From the NCBI GenBank assembly GCA_963764715.1, contig CAVXTP010000015.1:128001-192000 (forward strand): a DNA stretch of 64,000 nucleotides, in the 5' to 3' direction. How positions within the stretch are numbered: position 1 is the stretch's first letter; each line of letters begins with the position of its first letter. This stretch comes from an uncultured Acidobacteriota bacterium. GTDB taxonomy: Bacteria > Acidobacteriota > Thermoanaerobaculia > UBA5066 > Gp7-AA6. Positions 1 to 64,000 of this stretch are shown one piece after another. Both the position numbers and the translations under genes were made by a program. Under the pieces are notes generated by a model. The model had not been told where the DNA came from. It was given only the letters and a program-made list of their open reading frames with translations, and ran no database searches.

Positions 1-20
1 CCTCCCCGGCGGCGACGATC

Positions 21-527
21 TCAACCACGCCGGACCTCGATCGCGACGCGGACCGGCACCGGCGCGAGCACGCGCTCGAGGTCCGCCGGGGCAATCCGGA
101 CGAGAAACCCCCGCCGCCCGCCGTTGATGAGGAAACGGTCGAGCCCGAGGATCGTCTCCTCCACGTAGACCGGCAGCCGCGCCCGCGTGCCGAAGGGGCT
201 GACGCCGCCCGGGACGTAACCGGTGTGCTTCTCGACCGCCGCCGGGCTCGCCGGCGCGACTTCCCGGGCGCCGATCTGGCGCGCGAGCTCCTTCGTCGAC
301 ACCTCGCGGTCGCCGTGCATCAGCACGATGAGCGGCTGCGGGCGGCCCTCGCGTCCGCGCGCCTCCATGACGAGCGTCTTGACGACGGCGTGCTCGTCGA
401 CGCCGAGCGCCTCGGCCGAGTGCTTCGTTCCGCCGCGCTCCACGTACGCGTAGACGTGCGGCTCGAACTCGACGCCCGCCGCGCGGAGCGCCCGGACCGC
501 CGCCGTGACGGGCACCTCCGCCTTCAA
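21..527 (-). CDS. ybaK: Cys-tRNA(Pro) deacylase / aminoacyl-tRNA editing protein, YbaK family
   Basis: Motifs VVKTLV, TGYVPGGVSPFG, INGGRRG. Likely TTG start at 527 overlaps the upstream TGA. Confidence 0.9.
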   Translation of the reverse strand: MKAEVPVTAAVRALRAAGVEFEPHVYAYVERGGTKHSAEALGVDEHAVVKTLVMEARGREGRPQPLIVLMHGDREVSTKELARQIGAREVAPASPAAVEKHTGYVPGGVSPFGTRARLPVYVEETILGLDRFLINGGRRGFLVRIAPADLERVLAPVPVRVAIEVRRG

Positions 528-712
528 CGGCAGCCGTGCAGGAAGAGCGCCCAGACCACCACGGCCAGCCAGCCGAACGCGAGGAGCCCCGCCACCCCGA
601 GGACGATGGGCTGCTGGAAGAGCGAAAACGCCTTCTCGAGCGGCGCCCCGCATCGGGCGCACGTCTGCCGCTCGTCGAGGTTGTTCTCGGCCCGACAGCT
701 CCAGCAGGTCAT
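524..712 (-). CDS. Small zinc-ribbon membrane protein
   Basis: CWSC...CARC followed by one hydrophobic helix; fills the gap between coupled genes. Confidence 0.65.
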   Translation of the reverse strand: MTCWSCRAENNLDERQTCARCGAPLEKAFSLFQQPIVLGVAGLLAFGWLAVVVWALFLHGCR

Positions 713-725
713 GCCCTCGAGAGCC

Positions 726-1223
726 TCAATCGAACTCCACGCGCGGCGGAACCTGGGTCTCGCTGACGCGCCCGGCCTCGATGTCCGCCTTGAAGTAGTT
801 CTCGCCCTTCATCGGAGCGCCCGCCATGCGGCGCAGCATCGCGAGCTGGCCGATGTGCGTCAGCGCGTCGGCGACCGGGCCCTGGAAGAGCCGCTCCTCC
901 GTCGAGCCGAGCGGCCGGCCCGAGGCGAGCCGCGCGTCGAAGCGCGCGAGTCCCGCGTGGAACCTCGCCACCTCGGCGTCCCACGGCAGCGGCTCCGAGT
1001 CGTGCCAGACGTGCCGGCCGTCGGCGAGCTGCAGGGCCCAGTCGAAGAGATCGTTGACGTGGGCGAGGATCTGGGCCGGCGTGCGGGTCCCCGGCGACGC
1101 CCGGAACCCGGCGAACATCTCGCCCGCCCCGCGCAGCGCCTTGGCGCCCCGGTACGCCACGGTTGCCACCGCGTGCCTCAGCCCCATCGGGCCGGCCCCT
1201 CCGCTCTCCGCCGCGCCGCTCAT
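726..1223 (-). CDS. DinB/YfiT-like protein
   Basis: TPAQILAH and LTHIGQLAMLRR motifs; ATGA overlap with the upstream gene. Confidence 0.75.
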   Translation of the reverse strand: MSGAAESGGAGPMGLRHAVATVAYRGAKALRGAGEMFAGFRASPGTRTPAQILAHVNDLFDWALQLADGRHVWHDSEPLPWDAEVARFHAGLARFDARLASGRPLGSTEERLFQGPVADALTHIGQLAMLRRMAGAPMKGENYFKADIEAGRVSETQVPPRVEFD

Positions 1224-1636
1224 CCGCCCTCGAGATCGCCGAGCTGCGTGAGCATCCCGAGATCGTCGACGACGTCCCAGTGCTCGACGATCCGGTTGTC
1301 GCGCAGCCGGTAGAAGTCCATCCCGCGGACGAGGATCGTCTTGCCCGTCGGGGGGATTCCGAGAAACGCGCCGCGGTGCGTGCCGCGCCAGGAGTAGCGC
1401 GCCGCGACGGTTTCGTCCTCGCCGACGAGCTCCTCGAGCGTGAAGCGCACGTCGGGGAAGCCCTCGCGCAGGGCGGCGACCTTCGCCTTGACGCCGGCCG
1501 CGCCGGCCACCTGCCCCGCAGCCGGGCTGTGATCGACGTACGCCGCGCCGACGATCGTGTCGAGCAGGCCGAGCCGTCCGCCGTTGAGCACGTCGTCGAA
1601 CAGCCGCCGGATGATGTCCTTGTTGGCTTCGCTCAT
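1220..1636 (-). CDS. SnoaL-like ester cyclase (NTF2 fold)
   Basis: MSEANKDIIRR, FPD, GTHRGAFLGIPPTGK, IVEHWDVVD. Start trimmed to ATG 1636 (ATGA overlap). Confidence 0.9.
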   Translation of the reverse strand: MSEANKDIIRRLFDDVLNGGRLGLLDTIVGAAYVDHSPAAGQVAGAAGVKAKVAALREGFPDVRFTLEELVGEDETVAARYSWRGTHRGAFLGIPPTGKTILVRGMDFYRLRDNRIVEHWDVVDDLGMLTQLGDLEGG

Positions 1637-2439
1637 GCGCGGCCTCCGGTCTCGACGATCTTCGCGGCGATCTCCCGCGCCAGCTTGGCCGCGACCATCG
1701 CCGTCATTCCCGAGGAATCCATCCGGGGATTGAACTCCACGACGTCGGCGCCCACGACCCGGCCGCGCATGCGGCGGATCACGTCGACGGCCTGGCGGGT
1801 CGTCAGCCCGCCCGGTTCGCGGTGCGAGACGCCCGGCGCGCACGAGGGATCGAGTCCGTCCAGGTCGAACGTCACGTAGACGGGGGTGTCGAACGCGAGG
1901 TCGAGGCCGTCGCGAAAGTCCTTCATCTCGATCATCTCGACGCCGAATCGCTCGGCCTGCGCGCGCTGCGGCGGATTGGCCGCCCGGATCCCGACCTGCA
2001 CGAGGCGCTGCGCGAGCCCGCTCTCCATGATCCGGGCGAACGGGCAGGCGTGCGAGAGGCGATTGCCGCCGAACTCGTCGTAGAGGTCGGGGTGCGCGTC
2101 GAACTGCAGCACCGAGAGCCGCGGATGCCGCTTCGCGAAGGCGCGCAGGATCGGATACGTGATCGCGTGATCGCCCCCGAGGGAGACGGGCGCGTGATCC
2201 CCCTCGAGGAGATGCGTCACCGCCGCCTCGATGCGCGCAAAGGTGTCCGCGCCGGGCTCCTCGCCGAGGTCGCCGGCGTCGTAGAACGCGGTGCGCGGGA
2301 GGTCGATGCCGCCCTCGGTCCAGGTGTTCGAGGACTCGCAGAACATCGCCTCGCGGATCAGCGGCGGGGCCTCGGCCGCTCCCCGCATGTACGACGAGTT
2401 CGCGTCGCTGCGAAAGCCCACGAGGGCGAGACGCGTCAC
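1633..2439 (-). CDS. speB: Agmatinase / ureohydrolase family
   Basis: Mn-binding motifs GGDHAIT, DAHPD, DLDGLDP, and VEFNP. Confidence 0.85.
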   Translation of the reverse strand: MTRLALVGFRSDANSSYMRGAAEAPPLIREAMFCESSNTWTEGGIDLPRTAFYDAGDLGEEPGADTFARIEAAVTHLLEGDHAPVSLGGDHAITYPILRAFAKRHPRLSVLQFDAHPDLYDEFGGNRLSHACPFARIMESGLAQRLVQVGIRAANPPQRAQAERFGVEMIEMKDFRDGLDLAFDTPVYVTFDLDGLDPSCAPGVSHREPGGLTTRQAVDVIRRMRGRVVGADVVEFNPRMDSSGMTAMVAAKLAREIAAKIVETGGRA

Positions 2440-2493
2440 GGCGCCTCGACCGCCGGACCGAGGCTCATCGAGACACCTCCCGTCGCGGTCGGA

Positions 2494-3567
2494 TCATAAG
2501 TCCCCGGCCGGCAAATCGCGCTCCATGCGGACGACCGGCAGGCCCGCGCCGCCCGGCAGCGGCACCACCATCGCTTCCCGTTCCGCAAAGCCGAAGGCGA
2601 GGTAAAAGGGCACGCCCGGCAGCGTCGACGCGAGCTCGACGCGCTGGAATCCCGCGGCGCGCGCCGCGTCGAGGCACGCCTCGAGAATCGCGCGGCCGAC
2701 GCCCCGCCGTGCGAAGCCGGGGTGCACGAAGAAGGCGCGGATCCGGGCCGCGTCGGTCTGCGGATCCAGAAACGGGTCCTCGACCCCCTTCATCTGGTCG
2801 CCGCCGTAGAGCGTGCGCCGGCGGCTCCAGCCCCCGCAGCCGGCGAGGAGCCCGGCCTCCTCGGCCACGAAGTAGGTGCCGTCGGAGATCAGCCGCGTGT
2901 CGGGGCCGAAGACGTGGACGATCGCGGCCTCCGTCTGCTCCTCGGTGTAGTAGCCGCGCGAGAGCTCGCGGGCGGAGCGGGGAATGAGCTCGACGAGCGC
3001 CGGAAGGTCGCCCATCGTCGCGCGGCGAAGCTCCAGCTTCGCCTCCGGAGTCTCGAAGCGGACCCGCCCGGTCGCCGCGTCCTCCTCGGCGGCCTGCAAG
3101 CCGCAACGCTCGAGCACGACGATCGACGCGGCGTTTCCCCGGGTCGTGTGCGCGATGACTTTCCGGACGCCGGGAGTGCCGAGCGCGCGGCGCACCAGGG
3201 CGCGAGCCATCTCGGTCGCGTAGCCGCGGCCGCGATGCTCGGGCGCCACGGAGTAACCGAGCTCGGCGACGCCCTCCTCCGAGGGCGGTCCGAGGAAGCC
3301 TCCCGCGCCCACGAGAGCGGCGGGCGATCCCGGCGCCGCGCGGCGCACGGCGTACCAGCCGTACCAGCCCTCGACGCCGGGTCCGCCTTCGCGCAGCCGG
3401 CCGCGGAAGAACTCCATCGCCGACCGGTCGTATTCGCCAGGCGGCCAGCTCGGCGGCACCTGCGCCGAGAGGAGGTCGGTGAGGCGCTCGGGCGCGGCGA
3501 GCTCGGCCTCGACGTGGGCGAGCGTCGCCGCCACGAGGTCGAGGCGATCGGTCGAGATGACGGTCAC
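2494..3567 (-). CDS. Tandem GNAT acetyltransferase (RimJ/RimL-type domain plus second GNAT domain)
   Basis: Two acetyl-CoA motifs, HRGRGYATE and FARRGVGR. GTG start at 3567 is inferred. Confidence 0.8.
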   Translation of the reverse strand: MTVISTDRLDLVAATLAHVEAELAAPERLTDLLSAQVPPSWPPGEYDRSAMEFFRGRLREGGPGVEGWYGWYAVRRAAPGSPAALVGAGGFLGPPSEEGVAELGYSVAPEHRGRGYATEMARALVRRALGTPGVRKVIAHTTRGNAASIVVLERCGLQAAEEDAATGRVRFETPEAKLELRRATMGDLPALVELIPRSARELSRGYYTEEQTEAAIVHVFGPDTRLISDGTYFVAEEAGLLAGCGGWSRRRTLYGGDQMKGVEDPFLDPQTDAARIRAFFVHPGFARRGVGRAILEACLDAARAAGFQRVELASTLPGVPFYLAFGFAEREAMVVPLPGGAGLPVVRMERDLPAGDL

Positions 3568-3581
3568 GGCAGGCGGCGCGG

Positions 3582-3953
3582 CTAGCGCACCTTCTCGCGC
3601 GAGAAGTGCGGGTTCTGGATGATCCCGAAGGGGTTGCCGAAGGGATCCTTCACGACCGCCACGCGGATCCCCTCGCCGACGTCGGCGAGATCCTTGAACG
3701 GCCTCGCGCCGAGGGCGAGGAGCCGCGCGAGCTCGGCCGCGGCGTCGTCGACGGCCCAGTACGCCGCGACTCCTCCCGCCGGGCCCGCCCCGCTCATGTC
3801 GGGGTCGAGGCCGAGCTCGAAGCCGCCGACCTCGAACCCCACGTAGAACGGCTGGGCGAAGTAGGGCTCGATCCCGAGCGCCCGCGTGTACCACGCTTTC
3901 GCGGCTTCGAGGTCCGGGACCTGGTAGATCACCGTGCGGAGCCCCTGGATCAT
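3582..3953 (-). CDS. VOC/glyoxalase family protein
   Basis: V.DLEAAKAWY and DPFGNPFGII; G-rich RBS before ATG 3953. Confidence 0.9.
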   Translation of the reverse strand: MIQGLRTVIYQVPDLEAAKAWYTRALGIEPYFAQPFYVGFEVGGFELGLDPDMSGAGPAGGVAAYWAVDDAAAELARLLALGARPFKDLADVGEGIRVAVVKDPFGNPFGIIQNPHFSREKVR

Positions 3954-4020
3954 CGGCGTCCCCCCTCGCGGGAGTCTATCGAGCCGGGGGGAATTTCGAG
4001 TCAATGGCGGAAATCGGAGT

Positions 4021-4087
4021 CCTGGGGCCTGACCTGCATTTCTGAATCTTTCGAGTAAAGATTCAGTTATTCAGGGCTGACCCCAGG
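4021..4087. repeat. Imperfect inverted repeat, a diverged relative of the GGGGTCAG hairpin element; contains the stop of the amidohydrolase gene
   Basis: CCTGGGG...CCCCAGG ends around an inner perfect stem CTGAATCTTT/AAAGATTCAG. Confidence 0.6.
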
Positions 4088-6252
4088 AGGCGGGCGAGGG
4101 GCTTGCCGGAGGCGTCGAGGAGCTCGAGGGCGCCGGAGGCGATCCGCCAGCGGGCGGTCGAATGGAGGGCCTCGAGGAAGCGTCGTTCGAGGTCCATCGC
4201 CGGGCAGGCCATCTTCGTCGTCATCAGGGGACCGAACGCGAGCGCCTCGCCCGCGCGGGTGTACGCGCCGGAGACGCGGTTGCAGCCGGCCGAGCCCTGG
4301 ACCTTGCCGTCGGCCGTGAAGCGGAGCTCGATCGGGCGGCCGCCCGTGTCGGCCGGGACCGTTTCGCCCCCGAGGGCGGCGAGCTTCCACGCGCCGGCGG
4401 TCAGGGATGGATCGGCGGCCCTCGGGGGCGCGGCCGCCGGCTCCGCGACGACGACCGGCGACAGTCCCGCCGCCCTGCGCCACTCGACGAGGACCACGTG
4501 GAAGCGCTGCGGACGGTCTCCCGCGGGATCGATCCGGCCGCCCGGCATCAGGTACTCGAGCTCCGCCGGCTTCTCGCGCTTCGCCCACGCCTTGAATTCG
4601 TCGAAGCGGTCGCCCGGGACGACGGCGCCGCGGGGCTCGAAGAGGAAGCCCGAGATCTTCCCCGAGGCATCGAGCCACCACGTCGCCCGGAACTTCTGCG
4701 GCGACCGGTCGATGAGGCGGTAGAAGTCGTTCATCTCGACGCCCGCGGCCGTCACCGAGTCGCGGCCCTCGCGCCAGTCGGAGTACTCGTTCTGCGAGTG
4801 GAAGTACGAATCCCAGCCGCTCCACCGCCCACCGAGCGTCCAGGCCTCGCCGGGGCCCGCCTTCGCCTCCCACCAGATCCGCGCGTCCGGCGACATGAGC
4901 GCGCCGGCCGCCGCCTCGTCGCCCCGCTTTCTCGCCGCCAGAAACTCCTGCACCTTCGCGATCCCGAGCGCGTCCTTGAACACCACGCCGCCCTTCATGA
5001 CCCAGGCCACGCGCTCGAGCGTCGCGACGTCGACGAGCGGGTTGCCGCGCACCGCGATGATGTCGGCGAACCGGCCCGGCGCGATCGCGCCCACGCGGTC
5101 CGACCAGCCCAGCAGCTCGGCCGCGCCGACCGTCGCCGCGCGGATCGCCTCGAGCGGCGTCATCCCGTGCGAGGCCATCCAGACGATCTCTTTCGCGTTC
5201 TCACCCTGGGGGAGCACCGAAGCGTCGGACCCCATCGCGATCTTCACGCCCGCCGCAACGGCCTTCCGGAACCCCTCCTCGCTTCCCCGCCGGAACCGCT
5301 CCTGGCGCTCCCGCTGCCAGGCCGGAGCGTCCGGCGAAGGAGCCTCCTCCTCCATCTCCCAGATCGCGCCGGTCGGAACGAGAAAGACGCCCTTCTCCTT
5401 GAGCATCCGCACGCCCTCGTCGTCCAGGAGCGTGCCGTGCTCGACGGAATCGACGCCGGCGCGGATCGCCGTCTTGATCCCGTCGGTGCCGTGGGCGTGC
5501 GCGGCGACCTTCTTGCCGTAGCGGTGCGCCTCGTCCACGATCGCCGTCATCTCGTCGAGGGTGAACTGGGTCTCGCTCGCGACGTTCTTTCCCTCGCCGC
5601 CGCCCTCGGTCGCCATGATCTTGATGACGTCGGCGCCGTACTTGATCTCGTACCGCGTGAGCTTGCGCACGCCGTCGACGCCGTCCGCGATCCCCGATTC
5701 GCCGCCGACCTTGATCGTCGGGGAAAGTCCTTCGACGTCTTCGTTGTGCCCGCCGGTCGAGCCGATCGCCAGGGTCGCGACCAGCATCCGCGGGCCCGCG
5801 ACGTCGCCGCGGGCGATCGCGTCGCGCAGCGCCACGTCCGTGAAGTCCTTGGCCCAGAGGTCCCGGACGGTGGTGAAGCCGGCCTCGAGAGTCACCTTCG
5901 CGCGGGCGGACGAGGTCACCGCGTCCTGCATCGGGCCGCCCTCGAGCAGGTACTTGTAGGTCGTCGTGAGATGCGTATGACAGTCGATGAGGCCGGGAAG
6001 AATGGTGGCGTCGCCCAGGTCGAAGACCTCGGAGCCCGGCGGGATCGCGAGCCCGGGCCCGACCGCCGTGATCCTCTCGCCCTCGATCAGGACGACCGGG
6101 TTCTCGACGATGCGGCCCGCGACGACGTCGAGCATCGCCTTCGCGCGGACAGCCTTGCGGCTCGCGCGCGCCGCGGCGGGCGCGGCGCCGCCGAGGATCG
6201 CCGCCACGCCGACCGCAAAGACGGCCCGCGCCATCCGCCCCAGGACCGCCAC
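4063..6252 (-). CDS. Secreted amidohydrolase (Xaa-Pro dipeptidase-like) fused to NTF2-like and META domains
   Basis: Signal peptide; PGLIDCHTH, AAHAHG, SVEHG, MGSD; C-terminal GSAGCN...TKMAC META signature. Confidence 0.85.
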   Translation of the reverse strand: MAVLGRMARAVFAVGVAAILGGAAPAAARASRKAVRAKAMLDVVAGRIVENPVVLIEGERITAVGPGLAIPPGSEVFDLGDATILPGLIDCHTHLTTTYKYLLEGGPMQDAVTSSARAKVTLEAGFTTVRDLWAKDFTDVALRDAIARGDVAGPRMLVATLAIGSTGGHNEDVEGLSPTIKVGGESGIADGVDGVRKLTRYEIKYGADVIKIMATEGGGEGKNVASETQFTLDEMTAIVDEAHRYGKKVAAHAHGTDGIKTAIRAGVDSVEHGTLLDDEGVRMLKEKGVFLVPTGAIWEMEEEAPSPDAPAWQRERQERFRRGSEEGFRKAVAAGVKIAMGSDASVLPQGENAKEIVWMASHGMTPLEAIRAATVGAAELLGWSDRVGAIAPGRFADIIAVRGNPLVDVATLERVAWVMKGGVVFKDALGIAKVQEFLAARKRGDEAAAGALMSPDARIWWEAKAGPGEAWTLGGRWSGWDSYFHSQNEYSDWREGRDSVTAAGVEMNDFYRLIDRSPQKFRATWWLDASGKISGFLFEPRGAVVPGDRFDEFKAWAKREKPAELEYLMPGGRIDPAGDRPQRFHVVLVEWRRAAGLSPVVVAEPAAAPPRAADPSLTAGAWKLAALGGETVPADTGGRPIELRFTADGKVQGSAGCNRVSGAYTRAGEALAFGPLMTTKMACPAMDLERRFLEALHSTARWRIASGALELLDASGKPLARLLGSALNN

Positions 6253-6253
6253 C

Positions 6254-7165
6254 CTACTTCCCCAGGTACTGCTGCACGTTTTCCTTCGTGATCATCGCCG
6301 TCGGGAGAACGATCTTCTTCGGCACCTTCTCGCCCTTGAAGATCTTCTCGGCGACGTCGATGGCCTCCTTGCCGCCCGTCGGGTAGATGAACGTCGCCGA
6401 GAGCTTGCCGTCGGCGACGGCCTGCCGTCCGCCGTCGAGGCCCGGCAGCGCGTCGATGCCGACGAAGAGCATCTGGCCGTCGCGGCCCTTGGCCTTGGCC
6501 GCGAGGAACGCGCCCATGGCCATCGGATCGTTGTGCGCGTAGACGAGGTCGATCTTCTCGTGCGCCGAGAGCGCCGATTCCATCTGCGCCATCGCCTCCT
6601 CGCGCAGCCAGTTGGCGACGGGGTCGTGGACGATGTGGATGTCGGGGAACCCGGCGATCGCCTCGCGGAAGCCCTCGCTCCGGTCGCGGGCGGGCGGCGA
6701 TCCGGGAAGGCCCTTGATCTCGACCACGTCGCCCTTGCCCTTGAGGACCTTCGCGATGAACTCGCCGGCGGCCTTGCCGATCTCCCGGTTGTCGGCGCCG
6801 ATGAAGGTCGTGTAGGTGTCCCCCTCGATCGCGCGGTCGAGCACGATGACGGGAATGCCCTGCTCGTAGACCCGCCGGACGATCGGCGTCAGGGGCCTGG
6901 CCTCGTTCGGCGAGATGATCAGCAGGTCGATCTTCTGACGCAGGAAGTTCTCGACGTCGGCGACCTGCTTGGCGTTGTCCTGCTGCGCGTCGGCGTAGGC
7001 GACCTCGATGTCGGGAAAGCCCTTCGCCGCTGCCGCCACGTCCGCGTTCATGGAGACGCGCCAGGGCTCCCCCAGGTTGCACTGGGAGAAGCCGATGAGG
7101 TGCTTGCCGGACTTCGCCTTGCCGCAGCCGAGGGCGCCGAACGCGAGCGCGAAGAGGGCGGCCAC
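6254..7165 (-). CDS. Sugar ABC transporter substrate-binding lipoprotein (RbsB-like)
   Basis: IGFSQ, IPVIVLDR, FIGADN, YAHNDPMAMGA, GIDA; lipobox LGC. Start uncertain; nearest GTG is 7165. Confidence 0.85.
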   Translation of the reverse strand: MAALFALAFGALGCGKAKSGKHLIGFSQCNLGEPWRVSMNADVAAAAKGFPDIEVAYADAQQDNAKQVADVENFLRQKIDLLIISPNEARPLTPIVRRVYEQGIPVIVLDRAIEGDTYTTFIGADNREIGKAAGEFIAKVLKGKGDVVEIKGLPGSPPARDRSEGFREAIAGFPDIHIVHDPVANWLREEAMAQMESALSAHEKIDLVYAHNDPMAMGAFLAAKAKGRDGQMLFVGIDALPGLDGGRQAVADGKLSATFIYPTGGKEAIDVAEKIFKGEKVPKKIVLPTAMITKENVQQYLGK

Positions 7166-7215
7166 AAGGGCCGCCCCTACGACGGGAGCGTAGGGGCGGG
7201 GCTTGTCCCCGCCCT
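7155..7215. repeat. Inverted doublet of GTAG-family REP sequences
   Basis: CGTAGGGGCGGGGCTTGTCCCCGCCCT at 7189-7215 and the inverted variant CGTAGGGGCGGCCCTTGTGGCCGCCCT at 7181-7155. Confidence 0.8.
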
Positions 7216-7220
7216 TCCGG

Positions 7221-7378
7221 CTAGCGCTTCTTCCGCTGGAGCCAGACCGGGCACGGACGGGGGTCAGGTCTTCATTTTTCGGGCCCCGGCTCCGTCCGCG
7301 GCTCGAGTCTCCGTCTCCCGGGGCCTTCGAAAAATGAGAGACCTGACCCCTACCGCTTCTTCCGCTGGAGCCAGACCG
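7221..7378. repeat. 29-bp direct repeat (7221-7249 and 7350-7378) duplicating the 3' end of the ABC gene
   Basis: CTA[G/C]CGCTTCTTCCGCTGGAGCCAGACCG, 28/29 identical. Confidence 0.9.
7260..7350. mobile_element. Non-autonomous hairpin element (REPIN/MITE-like) with GGGGTCAGGTCTTCATTTTTCG terminal inverted repeats
   Basis: The same arms recur at 31333-31401 and 31977-32110; the right arm has a 1-nt insertion. Mobility is inferred. Confidence 0.65.
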
Positions 7379-9845
7379 CGCCGAGGATGATGACGCCCTT
7401 GAGGATGAGCTGCAGGTTCGCATCGACATTGTTCAACCCCATGATGTTGTTGATGACTCCGATGATCAGCACGCCGACGAGCGTACCGCCGACCGATCCG
7501 GTTCCCCCCGAGAGGCTCGTTCCGCCGATGACGACCGCGGCGATCGCGTCGAGCTCGTACGCGATCCCGTCGTTGGGATTGCCCTGCTCGAGCTGCGCGC
7601 AGTGGACGATGCCGGCCAGCGCCGCGAGCGTCGCGGCGATCACGTACACGCCGGCCTTGTGCCAGGCCACGCGGATCCCCGACAGCCGCGCCGCCGTTTC
7701 GTTGTCGCCGATCGCGTAGAGGTAGCGCCCGGCGCTCGTGCGCGTCAGGAAGACGTGCATGCCGGCGACCGTCAGCAGGAACAGGACCGCCGGCGCCGGC
7801 ACGAAGGGCAGGAGCGTCCCGGCGATCCGGTGGACCGACTCCGGCGCGCCGCCTTGCCCGAACCCGAGCGGGATCGCCATGCCGCCGCTGACGTACCGGG
7901 CGACGCCGCGCGCCGCGCTCATCGTCGCGAGCGTCGCGATGAAGGGCTGCAGCTTCCAGCGCGCGACGACGAAGCCGTTGATCGCTCCGCAGAGCGCGCC
8001 GACGGCGAGGACGGCGAGGGCCGCCGCTCCGAGGCCGAGGCCGGCCTTCATGAAGAGCCAGGCCGTCAGCGTCGCGGCGAGCGCGAGGACCGAGCCGACG
8101 GAGAGGTCGATGCCGCCCGAGATGACGACGGCGGTCATGCCGACGGCCAGGATCCCCTTCTCCGCGACCTGCCGGAGGATGTCGGTCAGGTTGCCGATGT
8201 CGAGAAACACCGGCCGCCCGCCCCGGACCGGCGAGAAGACGACGGAGAGGAGCAGCACCGCCGCGAGCCCGAAGAGCCCGGTGTACCGTCCGAGCCGGCG
8301 CCGGCCCCGCGCCGGGGGCCCGCCGGACGGCGGACCGCCCGATTCTTCGCGCCGCTCCGTCGCGGTCGTCCCGGCCGCCGCGGCGAGGACCCGCTCCTCG
8401 GTCGCCTCGGCGTGCGGCAGCTCCGCCGTCACGCGGCCCTCGCGGAAGACGAGCACCCGGTGGCACTGCGTCAGGATCTCCGACATCTCGGAGGAGCAGA
8501 GGATGATCCCGAAGCCCTGCGCCGCGAGCCGGCGCAGGAGCGCGTAGACCTCGGCCTTCGCCGCGAGGTCGATCCCCCGCGTCGGCTCGTCGAGCAGCAG
8601 GACCGACGGCGAGGCGAAGAGGCAGCGCGCGAGAATCGCCTTCTGCTGGTTGCCGCCCGAGAGCGTCGCGATCGGGACCTCCGGCGACGCGGCGCGCACC
8701 CCCGTGTCGCGCATGAGCGCGGCGCCGGTCGCGCGCGCGCGAGGCCGGTCGATCCAGCCGAAACGCGAGATCTTCGGCAGCGATCCGACGGTCACGTTCT
8801 CCGATACCGCGAGATCCGGGAAGATCGCCTGGGACTTGCGCTCCTCGGGCAGCAGCACGACGCCGGCCTCGCGCGCTTCGGCGGGCGAGGTGGGCCGGTA
8901 CTCCGACCCGCCGACGACCACGCGGCCCGACACGGGGCGCTCGAGCGCGCCCGTCAGCGCGAGCAACAGCTCCGTGCGGCCTGCCCCGATCAGGCCCGCG
9001 AGACCCAGGATCTCGCCCCGGCGCAGCGTCAGGGAGACGTTCGACAGCCGCCGGCCGCCCGGGCGCTCGGGGTCCTCGACCGACAGGTCCTCGACCCGGA
9101 GGACCTCCGGGGCGCCGGCCTCGAGCGGCGAGAGCTCCACGCGCTCGATGTTGCGGCCCACCATGAGGCGGACCATCTCGTCCTCGCCGACGCCCTCGGC
9201 CTCGCGCGTGACGATGCGCTTCCCGTCGCGCAGCACCGTGATCCGGTTCGCGAGCCGTTGCACCTCGTCGAGCTTGTGGGAGATGTAGACGATCGCGACC
9301 CCGCGCTCGGTCAGGCGGCGGATCAGGCGCTCGAGCCGGGCGGCCTCCGACGAGGAGAGGGACGTCGTCGGCTCGTCCATGATGATGAGCCGCGCGTCGA
9401 GCGAGAGGGCGCGCGCGATCGCGACGAGCTGCCGCTGTCCGGCCTCGAGGTGCCCCACCGTCTCGTCCGGCGCGACGTGCGTTTCGCCCAGGGCCTCGAG
9501 CGCCTTCGCGGCTCCCGGCAGCAGCGAGCGCGGCCGGCCGAGGAAGATGTTCTCGGCGACCGACAGCGACGACACGAGCTGCAGCTCCTGCGGGATCACC
9601 GCGATCCCCGCCTCGATCGCCTCGCGCGGGCTCTCCATCCGCCGCGGCGCGCCGTCGACGCGGACCTCTCCCGCGTAGCCCGAGATCTCGCCGGAGAGGA
9701 TCTTGATGAGCGTCGACTTCCCGGCGCCGTTTTCGCCGATCAGCGCGTGCACCTCCCCCGGCCGCACGTCGAAGTCGACCGCGTCGAGCGCGCGAACGCC
9801 CGGGAACTCCATCGACACGCCGCGGGCTTCGACGAGGGAGGTCAT
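7350..9845 (-). CDS. Sugar ABC transporter, fused RbsA-type ATPase and RbsC-type permease
   Basis: GENGAGKST, MDEPT, LSGGNQQK, LLLDEPTRG, then GGIDLSVGS and YELDAIAAVVIGG. ATG at 9845. Confidence 0.92.
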   Translation of the reverse strand: MTSLVEARGVSMEFPGVRALDAVDFDVRPGEVHALIGENGAGKSTLIKILSGEISGYAGEVRVDGAPRRMESPREAIEAGIAVIPQELQLVSSLSVAENIFLGRPRSLLPGAAKALEALGETHVAPDETVGHLEAGQRQLVAIARALSLDARLIIMDEPTTSLSSSEAARLERLIRRLTERGVAIVYISHKLDEVQRLANRITVLRDGKRIVTREAEGVGEDEMVRLMVGRNIERVELSPLEAGAPEVLRVEDLSVEDPERPGGRRLSNVSLTLRRGEILGLAGLIGAGRTELLLALTGALERPVSGRVVVGGSEYRPTSPAEAREAGVVLLPEERKSQAIFPDLAVSENVTVGSLPKISRFGWIDRPRARATGAALMRDTGVRAASPEVPIATLSGGNQQKAILARCLFASPSVLLLDEPTRGIDLAAKAEVYALLRRLAAQGFGIILCSSEMSEILTQCHRVLVFREGRVTAELPHAEATEERVLAAAAGTTATERREESGGPPSGGPPARGRRRLGRYTGLFGLAAVLLLSVVFSPVRGGRPVFLDIGNLTDILRQVAEKGILAVGMTAVVISGGIDLSVGSVLALAATLTAWLFMKAGLGLGAAALAVLAVGALCGAINGFVVARWKLQPFIATLATMSAARGVARYVSGGMAIPLGFGQGGAPESVHRIAGTLLPFVPAPAVLFLLTVAGMHVFLTRTSAGRYLYAIGDNETAARLSGIRVAWHKAGVYVIAATLAALAGIVHCAQLEQGNPNDGIAYELDAIAAVVIGGTSLSGGTGSVGGTLVGVLIIGVINNIMGLNNVDANLQLILKGVIILGAVWLQRKKR

Positions 9846-9873
9846 GGGCAAACGGGTTCCTGAGGGCTTCCGT

Positions 9874-9997
9874 CGTAGGGGCGGGGCTTGTCCCCGCCCT
9901 GATGAGCCGTGAGGGCGGCCACGAGCCGGCCAACGAAGGCAGGCCACCGGCGGTAGGCAACGCCGAGCGCAGCTCGGCGGTAACCCGCCCCTACGAC
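9874..9997. repeat. GTAG-family REP cluster
   Basis: 9874-9900 is identical to 7189-7215; the inverted partner (9912-9996) is interrupted by nested short hairpins. Confidence 0.75.
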
Positions 9998-10017
9998 CGG
10001 GCGCGCGGAACGGACTG

Positions 10018-11649
10018 TCATCCTCGCCCCTTCAGCCGCCGCATCAGATCCGTCTTGCGCCCGAAGTGGTCGTGCAGCTCCAGCCAATCCCGGTAGAGCG
10101 CGTCGTACGCATCGGCGGCCTCGGGTCGAGGCGTCACGCGCTCGGGCCTGAGGCGCGCCATGGCGCGCGCCGCGTCGGCGAAGGACCCGTGGCCGCCGTG
10201 CGCCGGCCCCGCCGCGACGGCCCCGAGCATGGCCGCCCCCAGCGCCGAGGCGTTCGCCGCGGCCGCGAGGCCGATCGGCCGCCGCGTCACGTTGGCGTAG
10301 ATCTGGAGGAGCAGGGGGCTCCTCTCGGCGAGGCCGCCCACCGCGATGAGCTCCGTTACCGGGATCTGCTTCTCGCCGAACGCGTCGAGGATCCGGCGCG
10401 TCGAGAACGCCGTCGCCTCGATCAGCGCCCGGTAGATGTCGCCCGCCGTCGTCGCGAGCGTCATGCCGACGAGAAGGCCCGTGAGGTTGGCGTCGACCAG
10501 GACCGAGCGGTTCCCGTTCCACCAGTCGAGCGCGAGCAGGCCGTGGCCGCCGGGCGGCGCCTCGGCGGCTTCCCGCTCGAGCGCCGCGAACCCGGCGCCG
10601 GTGCCGGCGACGAGCCTGGCGAACCAGCCGAAGATGTCGCCGACGGCCGGCTGCCCCGCCTCGTACCCCGAAAAGCCCTCGACGATGCCGTCGCGCACGA
10701 CGCCGCCCACGCCCTCGACGAGGGCGTGCCGGTCCGAGAGCAGCATGTGGCAGGTCGAGGTGCCCATGACCATGACCATCCGGCCGGTCTCGACGACCGT
10801 CGCCGCGGGGACCGCGCTGTGCGCGTCGATGATCGCCGCGGCGACCGCCGTTCCCGGCGCCAGGCCGAGCCGCGCGCCCATGGCCTCCGTCAGGCCGCCG
10901 ACGCGCCGCCCGGGCGGCACGATCTCGCCCGAGAGCTTCGAGGGCAGATCGCCGAAGCGCGGGTTCAGCGCCGCGAAGAACTCCGTCGACGGAAACCCGC
11001 GCTCGCGGCTCCAGAAGCCCTTGTAGCCGGCGCCGCAGGAGTTGCGCACGCGCGCGCCCGAGAGCTCGCCGACGACCCAGTCGCCGCCCTCGACGATCGC
11101 CGCCGCGGCGTCGTAGACCTGGGGATCCTCCTCGAGGACCTGGAGGGCCTTGGCGGCGAGCCACTCCGAGGAGCTCTTCCCGCCGTAGTCGGCGAGAAAC
11201 GCCTCGCCCCGCTTCTCGGCGAGCGCGTTGATCCGGTCGGCCTGGGGCTGCGCCGCGTGGTGCTTCCAGAGCTTGACCCACGCGTGCGGACGCGACGCCC
11301 ACGTCGGGAGCAGGCACAGCGGCCGCCCCGCGGCGTCGACCGGCAGCACGGTGCAGGAGGTGAAGTCGACGCCGATCCCGACGATGGATTCCTTCGCGAC
11401 GCCCGCCGCGGCGAGCGCCCGGGGCACGGCCTTCTCGATCGAGGCGATCCAGTCGCCCGGGTGCTGCAGCGCCCAGTCGGCTCCGAGGCGGACGCCCGAG
11501 TCCGGGAGCGCCGCGTCGATCACGCCGTGGGGATACTCCACGACGGCCGAGCCGCGTTCCTTCCCGGTGCGCGTCTCGACGACGACGGCGCGCACGGACG
11601 CCGTGCCGAAGTCGAGGCCGAGCGCGCAGGGCGGCTGCGGTGCCGTCAC
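10018..11649 (-). CDS. araB: Ribulokinase (FGGY family)
   Basis: GLDFGT, IGVDFTSCT, KLWKHHAAQPQA, MGTSTCH, LDWWNGNRS. GTG start overlaps the upstream TGA. Confidence 0.9.
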   Translation of the reverse strand: MTAPQPPCALGLDFGTASVRAVVVETRTGKERGSAVVEYPHGVIDAALPDSGVRLGADWALQHPGDWIASIEKAVPRALAAAGVAKESIVGIGVDFTSCTVLPVDAAGRPLCLLPTWASRPHAWVKLWKHHAAQPQADRINALAEKRGEAFLADYGGKSSSEWLAAKALQVLEEDPQVYDAAAAIVEGGDWVVGELSGARVRNSCGAGYKGFWSRERGFPSTEFFAALNPRFGDLPSKLSGEIVPPGRRVGGLTEAMGARLGLAPGTAVAAAIIDAHSAVPAATVVETGRMVMVMGTSTCHMLLSDRHALVEGVGGVVRDGIVEGFSGYEAGQPAVGDIFGWFARLVAGTGAGFAALEREAAEAPPGGHGLLALDWWNGNRSVLVDANLTGLLVGMTLATTAGDIYRALIEATAFSTRRILDAFGEKQIPVTELIAVGGLAERSPLLLQIYANVTRRPIGLAAAANASALGAAMLGAVAAGPAHGGHGSFADAARAMARLRPERVTPRPEAADAYDALYRDWLELHDHFGRKTDLMRRLKGRG

Positions 11650-13316
11650 GCCCGGTACTTCGCCGCCTGGTGCCGGTCGAGCGTCTGCTCGGGATCGCCG
11701 CACAGGTTGACCTGCATACCGAGCGCGCGGGCCATCGAGGCCTTGCGCACGAGCGCCCGGTTTGCCGTGGCCGCGTCCGGCGCGTATGCGACCTGGATGT
11801 GGTTGGCCATGTGCTTGGCCATCATCTGGTCGCGCGTGATCCCGTAGAGGACGGCGTGCATGATCGGCCACTGCGGCGTCGTCGCGTTCCACCGCCGCTG
11901 TGTCTCGGCATCCGACAGCTTCACGACGCCGCCCCGGCCGATGTCCATGTGGAGCGCGTGGTTCTTGACGTACACCCGCGAGAAGACGATCTCGCCCGGC
12001 TTCGAGACGCCCTTGAGGGTGGACCCGCCCTTCGGAAAGTACATGGGCGGCTGGCGTTCGCCCTTCGCCCCGGCGTATCCCCCGATGAAGTGCGAGGCCG
12101 GCGCGGCGCCCGAGATCTCGAAGACCCACACGTACGCGTTCACGCCGTTCTCCTCGACCGCCGCGCCCCAACGCACGTCGTGGAGCGTCGTCGAGGGATC
12201 GATGCCGAGGTCCGTCCAGACCCGGTTCGTCAGCAGCGCGTCGACCCCGGCGCACTCGTCGACCTCGTTGAAGTGCGGCACGGCGAGTCCGGAAAAGAGC
12301 GGCTTCCCGTCGGCGCCGGCGACCGGCGGCCGGTCGGGGTTGTTCAGCAGACCCTCCGCCAGGTCCGACGCGACGCACGTGTCCTTGAGTCCCTGCTGGT
12401 ACTGGATGCCGATCGCGGCGCAGCCGAAGTCGTGCGCCATGCGGACCGCGGCGTCGTACATCTTGAGGCCTTCGAGGACCTGCCCCTCGGTCAGCTCCGT
12501 CGACTCGTCCCGGCCGAGCGCGAACTTCATCCCGCGCGAGGTCAGCCACGCGTAGTGCCGCCGCGCAGCGTCGTCCGGCACCTCGCGCATCGCCGCGTAC
12601 AGCATCGACTGCGAGAGGCGCTCCTTGAAGAGCCCCATCGCGTGCATCAGGTCGTCGGGGACGATCGCGTTGTACATCCCCATGCAGCCCTCGTCGAAGA
12701 CGCCCAGGATCGCCTGGTCGCGCCTCAGTGCCTCGCCGAGCGCGGCGCCGCGGGCCCGGTCCTCGGCGTAGTTGCCGTTGAACGTCCGGTCCTCGATTGC
12801 CTGCGCGTGGCTGGTGTCGTGCGCGATCGCGCCCTGCGACAGCCACTGGCGCAGGGCCCCGCGCGCGAAGCCGTCCTCGAAGTCCTCGCTCCAGATCGAG
12901 CTGTACGGGATCCCCGCCTTCGTCAGCGAGGCGTTGACGTTCAGCATGCCGACGAGGCCCGGCCACTCTCCGCTCCAGTTGGCGAGCGTCAGGATCGGGC
13001 CCCGGTGCCTGGTGAGGCCGGCCAGGATGTGGCTCGTGTACTCCCAGACCGCCTCGGCCACGACGAGCGGGGCTTCGGGATCGATCTTGCGGAAGATCTG
13101 GATGCCGCGGGCCTGCCCGTCGATGAAGCCGTGCTTCTTCTCGGGATCGTACGCATGGCCGCGCGTGATCCGCGCGCCGAGCTCGCCGAAGGCCTTGTCC
13201 ACGGCCTTCTCGAGGGTCTGCTGCGCCGGCCAGCATCTCTGGTTGGCCGAGATCCGCGAGTCGCCGCTCGCGACGAGGACGACCTCCTTTGCTCCGGGCT
13301 TGACGGATGTGCTCAT
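11646..13316 (-). CDS. L-fucose/D-arabinose isomerase (FucI) family protein
   Basis: GIQYQ, NEVD...LHDVRW (catalytic Glu/Asp region), TPQWP, ANHIQVAY (metal His). ATG 13316 with GGAGA RBS. Confidence 0.75.
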   Translation of the reverse strand: MSTSVKPGAKEVVLVASGDSRISANQRCWPAQQTLEKAVDKAFGELGARITRGHAYDPEKKHGFIDGQARGIQIFRKIDPEAPLVVAEAVWEYTSHILAGLTRHRGPILTLANWSGEWPGLVGMLNVNASLTKAGIPYSSIWSEDFEDGFARGALRQWLSQGAIAHDTSHAQAIEDRTFNGNYAEDRARGAALGEALRRDQAILGVFDEGCMGMYNAIVPDDLMHAMGLFKERLSQSMLYAAMREVPDDAARRHYAWLTSRGMKFALGRDESTELTEGQVLEGLKMYDAAVRMAHDFGCAAIGIQYQQGLKDTCVASDLAEGLLNNPDRPPVAGADGKPLFSGLAVPHFNEVDECAGVDALLTNRVWTDLGIDPSTTLHDVRWGAAVEENGVNAYVWVFEISGAAPASHFIGGYAGAKGERQPPMYFPKGGSTLKGVSKPGEIVFSRVYVKNHALHMDIGRGGVVKLSDAETQRRWNATTPQWPIMHAVLYGITRDQMMAKHMANHIQVAYAPDAATANRALVRKASMARALGMQVNLCGDPEQTLDRHQAAKYRA

Positions 13317-13333
13317 GGACGCGTTCTCCCCCT

Positions 13334-15163
13334 TCAGGTTTGGAGGTCGAAGTACATGTTGTACGGCATGTCGGGTCCGATCTTGTAGAACGGAAGGAAG
13401 AGCCCTTCCGGCTGTCCGGGCGCGGCGAATTCGAGTCCCGGGCGGCCGACCATCCACTCCGTCGGCCCGCCCTGGACCTTCAGCCGGGGCGTCTCGTCGC
13501 GCACGAGCACGACCGGGCCGTACGTGACGGCGACGCGCTTCGGGTGCTGCGCGTCGATCGGCGAGAGCGCCAGCCGCATCGGCAGGCGCACCGTCACACG
13601 GTCGCCCGCGCTCCAGGTCCGGCGGAGGACAGCCCACGTCCCGGGCCGCGCGTCGACCGGGTACGCCTTCCCGTTGACCGCGACCTCGACGCCCTGCGTC
13701 CAGGCCGGCACCCGGAACTTCAGGTCGAACGCGGCGCTCTTGCCGGGCCGCACCGTCAGCGTCGTCGCGTCGGCGTCCGGGAACGCCGTCTCCTGTTCGA
13801 CCGAGACGAGCGTGCCGCCCTGGTTCCACGCCGCGCGCGAGGGGACGAAGAGGTTGACGAGAAGGCCGCCCGCGTCCCGGAAGTAGACGACGTTGTGGTA
13901 GTCGGCGAGGACCTGCGGGTAGGTGCCCGAGCAGCACGGCCAGTTGCCGTCGGGGTGGTAGAACTTGCGCCCGCCCCCCATCCGGTAGTCGGAGTAGTAG
14001 AACGTCGCGCCCTTCGGCCCCATCGGGAGGGCGCCGAGCATTCCGTTGTAGAGGAGCTTCTCGATCCAGTCGCCGTAGCGCGCCTGCCCGGTGTACGCCA
14101 GCAGGTAGCGGGCGAGCTTGAACCCGCCCCAGGAGCCGCAGGTCGTCTCGAAGGAGTAGGAGGTCGTCTCGAGCCGGCGGCCGAGCTCGCCGTCCTCCGG
14201 GACGAGGTCTTCTTCGGGGCCGTATCCCCCGGTCGCGTAGCACTGCGTCTGCTGGAGCCAGTCGTACTCGTTGACGATCGCGTCGAGGTACGGCCGCTCG
14301 CCCGTCACGGCGTAGGTCATCGCGCACGACGACATCGTGTTGACGTGGCTGTAGGCGTGGTGGCCGTGTTTCTTGACGTCCGTCGGCGCCGCGCCCGAGA
14401 ACGCGTTCCAGTAGGCGTCGAACCGCCAGAGATCGCCGAACCGGCGGTACTTCTCGTCGCCGGTGACCTGGTACGCGCGGTAGAGGTTCTCCGAGAGCGT
14501 GTACCACTCGGTGTCGGAGTCGAGCTTGCGGCTGCGGTCGAGGTTCTCGATCGCCCAGTCCGTGATCTTCGAGAGGTGCGTCAGGGCGTCCCGGCGGCCG
14601 GCGTAGACCGCCATGTCGACGAGGCCGCCGACCTGCTTGTCGTAGATGTAGTGCGGCTGCCAGGGGCGGCGCGAGTAGAAGAACCAGCCGTCGGGCTCGA
14701 TCGTCGAGGCCCACTCCCCCATCAGGAAGATCGCCTTCGAGCGCATCTCGGCGTCGCCGGTCGCCTTCGACATCCGGGCCATCCCCGAGAGCCACTGGCC
14801 GAAGGTGTTGAAGGTGTCGCCGTTGGACCACCAGAAGCGCCGGTTGGGCTCGCCGCTGTACCAGCCGCCCAGGTCCTGGCCGCGCGCCCGCTGGCCCGCG
14901 CGCATGCGGAAGCCCTTGAGGATGTCGTCGTCGGGGATCGCGTAGTAGTAGGCGCGCATCGTGTCGAACTGCGCCTTCATCGGGCCGGGCAGGAGGGAGA
15001 CGCCCTCGTAGTCGAAGGCCTCGAGGAAGGTCTTCGGCCCGGCCGCCGCGGGAGACGTGGGCGACGCGACGCCGAGGGCGGAAAGCCTCGAGCCCAGCGG
15101 CGCGGCCGTCGCGCCCAGGAGCGCTTTCGTCACGAACTCCCGCCGGCTGGTCCCGTGGCTCAT
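13334..15163 (-). CDS. GH127 glycoside hydrolase (beta-L-arabinofuranosidase family), Tat-exported
   Basis: Tat motif SRREFV; YATGG, ETTC, EKLLYN, WPCCSGT, LKFRVPAW, VTYGPVVL. Confidence 0.85.
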   Translation of the reverse strand: MSHGTSRREFVTKALLGATAAPLGSRLSALGVASPTSPAAAGPKTFLEAFDYEGVSLLPGPMKAQFDTMRAYYYAIPDDDILKGFRMRAGQRARGQDLGGWYSGEPNRRFWWSNGDTFNTFGQWLSGMARMSKATGDAEMRSKAIFLMGEWASTIEPDGWFFYSRRPWQPHYIYDKQVGGLVDMAVYAGRRDALTHLSKITDWAIENLDRSRKLDSDTEWYTLSENLYRAYQVTGDEKYRRFGDLWRFDAYWNAFSGAAPTDVKKHGHHAYSHVNTMSSCAMTYAVTGERPYLDAIVNEYDWLQQTQCYATGGYGPEEDLVPEDGELGRRLETTSYSFETTCGSWGGFKLARYLLAYTGQARYGDWIEKLLYNGMLGALPMGPKGATFYYSDYRMGGGRKFYHPDGNWPCCSGTYPQVLADYHNVVYFRDAGGLLVNLFVPSRAAWNQGGTLVSVEQETAFPDADATTLTVRPGKSAAFDLKFRVPAWTQGVEVAVNGKAYPVDARPGTWAVLRRTWSAGDRVTVRLPMRLALSPIDAQHPKRVAVTYGPVVLVRDETPRLKVQGGPTEWMVGRPGLEFAAPGQPEGLFLPFYKIGPDMPYNMYFDLQT

Positions 15164-15828
15164 CGTGCCTCCCGCGTCGAGTGCCGGAATTCTACGTCGT
15201 CTGATCCGCCGATCTCCGGCCGGGTGCGGACGACGCCGATCCAGAGGATGGCGAGGAGGAGGACGAGCAGGTGGGCCGCCTCGAAGGAGTCCGAGGCGGG
15301 GTCGCCGTTTCTCGCGTGGGTCGCGATCGCGCCCACCATGACGAGCGCGAGGCCCGCCGCCGCCACCAGCCGCACGCCCGGCGCGAGCAGAGCGAACGCG
15401 CCGAGCGTCTCGAAGGCGATGACGGCGTAGAGGAACCAGACCGGGAAGCCCGAGGCCGTGAAGAAGGCCCGCATCTCGGCGTCGTGGGCGAGCTTGCCGA
15501 GCTCCGTGGCGAGGAAGGCGAGCGCGACCGAGACGCAGAGGCCGCGAATGAGAAACGGCGAGGCCGCGAAGGCGAGGCCCGCGCCGCGCGTCGCCCCGGG
15601 GGCCTTCGGCCGCGCCACCGCCCGTCCCAGGACGACCGACGCCGCGAGGGCCGCCGCGAGGACGAGGCCGAACCGGAAGATCGCCGCGCGGAAGAGCCCG
15701 GCGTAGGCGCCCCGGATCGGGACGAGCCCGAGCATCGACAGGACCGTCGCCGCGAGCACCGCCGCGCCGGCCGCGACACAGAATCCGTAGAAGACGCGCG
15801 CCAGCCGCTCGCCGCCGGCCGGGGTCAT
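15160..15828 (-). CDS. DoxX-family membrane protein
   Basis: Multi-TM; FETLGAFALL and MVGAIATH. ATGA overlaps at both ends. Confidence 0.75.
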   Translation of the reverse strand: MTPAGGERLARVFYGFCVAAGAAVLAATVLSMLGLVPIRGAYAGLFRAAIFRFGLVLAAALAASVVLGRAVARPKAPGATRGAGLAFAASPFLIRGLCVSVALAFLATELGKLAHDAEMRAFFTASGFPVWFLYAVIAFETLGAFALLAPGVRLVAAAGLALVMVGAIATHARNGDPASDSFEAAHLLVLLLAILWIGVVRTRPEIGGSDDVEFRHSTREAR

Positions 15829-17849
15829 TTCCCTTCGATCTGCCGGATCGCGACCTCGGCCGCGTACGACGGCGACCGGTCGATCACCCCGCCGACGTTC
15901 GAGATCTTCCGGGCCGCGATCTGCCGGAGCACCGGGAGCGCCGGCTTCGCCGCCGGGCCGATCGCGCCGAGCGCCTCCGCGCACGCCCGCAGGACGTTCA
16001 CGTTCTCGTCCGCCACACCCGCGGCCGCGACGAGCGCGGGCACCGCAGGCGCCGCCTTCGGGCCGATCGCGGCGAGCGCCTCGGCCGCCGCCATCCGCAC
16101 GACGCGGTCGGAATCCTTCAGCCGCGCCGCGAGGGCGTCGACCGCCGGGGCCGCCGCGGCGCCCATCTTCCCCAGCTCGCGCGCGGCGAGCCCCCGCACG
16201 ACCGGGTCGGGGTCCGAGAGGGCCCGCGTCGCGCCGGCGAGGTCCGTCGGGACCTCCGGCGGCTTCACGGCCGCCGCCTTCGCCCAGCCCTTCGCCCCGA
16301 CCTCGGCGAGGACGATGTTGTCGACGCCGAGCACGTAGCCCGTCGAGGCCGCGTTCCTGCCGATGCAGACGTAGGTCAGCGTGTGCCGCCCCTTCGTCAG
16401 CCGCGGCCAGCCGACCTGGTAGTCCATGCCGACGTAGATCTCGTAGGCGTAGCCGTCGAAGGAGAGCTGCGGCCGGACGTCCGCGCCCGGCTCGTGCTCG
16501 AGGACCGGAGCGACCGGCGGCTTGCCGTCGAGGAGCACGGTGTAGATCCCGTAGTCCGAGCCCTGCGCGACCTGCGTGTAGAGCTCGTAGTCGCCCGACT
16601 CCGGGACCTCGAACGGGATCTCGAGCTTCGAGCCCGGGCCCTCGCCCTTGAAGATGAGGACGTCTTTGGACCAGAAGAGGTCCGGAAAGACCTCGGCCGT
16701 GCCCTTCTCCGTCTTCACCTGTCCGGCCGCCGTCTCGACCTCGAACTGGATGGCGTTGCCCTGCGGGAGCCGCGCCGACCCGTACGGCACGGGCCAGAGC
16801 CCCGTCGCGACGCCGTCCTGGTACCAGTAGGCGACCGACGACATCAGGTCGTCGCGCGTGCCGTAGGGCGACTTGAGCGAGCCATCGTTGTTGAAGGTCC
16901 AGCCCAGGTGCTCGAGGTCGAACCGGAAGGAGGTCTTGAACGGGATCGGGTCCTTGACGTGCCACCGGTATCCCGTCATGCGGGAGCCGAGGCCCGTCCC
17001 GTCGGCGACCGTGACGCCGGTGTACGGCCCGTCGACCACGTGGAGGCCCCAGGCGTCGTTGAAGTAGTCCTCCGAGCCCGTCCCGACGATCGACGGCTCC
17101 TTCTCGCCGTCGACGGTGATGCGCTCGTCGCCCTCGCCGAACCAGCCGGCCTCGGGCTGGATCACGTTGAGCACGGTTCCGGCGTAGAACCCGCGGCCCT
17201 TCACGTCGAGGAACGTGTAGACCTTTTTCTCTGCCGGCGCCGGGAGCTCCTGCTTGTACCGCGCGTGGAAATAGAGGGTGTCGGGCGGAAGGGCCGGGAC
17301 CTTCGACCAGTCGACGTGGTAGTAGACGTGGTCGACTCCGCGCCGGCCCTCGTTCGTCAGCGTGATGCGGCAGGACTTCGCGAACGGCATCGGCCAGTAG
17401 CTGTTGCGGGCCCGCCCGTCGGAGCTCGCGCGGATCATCTCCGACTTGACCCAGCGCTCGAACCCGTGGCCGACGGCGAAGAAGTCGCCGACCGGCGCAT
17501 CGACCGACGGCTCCGCGTTCCCGTCGTAGTAGACCCGCAGGCGCATCAGGCGCGGCCAGGCGTATTCGTTGGCCGCGATCGTCAGCCAGATGTGCGTCAC
17601 GACGCCCGGACCCTTCAGGTCCGCGAGCGTCAGCGTCTCGCCGGGGATGGGGTGTTTGCTGTCGTTGTTGGAGTCGGGGTTCGGGCTCGAGGAGGAGACG
17701 CGCTCGGCCTTCGCATCCTTCATCTGGGCGAAGCGCAGCGCGTCGAGCGGCGGAAGCGGGGCCGTTTGCGCGCGTGCCGGCGCGGGAGCGAGACCGGAAG
17801 CCAGCACCGCGGCGAGGCCCAGCACGGACGTCTGGAGAACGGTCCTCAT
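15825..17849 (-). CDS. Secreted GH172 (DUF2961) glycoside hydrolase with a beta-sandwich domain and C-terminal HEAT repeats
   Basis: GPGVVTHIW, PSVDAPVGDFF, NSYWPMPF, WFGEGDE, GTGSEDYF, YRWH; HEAT units DPVVRGLAARELG and DRVVRMAAAEAL. Confidence 0.88.
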   Translation of the reverse strand: MRTVLQTSVLGLAAVLASGLAPAPARAQTAPLPPLDALRFAQMKDAKAERVSSSSPNPDSNNDSKHPIPGETLTLADLKGPGVVTHIWLTIAANEYAWPRLMRLRVYYDGNAEPSVDAPVGDFFAVGHGFERWVKSEMIRASSDGRARNSYWPMPFAKSCRITLTNEGRRGVDHVYYHVDWSKVPALPPDTLYFHARYKQELPAPAEKKVYTFLDVKGRGFYAGTVLNVIQPEAGWFGEGDERITVDGEKEPSIVGTGSEDYFNDAWGLHVVDGPYTGVTVADGTGLGSRMTGYRWHVKDPIPFKTSFRFDLEHLGWTFNNDGSLKSPYGTRDDLMSSVAYWYQDGVATGLWPVPYGSARLPQGNAIQFEVETAAGQVKTEKGTAEVFPDLFWSKDVLIFKGEGPGSKLEIPFEVPESGDYELYTQVAQGSDYGIYTVLLDGKPPVAPVLEHEPGADVRPQLSFDGYAYEIYVGMDYQVGWPRLTKGRHTLTYVCIGRNAASTGYVLGVDNIVLAEVGAKGWAKAAAVKPPEVPTDLAGATRALSDPDPVVRGLAARELGKMGAAAAPAVDALAARLKDSDRVVRMAAAEALAAIGPKAAPAVPALVAAAGVADENVNVLRACAEALGAIGPAAKPALPVLRQIAARKISNVGGVIDRSPSYAAEVAIRQIEGK

Positions 17850-17895
17850 CGAGTCCCCCCTCTCACCCTTCCGATAGAACCAGCGAAGCGGGGGG

Positions 17896-17901
17896 ATTCT
17901 A
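17896..17901 (-). promoter_or_regulatory. Putative -10 box (TAGAAT) for the sugar operon
   Basis: GCTAGAAT about 47 nt upstream of ATG 17849; no clear -35. Confidence 0.45.
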
Positions 17902-17918
17902 GCGTGGCGGCCGGATCT

Positions 17919-19436
17919 TCACTTTTCGGATTTCGCCCCGCTCTTCGCACCCGAGGCGGCCTCCGCCCTGGTTTCCCCCGCAACCGTCCCGCGCGCCTTC
18001 GCGAACCACTGTTTCGCGAGCAAGGGGCGGACGGCGGCCCTCCCGTCGTGGAGCTCCACCCCGACGGTCAGGATGCCGGTCTCGATCAGGAAGGCCCCGT
18101 TGGAGTGCTCGCCGCGCCGGTCGTACTCCCCGTCGATCTGGAAGTCGCCGCCCTCGGCGTGGAGGTTGCGCACGGCCGTCCGTGGCTCCGAGAAGACGAC
18201 GTCCGAAGTCGCCTTGAGTCCATCGAGGTTGATCAGGCCCTGCGTCCACTTCGGGAGCGACTCGCCCAGGAAGGCGACGAGCGGCCGACCGTCCTTGCAC
18301 TCGGCCGCCACCTTCCCGGTCAGGCCGTTCTTCAGCCGGCCCGAAGGGATCTCGAAGTTGCCCCACCAGCCATGCGAGCGGTCGGTGGCGCCGGCGACGA
18401 ACACCTCGGTGAACTTGACCGAGCTGCCTCCGATGTTCGGGCCGCCTCCATCGAGCGTCCAGCCCGCGAACCTCGTCTTCGCCTCGGCGTTGCCCTCGAG
18501 GACGAGGCCGGGCCGCGCGTACTTGCCCTTCTTCGCGGTCAACTCGACCGATCCCGAGGCCACGCCCTTCTCGATCCCGCCCGCCAGCGCGAGGCGTCCG
18601 GGCCCTCCCGAAACGTGAACCCCCCGACCCAGTTGCAGCAGGCCCTCGAGAAAATCGACGCTCTCCGTCGGCCCCGAGAGCTCCGCCTTCGCGGTGACGA
18701 CCGCCCAGACCTTGTCCGCCACGAGCTCCTGCACGTCCCAGTCGGCGAAGGTCGCCTCGAGCTTCCCGTGCGTCTCGGTCATGACGGGGTTCGGCCCGAG
18801 CGCGAACTCGCCCCCCGAGAACACGACCGAGGCGGGACCGATCTGCGCGCGGTGGCCGGGCTTCAGGCGGAAGCGCCCCTTCAATGCCGCATTGCCGCGG
18901 TGGCGCATGGCGTCCACCCAGATGTCGTCGAACGCGTCGGTCGCAACGTCGAGGACCTCGACCGTCCATGGATTCGGTTGGGGCGGGCCGAGCTTCGCGT
19001 CCGGATCGCGCAAAGGCGGGTCCGGGAATCCCGGGATCTCCGGCAGGTTCCTGAGCCGCTCGGGCGTCGCCTGCGCCGCGAGCACCTTCTGCCGCAGGCG
19101 GAACTGGATCGACGTGGGGCGCAGGGCGGTCACCCGGAACGTGCGCCGCAGGAGCGCGCCCACTTCGTAGGAGACCGTCGTCTCCGGGATCGTCACGATC
19201 CACTGCACGTTGGGATCGCTGCCCCGGATCCGGAGGTTTTTCAGCCAGACGGAGCCGGGCCAGGTCGACACGGCCTCGTCCCAGTCGATGAAGATCTCCT
19301 CGGGCTTCTTGTTGATCTCGGCGCGCAGCACCGGCCCCGAGAGGAGCTTCTTCGCCGCGATCCGGTAGGCCCCGAGGAACAGCAGCGGAAGGGCGGCGAC
19401 GACGAGCGCCGCGATGAGAAGGCCTTTTCTCCTCAC
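17919..19436 (-). CDS. Hypothetical membrane-anchored beta-rich protein
   Basis: N-terminal anchor, natural amino-acid composition, alternating hydrophobic pattern. Confidence 0.8.
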   Translation of the reverse strand: MRRKGLLIAALVVAALPLLFLGAYRIAAKKLLSGPVLRAEINKKPEEIFIDWDEAVSTWPGSVWLKNLRIRGSDPNVQWIVTIPETTVSYEVGALLRRTFRVTALRPTSIQFRLRQKVLAAQATPERLRNLPEIPGFPDPPLRDPDAKLGPPQPNPWTVEVLDVATDAFDDIWVDAMRHRGNAALKGRFRLKPGHRAQIGPASVVFSGGEFALGPNPVMTETHGKLEATFADWDVQELVADKVWAVVTAKAELSGPTESVDFLEGLLQLGRGVHVSGGPGRLALAGGIEKGVASGSVELTAKKGKYARPGLVLEGNAEAKTRFAGWTLDGGGPNIGGSSVKFTEVFVAGATDRSHGWWGNFEIPSGRLKNGLTGKVAAECKDGRPLVAFLGESLPKWTQGLINLDGLKATSDVVFSEPRTAVRNLHAEGGDFQIDGEYDRRGEHSNGAFLIETGILTVGVELHDGRAAVRPLLAKQWFAKARGTVAGETRAEAASGAKSGAKSEK

Positions 19437-19446
19437 TTCGCGTCCT

Positions 19447-19878
19447 TCACCGCCGCTCGTTCCCGTTGTCCATGTCGGACGCGATGAGCCACGTTCCCGA
19501 GGCGTCCTTCTTCAGCGTCAGCGTGAACTTGCCGACGTCCGGCTCGCCCGCCCTCCGCGCGAAGCCGCCGATGATGTATCCGATCCGGCCTTCCGTCGCG
19601 AACGCCAGCGCCCGCAGCACGAGCGGCCCGCCGGCGCCCGCGTAGGCCTTCTCGATTGCCGGGCGCCCGCGCACCGGAGGCGCGCCGCTCGCCAGGACGA
19701 AGCCGTCCTCGGCGAAGAGCCGCGCCAGCCCGGCGGCGTCCTTCGCGCGCCACGCCGTCTCGTAATCCGTCAGGACGCGCGCGAGCTCCAGCGGCAGGCT
19801 GGTGCTCGGAAGCGGCGCGGGCCCTCCGGTCGGCGCGGCCTGGGCCGCGAAGAGAAATGCGAGGACCGCGGCGAGCAT
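19447..19878 (-). CDS. Secreted DUF4440/NTF2-like protein
   Basis: Signal peptide; DAAGLARLFAEDG, GRPAI, GTWLIASD. Confidence 0.8.
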   Translation of the reverse strand: MLAAVLAFLFAAQAAPTGGPAPLPSTSLPLELARVLTDYETAWRAKDAAGLARLFAEDGFVLASGAPPVRGRPAIEKAYAGAGGPLVLRALAFATEGRIGYIIGGFARRAGEPDVGKFTLTLKKDASGTWLIASDMDNGNERR

Positions 19879-20360
19879 CAGGCCTCCTCCCGGCCGGGCC
19901 GGACTTCGAACACCGCCTCGACCTCCACGGCGACGTCGTAGGGCAGCGCGGCGACCCCCACGGCCATGCGGGTATGGCGGCCGGCGTCCCCGAAGACGTC
20001 CACGAAGACGTCCGACGCGCCGTTGACGACCTGCGAATGCGCCGTGAAGTCCGGCGCCGAGTTGACGAAGCCCGCGACCCGCACCCAGCGCCCGATGCGG
20101 TCGAGATCGCCCCCGCACGCGTCCTTCGCGTGCGCGACGAGGTTCAGGGCGCACAGGCGCGCGGCCTCGCGGCCCTCCTCGACCGAGAATTCCCGGCCGA
20201 GCTTGCCGATGAAGCGCCGCTCCCCGTTCCACTGCGAGAGCTGCCCCGTCAGGTAGACGAGCGCTCCCGTCCGGACCCACGGCACGTAGTTCGCCCCGGG
20301 CTTGCTCGGCTGCGGGAGCTCGATGCCGAGCTCGCGGAGGCGTTCGTCGACGCGTCCCAT
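19878..20360 (-). CDS. RidA/YjgF family protein
   Basis: ANYVP, GFVNS, NGASD, GRHTRMAVGV, VEVE. Confidence 0.92.
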   Translation of the reverse strand: MGRVDERLRELGIELPQPSKPGANYVPWVRTGALVYLTGQLSQWNGERRFIGKLGREFSVEEGREAARLCALNLVAHAKDACGGDLDRIGRWVRVAGFVNSAPDFTAHSQVVNGASDVFVDVFGDAGRHTRMAVGVAALPYDVAVEVEAVFEVRPGREEA

Positions 20361-20362
20361 CG

Positions 20363-20431
20363 CTATTTCCCCCGGGACCCGGCGGACGCCGGAACGTTCG
20401 CTTCCGTCTTCTTCGTCTTCAGCTCCGCCAT
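20363..20431 (-). pseudogene. 22-aa remnant resembling the N-terminus of a DUF1801 protein
   Basis: RBS GGGAGAG followed by MAELKTKKTEANV...; TAG stop 2 nt before the RidA ATG. Confidence 0.5.
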
Positions 20432-20447
20432 CGGCGCTCTCCCGGCC

Positions 20448-20870
20448 TCACGGCCTCGCTACCGCGATTCGACGGACGAGGTTTTTCTCCGGCAGGTCCA
20501 CCAGCGTTCCATCCATGGAGCTCCCGTGCACGACATATTTCCAGAGGCCGTGATTGTTCCGAACGCGAAACTCGCCGAGCCAGGCGCCTTCGCCCGCGTC
20601 CCAGACGAAGTCCTGCTCGTACATCGTGACCCGCTGCCCGTCGACGATCTTGTCGGCTTGCAGCGAGACCGCGTCGGGAGCGCCGGGTTTCTCGCGGAAC
20701 TCGTAGACGACGACCTCGTCCTTGCAAGCCGGGTGCCGCGAACGGTCGACACAGGTCGAGGTGCCTTTCCAGGTGCCGAGGATCTCGTCCCTTCTCGCCG
20801 GCGCGGCCGGCGAGCGCTGCGAGAGCGCCAGTGCGAGCGCGGCCGCCGCCGCGGTTCTAAGGGCCTTCAT
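20448..20870 (-). CDS. Hypothetical secreted beta-barrel-like protein
   Basis: Signal peptide, ILGTWKG, one Cys pair; ATGA overlap. Confidence 0.75.
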   Translation of the reverse strand: MKALRTAAAAALALALSQRSPAAPARRDEILGTWKGTSTCVDRSRHPACKDEVVVYEFREKPGAPDAVSLQADKIVDGQRVTMYEQDFVWDAGEGAWLGEFRVRNNHGLWKYVVHGSSMDGTLVDLPEKNLVRRIAVARP

Positions 20871-21664
20871 GCGCCGCCCTCCGGTTTGAATTCCGTGATC
20901 TGGCCGAACTTCTGGAAGCCGATTCTCTCGTAAACGCCGAGGCCGTCGGCGGAGGCCTGGAGCACCGCCCTCGCCATCCCTTCCGCCCGCGCCTCGAGAA
21001 GCGGGTGCGCCGTCATGGCCGATCCGTAGCCGCGACGGCGGTGCGCCGCGAGCGTCGAGATGCCGTAGAGGCCGGCGACGCCGCCCGCGACCGTCAGCTC
21101 GCAGGTCGCGACGGCCTCCCCGCCGGCGTACCCCACGTACATCCGCAGCGGGCTCTCCGGCGCGAGGAGCACGGGGATCGCGAGCTCGTAGAAGCGGACG
21201 ACGAGGCGATCGGGCGGGTCCCAGTTGGCCGCGTTGATGCGCGCGTATCGGGCGAGCTCCTCCGGCGTGCGGACGCGGCGGACGTCGAGGCCGCCCGGCG
21301 CCGTGTCGACGGGACGCAGCCGGGACAGGTCGGCCGCCATCGCGACCTCGGACTCGGCGGCCGCGAGGCCCTCGGCGGAGAGCATCGCGCCGAGGTTGCC
21401 GGGCTCGTCGGCCGACCCCACCCACCAGGAGAACGGCCGCCCGCCGAACCAGGCGATCGCCTCGCGAATGCGCGACGCGGCCGCCGCCGGTGAGAGCCGG
21501 GCGCGGCAGGCGGCGTTGAACGTGTCGCACGGCATCCCGCACTCGGTCAGGACCAGGTCCTCGCCGACGACCGTGCGCATCCCCGGGGTGCGCGCCTGGA
21601 CCCACGTGAAATGCGCCGCCAGGTTTTCGTCGGCCGCCGCGGCGAGACCGGCGTTCGCTCCCAT
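20867..21664 (-). CDS. GNAT N-acetyltransferase
   Basis: HRRRGYGSAM and LQASADGLGVYERIGF. Confidence 0.9.
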   Translation of the reverse strand: MGANAGLAAAADENLAAHFTWVQARTPGMRTVVGEDLVLTECGMPCDTFNAACRARLSPAAAASRIREAIAWFGGRPFSWWVGSADEPGNLGAMLSAEGLAAAESEVAMAADLSRLRPVDTAPGGLDVRRVRTPEELARYARINAANWDPPDRLVVRFYELAIPVLLAPESPLRMYVGYAGGEAVATCELTVAGGVAGLYGISTLAAHRRRGYGSAMTAHPLLEARAEGMARAVLQASADGLGVYERIGFQKFGQITEFKPEGGA

Positions 21665-21678
21665 GGCGGATGCCGCGC

Positions 21679-21981
21679 CTACCCGGGAAGCTTCGCCGCG
21701 AGGACGTCGACTTTCTCGATCGACGGCGGCTTCGCCAGGAGCTCGCCGGCCTTCGCCCGGAGCGCGTCGGCCACTCTTCCGGTCATGTGCGCCTGCCGCC
21801 CGGCCTCGCCGGGGAAGGCGTCGAAGATGCCGAAGGTCGACGGACCCATCCGGATCGCGAACCAGGCCGTCGTCTCCGGCTCGTCGTCGACGACCGGGAG
21901 CGCTCCCTTCAGGAAGCTTTCGACCTCCGCCTCCTTTCCGGGTTTCGCTTCGAGACGCAGGAGCAACGCCACGCTCACCAT
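21679..21981 (-). CDS. Antibiotic biosynthesis monooxygenase (ABM) family
   Basis: LEAKPGKE, EPET, FGIFDAF; GGAGG RBS before ATG 21981. Confidence 0.88.
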   Translation of the reverse strand: MVSVALLLRLEAKPGKEAEVESFLKGALPVVDDEPETTAWFAIRMGPSTFGIFDAFPGEAGRQAHMTGRVADALRAKAGELLAKPPSIEKVDVLAAKLPG

Positions 21982-22032
21982 GAGGACCTCCCTGAGGATC
22001 CGAACTCTATGCAAACCCGGGCGCGGCCGCCG

Positions 22033-22983
22033 TCACCGGAACAACGGCGCGCACGCCAGGGCCATCTGCTCGACGTGCCGCTCGTCGGTGCCGCAGCAGC
22101 CGCCCAGCACGTTGATCCGCGGGAGCCTCCGCTTGAGCCGGGCATGGTCCGCGCCCAGGCCGGCCGGGTCGCCGACGTCGAGCTCGGAGGACTCGTTGAG
22201 CTCGGCGTGGCTCTTGATCGAGGCATTGGCGCGCAGGCCCCGGATCCGGCCGGTCCACGGCTCCCCCGGCTCGAGCGCGCCCTCGAAGTGCGCGGGGTGC
22301 GCGCAGTTGATCATGTAGTAGGCGGGCGAGGAGCCGGTCGCCGCGTCCGTCCCCTCGATCGCGTCCCGGAGCGACTGCCCGGTCGGCAGGCGTCCGTCGG
22401 TCTCGACGGTGAAGGAGATGACCGCCGGCATTCCCGCCTTTCGGGCCGCCCGGGCCACGCCGATCGCTTCCTCGACGTAGTTCATGGTGATCGCGGTGAC
22501 CATGTCCGCCGCCGTGCCGGCGAACGTCCCGATCTGCTCGGCGTGATAGCTCTCGGCCTCCGCGTCGGTCATCGTCCGGCCGGGCACGTATCCGTCGCCC
22601 CGCGGCCCCACGCATCCGCTGATCACGGCCGGCGTCGTCCCGTCGTCGATCCCGTTCCGGATGTCCTCCAGGAGGCGGATCGCCTTCCGGTTGGCCTCCG
22701 CGAGCGCCTCGCGGGTGTAGCCGAGGCGCGCTCCCCAGTCCGGGTTGGAGCGCCAGGTCGCGCTCTCGAGAATCACGCCGGCCCCGAGGCGGCGCGCGAG
22801 CGCGGCGTAGCCCTCGAAGTAGCGGCGGAGCGCCGCCTCGCCCGCGGCGCTCTTCAGGAGGTCGAACGCCGCGAAGAGCGGAAGGTCGAGGCCCTCGCGA
22901 AAGATGAGCGTCGTTTCGATGCCGCCGTCGGTCAGGAAGAGGCGGCCGTCGAGCTGCGGCAGGGAATTTCGATACCGGGCCAT
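22033..22983 (-). CDS. Homocysteine S-methyltransferase family protein
   Basis: LTDGGIET, INCAHP, GGCCGT zinc ligands. Confidence 0.92.
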   Translation of the reverse strand: MARYRNSLPQLDGRLFLTDGGIETTLIFREGLDLPLFAAFDLLKSAAGEAALRRYFEGYAALARRLGAGVILESATWRSNPDWGARLGYTREALAEANRKAIRLLEDIRNGIDDGTTPAVISGCVGPRGDGYVPGRTMTDAEAESYHAEQIGTFAGTAADMVTAITMNYVEEAIGVARAARKAGMPAVISFTVETDGRLPTGQSLRDAIEGTDAATGSSPAYYMINCAHPAHFEGALEPGEPWTGRIRGLRANASIKSHAELNESSELDVGDPAGLGADHARLKRRLPRINVLGGCCGTDERHVEQMALACAPLFR

Positions 22984-23020
22984 GCGTCGCCTCCGTCCCC
23001 TCCGGGGCCGTCGGAACGGA

Positions 23021-23536
23021 TTATTTCGCGGCCGGCTCGGACGTCAACGCCTGGAGCGGCAAGGGCCGGCTCGACCGGGCGTCCCCGGTCACCGCCCGGC
23101 GCACGTAGCCCGCCTGGCCCAGGTGAAACGCCGCGTGCGAGCAGAGGTGCATCAGGAAGCGGTCCATGGGCAGCCGCAGGCCGTCGACCGGCTGGGGGAA
23201 CGGGCCCTCGAAGCGCTCGGGCGGCAGGCCCCGAAGGACCGAGTCGACGATCCGCGAGGCCTCGCGGAGCTCCGCGAGGATGTCGCCGCGCGGGCCGGAG
23301 CGTCGGCCGAACTCGAGCTCGCGGTTTCGGACGTAGCCGGTCGCCCCGAGCACGGCCCCCACGAAGTGCTGGAGATTCCCGGCGACATGAAGCGCGAGGT
23401 TGCCGGCCGCGTTCGGGAGCCCCGGCGCCGTCTTCCACACGCTCTCGTCGTCCGGAAAGAGTCCGAGCTCGCGCTCGAAGCCGGCGAGCTCGCGCTGGAG
23501 CAGGATCGCGAGGTTGCCGCCGAAGTCGATCGTCAC
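23021..23536 (-). CDS. DinB family protein
   Basis: NAAGNLALHVAGN, RNRELEF, HAAFHLGQ. Confidence 0.88.
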   Translation of the reverse strand: MTIDFGGNLAILLQRELAGFERELGLFPDDESVWKTAPGLPNAAGNLALHVAGNLQHFVGAVLGATGYVRNRELEFGRRSGPRGDILAELREASRIVDSVLRGLPPERFEGPFPQPVDGLRLPMDRFLMHLCSHAAFHLGQAGYVRRAVTGDARSSRPLPLQALTSEPAAK

Positions 23537-23559
23537 GGTCCGAGATCCTAACGCCGCGC

Positions 23560-23587
23560 GAGGCGCGCCCTCGCGAGGGCGCGCCTC
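23560..23587. repeat. Perfect 28-bp palindrome in an intergenic region
   Basis: GAGGCGCGCCCTCG|CGAGGGCGCGCCTC. Confidence 0.85.
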
Positions 23588-23635
23588 TCCGGCACAGCGG
23601 GACGTTCTGGCACTTCCCGGGGCGCGATCGGGGAC

Positions 23636-24055
23636 TCAGGCCCTCGCGGGCTGCGACCGGTAGACGAACGCGGCGACCGCGCCGACGACCACGACCAGGA
23701 TGCCGTCGAAGACGATCTGCTTGGCCACGAGCGCGCCCGGCATCGGCTGCACCACGTAATAGATGAGGTACGTCGGAACGACCCCCAGCAACGCGACGGC
23801 GATCCCGAATCGAATCCCCTGCGCCATCCACGGCTTCGGCTCGATGCCTCGGGCATAGATCCAGACGAACGCGCCCGCCATGATCACGTGCGCCAGCAGC
23901 ATCAGCGGGAAGTACTGCTGCGAATCGGCCTCCGTCCGCATCAGGTTCGGCAGCTTTCCGTAGTCGTCGTGCAGGAGCACGCCGTGCACGAGGAAGCTGC
24001 CGGCCATCCACACTACGAACACAGCGACCCACCCCAGGAAGAACTTGCCCTTCAT
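23636..24055 (-). CDS. Hypothetical 4-TM membrane protein
   Basis: Four hydrophobic segments; GAGGAGG RBS before ATG 24055. Confidence 0.8.
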   Translation of the reverse strand: MKGKFFLGWVAVFVVWMAGSFLVHGVLLHDDYGKLPNLMRTEADSQQYFPLMLLAHVIMAGAFVWIYARGIEPKPWMAQGIRFGIAVALLGVVPTYLIYYVVQPMPGALVAKQIVFDGILVVVVGAVAAFVYRSQPARA

Positions 24056-24107
24056 GAGCCCTCCTCGCTGAGTTTCGCCGGAGCGGCCGTCGTGGCCGCC
24101 ACGCTCT

Positions 24108-24575
24108 TTACTTCTTCGGGTCGTCCCCGCCGGCCCAGGCGATGAACTGCCAGCGGCCGCCGTCCTTGATGAAGACGTCCGTCCACCGGCCCGTCGAAGC
24201 TTCGCGGTCCTTCTTGTAGTTCTCGCGCACGACCATGTAGGTGTACTGCGCAACGGCGACGTTGCCGGTGACCGTGATGGAGATCGGAAAGATCTCCTGC
24301 TCCAGGATCGTCGAGCTGGCGTCGCTGAAGCGGGCCCACCGCGTCAGGCTGGCCTTGTTCTGCGGCGCCGGGCGGCCGACTTCCCACGCGCTGATGTTGG
24401 CGTGGACGAGCTTGTCGATCCAGGTGAGGTCCTTGTCCTTGCTCATCTTCCACTGCTGCTCCTCGACACGCCAGATCTCCTGCTGGTCCGCGCTCCAGGT
24501 CTGGGCCGAGGCCACGCCTGCGATGGCGACGAGGGAAAGGATGAGAAGACCCGTGGAAAAACGCCGGGTGGGCAT
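24108..24575 (-). CDS. Secreted DUF4440/NTF2-like protein
   Basis: Signal peptide; GNVAVA and GRWTDVFIKDGGRWQ; AGGAGG RBS. Confidence 0.85.
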   Translation of the reverse strand: MPTRRFSTGLLILSLVAIAGVASAQTWSADQQEIWRVEEQQWKMSKDKDLTWIDKLVHANISAWEVGRPAPQNKASLTRWARFSDASSTILEQEIFPISITVTGNVAVAQYTYMVVRENYKKDREASTGRWTDVFIKDGGRWQFIAWAGGDDPKK

Positions 24576-24687
24576 GACGCACCTCCTGCGGCCGCGATCG
24601 GACGCACGAACGAGAGCGGCGTCGGGGAGACGCCGAAGTGGACGAAGTCTGTCACAGCCCGCGACGGCCCGCACCGGCCGGAGGGCC

Positions 24688-25302
24688 TCAGGCGGCGGGC
24701 GAGGGCTCCCGGGCGGCCACGATCAGGACCCGCGCCGATAGGACCACGTACCAGAGGCCCACGAAGGGGCCCGCGTCGAACAGCCCCGCCTCGGCCGGCG
24801 GGACCGGAAAGGTGGCGATGTTCAGGACCAGCAGAAGGAGCCCCGTCAGGATCCCGCCTCCCGCCGTCAGCGGCCGGAACCGCGGGTGGCGCCAGAGCGC
24901 GAGGCCGAAGAGCGCGGTCCCGGCGCCGACGAAGAGGTCCCACGCCACGTCCAGGCCGAGCCAGATCGCCGTGAAGGCCGCCTCGGGCTTCGGCGCCGCC
25001 GCCTTGACCGCCATCTGCACGAGCAGCATCGCCGCGAGCTCCCCCGCCGCGACCGTGTTCGCGACGGCCGCGACGAGCCCGAGGCGCGGCGCGACGCCGC
25101 GGGTCACGCCGAGGTGGAGCCCGAGGCTCGCGACCGTCAGGCCGAAGGCGAAGCCGAAGACGAGAAGGACCTGGACCGGCGGCGGCGCCGGCAGCGCCAT
25201 GAGCGCGACGTAGCTGACGAGCGCCGCGAGGCCAGCGCCGCCGGACCACCGCGCCCAGCGGAGATCGGGAAGCGCGGCCGGACCGGGCGCCCGATCGCTC
25301 AC
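24688..25302 (-). CDS. Hypothetical multi-TM membrane protein
   Basis: About six hydrophobic helices; GTG overlaps the upstream TGA. Confidence 0.75.
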   Translation of the reverse strand: MSDRAPGPAALPDLRWARWSGGAGLAALVSYVALMALPAPPPVQVLLVFGFAFGLTVASLGLHLGVTRGVAPRLGLVAAVANTVAAGELAAMLLVQMAVKAAAPKPEAAFTAIWLGLDVAWDLFVGAGTALFGLALWRHPRFRPLTAGGGILTGLLLLVLNIATFPVPPAEAGLFDAGPFVGLWYVVLSARVLIVAAREPSPAA

Positions 25303-26462
25303 GGTTTCGCTTCCGCCACGCGGGCGAAGAATCCGCCCGACGCGTAGACGCCGCCCCGCACCCGGAAGACGAGCTCGTTGTCGCCGGCCTCGAGCTCCAG
25401 CGGAATGGACTGCCCGGCATGTTCCGGCGTTCGGAAGAAATCGAACCAGGCCCCGTTGCCGCGCGGGATGAACCAGGCGAACCGGCCGTTGACCCACAGA
25501 GCCAGGTCGTCCACGGTCGAGAGCTGGAGCTCCGCCGGCCCCGCGGCTTCCCGGGCGATGCGTGTCCGGAAGTAGGCGACGGTCTTCGGACCATGAAAGT
25601 CGACGACCGTGCCCGTCACGACGGCGCCCCGCGCGTCGGTCGCGAAGGGCCGCCATCGCAACGCGGGCGAGGCCGGCGACCTCGCGATCTCGTCGTCCGT
25701 CTGGCTCAGCGGCCCGAGGAACTCCCACCGGGTGGCCAACGCCCCCGGGTCGTGTCGGACCTCCGGCTGCGGAGGGCCCTCGTAGGAGAGCCGCTCGATC
25801 GCGGTCACCTTCACGTTGTCGATCCAGACGTCCCCGCCGACCGAGCGCGGCTGCAGGCCCACGCCGCTGGAGTCGAGCTCGAACTCGGGAAACGTCATCT
25901 GCGGAATCGGCGAGCCTCCGACGTAGAAGTGGCACACGCGGCCAACGACCTCGACCGAGAACCTCTGCCATTCTCGCGGCCGAATGGCTGCCTCCCCCGT
26001 CAGCGGCACGCGGTACTCGCCGTACAGCGTGCGGCCCACGTTGAAGTCCCGGTGCGGGTTGGCCTGCAGGTAGCTTTCGGGTGCCTTGATGTAGACGACG
26101 CCGAAGTCCTTCCGCTCGCCGCGCTTGCGGAAGTTGTAGACGACGCCCAGGTAGCTGTCGTCCTCCGACGCGAACAGCACCTCGCCTTCCAGGCGGACGC
26201 CGCCCCACTTCTCCGAGCCGCCGATCAGCGCGTAGGCATCGCCCTGCGGGACGAGAGCGAGCACGTGGGCGTGCTTCGCGTCGCCGGACTCGACAATCCG
26301 CGCCGCGCCCTGTCCAAAGATGCGCCACCGGGCGAGGCCGCTCTCGAAGTCGTCCTCGAAGAGGACGCGGCCCGCGCCGCTCTCGCTTGGCGGCAGGTCG
26401 CCCGCCGCCGCGCCCGCGGCCAGGAGCACCGCCGAAACGATCGCGCCCAGCAGGATCTTCAT
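25299..26462 (-). CDS. Secreted two-domain protein: concanavalin/DUF1080-like domain plus beta-sandwich
   Basis: Signal peptide; LFEDDFE, W..FSVEV.G, IDNVKV; DDLALWVNG...GDNEL. Confidence 0.7.
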   Translation of the reverse strand: MKILLGAIVSAVLLAAGAAAGDLPPSESGAGRVLFEDDFESGLARWRIFGQGAARIVESGDAKHAHVLALVPQGDAYALIGGSEKWGGVRLEGEVLFASEDDSYLGVVYNFRKRGERKDFGVVYIKAPESYLQANPHRDFNVGRTLYGEYRVPLTGEAAIRPREWQRFSVEVVGRVCHFYVGGSPIPQMTFPEFELDSSGVGLQPRSVGGDVWIDNVKVTAIERLSYEGPPQPEVRHDPGALATRWEFLGPLSQTDDEIARSPASPALRWRPFATDARGAVVTGTVVDFHGPKTVAYFRTRIAREAAGPAELQLSTVDDLALWVNGRFAWFIPRGNGAWFDFFRTPEHAGQSIPLELEAGDNELVFRVRGGVYASGGFFARVAEAKP

Positions 26463-26471
26463 CGCCGACCG

Positions 26472-26535
26472 CTCACCGCTTACTGCTCACAGCTTACTGC
26501 TTACTGCTTACTGCTTGCTGTCCTACCGCTCACTG
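26472..26535. repeat. Heptamer tandem repeat (CTTACTG)n, about 9 degenerate units
   Basis: Read directly; the last unit contains the stop codon of the CocE gene. Confidence 0.9.
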
Positions 26536-28653
26536 AAAATCCCGCGGAATCGTCTGCTCCCAGCTCTTCTCGCGCAGGAGCACGCCGTCCTTCTTGAGCC
26601 TTCGGACGCCCGAATAATAGAAATTCTCCCGGTCGCTGCGGAAGGTCACGACGGACTCCCACCGCAGCGTCCGGTCCGGCAGCTTGACCTCGGTCCAGTA
26701 CTCGCCCTTGACCGACGTCTTTTCCGGATGTCCGTCCTCGGCCTCGTGCGTGATCGACTCGTCGTTGTGCTCCTCGCCCCAGGGAAAGCGGGTCGCGGAG
26801 GTCGAGGTCGCAATGACCTTCGCCTTGCCCGTGCGCGGATTCCGGTCGACCGAAGAGATCTCGCCGTAGCCCGAGGGCGTTCCGGTGTCGAGCGTCTCGT
26901 AGCCCGGGTACTTCGCCTCGGGCGGCGGAATCGGCAGGTACTGCGGGACGGGCCGCTGTGCCGGCGGGGCGACCGGCAGAACGAGGCGCGTCGCGGATGC
27001 TCCCAGGAAGAGCTTCGTCGTCATCGGGTAGGCCGTGGGCCAGATCATCGGCCACTGGGCGTTCGACACGGCGAAGCGGATCCGGTGGCCCTTCGGGAAC
27101 ACCCAGGACGTGAAGTGCAGCTCGATCTCGAGCGGGAAAGGCTTTCCCGGCTCGATCGCCTTCGGCTCCCGCGCGGACTCGCGGTGCGCGCCGTTCTGTC
27201 CGGCGCCGGTGACGAGGGTGACCGTGCCGTCCGGCGCGACGTCGTTCAGCCGCGCGAACCAGTCGGCGTGCGGAGCGTCGGCCGAGACCTGGAGAAGCGC
27301 CTTCGGCAGGCCGAGGATCTCGACGCCCTTCTCGAGGGGCGGCGTCTCGTAGACCAGGCTGAACGCGTCGGTCGGGCGCTGGTCCGGCGCGACGTCGCCG
27401 AACCACATCACGGGACCGCCGGCCTCGACGCCGGTCGTCGGAACGTAGCGCAGCTCCGCCTCGGCGGCGGCCGGCGCCCCCTGCGCGAGCGAGCCGTCCG
27501 GCCGCGGATAGAGGATGCGGTCCTCGATCCGGGCGATCGGCCAGCCGTCCTCGTACCGCCACTGCCCGGGCGCGAAGTCGAGGTAGGGCCCCGGCGGATG
27601 CCACTGGCGCACGTAGATCGCCAGGCGCGGCTCGTCCATGATCCCGGTGTCGCGGCCCTTCAGCCACTGGTCGAACCACCGGAGCGCCTCCCGCCGCCAG
27701 TCGAAGCCGGGCCGCGGGTACGGCTCGTCGGGGTACGTGTGGTTCCACGCGCCGACGATCGCCTTGACCGGCGCCTTCATGTGCTCGAGCATCCGCGGCA
27801 CGCTGTCCCGGTAGCCGTCGTACCAGCCGCCGATGACGAAGGTCGGGATCTGGATCGCGTCGTACCGGGTCTTCAGGGCCGTGCGGTCCCAGAACGGGCC
27901 GTCGCGCTGCTGCCGCTTGTAGGTCAGCATCCAGGGCGGCTGGTCGAAGCGGTCGCGGAAGTAGGCCTCGTCGATCACGTACCCGGGCGCTCCCGGCATG
28001 GAGTTGGCGACGTCCATGCCCATTTCCCAGGAATCGACGTGGATCATCCCGTCCATGAAGTGGACGTCGTCCTGGTAGAGGTCGTCGGTCGCGTCGACAG
28101 CGATGATCGCCTTGAGCGCCGGCGGCCGGCGCATCGCCATGTGGATCGAGTTGAACCCTCCCCACGAGATGCCGAACATCCCGACCTTGCCGGTCGAGAA
28201 GGGCTGCCGCGCGAGCCACGCGATGACCTCGTCCCCGTCCTTCTGCTCGATCTCGCTGTACTCGTACGGGATGAGGGTGCCCTCGCTCCCGCCCGTGCCG
28301 CGGATGTCGACCCGCGCGACGACGTAGCCGCGCTCGACGAAATAGGAGTAGAAGCCGTACCGCTCGGCGCGGCCCTCGGTCTTGCGGTACGGCAGGTACT
28401 CGAGAAGGACCGGGAACCGCTCCCTCGCGCTCGCGCCCTTCGGGCGCCAGATGTCGGCCGCGAGGAAGACGCCGTCCGGCATCCGGATGCGGGCCTCCTC
28501 GAGCGCGACCTCGAAGCGGGGCTGCGAGAGCTCGGACTTCGGCGCGGCCTTCACCGGGGCGCCGAAGAGCGCGGGCAGCCCGCACCCGGCGGCGAGCACC
28601 GCGGCGGCCGCGGCGAGCCGGGCGTGGAATCCGGGTCCGGTCTTTCTCGTCAT
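26530..28653 (-). CDS. CocE/NonD family hydrolase (X-Pro dipeptidyl-peptidase S15-like)
   Basis: MPDGVFLAADI, YLPYRK, DIRGTGGSEG, nucleophile GISWGG, GAWNH. Confidence 0.92.
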   Translation of the reverse strand: MTRKTGPGFHARLAAAAAVLAAGCGLPALFGAPVKAAPKSELSQPRFEVALEEARIRMPDGVFLAADIWRPKGASARERFPVLLEYLPYRKTEGRAERYGFYSYFVERGYVVARVDIRGTGGSEGTLIPYEYSEIEQKDGDEVIAWLARQPFSTGKVGMFGISWGGFNSIHMAMRRPPALKAIIAVDATDDLYQDDVHFMDGMIHVDSWEMGMDVANSMPGAPGYVIDEAYFRDRFDQPPWMLTYKRQQRDGPFWDRTALKTRYDAIQIPTFVIGGWYDGYRDSVPRMLEHMKAPVKAIVGAWNHTYPDEPYPRPGFDWRREALRWFDQWLKGRDTGIMDEPRLAIYVRQWHPPGPYLDFAPGQWRYEDGWPIARIEDRILYPRPDGSLAQGAPAAAEAELRYVPTTGVEAGGPVMWFGDVAPDQRPTDAFSLVYETPPLEKGVEILGLPKALLQVSADAPHADWFARLNDVAPDGTVTLVTGAGQNGAHRESAREPKAIEPGKPFPLEIELHFTSWVFPKGHRIRFAVSNAQWPMIWPTAYPMTTKLFLGASATRLVLPVAPPAQRPVPQYLPIPPPEAKYPGYETLDTGTPSGYGEISSVDRNPRTGKAKVIATSTSATRFPWGEEHNDESITHEAEDGHPEKTSVKGEYWTEVKLPDRTLRWESVVTFRSDRENFYYSGVRRLKKDGVLLREKSWEQTIPRDFQ

Positions 28654-28655
28654 TC

Positions 28656-29393
28656 TCACTCCATCACCGAAAGGATCGCCGCGGTCAGGAAGCCGAGCGT
28701 CGCGAGCAGGCCGACGACCTTGCCGCCGTGCTCGAAGGCCTCCGGCATCATCACGTCCGAGAGCATCGTCAGCACCGCCCCGGCGGCGAACGCCTTGGCG
28801 TACCTCCCGTCGGCCGCCGGGACCGACCGGACGAACGCGTAGCCCGCGGCCGCCGCGAGGGCCGACGCGATCACGAGGGTGATCCACATGAAGACGACCC
28901 GCCTCGGCGAACGGCCCGAGGCCACGAGCGAACGCGTTCCGGCCACGCCCTCGGGCACGTTCGACACGAACACCGCCGTCAGGAACGCGACGCTGATCAC
29001 GCCTCCCGTGGCGAGGCCCATGCCCAGGATCAGCGATTCGGGAACGCCGTCGAGGAGCGTCCCGAGAAAGATCGCGGTGCCCGAACCTTCTCCCTCGCCG
29101 GGCGCCAGGCTCTTGCGCTTCTCGCCGCCGCTGCGGTCGATCAGCCAGTCGGCGCCGAAGAAGACGAGCGCGCCGGCGGCGAAGGCGAAGACCATCCCTC
29201 GCCCGGCGCCGCGGACGAGCGATTCCGGAACGAGCTCGTACCCGATGCTCGAGACGAGCGCGCCCGACCCGAAGCCCATGATCGCTCCGGTCAGCCGTTC
29301 CGACAGGGTCCAGCGCAGCGCAAGCGCGGCACCCAGCAGCAGCGACGCGGCCGCGAGTCCGCCCCACATCGCCGCGGAGATCGCCCCGTTCAT
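28656..29393 (-). CDS. ZIP family metal transporter
   Basis: LDGVPES, SNVPEG, AAGAVL, MMPEA. Confidence 0.9.
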   Translation of the reverse strand: MNGAISAAMWGGLAAASLLLGAALALRWTLSERLTGAIMGFGSGALVSSIGYELVPESLVRGAGRGMVFAFAAGALVFFGADWLIDRSGGEKRKSLAPGEGEGSGTAIFLGTLLDGVPESLILGMGLATGGVISVAFLTAVFVSNVPEGVAGTRSLVASGRSPRRVVFMWITLVIASALAAAAGYAFVRSVPAADGRYAKAFAAGAVLTMLSDVMMPEAFEHGGKVVGLLATLGFLTAAILSVME

Positions 29394-30079
29394 CTTTCGT
29401 CTCCGGCGGCGGCCAGCCGGTTGATGTCGGCCGGCCCCAGGATCTTCTTCGCGTCGCCGCGCTCCGCGAGCGCGATCATCGCGCGTCCGACGGCGACGGT
29501 CGTCGTGATCCGGCGCGGGAAGAGCCGGCGCAGCAGCGGAAGCAGCGGGCCGAGCGCGACGTAGAACGCGCGGTAGAGCGGCGTGCGCGACCGGACGCCC
29601 CGCATCGGCTCGATGAAGCCCGGGCGAAACATGTATGCCCCGCCGATCGGCAGCGCGAGAAGCGCGTTTTCCGTCCGTCCCTTGACGCGCGCCCACATGA
29701 CGCGGCCGCGCTCGGTCGAGTCGGTCCCCGCGCCGGAGACGTAGACGAAGACGAGGTGCGGGCTCGCCGCCGCGAGCGCCCGCGCGGCCGCGAGCGTCAG
29801 GTCGAAGGTGCGCCGCGTGTACTCGGCCTCCGAGAGCCCGGCGGCCGAGACTCCGAGGCAGAAGAAGCACGCGTCGAGTCCCCGGAAGCGCGGCGCGAGC
29901 GCCGCGTAGTCGAAGAAGTCTTCGCGGAGGACTTCGGTCAGCTTCGGGTGCGAGACGCCGCACGGCCGGCGGCCGACGGCGAGGACCGACTCGACCCGCG
30001 GATCGTCGATGCACTCGAGGAGCACGCCCCCGCCGACCATGCCGCTCGCCCCGAAGAGGACGACCTTCACGGCGCGCAA
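29390..30079 (-). CDS. NAD(P)-binding Rossmann protein (atypical SDR/epimerase-like)
   Basis: FGASGMVG, FFCLG, WARVKG, FRPG. Start may be GTG 30070. Confidence 0.88.
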   Translation of the reverse strand: MRAVKVVLFGASGMVGGGVLLECIDDPRVESVLAVGRRPCGVSHPKLTEVLREDFFDYAALAPRFRGLDACFFCLGVSAAGLSEAEYTRRTFDLTLAAARALAAASPHLVFVYVSGAGTDSTERGRVMWARVKGRTENALLALPIGGAYMFRPGFIEPMRGVRSRTPLYRAFYVALGPLLPLLRRLFPRRITTTVAVGRAMIALAERGDAKKILGPADINRLAAAGDER

Positions 30080-30151
30080 CGTATCACCGGCGGGCGCCCG
30101 GGAAGTTTGGCGCTACACTCCCGCGCCAGACAACCCGGACAAGGAGGAGAC

Positions 30152-31325
30152 ATGCCGAGGCTCCCCCGCGCTGCCGTCTTCGCCGCCCTCGCGGCTTGCG
30201 CCATGGCCGCCGCCGCCCCGCTCTTCGCCCAGCAGCCCCCGCCGACGCCCTTCAACGGCATCACGACCGGGGTCGGCGATCTGCCGCGCCTCTCGAAGGC
30301 GAAGACGCGGTCGATCTCGCCGGAGAACTTCACCGGGGAGAAGGGCAAGGGCGGCATGGCCACCGAGGGCACCGGGAAGACCGACGCGAAGGACCTCGGC
30401 GTCGGGTGGAAGATCTCCCCCTCCGTCGTCATCAAGCCCGGCCAGGTCTTCACGCTCGCCGACATCGCGGGCTCGGGCGCGATCCAGCACATCTGGATGA
30501 CGCCGACCGGAACGTGGCGCTACTCGATCCTCCGGATGTACTGGGACGGCGAGACGACGCCCTCCGTCGAGGTACCGGTCGGCGACTTCTTCGCCTCGGC
30601 CTGGCAGCGCTACGCCCAGATCTCCTCGCTCGCCGTCGCGGTCAATCCCGGCAGCGCCTTCAACAGCTACTGGGTCATGCCCTTCCGCAAGGGTGCGCGC
30701 ATCACGATGGAGAACATCGGCGAGAAGGAGATGACGCTCTACTACCAGGTCACCTACGCGCTGACCGACATCGCCGGACGACGCGGCCTACTTCCACGCC
30801 CAGTTCCGCCGGGTCAATCCCCTCCCGTATAAGGACGTCTACACGCTCGTCGACGGCATCAAGGGCCAGGGCCACTACGTCGGGACTTACATGGCGTACG
30901 GCGTGCACAACAACGGCTGGTGGGGCGAGGGCGAGATCAAGTTCTACATGGACGGCGACACCGACTTCGCGACGATCGTCGGCACCGGGACCGAGGACTA
31001 TTTCTGCGGCTCCTACAACTTCGAGAACAGGGCGACGAAGCAGTACCAGGAGTTCACGACGCCCTATTCCGGCATGCCCCTCGTCGTGCGGCCCGACGGC
31101 CTGTACCAGTCGCAGCAGCGCTTCAGTCTCTATCGCTGGCACATCACCGACCCCATCCGCTTCGAGAAGGACCTGCGCGTCACGATCCAGGCCCTCGGCT
31201 GGCGCTCGGGCGACCGGTACCTTCCGCTCCAGGACGACATCGCGTCGGTCGTCTACTGGTACCAGCGCGAGCCGCACGCGCCGTTCCCGAAGCTGCCGGC
31301 CAAGGATTACCTCGAGATCCAGTAG
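30152..31325 (+). pseudogene. Secreted GH172 (DUF2961) glycoside hydrolase with a +1 frameshift near 30773 (possibly a sequencing error)
   Basis: AAGGAGG RBS, signal peptide, SISPENFTGEKG; after the shift WWGEGE, GTGTEDYF, YRWHITDP. Confidence 0.8.
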
Positions 31326-31332
31326 GGGCGGT

Positions 31333-31401
31333 GGGGTCAGGTCTTCATTTTTCGGCCGTCGCGAACTGCAAACGAGAGCTGAAAAATGAAGACCTGACCT
31401 C
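31333..31401. mobile_element. 69-bp GGGGTCAG hairpin element, left copy
   Basis: Terminal inverted repeats; reverse complement of 31977-32045 at 66/69. Confidence 0.7.
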
Positions 31402-31449
31402 GTTCCTCTGCCGTACGGGACTAGTATCCGTCGAAGGGAGGAAGCCAAG

Positions 31450-31932
31450 ATGTCGCCAAGAACTCGGGTCTACCTCGGGGTCGCGCTCTTGGGTCTGATT
31501 CTGATCGCTTCGGGTCTCTCCGCTCAGGAGGTCAAGGGCTCGGGAAGCAACATGTTCGTGCCGAAGGTCGAGGAGACCTTCACGCTCGCGGACGGAACGA
31601 CCGTCAACCGCATGGAGTTCAACGGCTTCATCACGGCGGACGATCCGTCGAACCCGCTCCGGCTGGCCAGCATGGTCTGCAAGGGCACCGCCGTCGTCGC
31701 CAAGGATGGCAAGCCCATCCGCTCGGGCGGCAGCTGCGACTCCGTCGACAACGACGGCGACGTCGCCTTCTTCTGGTGGCGCTCCGAGGGCACCGCGGGC
31801 CGCTGGGGCTTCCTGGGCGGCACCGGGAAGTGGGTCACCGTCGAGGGCGGCGGCACCTACGAGCCGAGCGCGGCGTGGAAGGACGGGCGCCAGGCGAACA
31901 AGTGGAAGGGAAGCTGGAAGTACACGAAGTAG
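31450..31932 (+). CDS. Hypothetical secreted beta-barrel protein
   Basis: GGGAGG RBS, signal peptide, Cys pair, DNDGD and FLGGTGKW..VEGGG motifs. Confidence 0.85.
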   Translation: MSPRTRVYLGVALLGLILIASGLSAQEVKGSGSNMFVPKVEETFTLADGTTVNRMEFNGFITADDPSNPLRLASMVCKGTAVVAKDGKPIRSGGSCDSVDNDGDVAFFWWRSEGTAGRWGFLGGTGKWVTVEGGGTYEPSAAWKDGRQANKWKGSWKYTK

Positions 31933-31976
31933 CGGGCTCCGTCGCCGGGCGGGGGGACGGCCCTCCGGGACGGAGA

Positions 31977-32110
31977 GGGGTCAGGTCTTCATTTTTCAGC
32001 TCTCGCTAGCAGTTCGCGACGGCCGAAAAATGAAGACCTGACCCCTAGCGCCCGACGGCCGAAAAATGAAGACCTGACCCCTTGGCGCCGAAAAATGAAG
32101 ACCTGACCCC
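31977..32110. mobile_element. 69-bp GGGGTCAG hairpin element, right copy (31977-32045), plus two extra tandem arms
   Basis: GCCGAAAAATGAAGACCTGACCCC three times, ending at 32045, 32081 and 32110. Confidence 0.7.
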
Positions 32111-32476
32111 CTAGCGCGTGGGCCGGCTCCTCGTGCGCCGCGGCGGGCGCGCCTTCGGCGGGCGGATTTCGGCGAAATCGGCGGCGCGCTTGACCCAGCG
32201 GCGCAGCGCCGCGCCCGCGAGCCCGACTCCCTCGACAAAGAGGAACCCGCGCATGGGCCGTCCCGTGAAGTTCATCGGCCGCGCCCCGGGCTCCTGGAGC
32301 AGGGCTTCCTCGCGCTCGGGATCGACGCGGACCATGAGCGTCTCGTTCACGACGCCGCAGCTCATGTGGCCGCCGATCATGAACGCCACGCCGCCGAACA
32401 TCTTCTTCTCGACGATTCCGTCGCGGCTCGCGAGGGCCGCCCGGACCCGTTGCGCCAGCGTCTCGTCGTAAGCCAT
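32111..32476 (-). CDS. TfoX/Sxy N-terminal domain protein
   Basis: MAYDETLAQRVR, EKKMFGG, LMVRV, GRPMRGF. Confidence 0.9.
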   Translation of the reverse strand: MAYDETLAQRVRAALASRDGIVEKKMFGGVAFMIGGHMSCGVVNETLMVRVDPEREEALLQEPGARPMNFTGRPMRGFLFVEGVGLAGAALRRWVKRAADFAEIRPPKARPPRRTRSRPTR

Positions 32477-32486
32477 CGCGTTCGGC

Positions 32487-32843
32487 CTACCGGGGCGAGA
32501 CGAGCACGAGCTTCGGCAGGTACGCCAATCCCGACGGTGTGACCTTCGCGTCGAGCGGCTTCGGCGTCGTGTATCCGGCAAACGTGCTCAGGACCTGGTA
32601 CTGGCCCACCGGCACCGCCGGGAAGTCGTAGCCGCCGTCCTCGCCCGTCGTCACCGTCTGGACGAGCTTGCCGTCCGGCGCCTGAAGGGACACCGTGATC
32701 CCCGGAAGAACGTTGCCGTTCGAGTCGACGACGACGCCGCGGACGACGCCGACCTGCGCCGACGGCGCGCTCGAGCAGGCCGAAACTGCGGCAAGGACCG
32801 ATGCCATGAGCCAACCCGGAAGGCGGTTTCTCATAGGCTTCAT
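32487..32843 (-). CDS. Carboxypeptidase regulatory-like domain lipoprotein
   Basis: Lipobox VSAC; GVVVDSNG.VLPG and TTGEDGGY.F..VPVGQY. Confidence 0.8.
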   Translation of the reverse strand: MKPMRNRLPGWLMASVLAAVSACSSAPSAQVGVVRGVVVDSNGNVLPGITVSLQAPDGKLVQTVTTGEDGGYDFPAVPVGQYQVLSTFAGYTTPKPLDAKVTPSGLAYLPKLVLVSPR

Positions 32844-32870
32844 CGTATCAACGGCGCCCGCCCGTTCCGT

Positions 32871-33275
32871 TCACGGCGCGGCCGGCAGCGCGTAGTCGAA
32901 ATCGTAGAAGTGCTTCCCGTTCTCGATCCGGATCGCGAGAGTTCCCGCGATGCCCTCGAACTCCCCCGTCCCCGAGCCGGGAACCACCACGATCGTCAGC
33001 GACGGCCGGCCCCCGTCCATGAGACCGCCGTGCTGCAGCGCGAACGTCCCTCTCCTTCCCGCGAGCGTTCCCTCGACGACCTCGAGCGCGACGTACCCGC
33101 CCGAGCCCTTCGCCGGGTCCATGACCGCGAGCATCTGCCCGCGGCCGGAGGCCTGGAGATCGCCGTGGTAGTGCTTGTCGAGCGCCATGCGCCCGATCCT
33201 CGCGTCGCCCTCCTTCTCGTCGGGAGGCCGGGACGTCATCTTCACGTCGAAGGAGCCCGTGGCGCGGACGGTCAT
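32871..33275 (-). CDS. DUF3224 protein
   Basis: ATGSFDV, K.YHGDL, GTFALQH, VVPGSGTGE. Confidence 0.9.
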   Translation of the reverse strand: MTVRATGSFDVKMTSRPPDEKEGDARIGRMALDKHYHGDLQASGRGQMLAVMDPAKGSGGYVALEVVEGTLAGRRGTFALQHGGLMDGGRPSLTIVVVPGSGTGEFEGIAGTLAIRIENGKHFYDFDYALPAAP

Positions 33276-34516
33276 CGTGGCTCCCCTCCCGCGCCCACGC
33301 GCCCGTACTTGCGAAGCGCCTTCATCACCTCGTCGCCCGGAAGGCCGTACACCCGCAGCCCGTCGGCCCCGGTCATCGTGTCGGCGGCGAGCATCGCGTT
33401 GACGACCGCCTCCTCCGTTGCCTCGATCGTGGCGCGGAAGAACGGATTGAGATCGTCGTTGGCGAGCATCTTCACCGACGCCTCGCCCTTCGCCTTCTCG
33501 TTCGAGCGGTTGGCGGTGGAGAAGGCGAGGAAGAGGTCTCCCGACTGGTTTCCCGCCCAGCTCCCCAGGCGGCCGAGGCCCATGCCGACACGCTTGGCGA
33601 GCCGTTCGAGCTGCGTCGGCAGAAGAGGCGCGTCGGTCGCGACGATCACGACGATCGAGCCGCGGCCGTACTCCGGCTCCGAGTACTCCCGGGAGGCGCC
33701 CTTGCCCGGGGCCGCGTCGCAGCGCGGCGTCTCCTTCAACCAGGCCCGGGTCGGTTCTCCCTCGAGGTCGAGGCAGGGCTTGAGGCCCGCGATCTCGCGG
33801 CGGACCGGCACGCCGAGGATCTGGAGATCGCCGCCGTAGTTGCACTGCACCAGGACCCCAACGGTGTAGGACGCGGAGCCCTTCTCCGCCACGACCCGCG
33901 ACGAGGTGCCGATCCCGCCCTTGAACCCGTTGCAGATCATTCCCGTCCCGCCGCCAACCGCTCCCTCCGTCACGCGCCCGCCCTTCGCGGCGTCGAGCGC
34001 CGCCCAGACGTGCTCGGGCTTGACGTACTGTCCGTTGGCGTCCGACAGCGAGTCGAACGTCTCCGAAACGATCGGGTACGTGAACTCGAACTGCCGCCCC
34101 CGCGCGATCTCCCACTGGATCGCGGCGTCGCGCACGGTGCCCACGCTGTGCGTTCCCGTCAGCAGGATCGGGCCCTCGAGGAAACCCGACTCCCTGATCC
34201 AGTTGACGCCGGTCATGTCGCCGTTGCCGTTCTGGTTGAAGGTCGCCGCCATCACGAAGTCCCAGTCGCCCTTCGGCCGCGTCAGGATCGCCGTGACGCC
34301 CGTGCGCACCGGGCCCTGGCCGAGCACGACCCGGCCCTCGCCCGAGATCAGCGTCACGTGCGCGACGGCGACACCCTCGACGTCCGTGATCGCGTTCTCC
34401 GGGCCCGTCTTTCCGGGAAACGGGATGCCGAGCTCCCGTCCGCGCGGCTTCGTCTGGGCCGCGAGGACTCCGGGAAGAAGCCACGCGAGCAGGATCGCCC
34501 GGATGAAAACTTTCAT
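33272..34516 (-). CDS. DmpA/P1 family (S58) aminopeptidase, secreted
   Basis: NAITDVEGV, VRTGVT, GGGTGM, FKGGIGTSSR, autocleavage site GSIVV.VATDAP. Confidence 0.92.
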   Translation of the reverse strand: MKVFIRAILLAWLLPGVLAAQTKPRGRELGIPFPGKTGPENAITDVEGVAVAHVTLISGEGRVVLGQGPVRTGVTAILTRPKGDWDFVMAATFNQNGNGDMTGVNWIRESGFLEGPILLTGTHSVGTVRDAAIQWEIARGRQFEFTYPIVSETFDSLSDANGQYVKPEHVWAALDAAKGGRVTEGAVGGGTGMICNGFKGGIGTSSRVVAEKGSASYTVGVLVQCNYGGDLQILGVPVRREIAGLKPCLDLEGEPTRAWLKETPRCDAAPGKGASREYSEPEYGRGSIVVIVATDAPLLPTQLERLAKRVGMGLGRLGSWAGNQSGDLFLAFSTANRSNEKAKGEASVKMLANDDLNPFFRATIEATEEAVVNAMLAADTMTGADGLRVYGLPGDEVMKALRKYGRVGAGGEPR

Positions 34517-34878
34517 GACTCCTCCCCGGGGTCCGACCCGAATCGCAGCACGTTGCCGTCGGGGTCCTCGATCCGCATCTCGAGCGCCCACGGGAAGCGC
34601 GTCGGCTCGAGCCGCACGACGGCGCCCCGCGCCGCGTACTCCCGGTGCAGGGCGCGCACGTCCTCGACGCCCACCCAGACCCACGCGCCGCCGCGTCCCT
34701 GGCCCGCCCGGCAGAGATAGATCCCGCGCCCGTCCCGTCCCACGAAGCGGAAGTCGTCGTTTCCCCAGGGCGCCTTCTCGAAGCCGAGCACCTCGACGTA
34801 GTAGGCGACGCTCCTCGCCATGTCCTCGACCCGGAGGATGGGATCGATGCACTCGAAGCGCTGCGGCCCCGAGGTCAT
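34513..34878 (-). CDS. Glyoxalase/bleomycin-resistance (VOC) protein
   Basis: PILRVEDM.RS..YY..LGF and EMRIEDPDGNVLRFG. Confidence 0.88.
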   Translation of the reverse strand: MTSGPQRFECIDPILRVEDMARSVAYYVEVLGFEKAPWGNDDFRFVGRDGRGIYLCRAGQGRGGAWVWVGVEDVRALHREYAARGAVVRLEPTRFPWALEMRIEDPDGNVLRFGSDPGEES

Positions 34879-35576
34879 CGCGGCCGGCGCTCCGGCTTCG
34901 GCAGAAACCGGAGGATCGCCGCGAGCGCCTTCGGTCCCTCCGGCGTGCCGAAGAGAAACTGGGCGTGAGCCGAGCCATCGAGGATCAGGAGCTCTTTGGG
35001 CTCCGGCGCCGCATCGTAGGACGCCCGGATGCCGGGCAGCCGCTTCTCGCCGCTTCCGTCGGCGTCGTCCCGGGCGACGATGAAGAGCTTCCGGCACGCG
35101 ATCTTCTTCGGATCGCGGCCGGCCGACGCGCCGAGGAGCACGAGCGCGTCGATCTCCCCGGGCTTCGCCGCCGCCGCGGCGTTGCCGGCGGCGAACCCGC
35201 CAATGCTCGCGCCCACGACGGAGACCTTCGCCGCGCCCTGGCGCCGCAGGTACCGCACGGCCGCGAGCACGTCGTTCTGGAGGGGCGCGCTCATCGGGTC
35301 GGCCTGGCCGGGACCGCGGGACCGGCCGTAGCCCCGGAAATCGAGGGCGAGCACGCGGTATCCGGCCCTGGCGAGAGCGCGCGCCTCCCCGGCCCAGCTC
35401 TCCTTGTCGAACCGCCCGCCGTGGGCGAGGACCACCGCGTCGCCTCCCGAGCCGTAGACGTCGGCGTAAACGCGCCCGCCGTCCTGCGTCTGGAACGAGA
35501 CCGTCTCCTGCGCGCCGAGCGCCGCGGACAGGGCCGAGGCCAGGATCGCCGCGGCCGCGGCCCTCCGGCGGCGCAC
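34875..35576 (-). CDS. Secreted alpha/beta hydrolase
   Basis: VVLAHG, DFRGYG.S, GASIG nucleophile, C-terminal His. Confidence 0.88.
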   Translation of the reverse strand: MRRRRAAAAAILASALSAALGAQETVSFQTQDGGRVYADVYGSGGDAVVLAHGGRFDKESWAGEARALARAGYRVLALDFRGYGRSRGPGQADPMSAPLQNDVLAAVRYLRRQGAAKVSVVGASIGGFAAGNAAAAAKPGEIDALVLLGASAGRDPKKIACRKLFIVARDDADGSGEKRLPGIRASYDAAPEPKELLILDGSAHAQFLFGTPEGPKALAAILRFLPKPERRPR

Positions 35577-35580
35577 GTCC

Positions 35581-35826
35581 CTACTCCTCCGCGCTCTCCG
35601 CGAACAGGCGCTCGAGCGACGACTCGTCTTCGAGTCCCGCCTCCGCCCCCGGGCTGCTGTAGACCTCGACCTCCACGTGCCCGTCCGCGAAGAACTCGAC
35701 CTCCCAGTGCTCGCCCGGCACCATGACCTCGACCATCACGGCTTCCCGGACGCTGTCGAGACGGAACGCCAGATTGGCGGCCCGAAGCCTCTCGATGAAG
35801 TCGATCACTTTCTGCAGCGGGTTCAT
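35581..35826 (-). CDS. Small acidic hypothetical protein
   Basis: GAGGGGAG RBS; natural composition (VMVEVMVPGEHWEVEF). Confidence 0.8.
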   Translation of the reverse strand: MNPLQKVIDFIERLRAANLAFRLDSVREAVMVEVMVPGEHWEVEFFADGHVEVEVYSSPGAEAGLEDESSLERLFAESAEE

Positions 35827-35891
35827 CGTCGATCACTCCCCTCGTTTTGTCCCTACCCCGGCGGGAGAACGATAGCGCGAGACGGCCCGGT

Positions 35892-36587
35892 TCAGGTCAG
35901 CGGCAGCGCTCGAAACCATGTCGCGACGGGCACCCAGCGCGGCCCCTGGACCACCGTGAACCAGGCCACGTGCGCCAGCGGGAACGCCAGGGCGCCCGCG
36001 AGGAACCGGCGGCGCAGGCGCGGCGCGAGGGGCGGCCGCCAGAGGAGAGCGAGGAGGATCAGGTCCGTCGATCCGAAGGTGACGGCCTGGTAGAGGAGAG
36101 GACGCGGCAGGGGCGGGCCGTAATAGAAGAGCAGCCGGCCGACGACCGGGTCGATCAGCACGAGGCCGGTCCCGATCATGAACCGGGCGTGCAGGGCCTG
36201 CGTCTTCCGAAAGGCCATGGCGAGCGCGTAGGAGAGCCCGAAGAGGACGACGGCCGACAGCGGCAGGAAGAGGTTCGCCGCTTCCGAAGCGAACCTCGCC
36301 TCGTCCATGGCGCGAAAGCGCGCGTGGGCGAGCAGCGTCGAGGCGACGAGAACGAGGGGCGCGATCCCGTAGGACAGCGCGCCGATCCTCCGGTGGAGGT
36401 CCCGGCGCCCGGCGCGGATGAGAAACGGCTGAACGATCAGCAGCCCGCACCACGCCGTCGCGACGATCGCGTGGAAATGGGTGTACGGATCGATGGACTC
36501 GTTCAGGCGCCCGAGATATCGCGGCCAGAATGCGAAGCCGGCCGCGACGAGAAGCCCGGCGAACCAGTAGCCGCTAGACCGGAACAT
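35892..36587 (-). CDS. Hypothetical multi-TM protein with conserved His residues
   Basis: HFHA, LHRRIG, LHARFM; resembles the 63631 gene. Confidence 0.75.
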   Translation of the reverse strand: MFRSSGYWFAGLLVAAGFAFWPRYLGRLNESIDPYTHFHAIVATAWCGLLIVQPFLIRAGRRDLHRRIGALSYGIAPLVLVASTLLAHARFRAMDEARFASEAANLFLPLSAVVLFGLSYALAMAFRKTQALHARFMIGTGLVLIDPVVGRLLFYYGPPLPRPLLYQAVTFGSTDLILLALLWRPPLAPRLRRRFLAGALAFPLAHVAWFTVVQGPRWVPVATWFRALPLT

Positions 36588-38076
36588 CGGCGTTCCAGAG
36601 AGGCGGCCGGCGCAGGTGCCAGTCGGTCGCGCGCTCGTAAGCCCGGGCGAGCGCGAGAATGCGCGGCTCCGAAAGCGGCGGGCCGCCGACGAGCAGTCCG
36701 ATCGGCAGCCCCGAGCGCGAGAATCCGCACGGCAGCGAGATCGCCGGCAGGCCTCCCAGGCTGAACCCGAACGTGCACGCGGCCTGGGCGAAGGGATCGA
36801 TCGCTTCGCGAATGGGGATCGGCAGCCCCGGCATCGTGGGGAGGACGACGAGGTCGACCTCGGTGAACGCTTCGTGGATCGATGCGCGGTGCCGCTCGAG
36901 CGCGCGCCGCAGGTCCGCGGCCGCAGCCTCGGACACGCCTCCCGAGGACGCATCCTTGCGGGTCCGCGGGTCGTAGCCCCCGGACGCCTCTTCCAGAAGC
37001 GGCCGGTGAAACGCGTACGACTCCGCGTCGATCAGGGCTCCGAGGTCCGGCATCGGCAGCTCCGACTCGCGAATCTGGCCGACGAGCGGCCGGAGAACCT
37101 CGATCGCCGCGGCGACCGCGGCCGCGACCTCCGGCTCGACGTGCGCGTCGCAGACGTCGCCGGTCGTGTGGAGCACGCCGACGCGCAGGCCCGCGATCGC
37201 CGGAAGAGCCTCCGGGTCGCACTGCGCCGCGACCGGATGATTCGTCATCGCCCGGAACATCCGCGCCGCGTCCTCGACCGTGCGGCACAACGGCCCGACG
37301 TGGTCGAAGGAGGGTGATACCGGGACGGTGCCCCGCGCGCTGACGACCCCGAAGGTGGGCTTGAGGCCGACGATCCCGCAGCAGGACGCGGGAATGCGAA
37401 TCGAGCCTCCCGTGTCCGTGCCGACCGACCCGAAGCAGAGACCCGCCGCGACGGCGGCGCCGGAGCCGCCCGAAGAGCCGCCGGCCACGCGCTCGAGGTC
37501 CCACGGGTTGTGCACGGGACCGTAGTGGCTGATCGCCGACGTCGTGCCCATCGCGAACTCGTGCATGTTGAGCTTGCCGAGGAACACGGCGCCCGCTTCC
37601 TTCAGCCGGAGGATCACCTCCGCGTCCTCGGCCGGAATGCGATCCGCGAAGACCGCGCTCGCGGCCGTCGTGCGCACGCCGGCCGTGTCGACGTTGTCCT
37701 TGACGGCGATCGGAATGCCGTGCAGCGGGCCGCGCCAGCGCCCCCGGCCCACCTCCTCCTCGGCCCGGCGCGCCTCGGCGAGCGCCGACTCCCGCGTCAC
37801 CGTGATGAAGGCGTCGAGCTTCGGGTCGAGCCTCTCGATCCGGTCGAGGCAGGCGCGCGTCAGCTCGACCGGGGAGACCGCGCGCTCCCGCACCGCGCGC
37901 GCCGCCCCGGTGAGATCGAGCAGGGCCGGATCGCCCGCCGGGCCGCGCTTCCGGGAGCAGCCGAGCGTCCCGAGCAGGACGGCGCCCGAGCCCGCCGCGA
38001 GCCCGGCGATCACGTTCCGCCGGGAGAGAACCCGCTCGGTTACGGCGTCCCCGCGCCCGGAAGGGAAACGGCCCAC
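36574..38076 (-). CDS. Amidase-signature family enzyme, probable Tat lipoprotein
   Basis: GIPIAVKD, GGSSGGS, GTDTGGSIRIP; SRRNVI and LGC near the N-terminus. Start uncertain. Confidence 0.88.
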   Translation of the reverse strand: MGRFPSGRGDAVTERVLSRRNVIAGLAAGSGAVLLGTLGCSRKRGPAGDPALLDLTGAARAVRERAVSPVELTRACLDRIERLDPKLDAFITVTRESALAEARRAEEEVGRGRWRGPLHGIPIAVKDNVDTAGVRTTAASAVFADRIPAEDAEVILRLKEAGAVFLGKLNMHEFAMGTTSAISHYGPVHNPWDLERVAGGSSGGSGAAVAAGLCFGSVGTDTGGSIRIPASCCGIVGLKPTFGVVSARGTVPVSPSFDHVGPLCRTVEDAARMFRAMTNHPVAAQCDPEALPAIAGLRVGVLHTTGDVCDAHVEPEVAAAVAAAIEVLRPLVGQIRESELPMPDLGALIDAESYAFHRPLLEEASGGYDPRTRKDASSGGVSEAAAADLRRALERHRASIHEAFTEVDLVVLPTMPGLPIPIREAIDPFAQAACTFGFSLGGLPAISLPCGFSRSGLPIGLLVGGPPLSEPRILALARAYERATDWHLRRPPLWNADVPV

Positions 38077-38474
38077 TCCTTCAGAAGCGCCGCGTCCTCG
38101 GCCGACAGCGCGGCCTCCCGGTGCATGGCCACGTAGAACCACGGAGGCATCTCGCCTTTCGCGACCTGCTCCTGGATCTCCTTCGCCTTCCGCGCCCGGC
38201 GCTTCTCCGCGTACAGGTTCCACGTCGAGAAGTTCAGCTCCTTGCGCCCTTCGCGCACGTCGCGCGCGACGAGCCAAGAGACCGGCGCCACCCGGCTGTA
38301 CCAGGGCCAGACGCTCTCGTTGGAGTGACAGTCGTAGCAGGCGCGCCGCAGGACCGCGCGCACGTTCTCCGGCGCCGGGAACTCCGTCTCGACCGGCGGG
38401 CTCGCCCGATCGACGGGAACGAGCTGGATGGCGACGATCGCGACGACGAGGCCGAGCAACCCCTTCTTCAGCAC
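38040..38474 (-). CDS. Haem-binding domain protein (c-type cytochrome)
   Basis: CYDCH, WPWYS.VAPVSW, LNFS.W, EMP. Confidence 0.9.
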   Translation of the reverse strand: MLKKGLLGLVVAIVAIQLVPVDRASPPVETEFPAPENVRAVLRRACYDCHSNESVWPWYSRVAPVSWLVARDVREGRKELNFSTWNLYAEKRRARKAKEIQEQVAKGEMPPWFYVAMHREAALSAEDAALLKEWAVSLPGAGTP

Positions 38475-38689
38475 GTCCTTCCGAAACGTTCCCTTCACGA
38501 GCCGCCTCCCGCTTCCGTTCGCTTCGCCGGGCCGGCCTTTCGGCGTGGCGCGGCGAGCGTCAACGCCGCATACGCTACCAGCCCCCGGAGGAGGGCGCTC
38601 GGCGCGGTCGCGAGCCGGAGCCTTTCTCCTTCCGCAGGCAGAGTTTACGGTCACGGCGCACCCCCGCTCGAAGGCGGGCGATTTGAGGC

Positions 38690-38719
38690 TTGACGCGCGC
38701 CTCTTCCGGCCTGTATATT
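38690..38719 (+). promoter_or_regulatory. Sigma70-type promoter of the ArsR-SRPBCC operon, with probable overlapping operator
   Basis: TTGACG-18 nt-TATATT; two GTTATG half-sites follow in an AT-rich patch. Confidence 0.6.
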
Positions 38720-38730
38720 ACCGTTCTGTT

Positions 38731-39102
38731 ATGGAACTAAATAGTTATGTAAGCCCGACTCCCGGATCGCTCGACGCCACGTTCGCGGCGCTGGCGGACC
38801 CGACCCGCCGCGCGATCCTCGCCCGGCTCGCGGAGGGCGAGGCGTCCGTGACGGAGCTCGCCGCGCCCTTCCGAATGAGCCAGCCCGCGATCTCGAAGCA
38901 CCTCAAGGTGCTCGAGCGCGCCGGCCTCGTCTCGACCGGACGCGACGCGCAGCGCCGCCCCCGGCGGCTCGAGGCGCAGCCCCTCGCCGCGGCCACGCAG
39001 TGGATCGAGGCTCTCGAGGGCAGCTTCCAGCGCCTCGATGCCCTGCTCGACGAGCTCAAAGCCACCCGGCCGAAACGCGATCCCAACGAAGGCAAGAAAT
39101 AG
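38731..39102 (+). CDS. ArsR/SmtB family transcriptional regulator
   Basis: FAALADPTRRAIL and SQPAISKHLKVLERAGLV. Confidence 0.93.
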   Translation: MELNSYVSPTPGSLDATFAALADPTRRAILARLAEGEASVTELAAPFRMSQPAISKHLKVLERAGLVSTGRDAQRRPRRLEAQPLAAATQWIEALEGSFQRLDALLDELKATRPKRDPNEGKK

Positions 39103-39114
39103 AGGAGCGTGCCC

Positions 39115-39612
39115 ATGACGAACTTCGGAAAACTGAAAGTCGACACGCCGAGCGACCGCGAGATCCGCATCACGCGCGTCTTCGAAGCTCCGCGTCCCCT
39201 CGTCTTCGACTGCTGGACGAAGCCCGAGCTTCTCCGGCGCTGGCTGACGGGGCCGCCCGGGTGGTCCTTCGTCGTCTGCGAGGTCGACCTGCGCGTCGGC
39301 GGCGCCTACCGCTTCGTCTGGCGCGGCCCGGACGGGACCGAGATGGGGATGGGCGGCGTCCATCGCGAGGTCGTGCCCCCGGAGCGGATCGTCAACACGC
39401 AGCTCTTCGACCAGGACTGGACGGGAGGCGAGGCCGTCGGGACCCTCCTCCTCTCCGAGAAGGACGGGCGCACCACCGCGACGAACACCATCCTCTATTC
39501 CTCGAAGGCCGCGCGGGACGGCGCCCTGAAGTCCGGCATGGAGCAGGGCATGGAGGCCGGCTACGCGAGGCTCGACGAGCTGCTGGCGCAGAAACGCTCC
39601 GCGAAGAACTGA
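39115..39612 (+). CDS. SRPBCC (AHSA1/START-like) family protein
   Basis: ITRVFEAP..LVF..WT.PE, DLRVGG.YR, EVVPPERI; GAGGAG RBS. Confidence 0.92.
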   Translation: MTNFGKLKVDTPSDREIRITRVFEAPRPLVFDCWTKPELLRRWLTGPPGWSFVVCEVDLRVGGAYRFVWRGPDGTEMGMGGVHREVVPPERIVNTQLFDQDWTGGEAVGTLLLSEKDGRTTATNTILYSSKAARDGALKSGMEQGMEAGYARLDELLAQKRSAKN

Positions 39613-39648
39613 GCTCTTTCACAACCTTTTTTTCGAGGAGAACCGACC

Positions 39649-40104
39649 GTGCAGAAGATCACCCCGTTCCTGTGGTTCGACGGAAAGGCCGAGGAGGCCG
39701 TGAATTTCTACGTCTCCGTCTTCAAGAACTCGAAGATCGTGAGCGTCAGCCGCGGGCCCGACGGCGGCGTCTTTCACATCACCTTCCGCCTCGAAGGCCA
39801 GGACTTCCAGGCCTTGAACGGCGGCCCCAGGTTCAAGTTCACCGAAGCCCTCTCGCTCTACGTCGACTGCGCCGATCAGGCCGAAGTCGACGCGCTCTGG
39901 GAGAAGCTCTCGTCGGGAGGCGAGATCCAGATGTGCGGCTGGCTCAAGGACCGGTTCGGCCTCTCCTGGCAGATCATTCCCTCGGCGCTCGGCAGGCTGA
40001 TGGGGGACAAGGACCCCGCAAAGGCCGGGCGCGTCATGCAGGCCATGCTCCAGATGAAGAAGCTCGACGTCGCGAAGCTCCAGCAGGCGTACGACGGACG
40101 ATGA
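39649..40104 (+). CDS. VOC family protein (PhnB / 3-demethylubiquinone-9 methyltransferase-like)
   Basis: [28 protein letters not shown]. Confidence 0.92.
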
Positions 40105-40970
40105 GCCTCTCGGCCAGGCGCGGCGGCCGGGCCGCACCGGAGGCGTCCGTCGACGAGCGCGTCCGCTCGTGCCTCCGGTGGCTCGAGCGGCACGCCACCC
40201 GGAAGACCCGCGAGGCGATGGCCCGCTACGGCCTTCCCTCGGACCACGCCCTCGGGGTGTCGATGAAGGACATCCAGGCGCTCGCGAAAGAAGTCGGCCG
40301 CGACCACGCGCTCGCCGCCGGCCTCTGGAAGACGGGCGTCTACGAGGCCCGCATGCTGACGTCGTTCGTCGACGAGCCGGCGCGCGTCACCGCGGCGCAG
40401 ATGGACCGCTGGTGCCGCGCCTTCGACAACTGGGGCATCTGCGACACGCTCTGCTTCAACCTCTTCGACCGCACGCCGCACGCGTGGTCCCGCGTCGCGG
40501 CCTGGAGCGGGAAGCCCGCAGAGTTCGTCAAGCGCGCCGCCTATGCCCTGCTCTGGAGCCTCAGCGTCCACGACAAGACGGCGGGCGACGCGCGGTTCCT
40601 CGACGGCCTCGCCCGCATCGAGCGGGCCGCGGTCGACGAGCGCCACTTCGTCTCCAGGGCCGTGAACATGGCCCTCCGCGCGATCGGCAAGCGCAACCCC
40701 GCCCTCCATGCCGCCGCGGTCGAGTCGGCCCGCCGCCTCGCCGGCTCCCCGAACGCGTCCGCGCGATGGGTCGGCAAGGACGCGCTGCGGGAGCTCAGCG
40801 GGCCCTCCGTGATGCGGCGGATCGAGGCGAGCCGGGCCAAGCCGGCGCGCGAGCTTCAGTTCGCCCTCACGGGGCGGGCGACATCGCCAGCACCAGCGGC
40901 GCGTCCTGGCCGTCGCCGGAAACCTCGAGCGCCATCTCGACGGTCTCGTATCCGGCGCGGCACGTCTTGA
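40101..40970 (+). CDS. DNA alkylation repair protein (AlkD-like)
   Basis: [42 protein letters not shown]. Confidence 0.88.
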
Positions 40971-41286
40971 GGAGGTAGCCTCCCGACGGAACGCCGCCGA
41001 CGACGAAGCGGCCGGTCCCGTCGCTCGTCGCCTGGTAGACCGACGTGGCCGCGTCCTCCGCGATCAGGACGACCGCCACGCCCGGAAGCGAACGCTCGGA
41101 CGAATCGACCGTGCGGCCGGCCACGACCCTCACGGCGGTTCCGGGCAGGCGCACCGAGACGCGGCCCCGGCAGAGGAGTGCGGCGTTGCGCGCGCTGCCC
41201 GTCAGTGCGCGCGAGGACGACGCGCAGCCCCCCGCCGCGAGGCCGACCGCGAGAAAGCAGGCCGCCCGGCGGCCGGCGCGCCGCAC
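40867..41286 (-). CDS. Carboxypeptidase regulatory-like domain lipoprotein
   Basis: Hydrophobic stretch ending GGC; GRTVDS...LPGVAV and TSDGTGRF...VPSGGY. Start inferred. Confidence 0.65.
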   Translation of the reverse strand: MRRAGRRAACFLAVGLAAGGCASSSRALTGSARNAALLCRGRVSVRLPGTAVRVVAGRTVDSSERSLPGVAVVLIAEDAATSVYQATSDGTGRFVVGGVPSGGYLLKTCRAGYETVEMALEVSGDGQDAPLVLAMSPAP

Positions 41287-41318
41287 CCTGGCGTCCGGAC
41301 GGAGCGGCCGCGGCCGGG

Positions 41319-41750
41319 TCAGGGCCGGACGTGCGCGATCCACTGGCGGAGGACCTTCCGGAAGGCGGCGCGCCGGAACTCGATCTCCTTCCCGTCGCGG
41401 AACCGGACCGAGGCGCGGTCCGGCCCCAGCCACTCGAGCAGCGAGTCGGGGTCCGCGATCGCGGCGCGCGGGCTCGCTCCGTCCCGTTTCTTCGCGCCGA
41501 GGTGGAGGATGAGCTGCACTCCCTCCGGCGCCCGCAGATGGAACGTCGCGAAGTACTCCGAGGTGCGAAAGCTCGGCGCGTTCCACTTGATCCCCTCGGA
41601 AATCTTCGGGTCGGCGTCGAGGATGATCTTCCGGACGGCCCGGATCTCCGCCACCCGCGGGTGATCGAGAGCCGCGAGAAAGGCCTCGACCTCTCCGTCC
41701 CCGGCCGACCCTTTCGCGCCGGACCGGCTTCTCGTGCTCTTCCCCCTCAT
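41319..41750 (-). CDS. DUF1801 (YdhG-like) protein
   Basis: EVEAFL, ISEGIKWNAPSF, LILHLGAK. Confidence 0.88.
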   Translation of the reverse strand: MRGKSTRSRSGAKGSAGDGEVEAFLAALDHPRVAEIRAVRKIILDADPKISEGIKWNAPSFRTSEYFATFHLRAPEGVQLILHLGAKKRDGASPRAAIADPDSLLEWLGPDRASVRFRDGKEIEFRRAAFRKVLRQWIAHVRP

Positions 41751-41763
41751 GGCGCCTCCCGCC

Positions 41764-42366
41764 TCAAGTGCGTTGCCCGCGCCGCTTCCGGGCGGGGGCC
41801 TCGGCGACCTCGCGCGCCCGCGCCGTCCACTGCCAGACGCCGCCCGCGATCTCCACCGGGAGCCGGCCGAGCTGCCGCGCGATCAGGATGATCTGTCCGC
41901 GGTGGTGGGCCTCGTGCGCCGCGAAGTACGCCAGGACGTGCGCGACGTCGAGCGGGAGGTTGCGCCAGACGTAGGCGCGGGTCGCGGGGATCCGCCCACC
42001 GCTGGCGAGGCCGAGCTCGAGAAGCGCGCGGATCCCGGCGCCGCTCCGGGGGAACGCGGCGAGAAGGTCCTTGCGGCGGACGCGCTGCTTGTCGACGCTC
42101 TCGGGTATTGCGACTCCGTTCTCGCGGCCGAGCGTCCGAGTCCAGGAGCGCCGGCTGTTGTGGAGGTGGGCCCCGATCGCGCGGATCGAGCGGCGCGGCA
42201 AGCCCGGAACGGGAGCCTCCCAGAGCTCGTCCGTCAGGTTCTCGAAGAGGAAGCTCGTGACGCGAACGTTCGTGTCCCACGCCGTGAGAATCGCCTGCCC
42301 CGGATCTTCCGGCGGCCGGCCGGGATCCTCGCCGCGCCGCGCCCGGCGGCCGGAGGGCTCACGCAT
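41764..42366 (-). CDS. DinB family protein
   Basis: SIRAIGAHLHN and HEAHHRGQI. Confidence 0.88.
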   Translation of the reverse strand: MREPSGRRARRGEDPGRPPEDPGQAILTAWDTNVRVTSFLFENLTDELWEAPVPGLPRRSIRAIGAHLHNSRRSWTRTLGRENGVAIPESVDKQRVRRKDLLAAFPRSGAGIRALLELGLASGGRIPATRAYVWRNLPLDVAHVLAYFAAHEAHHRGQIILIARQLGRLPVEIAGGVWQWTARAREVAEAPARKRRGQRT

Positions 42367-42457
42367 GCGCTCCTCCTCCCGACCCGCGCACCGGCTCTCC
42401 GAACGTGATCCAGAGGCCGTTGAGGTTCCGGATGACGAAGTCGTGACGCCTGGTCAT
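42359..42457 (-). pseudogene. 32-aa remnant resembling a VOC protein C-terminus
   Basis: RBS GGGAGAG followed by MTRRHDFVIRNLNGLWITFGEPV; the stop overlaps the start of the DinB gene. Confidence 0.5.
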
Positions 42458-42477
42458 TGCGAGCTCTCCCTTTCCGA

Positions 42478-42894
42478 TCAAGGGTCGCTTCGTTCCCACG
42501 GCACCCGCGCGACGGCCACTCCCGTGCGGACGGTGCTCTGTACTTCCGCGACGGCGTCGGTCAGGCGCAGGAGGTCGGCGATGTCGGCCTCCGACGCTGG
42601 CGAGGACACCCGCGCGCGGTACGTGATGTTGGAGGCGGCGACGCCCTCGCTCGCGAACTCGGCCCGGGCCTCGACTTCCACGGCCTCCAGCGGAACGTTC
42701 CGGCGCCCGGCTTCGCGGTAGAGATCGTTGCAGTAGCAGGTCGCCAGCGCGAGGAGCAGGAGCTCGCCGCCGCTGACGGCCGAGCCCCGGCCCTCGCCTC
42801 TCGGGGGAAGCGCCACGGGTCGCGCGACACCGGCCGTGCCGACCCACGCTTCGTGGGACGCGCCGTCGTTCCGGACCCGGGCCGCGATCAGCAT
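42478..42894 (-). CDS. OsmC family protein
   Basis: GGELLLLALATCYC; a second distal Cys is absent. Confidence 0.88.
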   Translation of the reverse strand: MLIAARVRNDGASHEAWVGTAGVARPVALPPRGEGRGSAVSGGELLLLALATCYCNDLYREAGRRNVPLEAVEVEARAEFASEGVAASNITYRARVSSPASEADIADLLRLTDAVAEVQSTVRTGVAVARVPWERSDP

Positions 42895-42901
42895 TCTCGG
42901 G

Positions 42902-43066
42902 CTACCCCACCAATGACGACCGCCGCTTGAAGTACTGCACGGCGCGCTCGTGCCGTTCCGCCGCCGCCCGATTCTCGAACGTTCCGAGGTTGCGCCGCTT
43001 GCCGGTCTTCGGATCTTTCTTGCGGGAGTACAACCGGTACTGGCCGGACTTGAGCTTTCGGATCAT
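42902..43066 (-). CDS. 54-aa highly basic small protein (not in the ORF track)
   Basis: GAGGAG RBS; MIRKLKSGQYRLYSRKKDPKTGKRRNLGTFENRAAAERHERAVQYFKRRSSLVG. Confidence 0.85.
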   Translation of the reverse strand: MIRKLKSGQYRLYSRKKDPKTGKRRNLGTFENRAAAERHERAVQYFKRRSSLVG

Positions 43067-43144
43067 CGCCGCCGCTCCTCGAACGAACCCACCGAATCCT
43101 AACCGCGGCCGACCCGGTTCATTCCGCCCAATCGCCGTGCGGCC

Positions 43145-43717
43145 TCAGGCCGGGACGTAGCTCGCGAGGACGACCCCTTTGGACGTCGCCCGGCTCTCGA
43201 CGAGCCGGAGCGCCGCCGGGGGCCCGCCGTCGGCGAAGAGGCGGCGCCCCGAGCCGAGAACGAGCGGGTGGATCAGGAGCAGGTACTGGTCGACGAGGTT
43301 GCGCCGCATGAGCGAGCGAACGAGCTCGCCGCTGCCGAAGACCAGGAGGTCCGGGCCCGAGCCCCGGCGGATTTCCGCGACCGAGTCCCCGGCATCGCCC
43401 GGAAGATGCGTCGAGTTCATCCAGGGCAGCGGCTCCTTCAAGGTCCGGGACGCCACGTACTTCGGCATGTTGTTGAGGATCTCGGTGAAGGGGTTGTCTT
43501 TTCGCCCGGGCCAGACGGCGTAGAAGTCCTCGTAGGTCCTCCGGCCGAAGAGCAGGGCGCCGGCCTCCCCCATGGCGCCTCCGGCCTCCTGCATCGCGGC
43601 GAACGGCGCGGCCCAGCCTCCGTGCTCGAAGCCTCCGCGGCGGTCCTCGTCCGGACGGCCCGGCGCCTGCATGACTCCGTCGAGCGTCAGGTTCGTGAAG
43701 ACGCAGACCTTGCTCAT
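43145..43717 (-). CDS. Dihydrofolate reductase / RibD C-terminal family protein
   Basis: TLDGVMQAPG, LLFGRRTY, KYVASRT, GSGEL, PLVLGSG. Confidence 0.92.
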   Translation of the reverse strand: MSKVCVFTNLTLDGVMQAPGRPDEDRRGGFEHGGWAAPFAAMQEAGGAMGEAGALLFGRRTYEDFYAVWPGRKDNPFTEILNNMPKYVASRTLKEPLPWMNSTHLPGDAGDSVAEIRRGSGPDLLVFGSGELVRSLMRRNLVDQYLLLIHPLVLGSGRRLFADGGPPAALRLVESRATSKGVVLASYVPA

Positions 43718-44550
43718 CGCTTCCCTCCCGGAGACGTCCCGGCCTCCTCGGCGAAGGCGGCTTCCCGATGGCGCTCGGGCGCGTACCGGGCGGCGAGCCA
43801 GCCGGTCGCCTTCGCGGGGTCGATCGACTGGACCAGCACCCCCTCCTCGCCGTACGGCAAGTGGGCCTGGCAGGCGCCCGAGGGATCGATCAGGCTCGTC
43901 GCCGATTCCTGGAAGCGCATCGCGTAGTTGACGCTCGCGAAGTAGATCGTGTTCTCGATGCTCCGCATCATCATGGCCTTCTCGTAATAGGGTCCGTCCG
44001 CCGCGCCCCAGGCCGTCAACCGGACGCCCTCGCGGTCGCTCCCGGTGAGCTGCGGATGGAAGACGATCTTCGCTCCCCGCGCGGCGGCCCACCGCACGGT
44101 CTCCGGATAGCGCCAGCCCTCGTGGCAGATCGCGATGCCGAACCGGACCCCGCCGACCTCGAAGACGCGCCGGCCGCGCCCCGGCACGTAGGACGGCTCC
44201 TCGCTCGGATCGATCTGGTTCTTCGTCTGGAATCCCAGGACCTCGCCGCGCGCGTCGATGACGTACGCGGCGATCTGCCGGCCCGCGTCCGTCGGCCGCT
44301 CGATCCCGACGATCGCGGCGAGCCGGAGGGCGCGCGCCCGCCCCGCGACGGCCCGGAGTGCCCGCTCCTGCGCGGCCGCGTCGAAGGGCGGGACCTCGAA
44401 ACCCTGTCCGCGCAGTCCCGGGAGGTAGGCCTCGGGAAAGCAGACGATCTCCGCGCCCTGCGCCGAAGCCTCGGCCATCAGCCGCTCGACCTTCTCCAGG
44501 CCCTCGTCGAGGCTCGAGGCGATGCGGGGCGACGCCAGCGCGACGATCAC
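43714..44550 (-). CDS. Carbon-nitrogen hydrolase (nitrilase superfamily)
   Basis: Glu-Lys-Cys triad: FPE, QTKN, ICHEG. Confidence 0.92.
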   Translation of the reverse strand: MIVALASPRIASSLDEGLEKVERLMAEASAQGAEIVCFPEAYLPGLRGQGFEVPPFDAAAQERALRAVAGRARALRLAAIVGIERPTDAGRQIAAYVIDARGEVLGFQTKNQIDPSEEPSYVPGRGRRVFEVGGVRFGIAICHEGWRYPETVRWAAARGAKIVFHPQLTGSDREGVRLTAWGAADGPYYEKAMMMRSIENTIYFASVNYAMRFQESATSLIDPSGACQAHLPYGEEGVLVQSIDPAKATGWLAARYAPERHREAAFAEEAGTSPGGKR

Positions 44551-44563
44551 GGGTGACCGGAGG

Positions 44564-45043
44564 CTACGCGAGCCCCGGGATCTGCGCCAGGTGGTGCTTC
44601 AGGTGGCCGACGTAGTCGCGCATGAAGTACTCGAGGGTCGCCGGCGTCTGCCTGGGAACGGGCTTCCATGCGAGCTCGTCGAGGTTGTGCCGCGCCCGCG
44701 GCTGCTCACGGACGGACGGGGGAAGGTTCTCGATCACCCGCGCCAGGTGCAGGTTGAAGAGGCGCCAGAGCCCGACGAGCTCCGCCCACGGCGCGCCCTG
44801 GTAGCCCTGCGCCGCGACCCAGGATTCCTGCTCGTATCCGGCGAAGACGAGATCGTCCATGAACCGGACGCGGACGAAACGCTGGTGGTTGTTCGACGCG
44901 GAATCGATCAGGTGGCCGATGACCTGCTTCGGCGACCACTTCCCGGGCGCCGGCGGCTTCGACGCCTCGGCGTCCGGGATGGCGAGGAGGCGGGGCGTCG
45001 CGGCCGCGACGGCTTCACGCAGCTCCGCTTCGACGGTGCTCAC
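44564..45043 (-). CDS. DinB family protein (YfiT/BstA-like)
   Basis: GKWSPKQVIGHLIDS and YVGHLKHHL. Confidence 0.88.
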   Translation of the reverse strand: MSTVEAELREAVAAATPRLLAIPDAEASKPPAPGKWSPKQVIGHLIDSASNNHQRFVRVRFMDDLVFAGYEQESWVAAQGYQGAPWAELVGLWRLFNLHLARVIENLPPSVREQPRARHNLDELAWKPVPRQTPATLEYFMRDYVGHLKHHLAQIPGLA

Positions 45044-45048
45044 TGCGG

Positions 45049-45321
45049 TCAGGCCTCTGCTCTCAGGATGAACAACCAGAAATACACCGGCTCGACGAGC
45101 GGCCCGGCGAGAAGGATCCCGATCCGCCACGCGCGCTCGGTCCCCTCGGGCACGAGCCCGTTCTTTCCGACGTCCCAGAGATACACGAGCAGCAGGACCG
45201 CCTGCAGCACGAGGACCCCGACGATCAGCGTGAGATCGAGATCGGCGTAGAAGAGCGCCACGCTCGCGACGAGTTGAATGACGGTCGCGCCGCCGAGCAC
45301 GGCCTTGCCGGAACGGGTCAT
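45049..45321 (-). CDS. Small membrane protein
   Basis: Three hydrophobic segments; fills the gap between neighbours. Confidence 0.65.
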   Translation of the reverse strand: MTRSGKAVLGGATVIQLVASVALFYADLDLTLIVGVLVLQAVLLLVYLWDVGKNGLVPEGTERAWRIGILLAGPLVEPVYFWLFILRAEA

Positions 45322-45356
45322 TCCGCGATCATCTCACCTCGCCGCCGCCACCGGCC

Positions 45357-46160
45357 TCAGCGATGCTGGTCGAAGAGCCAGCGGAAGAGGTCGGGATCGG
45401 CGTAGGCCTTCGGCGGCGCGTCGATGTGGTCGGCGCCCGGCAGCTCCGTGTAGCGCACCGGCGCCCCGACCGCCTTGAGCGCGGCCGCGAGCCTGCGCGA
45501 TTCGTCGACGGGGACCACCGCATCCGCGTCGCCGTGAAAGATCCACACGGGCGTCTTCGCGAGCTTCGCCGCAAACGCCGCGTACGGGTCCTCGGCGGCC
45601 GCGGCCGGGTTCGCCGCGCGATCGATCGCGACCTCCTCGGCCGTGTAATTGGCGCCCGGGGCGATCCGGCCCGCCACGACGACGACCGCCGCGAACCGCT
45701 CGGGCCACTTCGCCGCGAGCCGGTAGCCGCCGCTCCCGCCCATCGAGTAGCCGTGAAGGTAGACGCGCGCCGGGTCGACGCGAAACTCCGCGACCGTGCG
45801 GTCGAGCTCGGCCAGGACGAGCCGCTGCATCGCGGGATCGAACCAGCGCGTGCCGGCCTGCGCCTGGGGGAAGACGACGATCGCCGGAAACGGAGCGCGG
45901 TTCTCGCGGATGCGGATCGCGAAGTCCGTTCCCGTCGGCCGCATCCCGTCGCTTCCCTGCCGGCCGTTGCCGTGCAGGGACACGATCACGGGCCACGCTT
46001 TCGAGGCCGCGTAGTCGGACGGCACGTAGACCTGGTAGCGATGCGGCTCGCCGCCGACCGAAACCGTGCGGTCGAGGAATCCCGTCGACGTGTCGGCCGG
46101 GGCACCCGCCGCCGGAAGGAGCGCGGCGAGCGCGAGCAGCAGAGCGGCGCGGGCGGGCAT
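45357..46160 (-). CDS. Secreted carboxylesterase/peptidase (alpha/beta hydrolase)
   Basis: YQVYVP, LHG.G, GYSMGG, FHGDAD.VVP, C-terminal His. Confidence 0.9.
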   Translation of the reverse strand: MPARAALLLALAALLPAAGAPADTSTGFLDRTVSVGGEPHRYQVYVPSDYAASKAWPVIVSLHGNGRQGSDGMRPTGTDFAIRIRENRAPFPAIVVFPQAQAGTRWFDPAMQRLVLAELDRTVAEFRVDPARVYLHGYSMGGSGGYRLAAKWPERFAAVVVVAGRIAPGANYTAEEVAIDRAANPAAAAEDPYAAFAAKLAKTPVWIFHGDADAVVPVDESRRLAAALKAVGAPVRYTELPGADHIDAPPKAYADPDLFRWLFDQHR

Positions 46161-46167
46161 CGCCGCC

Positions 46168-46449
46168 CTACTCGCGAAGGCCGGGAACGAACCGGTGGAT
46201 GGCGAAGGCGGCGGCCGCCAGGAGAACGAGGAGGATGAGGCCGGTGAGCGGCGAGAGCTCCGACCGCGACGAGAAGTACCAGCCCGAAAACACGAGGCCG
46301 CCCAGGACCGCGACGAGGAGCGGCTCGAGGCTCAGGTTCGACAAGCTCTTGCCGGCGAACCCGTGCGCGCGCGAGGCCTCGAACCACACTCCGACCGGAA
46401 GGACGACGAGCGCGCTCAGCCAGCCGAGGGTTCGTGCGGGTCTTGCCAC
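46168..46449 (-). CDS. Small membrane protein
   Basis: Three hydrophobic segments; GGGAG RBS. Confidence 0.6.
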   Translation of the reverse strand: MARPARTLGWLSALVVLPVGVWFEASRAHGFAGKSLSNLSLEPLLVAVLGGLVFSGWYFSSRSELSPLTGLILLVLLAAAAFAIHRFVPGLRE

Positions 46450-46480
46450 CGTCTAATCTCCCTTCGCGGTCTCCATGATC

Positions 46481-47404
46481 TCACCGGGTCCGGTAGACAT
46501 CGGTGCTCAGGTACTTCAGACCCGAGTCGATCATCAAAGTGACCACCTTCGCGCCCCGGCCGAGCCGCTCGGCCACCCGAAGCGCAGCGACCACGTTGGC
46601 CCCGGACGACGTCCCCGCGAAGAGGGCTTCCTCGCGCGCGAGCCGCCGCGCCATCGTCTCCGCCTCGTCGGTGCCGACCGCCAGGACCTCGTCCACGAGA
46701 CCCGGCTCCCACAGCGGCGGCGTGCGGCCGATCCCGATTCCCTCGATCCGGTGCGCTCCCGCGGGGCCGCCCCGCAGCACCGAGGATTCCGCGGGCTCGA
46801 CGACGACGTTCCGGACCCTCGGATCGTGGCGCTTCAGGACGCTCGCGACGCCGCGCGAGGACGCGGCCGCGCCCGCGGAGTGGACGAACGCATCGATCCG
46901 GCCGCCCGTCTGGCTCCAGATCTCCTCGCCGAGCCCGTGGTAGCCCGCGATGCTGTCCTGGTTGTTGAGCTGGTCGATCCAGTAGGTGCGAGGCTCCCGG
47001 CTGATCTCGCGGGCGGCCTCGATCATGTCCTGGATCAGCTTCCGGGTCGTCAGGCCCCCCTCGCTCGGAACGAGCGTCAGCTCCGCGCCGAGCGCCGCCA
47101 TGTGGTCGCGCTTCTCCTGGCTGAATGCGTCGGACGTGACGATCCGGAGACGGTAGCCCCGCGCGGCGCAGACGAGCGCGAGCGAGGTCCCGGTGCTTCC
47201 TCCGGTGTACTCGACGACGGTGTCGCCGGGCTTCAGGCGGCCGTCCGCCTCGGCCCGCGTGATCACCGAGAGCGCCATCCGGTCCTTCATGCTGCCGGTG
47301 GGGTTCTCCCACTCGAGCTTCGCGAAGATCTCCGCCGAGCCGGGCGGCACGAGCTTGCAGAGCCGGACCATCGACGTGTTTCCGATGGCATCGAGGATGT
47401 TCAC
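46481..47404 (-). CDS. Cysteine synthase family PLP enzyme
   Basis: IGNT, KLEWENPTGSMKDR, HRIEGIG, GTSSGAN, KYLS. Confidence 0.92.
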   Translation of the reverse strand: MNILDAIGNTSMVRLCKLVPPGSAEIFAKLEWENPTGSMKDRMALSVITRAEADGRLKPGDTVVEYTGGSTGTSLALVCAARGYRLRIVTSDAFSQEKRDHMAALGAELTLVPSEGGLTTRKLIQDMIEAAREISREPRTYWIDQLNNQDSIAGYHGLGEEIWSQTGGRIDAFVHSAGAAASSRGVASVLKRHDPRVRNVVVEPAESSVLRGGPAGAHRIEGIGIGRTPPLWEPGLVDEVLAVGTDEAETMARRLAREEALFAGTSSGANVVAALRVAERLGRGAKVVTLMIDSGLKYLSTDVYRTR

Positions 47405-47431
47405 GGGCCCGTTCTCCGAAGCGCGATCGGA

Positions 47432-47980
47432 TCAGAAGCTGAGGAGCGCATAGCCCCGGTTCTGATAGGTCATCAGGACGATCAAGGCATCGCTCGCCAC
47501 GGTCACGCTCGGCGCCAGCGTCGCCGGGTCGATGTGCTCGAAGGCGAGGTACTGGCCGCAGACGAACAGCTCGACGCCGGCCTTCCGGAACTGCTCGAGG
47601 ACCGGCAGATTCGGATTGGACGTTCCGAATTTCGCCCGGTAATGGGCCTCGTCGAGCAGGCCGTCGACGGCGGCTCCGTGAAACGTCACGACGAAGCTCA
47701 CGCTTCCGAGGGCTACGCCGGCCACCCCGAACGCGTTGAGCTCGGAGCCGGCCATGTTGAGCGCCGGGATCAACTCGGTGGGCTTCCCCGCGCGCCGCGT
47801 GGCGTCGAAGACCGCGCGGTAGCTGCCGGTCTTTTCCGGCGGAATCGCCGCTCCGGGAATGGCCACGTAGCCGTCGGCGGCGGGGATGACGGGCGCCCGG
47901 GGAGGAGGCCAGGGCCGCATCGGGGGGCTGGCCGCGAGCGTCAGGAGCACGATCGGAGCGACGAAGAGACGGTGAAGCAT
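47432..47980 (-). CDS. Exported DsrE/DsrF-like protein
   Basis: Signal peptide; YRAVFD, VTFHG.A, GVELFVCGQ, YQNRGY; AGGAGG RBS. Confidence 0.85.
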   Translation of the reverse strand: MLHRLFVAPIVLLTLAASPPMRPWPPPRAPVIPAADGYVAIPGAAIPPEKTGSYRAVFDATRRAGKPTELIPALNMAGSELNAFGVAGVALGSVSFVVTFHGAAVDGLLDEAHYRAKFGTSNPNLPVLEQFRKAGVELFVCGQYLAFEHIDPATLAPSVTVASDALIVLMTYQNRGYALLSF

Positions 47981-48053
47981 GGGCACCTCCTGCGTCACGA
48001 CGGGTCGAGGATATCGAGGTCGAAAGCCGCCGGGGTTCATCCCGGATGAAAGG

Positions 48054-48602
48054 TCACGACCGGGGAGCGCCGTCGGACGGGGTCCGGAGGATCGAGAGAT
48101 AGGCCTTCCAGGGGCCGACGGCCGCCGAGTATTGCCGCGCCATGACGCGGACCACCTGGCCGAGGTGGCTCAGGTCGTGGGCCACCCAGGTCGACAGGTG
48201 CTGGCGGAGCGTCACGGCCCCGAGCTGCGGGTGGAGGCCCGGACGCGCCAGGTCGGCGTCCGTCAGGCGAAGCGCGGCCAGCCGGTCGAGGCTCCCGGCC
48301 CGCAACCCGGCGAAGGTGTCGAGGAGCTCGCCGAGCGAGAGCCCCCGCGACGCGGCGAACATCGCCTCCCGGTCGAAGGTCGGGAACGGGACGGCGTCGC
48401 CGTGCCGGAGCAGGTGCTCGACGCGCGGCATCCAGTCGGTCCGCTCGCCGTGGATCAGGTGCCCCACGACGTCGAACGGGCTCCACGTCCCCGGCCCCTC
48501 GGTGGCCTCGATCCAGGGGCCGGGAAGGTCGGAGAGCAGGGCGCCGAGAACCGCGGGCGTACGCCGGAGAACCGGCAGGCCGTCGTCCAGCTGGAACTCC
48601 AC
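48054..48602 (-). CDS. DinB family protein
   Basis: WSPFDVVGHL and WVAHDLSHLGQ; GAGGAGG RBS before GTG. Confidence 0.9.
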   Translation of the reverse strand: MEFQLDDGLPVLRRTPAVLGALLSDLPGPWIEATEGPGTWSPFDVVGHLIHGERTDWMPRVEHLLRHGDAVPFPTFDREAMFAASRGLSLGELLDTFAGLRAGSLDRLAALRLTDADLARPGLHPQLGAVTLRQHLSTWVAHDLSHLGQVVRVMARQYSAAVGPWKAYLSILRTPSDGAPRS

Positions 48603-48625
48603 GAATGACCTCCTCGCTCGATCGT

Positions 48626-51184
48626 TCAGGCCGTCGCGTTGCGGGCCTGCGCGTAGAAAACCCTCTTGGCGACTTCCGTGACCGCGACATAGAGCGCCGT
48701 CAGCCCGATCATCGCCAGCATGAGCGGCGCCGGCAGCGGAACGAAGCCGAACATCGCCTGGAAGGGCAGGTAGGGCAGGACGAGCGTCACCCCGACGACG
48801 GCCGCCGTGCTCGCCAGCAGGAGCGTGCTCGGCCGGCTGCGGAAGAAAGGATGGCGCGTCCGCACGACGAGCGCGATGACGAGCTCCGTCAGCAGAGACT
48901 CGACGAACCAGCCGGTGCGGAATTCCTGCGGCGACGCGCGGAAAACGAGGATCAGGGCCCCGAAGGCCAGGAAGTCGAAGATCGAGCTGACGAGGCCGAA
49001 GAGCACCATGTAGTCCCGGATGAACCTTGTGTTCCAGCGACGCGGCCTCTCCACCCATTCCGGGTCCACGTTGTCACCGGCGATGGTCATGGCGGGAATG
49101 TCGGACAGGAAGTTGTTGAGCAGGATTTGTGACGCGAGCAGGGGGAGAAACGGAAGGAACAACGAGGCCGCGGCCATGCTGAACATGTTGCCGAAGTTGG
49201 CGCTGATGGTCGTCAGAACGTACTTGAGCGTGTTGGCGAATGTCCGGCGGCCCTCGTCGATGCCCTCCCGGAGGATGTCCAGATCCCGCTCGAGCAGCAC
49301 GAAGTCCGCCGCGCCCTTGGCCACGTCGACCGCCGTGTCCACCGAGATGCCGACATCGGCGGCCTGCAGCGCCGGCGCGTCGTTGATGCCGTCGCCCATG
49401 TAGCCGACCACGTGCCCGGTCTTGCGGAGCGCGAGAATGATGCGCTCCTTCTGGTTCGGGTCGACCTCCGCGAAAATCGTGGTGCGCTCGGCGGCGTTCC
49501 AGAGCGCCTCGTCCCGCATGTCGTTCAAAGCGCGGCCGGTCAGAACGCCCTCGACCGGCAGCTTCACGGCCTCCGCGACGTGCCGGGCCACCTTCTGGTT
49601 GTCGCCGGTGATGATCTTGAGCCGGACCCCCCGGCTCGCCAGGTCCGCGATCGCCCGCTCGACACCGGCCTTCGGCGGATCGAAGAACAGCAGGAACCCG
49701 GCGAAGGTCAGGTCGCTTTCATCGGCGTACGAATAAGAGGCGGACTTCTCATCGACCCTCTTCGTCGCCACCCCCAGCACCCGGAAGCCCTGGCCGCTCC
49801 AGTCGCTGTATCGCCGCTCGATGCCGGCCCGCCTCGCGTCGTCGAGCGGCCGGGCTTCTCCTCCCTCCTGCACGCGGCGGCAGATCGACAGAATGCTCTC
49901 CAGCGCGCCCTTGGCGATGAGGGTCCGCTCGCCCTGCGCATCCGCCGTCACCACGCTCAGGCGCTTGCGCACGAAGTCGTACGGGATCTCGTCGACTTTG
50001 CGGTCCGTTCCGCCGGTCACCCCGGCCTCCCGAGCGCACGCCTGAACCGCTTCGTCGAGCGGGTTGGCGAGCCCCGTCTGGTAGAGCGCGTTGAGATAGG
50101 TGCAGCGCAGAACCGCGTTCGAGGACCGGCCCTCGGGGTCGAGCGCGCCGTCGAGCCGCACGACGCCTTCCGTGAGAGTGCCGGTCTTGTCGGTGCACAG
50201 CACGTCCATGCTGCCGAAGTTCTCGATCGAGTTGAGCCGCCGCACGATCACGCCGCGCCTGGCCATCCGCTGCGCGCCGTGCGAGAGCGTGATGCTGATG
50301 ATGGCGGGCAGAAGCTCCGGGGCCAGCCCGACCGCCAGCGCGAGCGCGAAGAGGAGGGAGTCGATCGGCGGTTTGGCGCGGAAGATGTTGACGGCGAGAA
50401 CGACGACCACCATGACGAGCATGACCCGGGTCAGGAGATACCCGAACCGCTGGATGCCCCGCTCGAACTCGGTCTCCGGCGGCCGCAGGCTCAGCCGTTG
50501 GGCGATCTGGCCGAACACCGTGGCCCGGCCCGTCTGCACGATCAGGACGCGCGCCGCGCCGCTGCCGACGCTCGTTCCCATGAAGACGGCGTTGGTGCGC
50601 TCGGCCAGGCTCGCCGTCGCGGCGAGGACCCCGGGCATCTTCTCCGTGGGAAACGTCTCCCCCGTCAGCACGGCCTGCTTGACGAAGAAGTCGTTGGCCT
50701 CCAGCACGACGCCGTCGGCCGGGACCAGGCTGCCCGCCGAGAGCAGGACCACGTCGCCCGGCACCAGCTGCTCCGACGGGAGCAGCCGCGTCTGCCCGTC
50801 GCGCAGGACGCTCGCCTTGATGCTGACCTGCGATCGCAGCCTTTCGACGGCGTTGCTCGCCCGGTACTCCTGCACGAACCCGAGCATCGTGCTGCCGACG
50901 ACCACGGCCAGCACGATCACGGCGTCGGTCCACTCCCCCACGAAGCTGGAAACCGTGGCGGCGAAGATGAGGATGAGAACGAGCGGGCTCTTGAACTGGC
51001 TGACGAAGAGGCCGAGCGCCGTCGCCCGGCGCTTCGCGGCGAGCGCGTTCGGCCCGTACTGCCTGGCGCGGGCCTCGGCCTCGGCGCTCGCGAGACCCCG
51101 GGCCGAGCTGCCGAGGTCCGAGAGCAGTCGCTCGGCGGGGAGGCTCCAGTAAGCCGGCGGGCTGGCCTGCATCTCGGGTCGCAT
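48626..51184 (-). CDS. mgtA: Magnesium-translocating P-type ATPase
   Basis: LTGE, PELLP, DKTGTLT, TGDN, GDGINDA, SANFGNMFS. Confidence 0.93.
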   Translation of the reverse strand: MRPEMQASPPAYWSLPAERLLSDLGSSARGLASAEAEARARQYGPNALAAKRRATALGLFVSQFKSPLVLILIFAATVSSFVGEWTDAVIVLAVVVGSTMLGFVQEYRASNAVERLRSQVSIKASVLRDGQTRLLPSEQLVPGDVVLLSAGSLVPADGVVLEANDFFVKQAVLTGETFPTEKMPGVLAATASLAERTNAVFMGTSVGSGAARVLIVQTGRATVFGQIAQRLSLRPPETEFERGIQRFGYLLTRVMLVMVVVVLAVNIFRAKPPIDSLLFALALAVGLAPELLPAIISITLSHGAQRMARRGVIVRRLNSIENFGSMDVLCTDKTGTLTEGVVRLDGALDPEGRSSNAVLRCTYLNALYQTGLANPLDEAVQACAREAGVTGGTDRKVDEIPYDFVRKRLSVVTADAQGERTLIAKGALESILSICRRVQEGGEARPLDDARRAGIERRYSDWSGQGFRVLGVATKRVDEKSASYSYADESDLTFAGFLLFFDPPKAGVERAIADLASRGVRLKIITGDNQKVARHVAEAVKLPVEGVLTGRALNDMRDEALWNAAERTTIFAEVDPNQKERIILALRKTGHVVGYMGDGINDAPALQAADVGISVDTAVDVAKGAADFVLLERDLDILREGIDEGRRTFANTLKYVLTTISANFGNMFSMAAASLFLPFLPLLASQILLNNFLSDIPAMTIAGDNVDPEWVERPRRWNTRFIRDYMVLFGLVSSIFDFLAFGALILVFRASPQEFRTGWFVESLLTELVIALVVRTRHPFFRSRPSTLLLASTAAVVGVTLVLPYLPFQAMFGFVPLPAPLMLAMIGLTALYVAVTEVAKRVFYAQARNATA

Positions 51185-51201
51185 GGTCGGCGGCGCCGCG
51201 C

Positions 51202-51579
51202 CTAACCGTCCGGCGACTTCGCCGCCTCCGGTCCCTGCTCGTAGAACTGCAGGCAGACTCCCGAGGGAACGATCATGTGGAACTCCCGGCGTCCCCAGGA
51301 CTTCATCTCGAGCGGGCCGACCCTCGCGGGGATCCGGCGGTACTCCTCGTACAGCGCCTCGAGCCCGGAGACGCCGATGCTGAAGCTCGCGTTGTCGGCC
51401 CAGGCCCGCTCGGCGCTGACGACGAGGTTGAAGGCGATTCCGTCGCGCCGGATCCCCGCCATCGTGTCGCTCCGCCAGATGGTCTCGAATCCCATGTGGC
51501 GTGTGTAGAAGACGAGCGCGTCGGCGAGGCTCCCGCCGGTCGGGATCAGGGGGACGACGGACCGCAGCGTCGGTGTCAC
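51202..51579 (-). CDS. VOC/glyoxalase family protein
   Basis: VVPLIP, FY...GF, WGRREF...PSG. Confidence 0.8.
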   Translation of the reverse strand: MTPTLRSVVPLIPTGGSLADALVFYTRHMGFETIWRSDTMAGIRRDGIAFNLVVSAERAWADNASFSIGVSGLEALYEEYRRIPARVGPLEMKSWGRREFHMIVPSGVCLQFYEQGPEAAKSPDG

Positions 51580-51607
51580 TCGGCCGGCGGCTCTCCGGGG
51601 CCGCGTC

Positions 51608-52127
51608 TCAGGGCCGCCCGGAACGCAGGCGCGGGGCCCATCGGCCCACGCTCCGCGTGTACCGCTCGTACGATTCCCCGAAGCGCCGGCGGAGGTAGGG
51701 CTCCTCGTACCCGATCACGAAGACGTTCACCATCGCGAAGAAAACGGCCCAGTAGAGCAGAAGCCCGCGCGACCGGATCAGGGCGGCCTCGCCCAGGACG
51801 ATCAGGCTCACGCCAACGTACATGGGATTGCGCACGTAGCGATAGAGCCCGCGGACCACGAGCTCCCGTGGGGGATCGGCCGGGGACAGCGTCCCGCGAC
51901 CCGAGCGGGCGAACTCCCGGATGCACGTCAGAAGGATGACGTGCGCCGATCCCGGCGCACAGCAAGCCGAGCGTGTCGACGGGGCTCCGGAGGTCGGGCC
52001 GCGCGGCGGAGAGGCCGAAGTACCGCCACGGGACATACCCCGCGACGAGGCCCGGAAGGAGGATCGTCCAGAAGAGACTCCGGAGGACGAGGCCCACCGG
52101 GATGCGGCCCGGGCCGCCGGCGGTCAT
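51608..52127 (-). pseudogene. Isoprenylcysteine carboxyl methyltransferase/PEMT family, +1 frameshift near 51941 (possibly a sequencing error)
   Basis: N-terminal TM half in one frame; GRGT..P.DPP.ELVVRGLYRYVRNPMY and YEEP.L..RFG.SY in the next. Confidence 0.8.
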
Positions 52128-52134
52128 CGAACGC

Positions 52135-52776
52135 TCACGCCGCTCCCGGCCCGGCGCCCGCCGCCGGGCCCTCGAAGAATTCGACGAGCCCGGACTCCAG
52201 CGAATACTCCGCGCCCGCCACGACGAGACGCCCGTCCTGGATGCACTGCTCGAGAATCCCGGACCCGTGGCGAAGATGGTCGACGGACGCGCGCACGTTG
52301 GCCCGCACCGCCTGGGCCACGAGCGCCTCCGGGTCGCGGCGGAGCTCCGTCGCGAGCAGCGTCTCGACCGAGGGCCGCACGCGGTCGACGATCGACCGGA
52401 GGTTGCGGGACTGGCTTTCCGACGGCCGGTTGAGCTCGTCCAGGGTCGCGAGCACGGCGCCGCACCGGGAGTGGCCGAGGACGACGACGAGCGGCGTCCC
52501 GAATCGCTCGACCGCGAACTCGACGCTTCCGATCTGCGAGGGAGCCACGATGTTCCCGGCGACCCGGATGACGAAGAGGTCCCCGAGCCCCTGGTCGAAC
52601 ACGATCTCGGCGGGCACGCGCGAATCGGAGCAGCCGAGAATCACGGCGAACGGCTCCTGCCCCCCGGCGAGCTCGGTGCGGCGCAGCAAGGTCGCGACCG
52701 CGCCGCCGGACGAACCCGACGCGAACCGTTGGTTGCCCGTGCGGAGGCGCTCCAGGGCCTCGGTTGCCGACATCAT
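52135..52776 (-). CDS. Beta-class carbonic anhydrase
   Basis: CSDSRV, RVAGN, GHSRCGA. Confidence 0.95.
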   Translation of the reverse strand: MMSATEALERLRTGNQRFASGSSGGAVATLLRRTELAGGQEPFAVILGCSDSRVPAEIVFDQGLGDLFVIRVAGNIVAPSQIGSVEFAVERFGTPLVVVLGHSRCGAVLATLDELNRPSESQSRNLRSIVDRVRPSVETLLATELRRDPEALVAQAVRANVRASVDHLRHGSGILEQCIQDGRLVVAGAEYSLESGLVEFFEGPAAGAGPGAA

Positions 52777-52891
52777 GAAGGTGACCCCTCCGATTCGCCG
52801 AACGGTGCCGCCGGCGAGGCGGAATCATACGGTCTCGTGAGGCCGGCCGGGCTGCGAGGCATCGAAACCGGTGCCGGAGGAAGCGGGAACA

Positions 52892-53554
52892 TCACGATCC
52901 TCGCGTCGCTCCCGGGACCAGCTCCCGGTCCATCAGCATCGGGCCGCCGTGCTCGGCGATCGACGCGAACACGTTGCGTCCGCCGAAACGATGCGCCGCG
53001 TAGGACCGTTGCGCGCGCTCCACGAATCCGAGCTTGCGGAAGACCCGCTGCGACACCCGGTTGGTCGCCTCCGTGACCGCACGCCGATAGCCCGAGGCCG
53101 CGCCATGCGCGAGGCATTCCGCGACGAGCCGCTGGGCGACTCCCCTTCCGGCGGCCCGATCCGCGACGCCCAGGAGGAACAGGTGGAGCGACTCGCCCGG
53201 CGGCACTGTCCGATCGCCCCGGTACTCGGCGTCGAGCTGCCCGAGGATGTCGAAGATCGGGTCGAACTTCGGGCTCAAACGCTCGACCCCCTCCGGCAGG
53301 GCTGAGGCGGAGTCCTCCGTGAGAAGCGTCCCGACGAGCTCGCCCGTTCCGGCGAGCCGCGCCACGACGGTCAGCCCTTCGGTCGCCGCCCTCGGGCAAA
53401 GGAGCCGGACGAAGGCCTCGAACTCGGCGGCAGTCAGGCCGGTGGCGACGGCGGGAGGGTCGTGCCGGCTGAAGACGTCGGCGAGAAGCCTCGCCATCGC
53501 GACCGTCTCGGACGCGGCGAGAACGCCGTACTCGATCGGGCCGATTTCGGTCAT
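52892..53554 (-). CDS. GNAT N-acetyltransferase (arylalkylamine NAT-like)
   Basis: LGV....AGRGVA and EATNRVSQRVFRKLGF. Confidence 0.88.
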   Translation of the reverse strand: MTEIGPIEYGVLAASETVAMARLLADVFSRHDPPAVATGLTAAEFEAFVRLLCPRAATEGLTVVARLAGTGELVGTLLTEDSASALPEGVERLSPKFDPIFDILGQLDAEYRGDRTVPPGESLHLFLLGVADRAAGRGVAQRLVAECLAHGAASGYRRAVTEATNRVSQRVFRKLGFVERAQRSYAAHRFGGRNVFASIAEHGGPMLMDRELVPGATRGS

Positions 53555-53676
53555 CGATCTTCATCCCTCCGAGTAGCGCGTTCGTCCCGCGGTTCGGGCG
53601 GGGTCGATCCTGACGCGCCGTCGATGCGCCCGCCCGATGCAACACTTCCTTCCCGCCGACGTATCTCGCGAAAAGG

Positions 53677-54877
53677 ATGCACCTCGACATGATGACGCGA
53701 AAACCGCGCGCTTTCCCGGGCTTCGCCTCGATCCTGGCGGCCGCGCACCTGGGCCTGGCCTCGGCCGTCGCGGCCGCGGCCGCTCCCCAGACGGGGCCGA
53801 CGCTTTCCGTTCCGCCCGGCTCGCCGCGCTGGGAGCTCGAGGGAAAGGCCCAGCCGGCCGAATACCTGGGCCGCTCGTGTCTCATGCTCGACGGCGGCGC
53901 CGCGGCCGTGAAGGACTTCGAGATGCGCGACGGCGTCATCGACGTCGACGTCGCCACCCCGGCAAACCGGGGCTTCTTCGGCATCCAGTTTCGGATCGTC
54001 GACGAGGGCGCCAGCGCGGAATGGGTCTATCTGCGGCAGCACAAGTCCGGGCTTCCCGACGCGATTCAATACACGCCGGTCCTCGGCACCGGCCTCAACT
54101 GGCAGATCTACAACGGGCCCGGGTTCACCGCCGCCGTCGACATCCCGAAGGACGCGTGGTTCCACCTGCGCCTCGAGGTCGCCGGCGCGCAGGCCCGGCT
54201 CTTCGTCAAGGACATGGAGAAGCCGGCGCTCGTCATGAACGACCTGAAGAGCGGCGATCCCGAAAGGCCAGGTGGCCCTCGCCGTCCTGACGGGCGCGAC
54301 GTACTTCTCGAACTTCGAGGTCCGGACGACGCCCGATGCGCCCTGGGAGCGGCGCCCGCCGCCGATGCCGCCCAACACGCTGACGAAGTGGAGCATCTCG
54401 CCTTCGTACGACGCCCTCGAGCGCAACCTCGAGCGGCCGCTGACGCCGTCCGAGATCGACGCCATCCGCTGGCAGGACGTCGAGGCCGAGCCGCCCGGCT
54501 TCGTCGTCCTCTACCGTGATCGCCAGGCTCCCCATCCGAGGGTCTCGTTCCAGGGCGACTTCTCGAAGCGCCTGGAGCCGCAGCCCGGAATGAAGGTCCT
54601 CTACGCCCGGACCCGCATCGAGTCGGACCGCGACCAGGTCAAGAGGCTCGACATCGGCTACAGCGACGACGTCAGCGTCTTCCTGAACGGGAAGATCCTC
54701 TGGCGCGGCCGCAGCGCCCAGGGCTTCCGCGATCCCGGCTTCCTCGGCATCGTCAATCCCGAGAACGACGCCGTCTACCTGCCGCTGACGAAGGGCGCCA
54801 ACGAGCTCGTGCTCGCGCTGAGCGAGCTCGGCGGCGGCTGGGGATTCATCTGCCGCCTGGAGGACCCGGCCCGCTGA
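53677..54877 (+). pseudogene. Secreted concanavalin/DUF1080-like plus beta-sandwich protein, +1 frameshift near 54255 (possibly a sequencing error)
   Basis: Signal peptide; WFHLRLEV.G, then YFSNF and GYSDD.SVFLNG...GANEL in the next frame. Confidence 0.72.
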
Positions 54878-54881
54878 CGCT

Positions 54882-55403
54882 TCAACCGACGACGAGGTAC
54901 TCGCTCTGCACGAGGCCGCTCGCGTACGTCCCGGTCGCCACGTGCCGGAGCCGGATGTCGCGCCCCGTCACGCCGAAGAGCGGAATGCCCTCGCCGATCA
55001 GCACCGGCACCCGCGTGACGATGAGGCGCTGGATGAGGCCGGCGCGCAGAAACCGCTGGATGGTCTCGCCGCCGTCCACGTAGGCGTGGCGGATGCCGCG
55101 CGCGTCCAGCCGCGCCGCGATCTCCGCCGGCTCCCCCGACAGGCGCTCCACGACCGCCCCCTGGGGGAACGGAGCGAGTGCGCGGGTCGAGAGAACGAAG
55201 ACCGGCTTCGACCCGTAGGGCCACTCCGGCAGGTTCAGAACGACCTCGTACGTGTTTCGTCCGATGACGAGCGCGTCGACCGTGGCCATGAACTCGTCGT
55301 AGCCGTGGGGCTCGCCGCCGCCTGCCGGCAGGAAGTCGTACCTCCCGTCGCGGCGGGCGAGGAACCCGTCGACGCTCGTTCCGACGAACACGGACGCTTT
55401 CAT
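54882..55403 (-). CDS. Dihydrofolate reductase family protein
   Basis: SVDGFLA, IGRNTY, YVDGG, PVLIGEGIPLF. Confidence 0.92.
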   Translation of the reverse strand: MKASVFVGTSVDGFLARRDGRYDFLPAGGGEPHGYDEFMATVDALVIGRNTYEVVLNLPEWPYGSKPVFVLSTRALAPFPQGAVVERLSGEPAEIAARLDARGIRHAYVDGGETIQRFLRAGLIQRLIVTRVPVLIGEGIPLFGVTGRDIRLRHVATGTYASGLVQSEYLVVG

Positions 55404-55418
55404 GGCGACGCCTTCCTT

Positions 55419-55691
55419 CTATCCCTTGAGCATCGTCCAGACGCCGATGGCGATGAAACCGGCGCCGGCGACGCGCGCCAGGACCTTCGGGTTGATCCTC
55501 GGACCGATGAGGCCGCCGGCGAAGACGCCGAGGGCCGACGAAACCACGAGCGCGAGCGCCGAGCCGAGGAACACGACCCACTTGCTGTTGCCCGCCCCGG
55601 CGGCGTACAGCAGCGTGCTGAGCTGCGTCTTGTCTCCGAGCTCGGCCACGAACACGGTGGCGAACACCGTCGCCAGGAGCTTGACGTCCAT
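55419..55691 (-). CDS. TMEM165/GDT1 (UPF0016) single-domain transporter
   Basis: AELGDKTQ signature; AAGGAG RBS. Confidence 0.92.
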   Translation of the reverse strand: MDVKLLATVFATVFVAELGDKTQLSTLLYAAGAGNSKWVVFLGSALALVVSSALGVFAGGLIGPRINPKVLARVAGAGFIAIGVWTMLKG

Positions 55692-55715
55692 CCGTTCTCC
55701 TTCGGCCGGCGGCGT

Positions 55716-56228
55716 TCAACCGCGCGGCAGCCGCGCGCGGAGCCAGCGGATCTGCCCGCGGTGATTGATCTCGTCCTCGGCCACATGAAACCACGCCCAG
55801 TGCGGGTTGAGCGCGGGTTTCGCCCGGAGCGGAGCTTCGAGCCAGGCGTCGTCGCGCCCGGCCAGCCCGGCGAGGGTCGCCTCGCGGACACGGGCCAGAT
55901 CGTCCAGGTACGACTCCGGCTCCCGCCCCCGGAGCTGCCGCCGCCCGTCTTCTCCGAGGTCGAGGGCGGCGAGCCAGGGCGCGATCTCGGCGTCGGACGG
56001 TTCACGCTCCTCGAAGGTGAGGACCTGGTACCAGCGCTCGACCGCGGCCACGTGCGCGAGCAGCGCGCCGATCGAATTGCTCCCGGCGTCGTGCAGGTGG
56101 TCGAGGTCGCCGCGCGAGAGTCCGTCGACCGCCGCGAGCAGCGTCTCCCGCGAGTACGTCAGCATGGCGACGAGGCGTCCGATCGTCGGCGTGTAGCCGG
56201 GCAGCGGCACGATGCGATGGGACGTCAT
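55716..56228 (-). CDS. DinB/DUF664 family protein
   Basis: NSIGALLAHVAAVE and HVAEDEINHRGQ. Confidence 0.88.
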   Translation of the reverse strand: MTSHRIVPLPGYTPTIGRLVAMLTYSRETLLAAVDGLSRGDLDHLHDAGSNSIGALLAHVAAVERWYQVLTFEEREPSDAEIAPWLAALDLGEDGRRQLRGREPESYLDDLARVREATLAGLAGRDDAWLEAPLRAKPALNPHWAWFHVAEDEINHRGQIRWLRARLPRG

Positions 56229-56911
56229 GCGTCCCTTCGCAGGACGAGGGTGATGCCCTCGCGCAGGAACGGCGGCAGGGCGCGGTACACCAGGTTCTTG
56301 GCGGAGCCGAGGAGCAGGCTCGGCCGCGTGTCGCCCTCCCCGTGGTGCGCGTACCGGGCGTCGAAGTAGAACCGCCGGTGCTCGGCGACCACGCGCAAGC
56401 CCGACCGCGCCGCGATCCCGCGAAGCTCGCGCAGCGTGTACTCCCGGAAGTGGCCCGGGTTCGAGGGGTCCTCGCGGATCAGCTCGTACGGATTCCGGCC
56501 GGCCAGCAGCTTCAGCCGTTTGGGAAGCGCGGCGGCGTTCGGCGTCTGAAGAACCATCGCTCCTCGGGGCGCCAGGTGCTCCCTCAGCGCCGACAGCACG
56601 CGGACCGGCGAAGCGTGCAGGTGCTCGACGACCTCCGCGAAGACGATCAGGTCGTACGTCGGCAGGTCGCGCGGCAGGGACTCCGGGCGATTGAGGTTGG
56701 CCTGGTGATGGTTCCCGCCTCCGTTCAGCGACGCGGGAGACTCGAGCCCGAGCGTGTCGACGGGGCAGGCCAGCGTCTCCCGCAGGAGCTTCGAGAACGG
56801 GGAGGGGCCGATGTCGAGGACCCGCCCGGCGCCGTCCGGAAGCGCCTGCCGGCACAGCCCCAGCAGAAAGCGGAAGCGCGGCGCGTGGTAGGCGAGGTAG
56901 CCCCGGTTCAC
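56225..56911 (-). CDS. Class I SAM-dependent methyltransferase
   Basis: RVLDIG, YDLIVFAEVVEHL, L.TPN, HFREYT. Confidence 0.88.
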   Translation of the reverse strand: MNRGYLAYHAPRFRFLLGLCRQALPDGAGRVLDIGPSPFSKLLRETLACPVDTLGLESPASLNGGGNHHQANLNRPESLPRDLPTYDLIVFAEVVEHLHASPVRVLSALREHLAPRGAMVLQTPNAAALPKRLKLLAGRNPYELIREDPSNPGHFREYTLRELRGIAARSGLRVVAEHRRFYFDARYAHHGEGDTRPSLLLGSAKNLVYRALPPFLREGITLVLRRDA

Positions 56912-57639
56912 CGCCGGCTCTCGGCCGCGGCCTTCTCTCCCCTGGCCTGCGCCGCCAGGGCCTTCGCCCGGTCGCTGCTGAACGGGAAATAGTTCAGGAC
57001 GTCGTACTCCCAGACGTTCGTCGGGAAGATGACCACGAGCTGCGCGACGTCCTCGTCCAGGTTCTGAAACGAGTGCGGCACCATCGGAGGAATGTTCACG
57101 ACGTAGGGCCCCTGCATCACGAACATCTCGTCGCCGAGCGCGTAGAGCACCTTCTGGCCCTTCACGAGCACGTGGGACTCCTCGCCCGTGTGGGTGTGCA
57201 TCGGCGGGGCGCCGCCGGGCGCGGTGTACGTGATCCCGATGGTGAGATTGCGATACCCGTGCCGCTGTCCCTCCATGACGTGGACGTACTCGCCCGGCCC
57301 GGGATGGATGACGTCGAGATCGTCCTTGGAGAGCGCGAAGTCCCGGACGTTCTTCATCGCGGGCGGCGTGAACGGTCCCGGCACTTTCCGCGTCTCCAGC
57401 ACCGCGTGCGGATGATGCTGCGCGTGGAGCGCCCGCTTCGCCTGATCCACGTCGAGGATCAGCTCTCCGTGCTCGATCCGTCCGGCTCCGGTGCCGGACG
57501 CCGCGTGGTTCACGACGGGTTCCGGCAGGGAGAGCTTCGGTTTCGTTTTCGCGGAATGCCGGGCTCCGTCCCGGGAACACCCGGGAAGGACGAGCACCAG
57601 TACGAAGGCGCCGACGACTCCTCTCCGTCCGTGTCTCAC
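56908..57639 (-). CDS. Cupin domain lipoprotein
   Basis: LPGC lipobox; PMHTH..EE and IPPMVPHSFQN; AAGGAGG RBS. Confidence 0.82.
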   Translation of the reverse strand: MRHGRRGVVGAFVLVLVLPGCSRDGARHSAKTKPKLSLPEPVVNHAASGTGAGRIEHGELILDVDQAKRALHAQHHPHAVLETRKVPGPFTPPAMKNVRDFALSKDDLDVIHPGPGEYVHVMEGQRHGYRNLTIGITYTAPGGAPPMHTHTGEESHVLVKGQKVLYALGDEMFVMQGPYVVNIPPMVPHSFQNLDEDVAQLVVIFPTNVWEYDVLNYFPFSSDRAKALAAQARGEKAAAESRR

Positions 57640-57711
57640 TCCCCGCCTCCTTGCTCGATCGAAGAGCGAATCCATCCCGGCCGCGGTCCGGCCGGATCGG
57701 CGCATCCCGGA

Positions 57712-57993
57712 CTAGCTTCGGTGATCGCGGAGGATCTGATCGATCTCCTCCATCGTGAAGCAATTGAGCTGGACGATCTTCGTTTGCGCCCGGAAAGCCG
57801 GCGGGACGATCGACCGGGCCTCGTCCTTGCTGTCGACGTCCACGATCATCCACGCCTTGTGCACGCCGTCCTTGCATCCCCAGTCCGCATGGCTCAGGAA
57901 GTGGGAGCCGGTCGTGAGGAACACCTCGACGGCCCGGGCGCAGGCGACCGTGGCGTCTTCGTGCGGAACCTCGATGAGAAATCTTTTCGTCAC
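57712..57993 (-). CDS. Small His/Cys-rich hypothetical protein
   Basis: AAGGAG RBS; natural composition; upstream TAGAAT at 58033-58038. Confidence 0.82.
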   Translation of the reverse strand: MTKRFLIEVPHEDATVACARAVEVFLTTGSHFLSHADWGCKDGVHKAWMIVDVDSKDEARSIVPPAFRAQTKIVQLNCFTMEEIDQILRDHRS

Positions 57994-58072
57994 GTGCGAT
58001 CTCCTTCGCCGGAGCGATTCTCGACTCTCCTGATTCTAGTGCCGTCCCGGCCCGCGCCGTTCCCGCGGCGCC

Positions 58073-59017
58073 TCAAGGCTTCTGCGCCGGATTCAGCCAC
58101 TCTGCGGGAATCGGATTGTCCGGCCTCTCCTGGTCCCAGACCGCGCCGGCGATCCACCAGCGCGCGCCGTCCCAGAAGAGCTGAACGTAGTTCACGTAGC
58201 GGGCCTCGACGGGACCTTCGGGCGTGCGGCGCGCCACCGAGACGCTCCGCACCTGGGCCACGTTGCCGAAGCGCTCGACACGCGAGCCGATCTCCGTCTC
58301 GAACAGTCCCTGCGCGACGAACCCCGCGTCGGACTTGCGACGGTATTCCTCCGGCGTCAGGATCGTCGTTTCCACCTTGCCGTTGCGCTCGCCGGTGACC
58401 ACGAACGTGGCGCCCGGCATGTAGAGCGTCCGGTCGCGATCCCACTGCCGCGGCGCGCCGGCGGGCCCGCTGATGACCTCGTAGGAGGCGCGCATGATGT
58501 CCTCGATCGTGCCGACGTCGGACGTCCGCGCCGACGGAATCGCAGGGGCGGCCGGCACCGGCGTCGGCCCGAGGAGGACGGACGCCGTGGGACTCGGGGC
58601 CGCGGCCTTCGTCCCGGCGCCCGACAGGCCCACGTCGAGAGTGTAGTTCGCGGTTTCCTGTCGCCCCGCCGCGCCCCGCATCAGGTAGACGCGGATCGTG
58701 TACTCGCCGCTCGACTTCAGGGCGGTCGAGAACTCGTTGCCCAGCGTCAAGCCGACGAAGATTGCCTTGTCGGATTCCGGGGCGAGGACGTTAAAGAAGG
58801 CCGACGGATTGCGCGGCTTGAACCGCACCGAAATCACCTGCCCGGCCTCGGCGCGAAGCTTGTAGTCGACGATCTCGTCGCCCTTGATCTGGTCCCTGAT
58901 CCGGACGCCCGTCTCGCCTTCCGTGAACTGCACCGCCTGCCGCCGGATGTGGTCCTCGGCCCGGGCCGCAGGCGCCAGGAACACCAGGCTCGACAGGACC
59001 GCGACGATGGCTCTCAT
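58073..59017 (-). CDS. Secreted protein: PliG/PPC-like beta domain, Pro/Ala linker, NTF2-like domain
   Basis: VQF..G....I..QIKG...VDY.L.A.AGQ and SGEYTIRVY; YEVISGPAG..R.W and RWWI. Confidence 0.72.
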   Translation of the reverse strand: MRAIVAVLSSLVFLAPAARAEDHIRRQAVQFTEGETGVRIRDQIKGDEIVDYKLRAEAGQVISVRFKPRNPSAFFNVLAPESDKAIFVGLTLGNEFSTALKSSGEYTIRVYLMRGAAGRQETANYTLDVGLSGAGTKAAAPSPTASVLLGPTPVPAAPAIPSARTSDVGTIEDIMRASYEVISGPAGAPRQWDRDRTLYMPGATFVVTGERNGKVETTILTPEEYRRKSDAGFVAQGLFETEIGSRVERFGNVAQVRSVSVARRTPEGPVEARYVNYVQLFWDGARWWIAGAVWDQERPDNPIPAEWLNPAQKP

Positions 59018-59019
59018 GT

Positions 59020-59532
59020 TCACCTGTCCTCGCGGCGCGCGGGCCGCGACGACCGCTCCGCCGTTCCGCCGTTGCGCAGCTCCTCGAGCATCTGGTCTCC
59101 CTCGCGCTTGCTCGCCACGCGCAGAGGGATCCCGCCTCCGAACCCGGACTGGATTCGCGGCGCCGCGACCAGGCGGCCCTTCACGAAGATGCCCAGGTAA
59201 TCCCCCGCGTGCCGTCCCGACCAGTCCGCCAGGCGGCGGTTGCCCTCCGGCGAGAGCGGCAGCCAGAGCGTCGCCTCGCCCGCGATGCTCGTTCTCCCGC
59301 CCGCGAACGCGACGGCCCCGAGATCGAACGACGTCATGTCGAGCAACTTCGCGGACGACGCGAAGCCGTACCCCGCCCCGGAGTAAGGAAGCTCGACGCG
59401 CATCGTGTGGTCGGCGTCGGGCTCCCGCTGGATGGACCGCACCACGAGATAGTCCGGGTCCCGGACGACGACCCGCGCCGGCTCGACGCCCTCGTTCCGG
59501 CACGCCCAGGCGAGCAGGACCGAGGCCGCCAC
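59020..59532 (-). CDS. Lipoprotein with a SecDF P1-head-like domain
   Basis: AWAC lipobox; G.YLGIFVKGRLVAAPRIQ...GG motif. Confidence 0.65.
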   Translation of the reverse strand: MAASVLLAWACRNEGVEPARVVVRDPDYLVVRSIQREPDADHTMRVELPYSGAGYGFASSAKLLDMTSFDLGAVAFAGGRTSIAGEATLWLPLSPEGNRRLADWSGRHAGDYLGIFVKGRLVAAPRIQSGFGGGIPLRVASKREGDQMLEELRNGGTAERSSRPARREDR

Positions 59533-59587
59533 TCCCGCGGCGCGCCGGGCGCGGGCGGACGACGGCCGGGGCGCCTCGCGACGGCGG

Positions 59588-59956
59588 TCAGGAAGCAGCC
59601 GTCCACTCCCCGACCCGGGCCTCGACCAGCTTCAGCAGCCCGGCCAGATCGGCGCCGGGCTCGAGCGCCACGGCCACGTGGCCCCCCGCGACCGGAAACA
59701 CGCACTGGAAGAAATTGCCGTAGCGGATCACGACGTAGCGGACGCCGCCGCAATCGATGTTGCCGCGCTGGCGCACGAGCGTCAGGACCGCCGGATTCAC
59801 GATCAGCTCCTCGTACCGGTCCGACTCGGAGGCGCTCGCGCCGGACAGGCCGGCGCGTTCCTGCTGCCGGAGGACCTCGTCGCGGTACACGGCCACGTAC
59901 CGGATGTCGGGGCTCAAGGCCAGAAAGCGGTCGATCAGCTCCTGGTGGCCGAGCAT
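59588..59956 (-). CDS. Hypothetical protein (possible roadblock/profilin-like fold)
   Basis: GGGAGG RBS; IRYVAV...YVVIRYG...HVAVALE. Confidence 0.75.
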   Translation of the reverse strand: MLGHQELIDRFLALSPDIRYVAVYRDEVLRQQERAGLSGASASESDRYEELIVNPAVLTLVRQRGNIDCGGVRYVVIRYGNFFQCVFPVAGGHVAVALEPGADLAGLLKLVEARVGEWTAAS

Positions 59957-60026
59957 GGCGCCTCCCTTCGCGTCCTCCGCAAGTCCGGTCCTTCGCACGC
60001 GCGTCAGGCTGCGCGGGCCGGCGCGA

Positions 60027-60365
60027 TCACTTCAGCTCGACGATCAGCACGTGCGTGTCGGTCGTGCCGACGTTCTCGCCGATGTGCGATTGCGCCTTGC
60101 CCCACGCGACCTCGCCCGGGCGAAACTCGCGAACGGCCTCCCGCCCGTCCGACAGGACGAGCCGGCGCCGGAACGCGCTCAACGCGCAGAGCGCGTAATC
60201 GGGATGCCGGTGCGGCGACGTCCGCTGGCCCGGCGAGTCGCGGTACTCGAGAATCCGGACCCGGTCGTTTTCGAGGACGACCCTGTACTTGTCGCCGTCG
60301 GTGACCACGGGATCGCGGCTGGGATCGCGAAGCTGTTCGAGCTCGGCCGGGGTGACGCTGCTCAT
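60027..60365 (-). CDS. Cupin domain protein
   Basis: LENDRVRIL, PHRHP, H..ENVG, VELK. Confidence 0.88.
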   Translation of the reverse strand: MSSVTPAELEQLRDPSRDPVVTDGDKYRVVLENDRVRILEYRDSPGQRTSPHRHPDYALCALSAFRRRLVLSDGREAVREFRPGEVAWGKAQSHIGENVGTTDTHVLIVELK

Positions 60366-60437
60366 CGACCCTCCTCGCGCGCGACGGAGGCGCGCTTCGA
60401 CATCGCCTTCCACGGGCGCCTCGCCACGGCGAGCCGC

Positions 60438-61196
60438 TCAGATCCCCGTGTACCAGGCCCACCCGTTCTGAATGTTTCCCTTCTTGCCGCCGTCGTCGAA
60501 CTCGTCCGTGACGACGATGCGCTTCAGGTACTTCATGCTCTTGTAACCCATCTGCCGCTCCACGCGCAGCCGCACCGGCGCTCCGTGCGGGATCGGGAGG
60601 TCGCGCCCGTTCATGCCGTAGGCCAGGATCGTCTGCGGGTGCAGGGCATCGGCCATGTCGACGCTGTCGATCCAGTCGTCGTACGAGTGGAACACCACGA
60701 ACCGGGCGGACGGCAGGGCGCCCGCCGCCGCGAGCACCAGGCCGAGCGGCACGCCCGTCCACTGGCCGATGGCGGTCCAGCCCTCCTCGCACGTGTGCCG
60801 CGTGATCTGCGTCCGCGGCGGGAACTGCTTGAGGTCGGCGAGAGAGAACGCGCGCGGCTTCGCGACGCGGCCCTCGACCGGGAGGCTCCAGTCGGCGAAC
60901 GCTCCGCCCTGCGCGCGGCGATAAGCGTCGCCGAGCTCCCCTTTGACCGTCCGGCCCGGATCGGTCGTGCCCGTCGCGGGAAACGACGTGACGTCCCGCG
61001 GGTCGTACTCTTTCACCAGCGACTGGCCGAGGAGCGCGCGCTGCGCGCCGTAGGTGAACGAGTCGCCCATCCGCAACACGTTTCCGCCGGTGGGCGGCAG
61101 GATCTTCGGGAAGCGGCGCGCGAGCACGATCCCGCCGACGGAAGCCAGCCCCGCGACGATCGCCCCGCGGCGCGTGATGAGCCCCTTGGTCTTCAT
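60438..61196 (-). CDS. Molybdopterin-dependent oxidoreductase (sulfite oxidase/MsrP-like), Tat-exported
   Basis: TRRGAI; HTCEEGW, WTGV.L, HGAPVRL, GYKSMK. Confidence 0.92.
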
Positions 61197-61197
61197 G

Positions 61198-61956
61198 TCA
61201 CTCCCCCGCCGTCATGGCCCGGATCTGGCGCCGGAATCCGGACTTGACGACCATCACGATGTGCACGATCACGAACAGGACGAGCACGGCGGACGCGAAG
61301 AAATGGATCGTCCGCGCGGACTGATAACCCCCGAAAAGATCCAGGAGAAACGGAAGCGCGGAGGTCACGGCCGGCGACATCGTCAGCCCGGTCCCGACCA
61401 TCAGCGGCGCGGCCACGAAGATCACGAACGAGTACGCGCACTTCTGCAGCAGGCCGTACTGCGGACCGCCGTGGGCCGGCGGGATCCGGAAGCGCAGGTG
61501 TTCGAGCATGTCGCGCCAGACGAATCGCGGCGCGAGCTCCCGGGCCCTCGGCCAGACGTGGGAGCGGAAGTGGCCGCGCAGGAGGCCCATGAGGAGGTAG
61601 ATGGCGCCGGGCACGACGAGAAACCAGGCGGACAGGAAGTGCAGGCTCCGCGCCCAGCCGTTCTGATTGAAGATGTCGTAGGTCCGGCTGGCGCTGACCG
61701 GGCCCGCCGCATTCGCGAAGAAGGGCGTGGGCTTGTCCCATCCGCCATGCCGGTAGTTCCGGCTGATCGGCAGCTCGACGAGCGCCGGCGTCAGGTCGTT
61801 CCCGGCTTTCCCCCAGTAGAGCCGCGGGTGGACCATCAGGATAAAAAACCCGCTCACGACGAGCGCGAGAACGCTCGCGGTCACGATCCAGTGCGAGATC
61901 CGCACCCAGCGGGCGTGGCCTTCGACCCCGCTGGCGTCGGGCGGTCGCGATTTCAT
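61198..61956 (-). CDS. Cytochrome b/b6 domain membrane partner
   Basis: RISHW, RSLHF, YGLLQK.AY, RTIHF, VHIVM haem His residues. Confidence 0.9.
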
Positions 61957-62067
61957 CCCTGGTTCTCCGGAGCCTCCGCCGCATCCGGACGCGGTGCGGC
62001 ATCGGCGCGCTCAGCGTACGATGCCACCGGAACGGCCGTGGCGCAACGCACAGTGCAGACCCCCGGG

Positions 62068-62529
62068 ATGGACATTCGGCCCGCCGAGCTCCCCCGGGAC
62101 CTCGAGCTGGTTCGCCGCCTCTTCCGGGAGTACGCCGGCGGCCTCGGCGTCGACCTGGGGTTCCAGGAGTTCGAGGAGGAGCTGGCCGCGTTGCCCGGCA
62201 AGTACGCGGAGCCTGCCGGGAGGCTGCTGATCGCGTGGAGCGGAGACCGGCCGGTCGGCTGCATCGCGCTCCGTCCCCTCGACGCCCGGACCTGCGAGAT
62301 GAAGCGACTCTACGTGCGCCCGGAGGCGCGCGGCGGCGGGCTCGGGCGCCTGCTGGCCGAGCGACTGATTCAGGAAGCGCGGGCCGCCGGCTACTTGCGC
62401 ATGTGCCTCGACACGCTGCCCGCCATGGCTTCCGCCCAGTCCCTCTACCGCTCCCTGGGATTCGTTCCCACCGAGCCCTACGTCTTCAATCCGATCCCCG
62501 GCACGAAGTTCCTCGCCCTGGATCTCTGA
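62068..62529 (+). CDS. GNAT N-acetyltransferase
   Basis: [32 protein letters not shown]. Confidence 0.92.
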
Positions 62530-62552
62530 GGAGACGGCGGACGGCAGAACCG

Positions 62553-62594
62553 CTTACTGCTTACCGCTTACTGCTTACTGCTTACTGCTCACGA
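62553..62594. repeat. Heptamer tandem repeat (CTTACTG)n, about 6 units
   Basis: Same unit as 26472-26535; the last unit contains the stop of the 62589 gene. Confidence 0.9.
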
Positions 62595-63176
62595 GGAGCA
62601 GTCCGTCTTCAGCACCACGACACCTGGCTCGGCGGAGACGGCCGCCACCTTCCAGTGCCCGCCGTCCAGGCGGAGGGTGACGTGCTCGGCTTTCCCGCGC
62701 AGCTCGCAGTTCCAGGCCAGCCCGTCCCAGCGCCATGCCGTCAGGGTCGCCGACGCGCCGCGGATCCGCGGCACGGAGACTTCGAGGATCGTCGTCCTGC
62801 CCGGGAAGTCGGCCTCGAAGACCCGGGCGCGATACTTCGGCTTCCCTCGATCGATCGGCCCGAGCTTGCCGTCGACGTCCATGGCGACGCGAAGCTCCGT
62901 CCTGAGCGGATTCAGGTCGAGCCGCTGATAGACGTCGCCGGCGTACCGCGCGACGACGACCGAGCGAGGGCTCTCCGCCGTCAGGGCGCCGATCGCGGCC
63001 GCGAGCACGGACATTTCCGGCTCCTTCACGGGGGCGATCGGCCCCCACGGCCCGAAGTGAGTCGGCGGCTCCTGCGTGGACGCGCAGGCTCCGGCGAGCA
63101 GCGCGAGAGCGAGTCCCGGGCCCGCGAGCCAGAGGCGCCGACGCCGGCGATGAGGTCTTTCCCTCGCCGCGATCAC
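62589..63176 (-). CDS. Hypothetical lipoprotein
   Basis: Basic N-region plus LLAGAC lipobox; GTG overlaps the upstream TGA. Confidence 0.7.
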   Translation of the reverse strand: MIAARERPHRRRRRLWLAGPGLALALLAGACASTQEPPTHFGPWGPIAPVKEPEMSVLAAAIGALTAESPRSVVVARYAGDVYQRLDLNPLRTELRVAMDVDGKLGPIDRGKPKYRARVFEADFPGRTTILEVSVPRIRGASATLTAWRWDGLAWNCELRGKAEHVTLRLDGGHWKVAAVSAEPGVVVLKTDCSS

Positions 63177-63619
63177 GCCGTTTCTCTGAGGCGCTCGTAG
63201 AGCCTCGACACCGCGGCGTCGATCGCCCGGGCGCACGCCGGATATCCCGACGGCTCGTCCCAGGGATCGTCGATGTCCCACACGATCAGCTTGCCATCTC
63301 CCATGACCGGGAGGGAACCGGCGACGTCGCGATCCATCGCCACGACGAGGTCGAACGCGTCGAGGTCGACCGACGCGACCGACCGGGGGACGTGCCCGGA
63401 GGCGTCGAGGCCAAAGAGACTGCGCAGGGTGTCGATCGCGGCGCGAGCGTCCTCGGCCGGCTGAGGCCGGAGGCCCGCCGACTCGGCTCGGGCCGAACCG
63501 CCGAACCGCCGCCGGGCGAGGGCCTCGGCCATCGCGCTACGGCAGGTGTTGCCGGCGCAGACGAAGAGGATCGAGACCCCGGCACCCGCCGGGTTGGTCA
63601 CGCTCGGGGGCTCCTCCAT
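63173..63619 (-). CDS. Low-molecular-weight phosphatase / arsenate reductase family
   Basis: ILFVCAGNTCRSAMAE, SAG, DLVVAMD, IDDP. Confidence 0.92.
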   Translation of the reverse strand: MEEPPSVTNPAGAGVSILFVCAGNTCRSAMAEALARRRFGGSARAESAGLRPQPAEDARAAIDTLRSLFGLDASGHVPRSVASVDLDAFDLVVAMDRDVAGSLPVMGDGKLIVWDIDDPWDEPSGYPACARAIDAAVSRLYERLRETA

Positions 63620-63630
63620 GACGCGCGCCC

Positions 63631-64000
63631 TCACCTCGTCAGCAGCTCCGCGAACGCTCGCCACGCGCCGGTCTTCGAAATGGCCAGGCGGATCGGCACG
63701 GAGACCAGGATGAGCGTCCCGCCCCACCGATAGACCCAGTGGACCCGGCGCCTCGAGACGAAGTCGTAGATCACGGCCGCGACGACGAAGAGGAACGCCA
63801 GGCCGAAGAACGCCGGGGGCCCTTTGCGCAGCATTCCGGGGAGGCGTGCGACGGCGGCCACGATGATGCTGATGTACGCGAGCAGCATGAGCCGCTTGTG
63901 CGCCTCCTTGTCGCGTCGCAGCGCCAGGGCCGCCGTGACGAAGGTCGCGAACAGGGCCATGTCGAAGAGCGGAATGGCCAGGAAGGCCAGCGGATCGACG
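63631..64000 (-). CDS. Membrane protein, 5' end outside the window
   Basis: Frame is open to the window edge; AHKRLMLLA and RRRVH.VY.WG. Confidence 0.8.
   Translation of the reverse strand, partial: VDPLAFLAIPLFDMALFATFVTAALALRRDKEAHKRLMLLAYISIIVAAVARLPGMLRKGPPAFFGLAFLFVVAAVIYDFVSRRRVHWVYRWGGTLILVSVPIRLAISKTGAWRAFAELLTR

Follow-up and report, generated by a model that had tools for sequence, protein, structure and literature searches.

Gene content and organization of the locus

The DNA analyzed here is a window of 64,000 nucleotides from an uncultured Acidobacteriota bacterium. Its part between positions 6254 and 17849 encodes two putative glycoside hydrolases, a DoxX-family membrane protein, a sugar isomerase, a sugar kinase and the components of an ABC importer (Table 1). 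These genes had been named in an earlier note made from the sequence alone. All of them were recovered on the minus strand by profile searches and by a GC3 frame plot, in which minus-strand coding forms a single unbroken run over the locus.

Table 1. Genes of the locus, their positions in the window and the profile matches that identify them
Feature	Position	Strand	Profile match
GH172 (DUF2961) with C-terminal HEAT repeats, 674 aa	15825-17849	minus	PF11175, E 4e-75; HEAT_2, E 3e-18
DoxX-family membrane protein, 222 aa	15160-15828	minus	DoxX_2, E 1.6e-14
GH127/GH146-like cysteine glycosidase, 609 aa	13334-15163	minus	PF07944, E 1.7e-36; PF20736, E 6.4e-26
FucI/AraA-superfamily aldose-ketose isomerase, 556 aa	11646-13316	minus	Fucose_iso_C, 30.9 bits; Fucose_iso_N1, 25.9 bits
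AraB-type ribulokinase, 543 aa	10018-11649	minus	NF003154, 659.8 bits; TIGR01234, 633.5 bits
CUT2-type ABC ATPase-permease fusion	7350-9845 (ATG) or 9947 (GTG)	minus	ABC_tran, E 4.6e-53; BPD_transp_2, E 2.8e-46
Peripla_BP_4 sugar-binding lipoprotein	6254-7165	minus	Peripla_BP_4, E 1.7e-56

The genes from GH172 to the kinase are packed tightly. ATGA overlaps join the GH172 gene to the DoxX gene (at 15828) and the DoxX gene to the GH127-like gene (at 15163), a spacing of 17 nt separates the latter from the isomerase gene, and the isomerase stop codon overlaps the GTG start codon of the kinase in the tetranucleotide GTGA. Gaps of about 172 nt and about 184 nt precede the ABC gene and the binding-protein gene, respectively; the open reading frame of the latter stays open to 7429. 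The earlier description of the locus as one coupled unit is thus borne out for the genes from GH172 to the kinase, but less so for the two importer genes.

Relationships of the encoded proteins

The GH172 protein scores 252.8 bits against PF11175 (Pfam cut-off 27), and its sequence matches in the PDB include 4kq7 (1.4e-49), DgGH172c (8ah3, 2.3e-46), ExoMA1 (8ic8, 4.4e-41) and alphaFFase1 (7v1v, 1e-38). The conserved acidic motifs of solved enzymes were searched for as GEG[DEN] and GTG[ST]ED; the stretches WFGEGDE and GTGSEDYF of the window protein align with the same motifs in 8ah3, 8ic8 and 7v1v. We take the GEGD and SED motifs to hold the catalytic glutamates. An apparent N-terminal secretion signal, read by eye, precedes a middle domain and the C-terminal HEAT repeats. 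The protein is a candidate exo-alpha-D-arabinofuranosidase. The neighboring DoxX gene co-occurs with the GH172 gene in relatives.

The second hydrolase was called GH127 in the earlier note. Its (alpha/alpha)6 fold and its catalytic and middle domains (PF07944, 126.5 bits; PF20736, 90.8 bits) agree with a GH127/GH146 assignment, but the protein lies nearer to GH146. Sequence matches in the PDB are GH146 BT0349 (5opj, 2.4e-33) and HypBA1 (9e-7), and Foldseek places 5opj at the top for the AF2 model (pLDDT 74.8; TM 0.76, 21-22% identity), with TM 0.65 for GH127. The C-terminal domain of GH127 (PF20737), which the canonical GH127 genes of loci L119 and L218 do carry, gave no match in this protein at E 0.001. 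Motifs GPxE, FE[TC]xCG and CCSGT are kept across 42 GH127-like sequences. With the beta-L-arabinofuranosidases BT0349 (GH146) and HypBA1 (GH127) the protein shares its fold, and the Cys-Cys pair of WPCCSG and the upstream Glu of GPEED align with these solved enzymes, although identity to solved GH127/GH146 structures is only 14-22%. BT0349 and HypBA1 have E-x-C as their second motif, whereas FETTC, here and throughout the clade, is one residue longer. From the literature on HypBA1 we assume that the Cys-Cys pair and Glu-x-Cys provide the zinc and nucleophile residues, and that a further Glu is the acid/base. A twin-arginine signal, SRREF, was read by eye. Beta-L-arabinofuranosides or other L-configured sugars are the substrates of all characterized GH127 and GH146 enzymes considered here, which counts against a role in D-arabinose use.

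The isomerase has the fold of the FucI/AraA superfamily, but its Pfam matches are weak: Fucose_iso_C passes its cut-off of 29.3 bits narrowly and Fucose_iso_N1 stays below its cut-off of 28. No NCBIfam model matched, a single-sequence search of the PDB gave no match, and a profile search of the PDB returned D-arabinose isomerase 3a9r (E 1.9e-5) as sole match. Foldseek related the AF2 model (pLDDT 94.3) to FucI/D-arabinose isomerase with E of about 5e-22 and probability 1.00, and to AraA with about 5e-17; identity to FucI structures is 15-17%. In an hhalign alignment with E. coli FucI (probability 54.5%, E 1.2e-4), the metal and catalytic residues E337, D361 and H528 of FucI are matched by Glu in FNE, Asp in HDVR and His in ANH. 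Counterparts of these residues are retained, a point in favor of D-arabinose as substrate. By the PDB, profile and Foldseek comparisons, what the earlier note had called a FucI-family isomerase is an uncharacterized, distant third branch of the superfamily.

The kinase exceeds the curated equivalog cut-offs of NF003154 (428 bits) and TIGR01234 (583.25 bits), and matches the ribulokinase 3qdk in the PDB with 608 bits. Both curated models are built on L-ribulokinase, which speaks against the D-arabinose reading. In a quick tree the kinase groups with isomerase-linked kinases in a clade of 11, which is separate from E. coli AraB and from 6 AraD-linked kinases. The earlier note anticipated that automated annotation would likely yield an L-arabinose operon. 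A call as an L-arabinose or fucose locus is a fair expectation, since close homologues of the isomerase are publicly named 'fucose isomerase' and the kinase passes the NCBI ribulokinase model.

In the ABC gene, two ATPase domains (two ABC_tran stretches) are fused to the permease; none of the sugar-specific NCBIfam models reaches its cut-off. The binding protein carries the lipobox GALGC, read by eye. Among PDB entries it matches 2x7x best, the domain of BT1754 that senses fructose (270 bits; a count by hand gives about 132 identities over 275 aligned columns), against 189 bits for a ribose-binding protein and 145 bits for YtfQ. The nearest characterized relative binds fructose and not arabinose, which again counts against the D-arabinose reading. 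The sugar bound by the BT1754 sensor domain, fructofuranose, has the same D-arabino ring configuration, which favors that reading; the binding protein is likely a furanose binder.

Distribution in related genomes and sister loci

The earlier note had seen neither araA nor araD in the locus and had proposed a genome-wide search for these and for GH183. In the own genome (completeness 96.8%), AraA_N gave no match and no protein passes any AraD model. The one class II aldolase-like gene (best family 85 bits, cut-off 200) fails every AraD model and was rejected as AraD. A FucA-like aldolase and the alternative 473-aa isomerase described below were likewise not found in this genome; ribulose-phosphate 3-epimerase is present. 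GH183 endo-D-arabinanase (PF13810, a model that does match in genome G043) and GH116, which in the known D-arabinan loci is a subfamily-4 exo-beta-D-arabinofuranosidase (PF04685, present in sister loci), gave no match in the own genome. Lack of GH183 leaves attack on polymeric arabinan without explanation and counts against the D-arabinose reading. Among 41 genomes of the order, AraD above cut-off and AraA_N were each found in none; the isomerase occurs in 17, each of which belongs to the same genus as the window, represented by 25 genomes.

Sister loci were found in Gemmatimonadota and other Acidobacteriota, where the same module of isomerase, ABC protein and binding protein, 63-76% identical, stands beside GH172 and a GH116 similar to ExoMA2. 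In locus L012 (Gemmatimonadales) the order is GH116, isomerase (73%), ABC protein (69%), binding protein (76%) and GH172; this GH116 scores 347 bits to the exo-beta-D-arabinofuranosidase ExoMA2 and 29 bits to beta-glucosidases. A search with the binding protein gave 80 loci. The isomerase is present in 41 of them, GH172 in 33, ExoMA2-like GH116 in 8 and the GH127-like gene in 14, and at least one of these three hydrolases accompanies the isomerase in 34 of the 41. The GH127-like gene and GH116 never occur together (0 of 80 loci). As it stands in the place of GH116 and never alongside it, the GH127-like enzyme may be a D-arabinofuranosidase, and we treat it as a candidate for this activity.

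When loci were collected with the isomerase instead, only 6 of 80 had GH172 and 4 had GH116. Homologues of the isomerase at about 60% identity lie mostly in unrelated or uninformative surroundings; the substrate range of the family may therefore be wider or different. In 30 isomerase-bearing genomes of other lineages, AraD was found in 11 and AraA_N in 2, and none of the 11 AraD regions fetched from them contains a homologue of the window isomerase. Of the 9 AraD-positive, AraA_N-negative genomes, 7 encode another type of isomerase, about 473-493 aa long, which in 6 of them lies within the AraD region, and the L012 genome has both systems, a window-type isomerase and an AraD cluster, side by side. 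On this genomic evidence, the window isomerase family is distinct from the L-arabinose isomerase of other genomes. A further observation counts against the D-arabinose reading: in the Ignavibacteriota locus L218, GH172 lies inside an AraD cluster together with two GH127 genes.

Proposed D-arabinose pathway and comparison with known systems

Three other readings were weighed. In an L-arabinose operon, the GH127-like enzyme would free L-arabinose from beta-L-arabinofuranosides, the 556-aa protein would be a non-orthologous L-arabinose isomerase, and AraB would yield L-ribulose 5-phosphate. The GH127/GH146 fold with its preserved Cys-Cys and Glu motifs and the equivalog models passed by the kinase fit such an operon, as does the occurrence of remoter GH127-like orthologues near the plant-glycan enzymes GH51, GH31, GH36 and GH42. 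We consider it quite unlikely nevertheless, as L-ribulose 5-phosphate would have no onward route: AraD was found in none of 41 related genomes, and the only class II aldolase-like gene of the own genome is unrelated. Moreover, genomes with AraD keep another isomerase beside it, never the window type in the 11 regions fetched, sister loci combine GH172 with a GH116 of the exo-beta-D-arabinofuranosidase type, and the binding protein is similar to one for fructofuranose.

It is also unlikely that the locus is mixed, with a core of isomerase, kinase, importer and GH172 for D-arabinose, and with the GH127-like protein as an ordinary beta-L-arabinofuranosidase or other L-sugar hydrolase that strips a decoration whose product is not catabolized here. 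Family precedent points to L-configured substrates, the active-site motifs are identical in GH127-like orthologues of 40-58% identity without the isomerase nearby, and a different GH127 clade stands beside GH116 and GH172 in three of 80 GH116 loci as well as in L074. Against this, at least five loci (L097, L098, L105, L106 and L114) consist of the GH127-like gene, isomerase, kinase, ABC gene and binding protein, with the GH127-like enzyme as sole hydrolase of the operon; in the window its gene lies 17 nt from that of the isomerase, and it never accompanies the GH116 that it replaces. Least probable is a locus for D-fructofuranosides such as difructose dianhydrides, with GH172 as alpha-D-fructofuranosidase and an importer for fructose. 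Such a function would suit the kinship of the binding protein to the BT1754 sensor domain, the membership of alphaFFase1 in GH172, and a 52%-identity homologue adjoining a PfkB kinase (L284), but it would leave the isomerase and ribulokinase without a role; the operon contains no fructokinase, and sister loci carry ExoMA2-like GH116.

D-arabinose is a rare sugar, the mirror image of plant arabinose, known from mycobacterial cell walls. We propose that the locus is probably an operon by which a soil-type bacterium scavenges D-arabinofuranosides and catabolizes D-arabinose, as the earlier note had suggested; missing AraA and AraD, the sister loci, the separate AraD clusters and the kinship of the binding protein support this proposal by comparison, and each genomic test made favored D-arabinose over L-arabinose. 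A Sec-type GH172-HEAT enzyme and a Tat-type GH127/GH146-like enzyme would free D-arabinose outside the cytoplasm, the lipoprotein related to the fructofuranose sensor would catch it, probably in furanose form, and the fused ATPase-permease would bring it in. The 556-aa isomerase would then convert D-arabinose to D-ribulose and the AraB-type kinase D-ribulose to D-ribulose 5-phosphate, which would enter the pentose phosphate pathway with no need for a 4-epimerase. Mycobacterial arabinan may be the source glycan, as only one option. If correct, two enzymes of families without earlier tie to this role would serve D-arabinose use here.

E. coli catabolizes D-arabinose via its fucose enzymes, or with D-ribulokinase in strain B. 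This route likewise leads through a FucI-type isomerase to D-ribulose and then a kinase. Unlike in E. coli, the kinase of the locus is AraB-type and the genome has no FucA-like aldolase; being AraB-type, the kinase is expected to yield a 5-phosphate, so that an aldolase would not be needed. With the araBAD operon of E. coli K-12 the locus shares an AraB homologue, the kinase, which passes the ribulokinase models of NCBI. AraA and AraD are absent here, however, and in the quick tree the kinase falls outside the clade holding E. coli AraB. The operon context of the GH127-like gene, in our reading D-arabinose, also differs from that of BT0349 and HypBA1, which is L-arabinose.

Loci for D-arabinan in which GH172, an isomerase and a kinase lead to D-ribulose 5-phosphate have been known since 2023 (PMC10509167 and PMC10115798). 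The proven D-arabinan locus PUL42 of Dysgonomonas gadei is described there with three GH172 enzymes, GH183, GH116 and a fucose isomerase that exceeds all other carbohydrate-active proteins in abundance on D-arabinan (PMC10115798); FucI and a 'ribulokinase' (HMPREF9455_02482) are listed in the D-arabinan proteome table of its supplement. GH172, a FucI-superfamily isomerase and a 'ribulokinase' are thus common to PUL42 and the window locus, which lacks SusC/SusD, GH183 and GH116. The D. gadei isomerase is listed with 591 aa, the canonical FucI length, in contrast to the 556-aa branch found here, with its 15-17% identity to FucI structures.

The D-arabinan locus of Microbacterium arabinogalactanolyticum, as described in PMC10509167, comprises GH183 EndoMA1/2, GH172 ExoMA1, GH116 ExoMA2, an ABC transporter, an isomerase and a kinase. 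In common with it, the window locus has GH172, an isomerase and kinase proposed to yield D-ribulose 5-phosphate, an ABC importer and two paired exo enzymes. It differs in that GH183 and GH116 were not found and the position of GH116 in sister loci is taken by a GH127/GH146-like gene, in the export signals of both hydrolases (read by eye), which the Microbacterium exo-enzymes are described as lacking, and in its monosaccharide-type importer (CUT2 with Peripla_BP_4), as opposed to the SBP_bac_8 oligosaccharide system given for Microbacterium. The combination of GH172, isomerase, kinase and transporter that marks the known D-arabinan loci is present here.

Organization of the operon

Domain searches confirmed the gene set that the earlier note had placed at 6254..17849, and all seven genes are present there (see table). 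Its description as one coupled unit holds for the first five genes, which are tightly connected by ATGA overlaps at 15828 and 15163, a GTGA overlap at 11649 and, before the isomerase gene, a spacer of 17 nt with a GAAGGGGGAG ribosome-binding site; the transporter genes, however, come after gaps of approximately 172 and 184 nt. G+C content of the window is about 71%, and the codon-position G+C plot indicates minus-strand coding without a break from approximately 4060 to 19400. Inspection by eye recognized a Sec-type signal in the GH172 protein, a twin-arginine motif (SRREF) in the GH127-like protein and a lipobox (GALGC) in the binding protein. The operon unit contains no regulator gene, and positions 5500-20500 yielded neither an Rfam family at E up to 0.1 nor a convincing promoter or terminator pattern. 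Metagenome-assembled genomes with the label Thermoanaerobaculia or Acidobacteriota are the source of homologues with 85-95% identity.

Features of the operon, its surroundings and related sites (G, genome, G000 being that of the window; C, contig; L, locus retrieved in homology scans)
Feature	Position	Strand	Order of transcription	Remarks
GH172 with C-terminal HEAT repeats	15825-17849	-	1	DUF2961, E 4e-75
DoxX_2 membrane protein	15160-15828	-	2	
GH127-like hydrolase	13334-15163	-	3	PF07944, E 1.7e-36; PF20736, E 6.4e-26
556-aa protein (isomerase)	11646-13316	-	4	borderline matches to two fucose-isomerase domains
Kinase	10018-11649	-	5	both curated ribulokinase models passed: 659.8 bits (cut-off 428), 633.5 (583.25)
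ABC protein	7350-9845	-	6	two ATPase domains fused to permease
Binding protein	6254-7165	-	7	Peripla_BP_4
505-aa protein	17919-19436	-		one N-terminal membrane helix
729-aa amidohydrolase	4063-6252	-		fused to META domain
Second DUF2961 (GH172) gene	29756-31325	+		in two pieces; TAA and TGA stops inside match
GH172-HEAT paralogue	G000:C14:215921-217903			intact; near peptidase M14 gene
GH172-HEAT paralogue	G000:C22:462200-464194			intact; near aconitase and haem genes
Isomerase gene, genome of the same genus	G003:C4:321231-322750			TGA stops; matched in several frames
473-493-aa isomerase	L214, L215, L218, L219; G053:C465:10810-12207; G041:C67:9026-10417			genomes without AraA_N
AraD cluster of Ignavibacteriota	L218 (G042:C3:1198000-1217000)			FGGY kinase - AraD - GH172 - 492-aa isomerase - GH127 - GH127
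Peptidase S9 insert	L093:11850-13911			same position in L094-L096, L101, L102, L104, L109, L123

Two neighbouring genes flank the operon. A spacer of 69 nt separates the end of the 505-aa protein from the GH172 start, and relatives also keep this protein upstream of their GH172. It matches neither a Pfam nor an NCBIfam family, a weak resemblance to AsmA being the only lead, and was not counted as a member of the system. The amidohydrolase directly downstream of the binding-protein gene resembles Xaa-Pro dipeptidase (429 bits; cut-off 500), with no evident link to the sugar genes.

The GH172 protein matches solved enzymes of its family with E values of 1e-38 to 1e-49, among them the exo-alpha-D-arabinofuranosidases DgGH172c and ExoMA1 and the alpha-D-fructofuranosidase alphaFFase1, and it keeps their GEGD and GTGSED motifs. 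DUF2961 is present in 21 of 25 genomes of the window's genus and in one of 16 outside it. The split copy in the window is a pseudogene unless its split is due to faulty assembly, and the two intact paralogues of the same architecture elsewhere in the genome stand in unrelated surroundings.

The 556-aa isomerase and the choice between D- and L-arabinose

The isomerase belongs to no NCBIfam family, and a single-sequence search of the PDB gave no match. A profile built from 23 homologues had D-arabinose isomerase 3a9r as its sole PDB match (E 1.9e-5). The AF2 model (pLDDT 94.3) resembles FucI/D-arabinose isomerase in the first place (E about 5e-22, 15-17% identity) and AraA in the second (E about 5e-17), and in an hhalign alignment with E. 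coli FucI the Glu, Asp and His of the motifs FNE, HDVR and ANH fall on residues E337, D361 and H528, respectively. What the earlier note called a FucI-family isomerase is thus placed in a distant third branch of the FucI/AraA superfamily. This branch is large, with at least 8000 proteins in a word-index search and 335 cluster representatives in an exhaustive search at E up to 1e-30, and 597 of 599 candidate stretches in the genome collection were confirmed. One genome of the window's genus carries a copy interrupted by stops (see table).

The kinase scores 608 bits with a solved Bacillus ribulokinase, approximately the closeness expected of an orthologue. In a quick tree whose rows were chosen by linkage, it falls inside a well-supported clade of 11 isomerase-linked kinases, with E. 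coli AraB and all six AraD-linked kinases outside. By far the best solved relative of the binding protein is the periplasmic domain of BT1754 (270 bits, about 132 of 275 columns identical by our own count), compared with 189 bits for ribose-binding protein and 145 bits for YtfQ. PMC3404733 describes this domain as fructose-sensing.

An AraB-type kinase working on L-ribulose requires AraD. The earlier note had found neither araA nor araD at the locus, and the same is true genome-wide: in the window's genome, which is 96.8% complete, model searches gave no match to AraA_N or GH116, and its one class II aldolase-like gene reaches 85 bits with its best family (cut-off 200) and at most 47 bits with epimerase models. 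The genome-wide search for GH183 (DUF4185) that the note had proposed found none either; the same model matched in another genome (G043), so the method is able to detect this family. Among 41 genomes of the order, 25 of them in the window's genus, the isomerase occurs in 17, all within the genus and one broken by stops, while AraD above cut-off and AraA_N are each found in 0 of 41. Ribulose-phosphate 3-epimerase is present. Since the genome lacks a recognizable AraD, L-ribulose 5-phosphate would have no exit, whereas D-ribulose 5-phosphate needs none.

Absence of AraD above cut-off from all 41 genomes of the order is hard to reconcile with an operon for L-arabinose, and so is the situation in other lineages. 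Thirty isomerase-bearing genomes of such lineages include 11 with AraD above cut-off and only two with an AraA_N match, figures that made the 556-aa family a candidate for the L-arabinose isomerase there. This candidate was rejected, because none of the 11 fetched AraD regions contains a 556-aa homologue (tblastn, E 1e-6) and a different isomerase of 473-493 aa is found there: four of nine Pfam-scanned regions hold it, with a strong Fucose_iso_C match, beside AraD and an FGGY kinase. A search with the 473-aa type found it in three of the five remaining genomes, twice in the same AraD-kinase cluster, so that seven of nine AraD-positive, AraA_N-negative genomes have it; it was not found in the other two (G057, G069), nor in the genome of the window. 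This protein, which does not belong to the 556-aa family, probably serves as another kind of L-arabinose isomerase, and we consider use of L-arabinose by the operon quite improbable. Even less credible is a fructofuranoside locus, despite the solved relatives alphaFFase1 and the BT1754 domain that point to it. Scavenging of D-arabinose is the best reading of the operon, and we regard it as likely.

The GH127-like hydrolase and sister loci

The hydrolase called GH127 in the earlier note does carry the two domains of such enzymes, but BT0349 of GH146 is a nearer relative (E 2.4e-33) than HypBA1 of GH127 (E 9e-7), and its AF2 model (pLDDT 74.8) superposes best on GH146 (TM 0.76, 21-22% identity). 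The Cys-Cys pair and the upstream Glu align with those of solved enzymes. The second metal motif is FE-T-x-C, one residue longer than E-x-C, in all 42 aligned clade members down to 40% identity.

Within the genus, an orthologue with at least 72% identity occurs in 13 of 17 isomerase-positive and 0 of 8 isomerase-negative genomes; a distant paralogue (30-33% identity) is found elsewhere, including 7 of 7 genomes of a sister family, the unpublished G030 counted. Nineteen loci have an orthologue of at least 71% identity, and the isomerase lies directly downstream in 18, the exception being a 2.9-kb contig. GH172 is upstream in 11 of the 19; at least five of these loci with enough flank have none, so the GH127-like gene is the sole hydrolase of the operon there. 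One relative (L011) has GH172 without the GH127-like gene. Some relatives have an insert of about 2 kb that separates the GH127-like gene from the isomerase; considered as a missing epimerase, it was rejected as such, being a peptidase S9 gene with PD40 repeats.

A sister locus in Gemmatimonadales (L012) has the order GH116 - isomerase (73%) - ABC (69%) - binding protein (76%) - GH172, and its GH116 scores 347 bits with the exo-beta-D-arabinofuranosidase ExoMA2 against 29 bits with beta-glucosidases. A cluster of AraD, kinase and 473-aa isomerase is present in this genome as well, which means that it contains the two systems side by side. The best 80 loci by binding protein contain the isomerase (at least 40% identity) in 41, GH172 in 33, the GH127-like gene in 14 and ExoMA2-like GH116 in 8. 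At least one of the three hydrolases accompanies the isomerase in 34 of the 41, and GH172 is also present in 7 of the 8 GH116 loci. The link is weakened by the best 80 loci for the isomerase itself, only six with GH172 and four with GH116, and by the unrelated surroundings of most homologues about 60% identical. A GH116-centred survey proved no route to isomerase loci: its best 80 loci have GH172 nearby in 15 and the isomerase in one, L012 itself, and GH116 loci therefore do not usually hold the 556-aa protein.

The D-arabinose link is also weakened by the Ignavibacteriota cluster, where an AraD cluster that has two canonical GH127 genes also includes GH172; current GH172 specificities do not account for its place in this apparent L-arabinose cluster. 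GH127 of another clade, with 22% identity to the enzyme of the window, stands beside ExoMA2-like GH116 and GH172 in L074 and near GH116 in three of the best 80 GH116 loci (L151, L197, L202).

The GH127-like gene and ExoMA2-like GH116 share one position, ahead of the isomerase, and occur together in none of the best 80 binding-protein loci. To judge from gene order, this would fit one exo-enzyme replaced by another; orthologues of 40-58% identity, with the same motifs in mixed glycan loci without the isomerase, count against taking it as proof. Their heterogeneous neighbourhoods offered no clear substrate, and they were set aside as a clue to it. All characterised relatives named in the searches are L-arabinofuranosidases or act on other L-configured sugars, and our literature search returned no paper combining D-arabinofuranosidase with GH127 or GH146. 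Mere removal of an L-configured decoration seems to us an unlikely role. We tentatively suggest that the enzyme may be a D-arabinofuranosidase, which would mean a mirror-image change of specificity in a clan of cysteine glycosidases whose known substrates to date are L-configured furanosides. Just as tentative is a wider proposal, taken as a whole: that this D-arabinofuranosidase is, most simply, an exo-beta-D enzyme replacing GH116, that the 556-aa protein founds a D-arabinose-specific third FucI/AraA branch widespread in soil Acidobacteriota, Gemmatimonadota, Verrucomicrobiota and Planctomycetota, and that D-arabinose of actinobacterial walls is a common soil carbon source.

Relation to known D-arabinan systems

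D-arabinan is a hallmark polymer of mycobacterial and corynebacterial cell walls. To our knowledge, no enzymes degrading it were known before 2023, when they were discovered in one gut bacterium of the Bacteroidota and in one Microbacterium. Judging by this locus and its relatives, abundant and uncultured soil phyla appear to possess a compact module for scavenging D-arabinose, with three uncharacterised parts: the isomerase family publicly named "fucose isomerase", the furanose-type binding protein and the GH127/GH146-like hydrolase. Should the hydrolase act on D-arabinofuranosides, it would provide a new tool to dissect arabinogalactan and lipoarabinomannan and a new specificity for an enzyme clan whose mechanism is unusual. 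As this case illustrates, family names used in annotation (ribulokinase, fucose isomerase, beta-L-arabinofuranosidase) can indicate the wrong enantiomer.

According to PMC10509167, the locus of Microbacterium arabinogalactanolyticum comprises four GH183, GH172, GH116, an oligosaccharide-type ABC transporter, an isomerase and a kinase, with a route proposed to end at D-ribulose 5-phosphate. In Dysgonomonas gadei, according to PMC10115798, a predicted fucose isomerase of PUL42 is the most abundant carbohydrate-active protein on D-arabinan; in the proteome table, a FucI of 591 aa and the 560-aa "ribulokinase" HMPREF9455_02482 each have their entire intensity in one of two columns. Neither D. gadei nor Microbacterium contributed to the best 80 loci of the scans of the genome collection with the isomerase, the GH127-like protein, GH116 or the binding protein. 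In a listing, with abstracts, of literature since 2015 on D-arabinose catabolism, D-arabinose isomerase and D-ribulokinase, nothing concerned the 556-aa branch.

The operon represents a kind of system already known, and among uncultured soil phyla the module seems to be widely distributed. It works like both known D-arabinan loci. Unlike them, it has no endo-enzyme, both its hydrolases carry export signals (by eye), its importer is of the monosaccharide type and its binding protein of the furanose type, the isomerase comes from a distant branch, and a GH127/GH146-like gene stands in the place of GH116.
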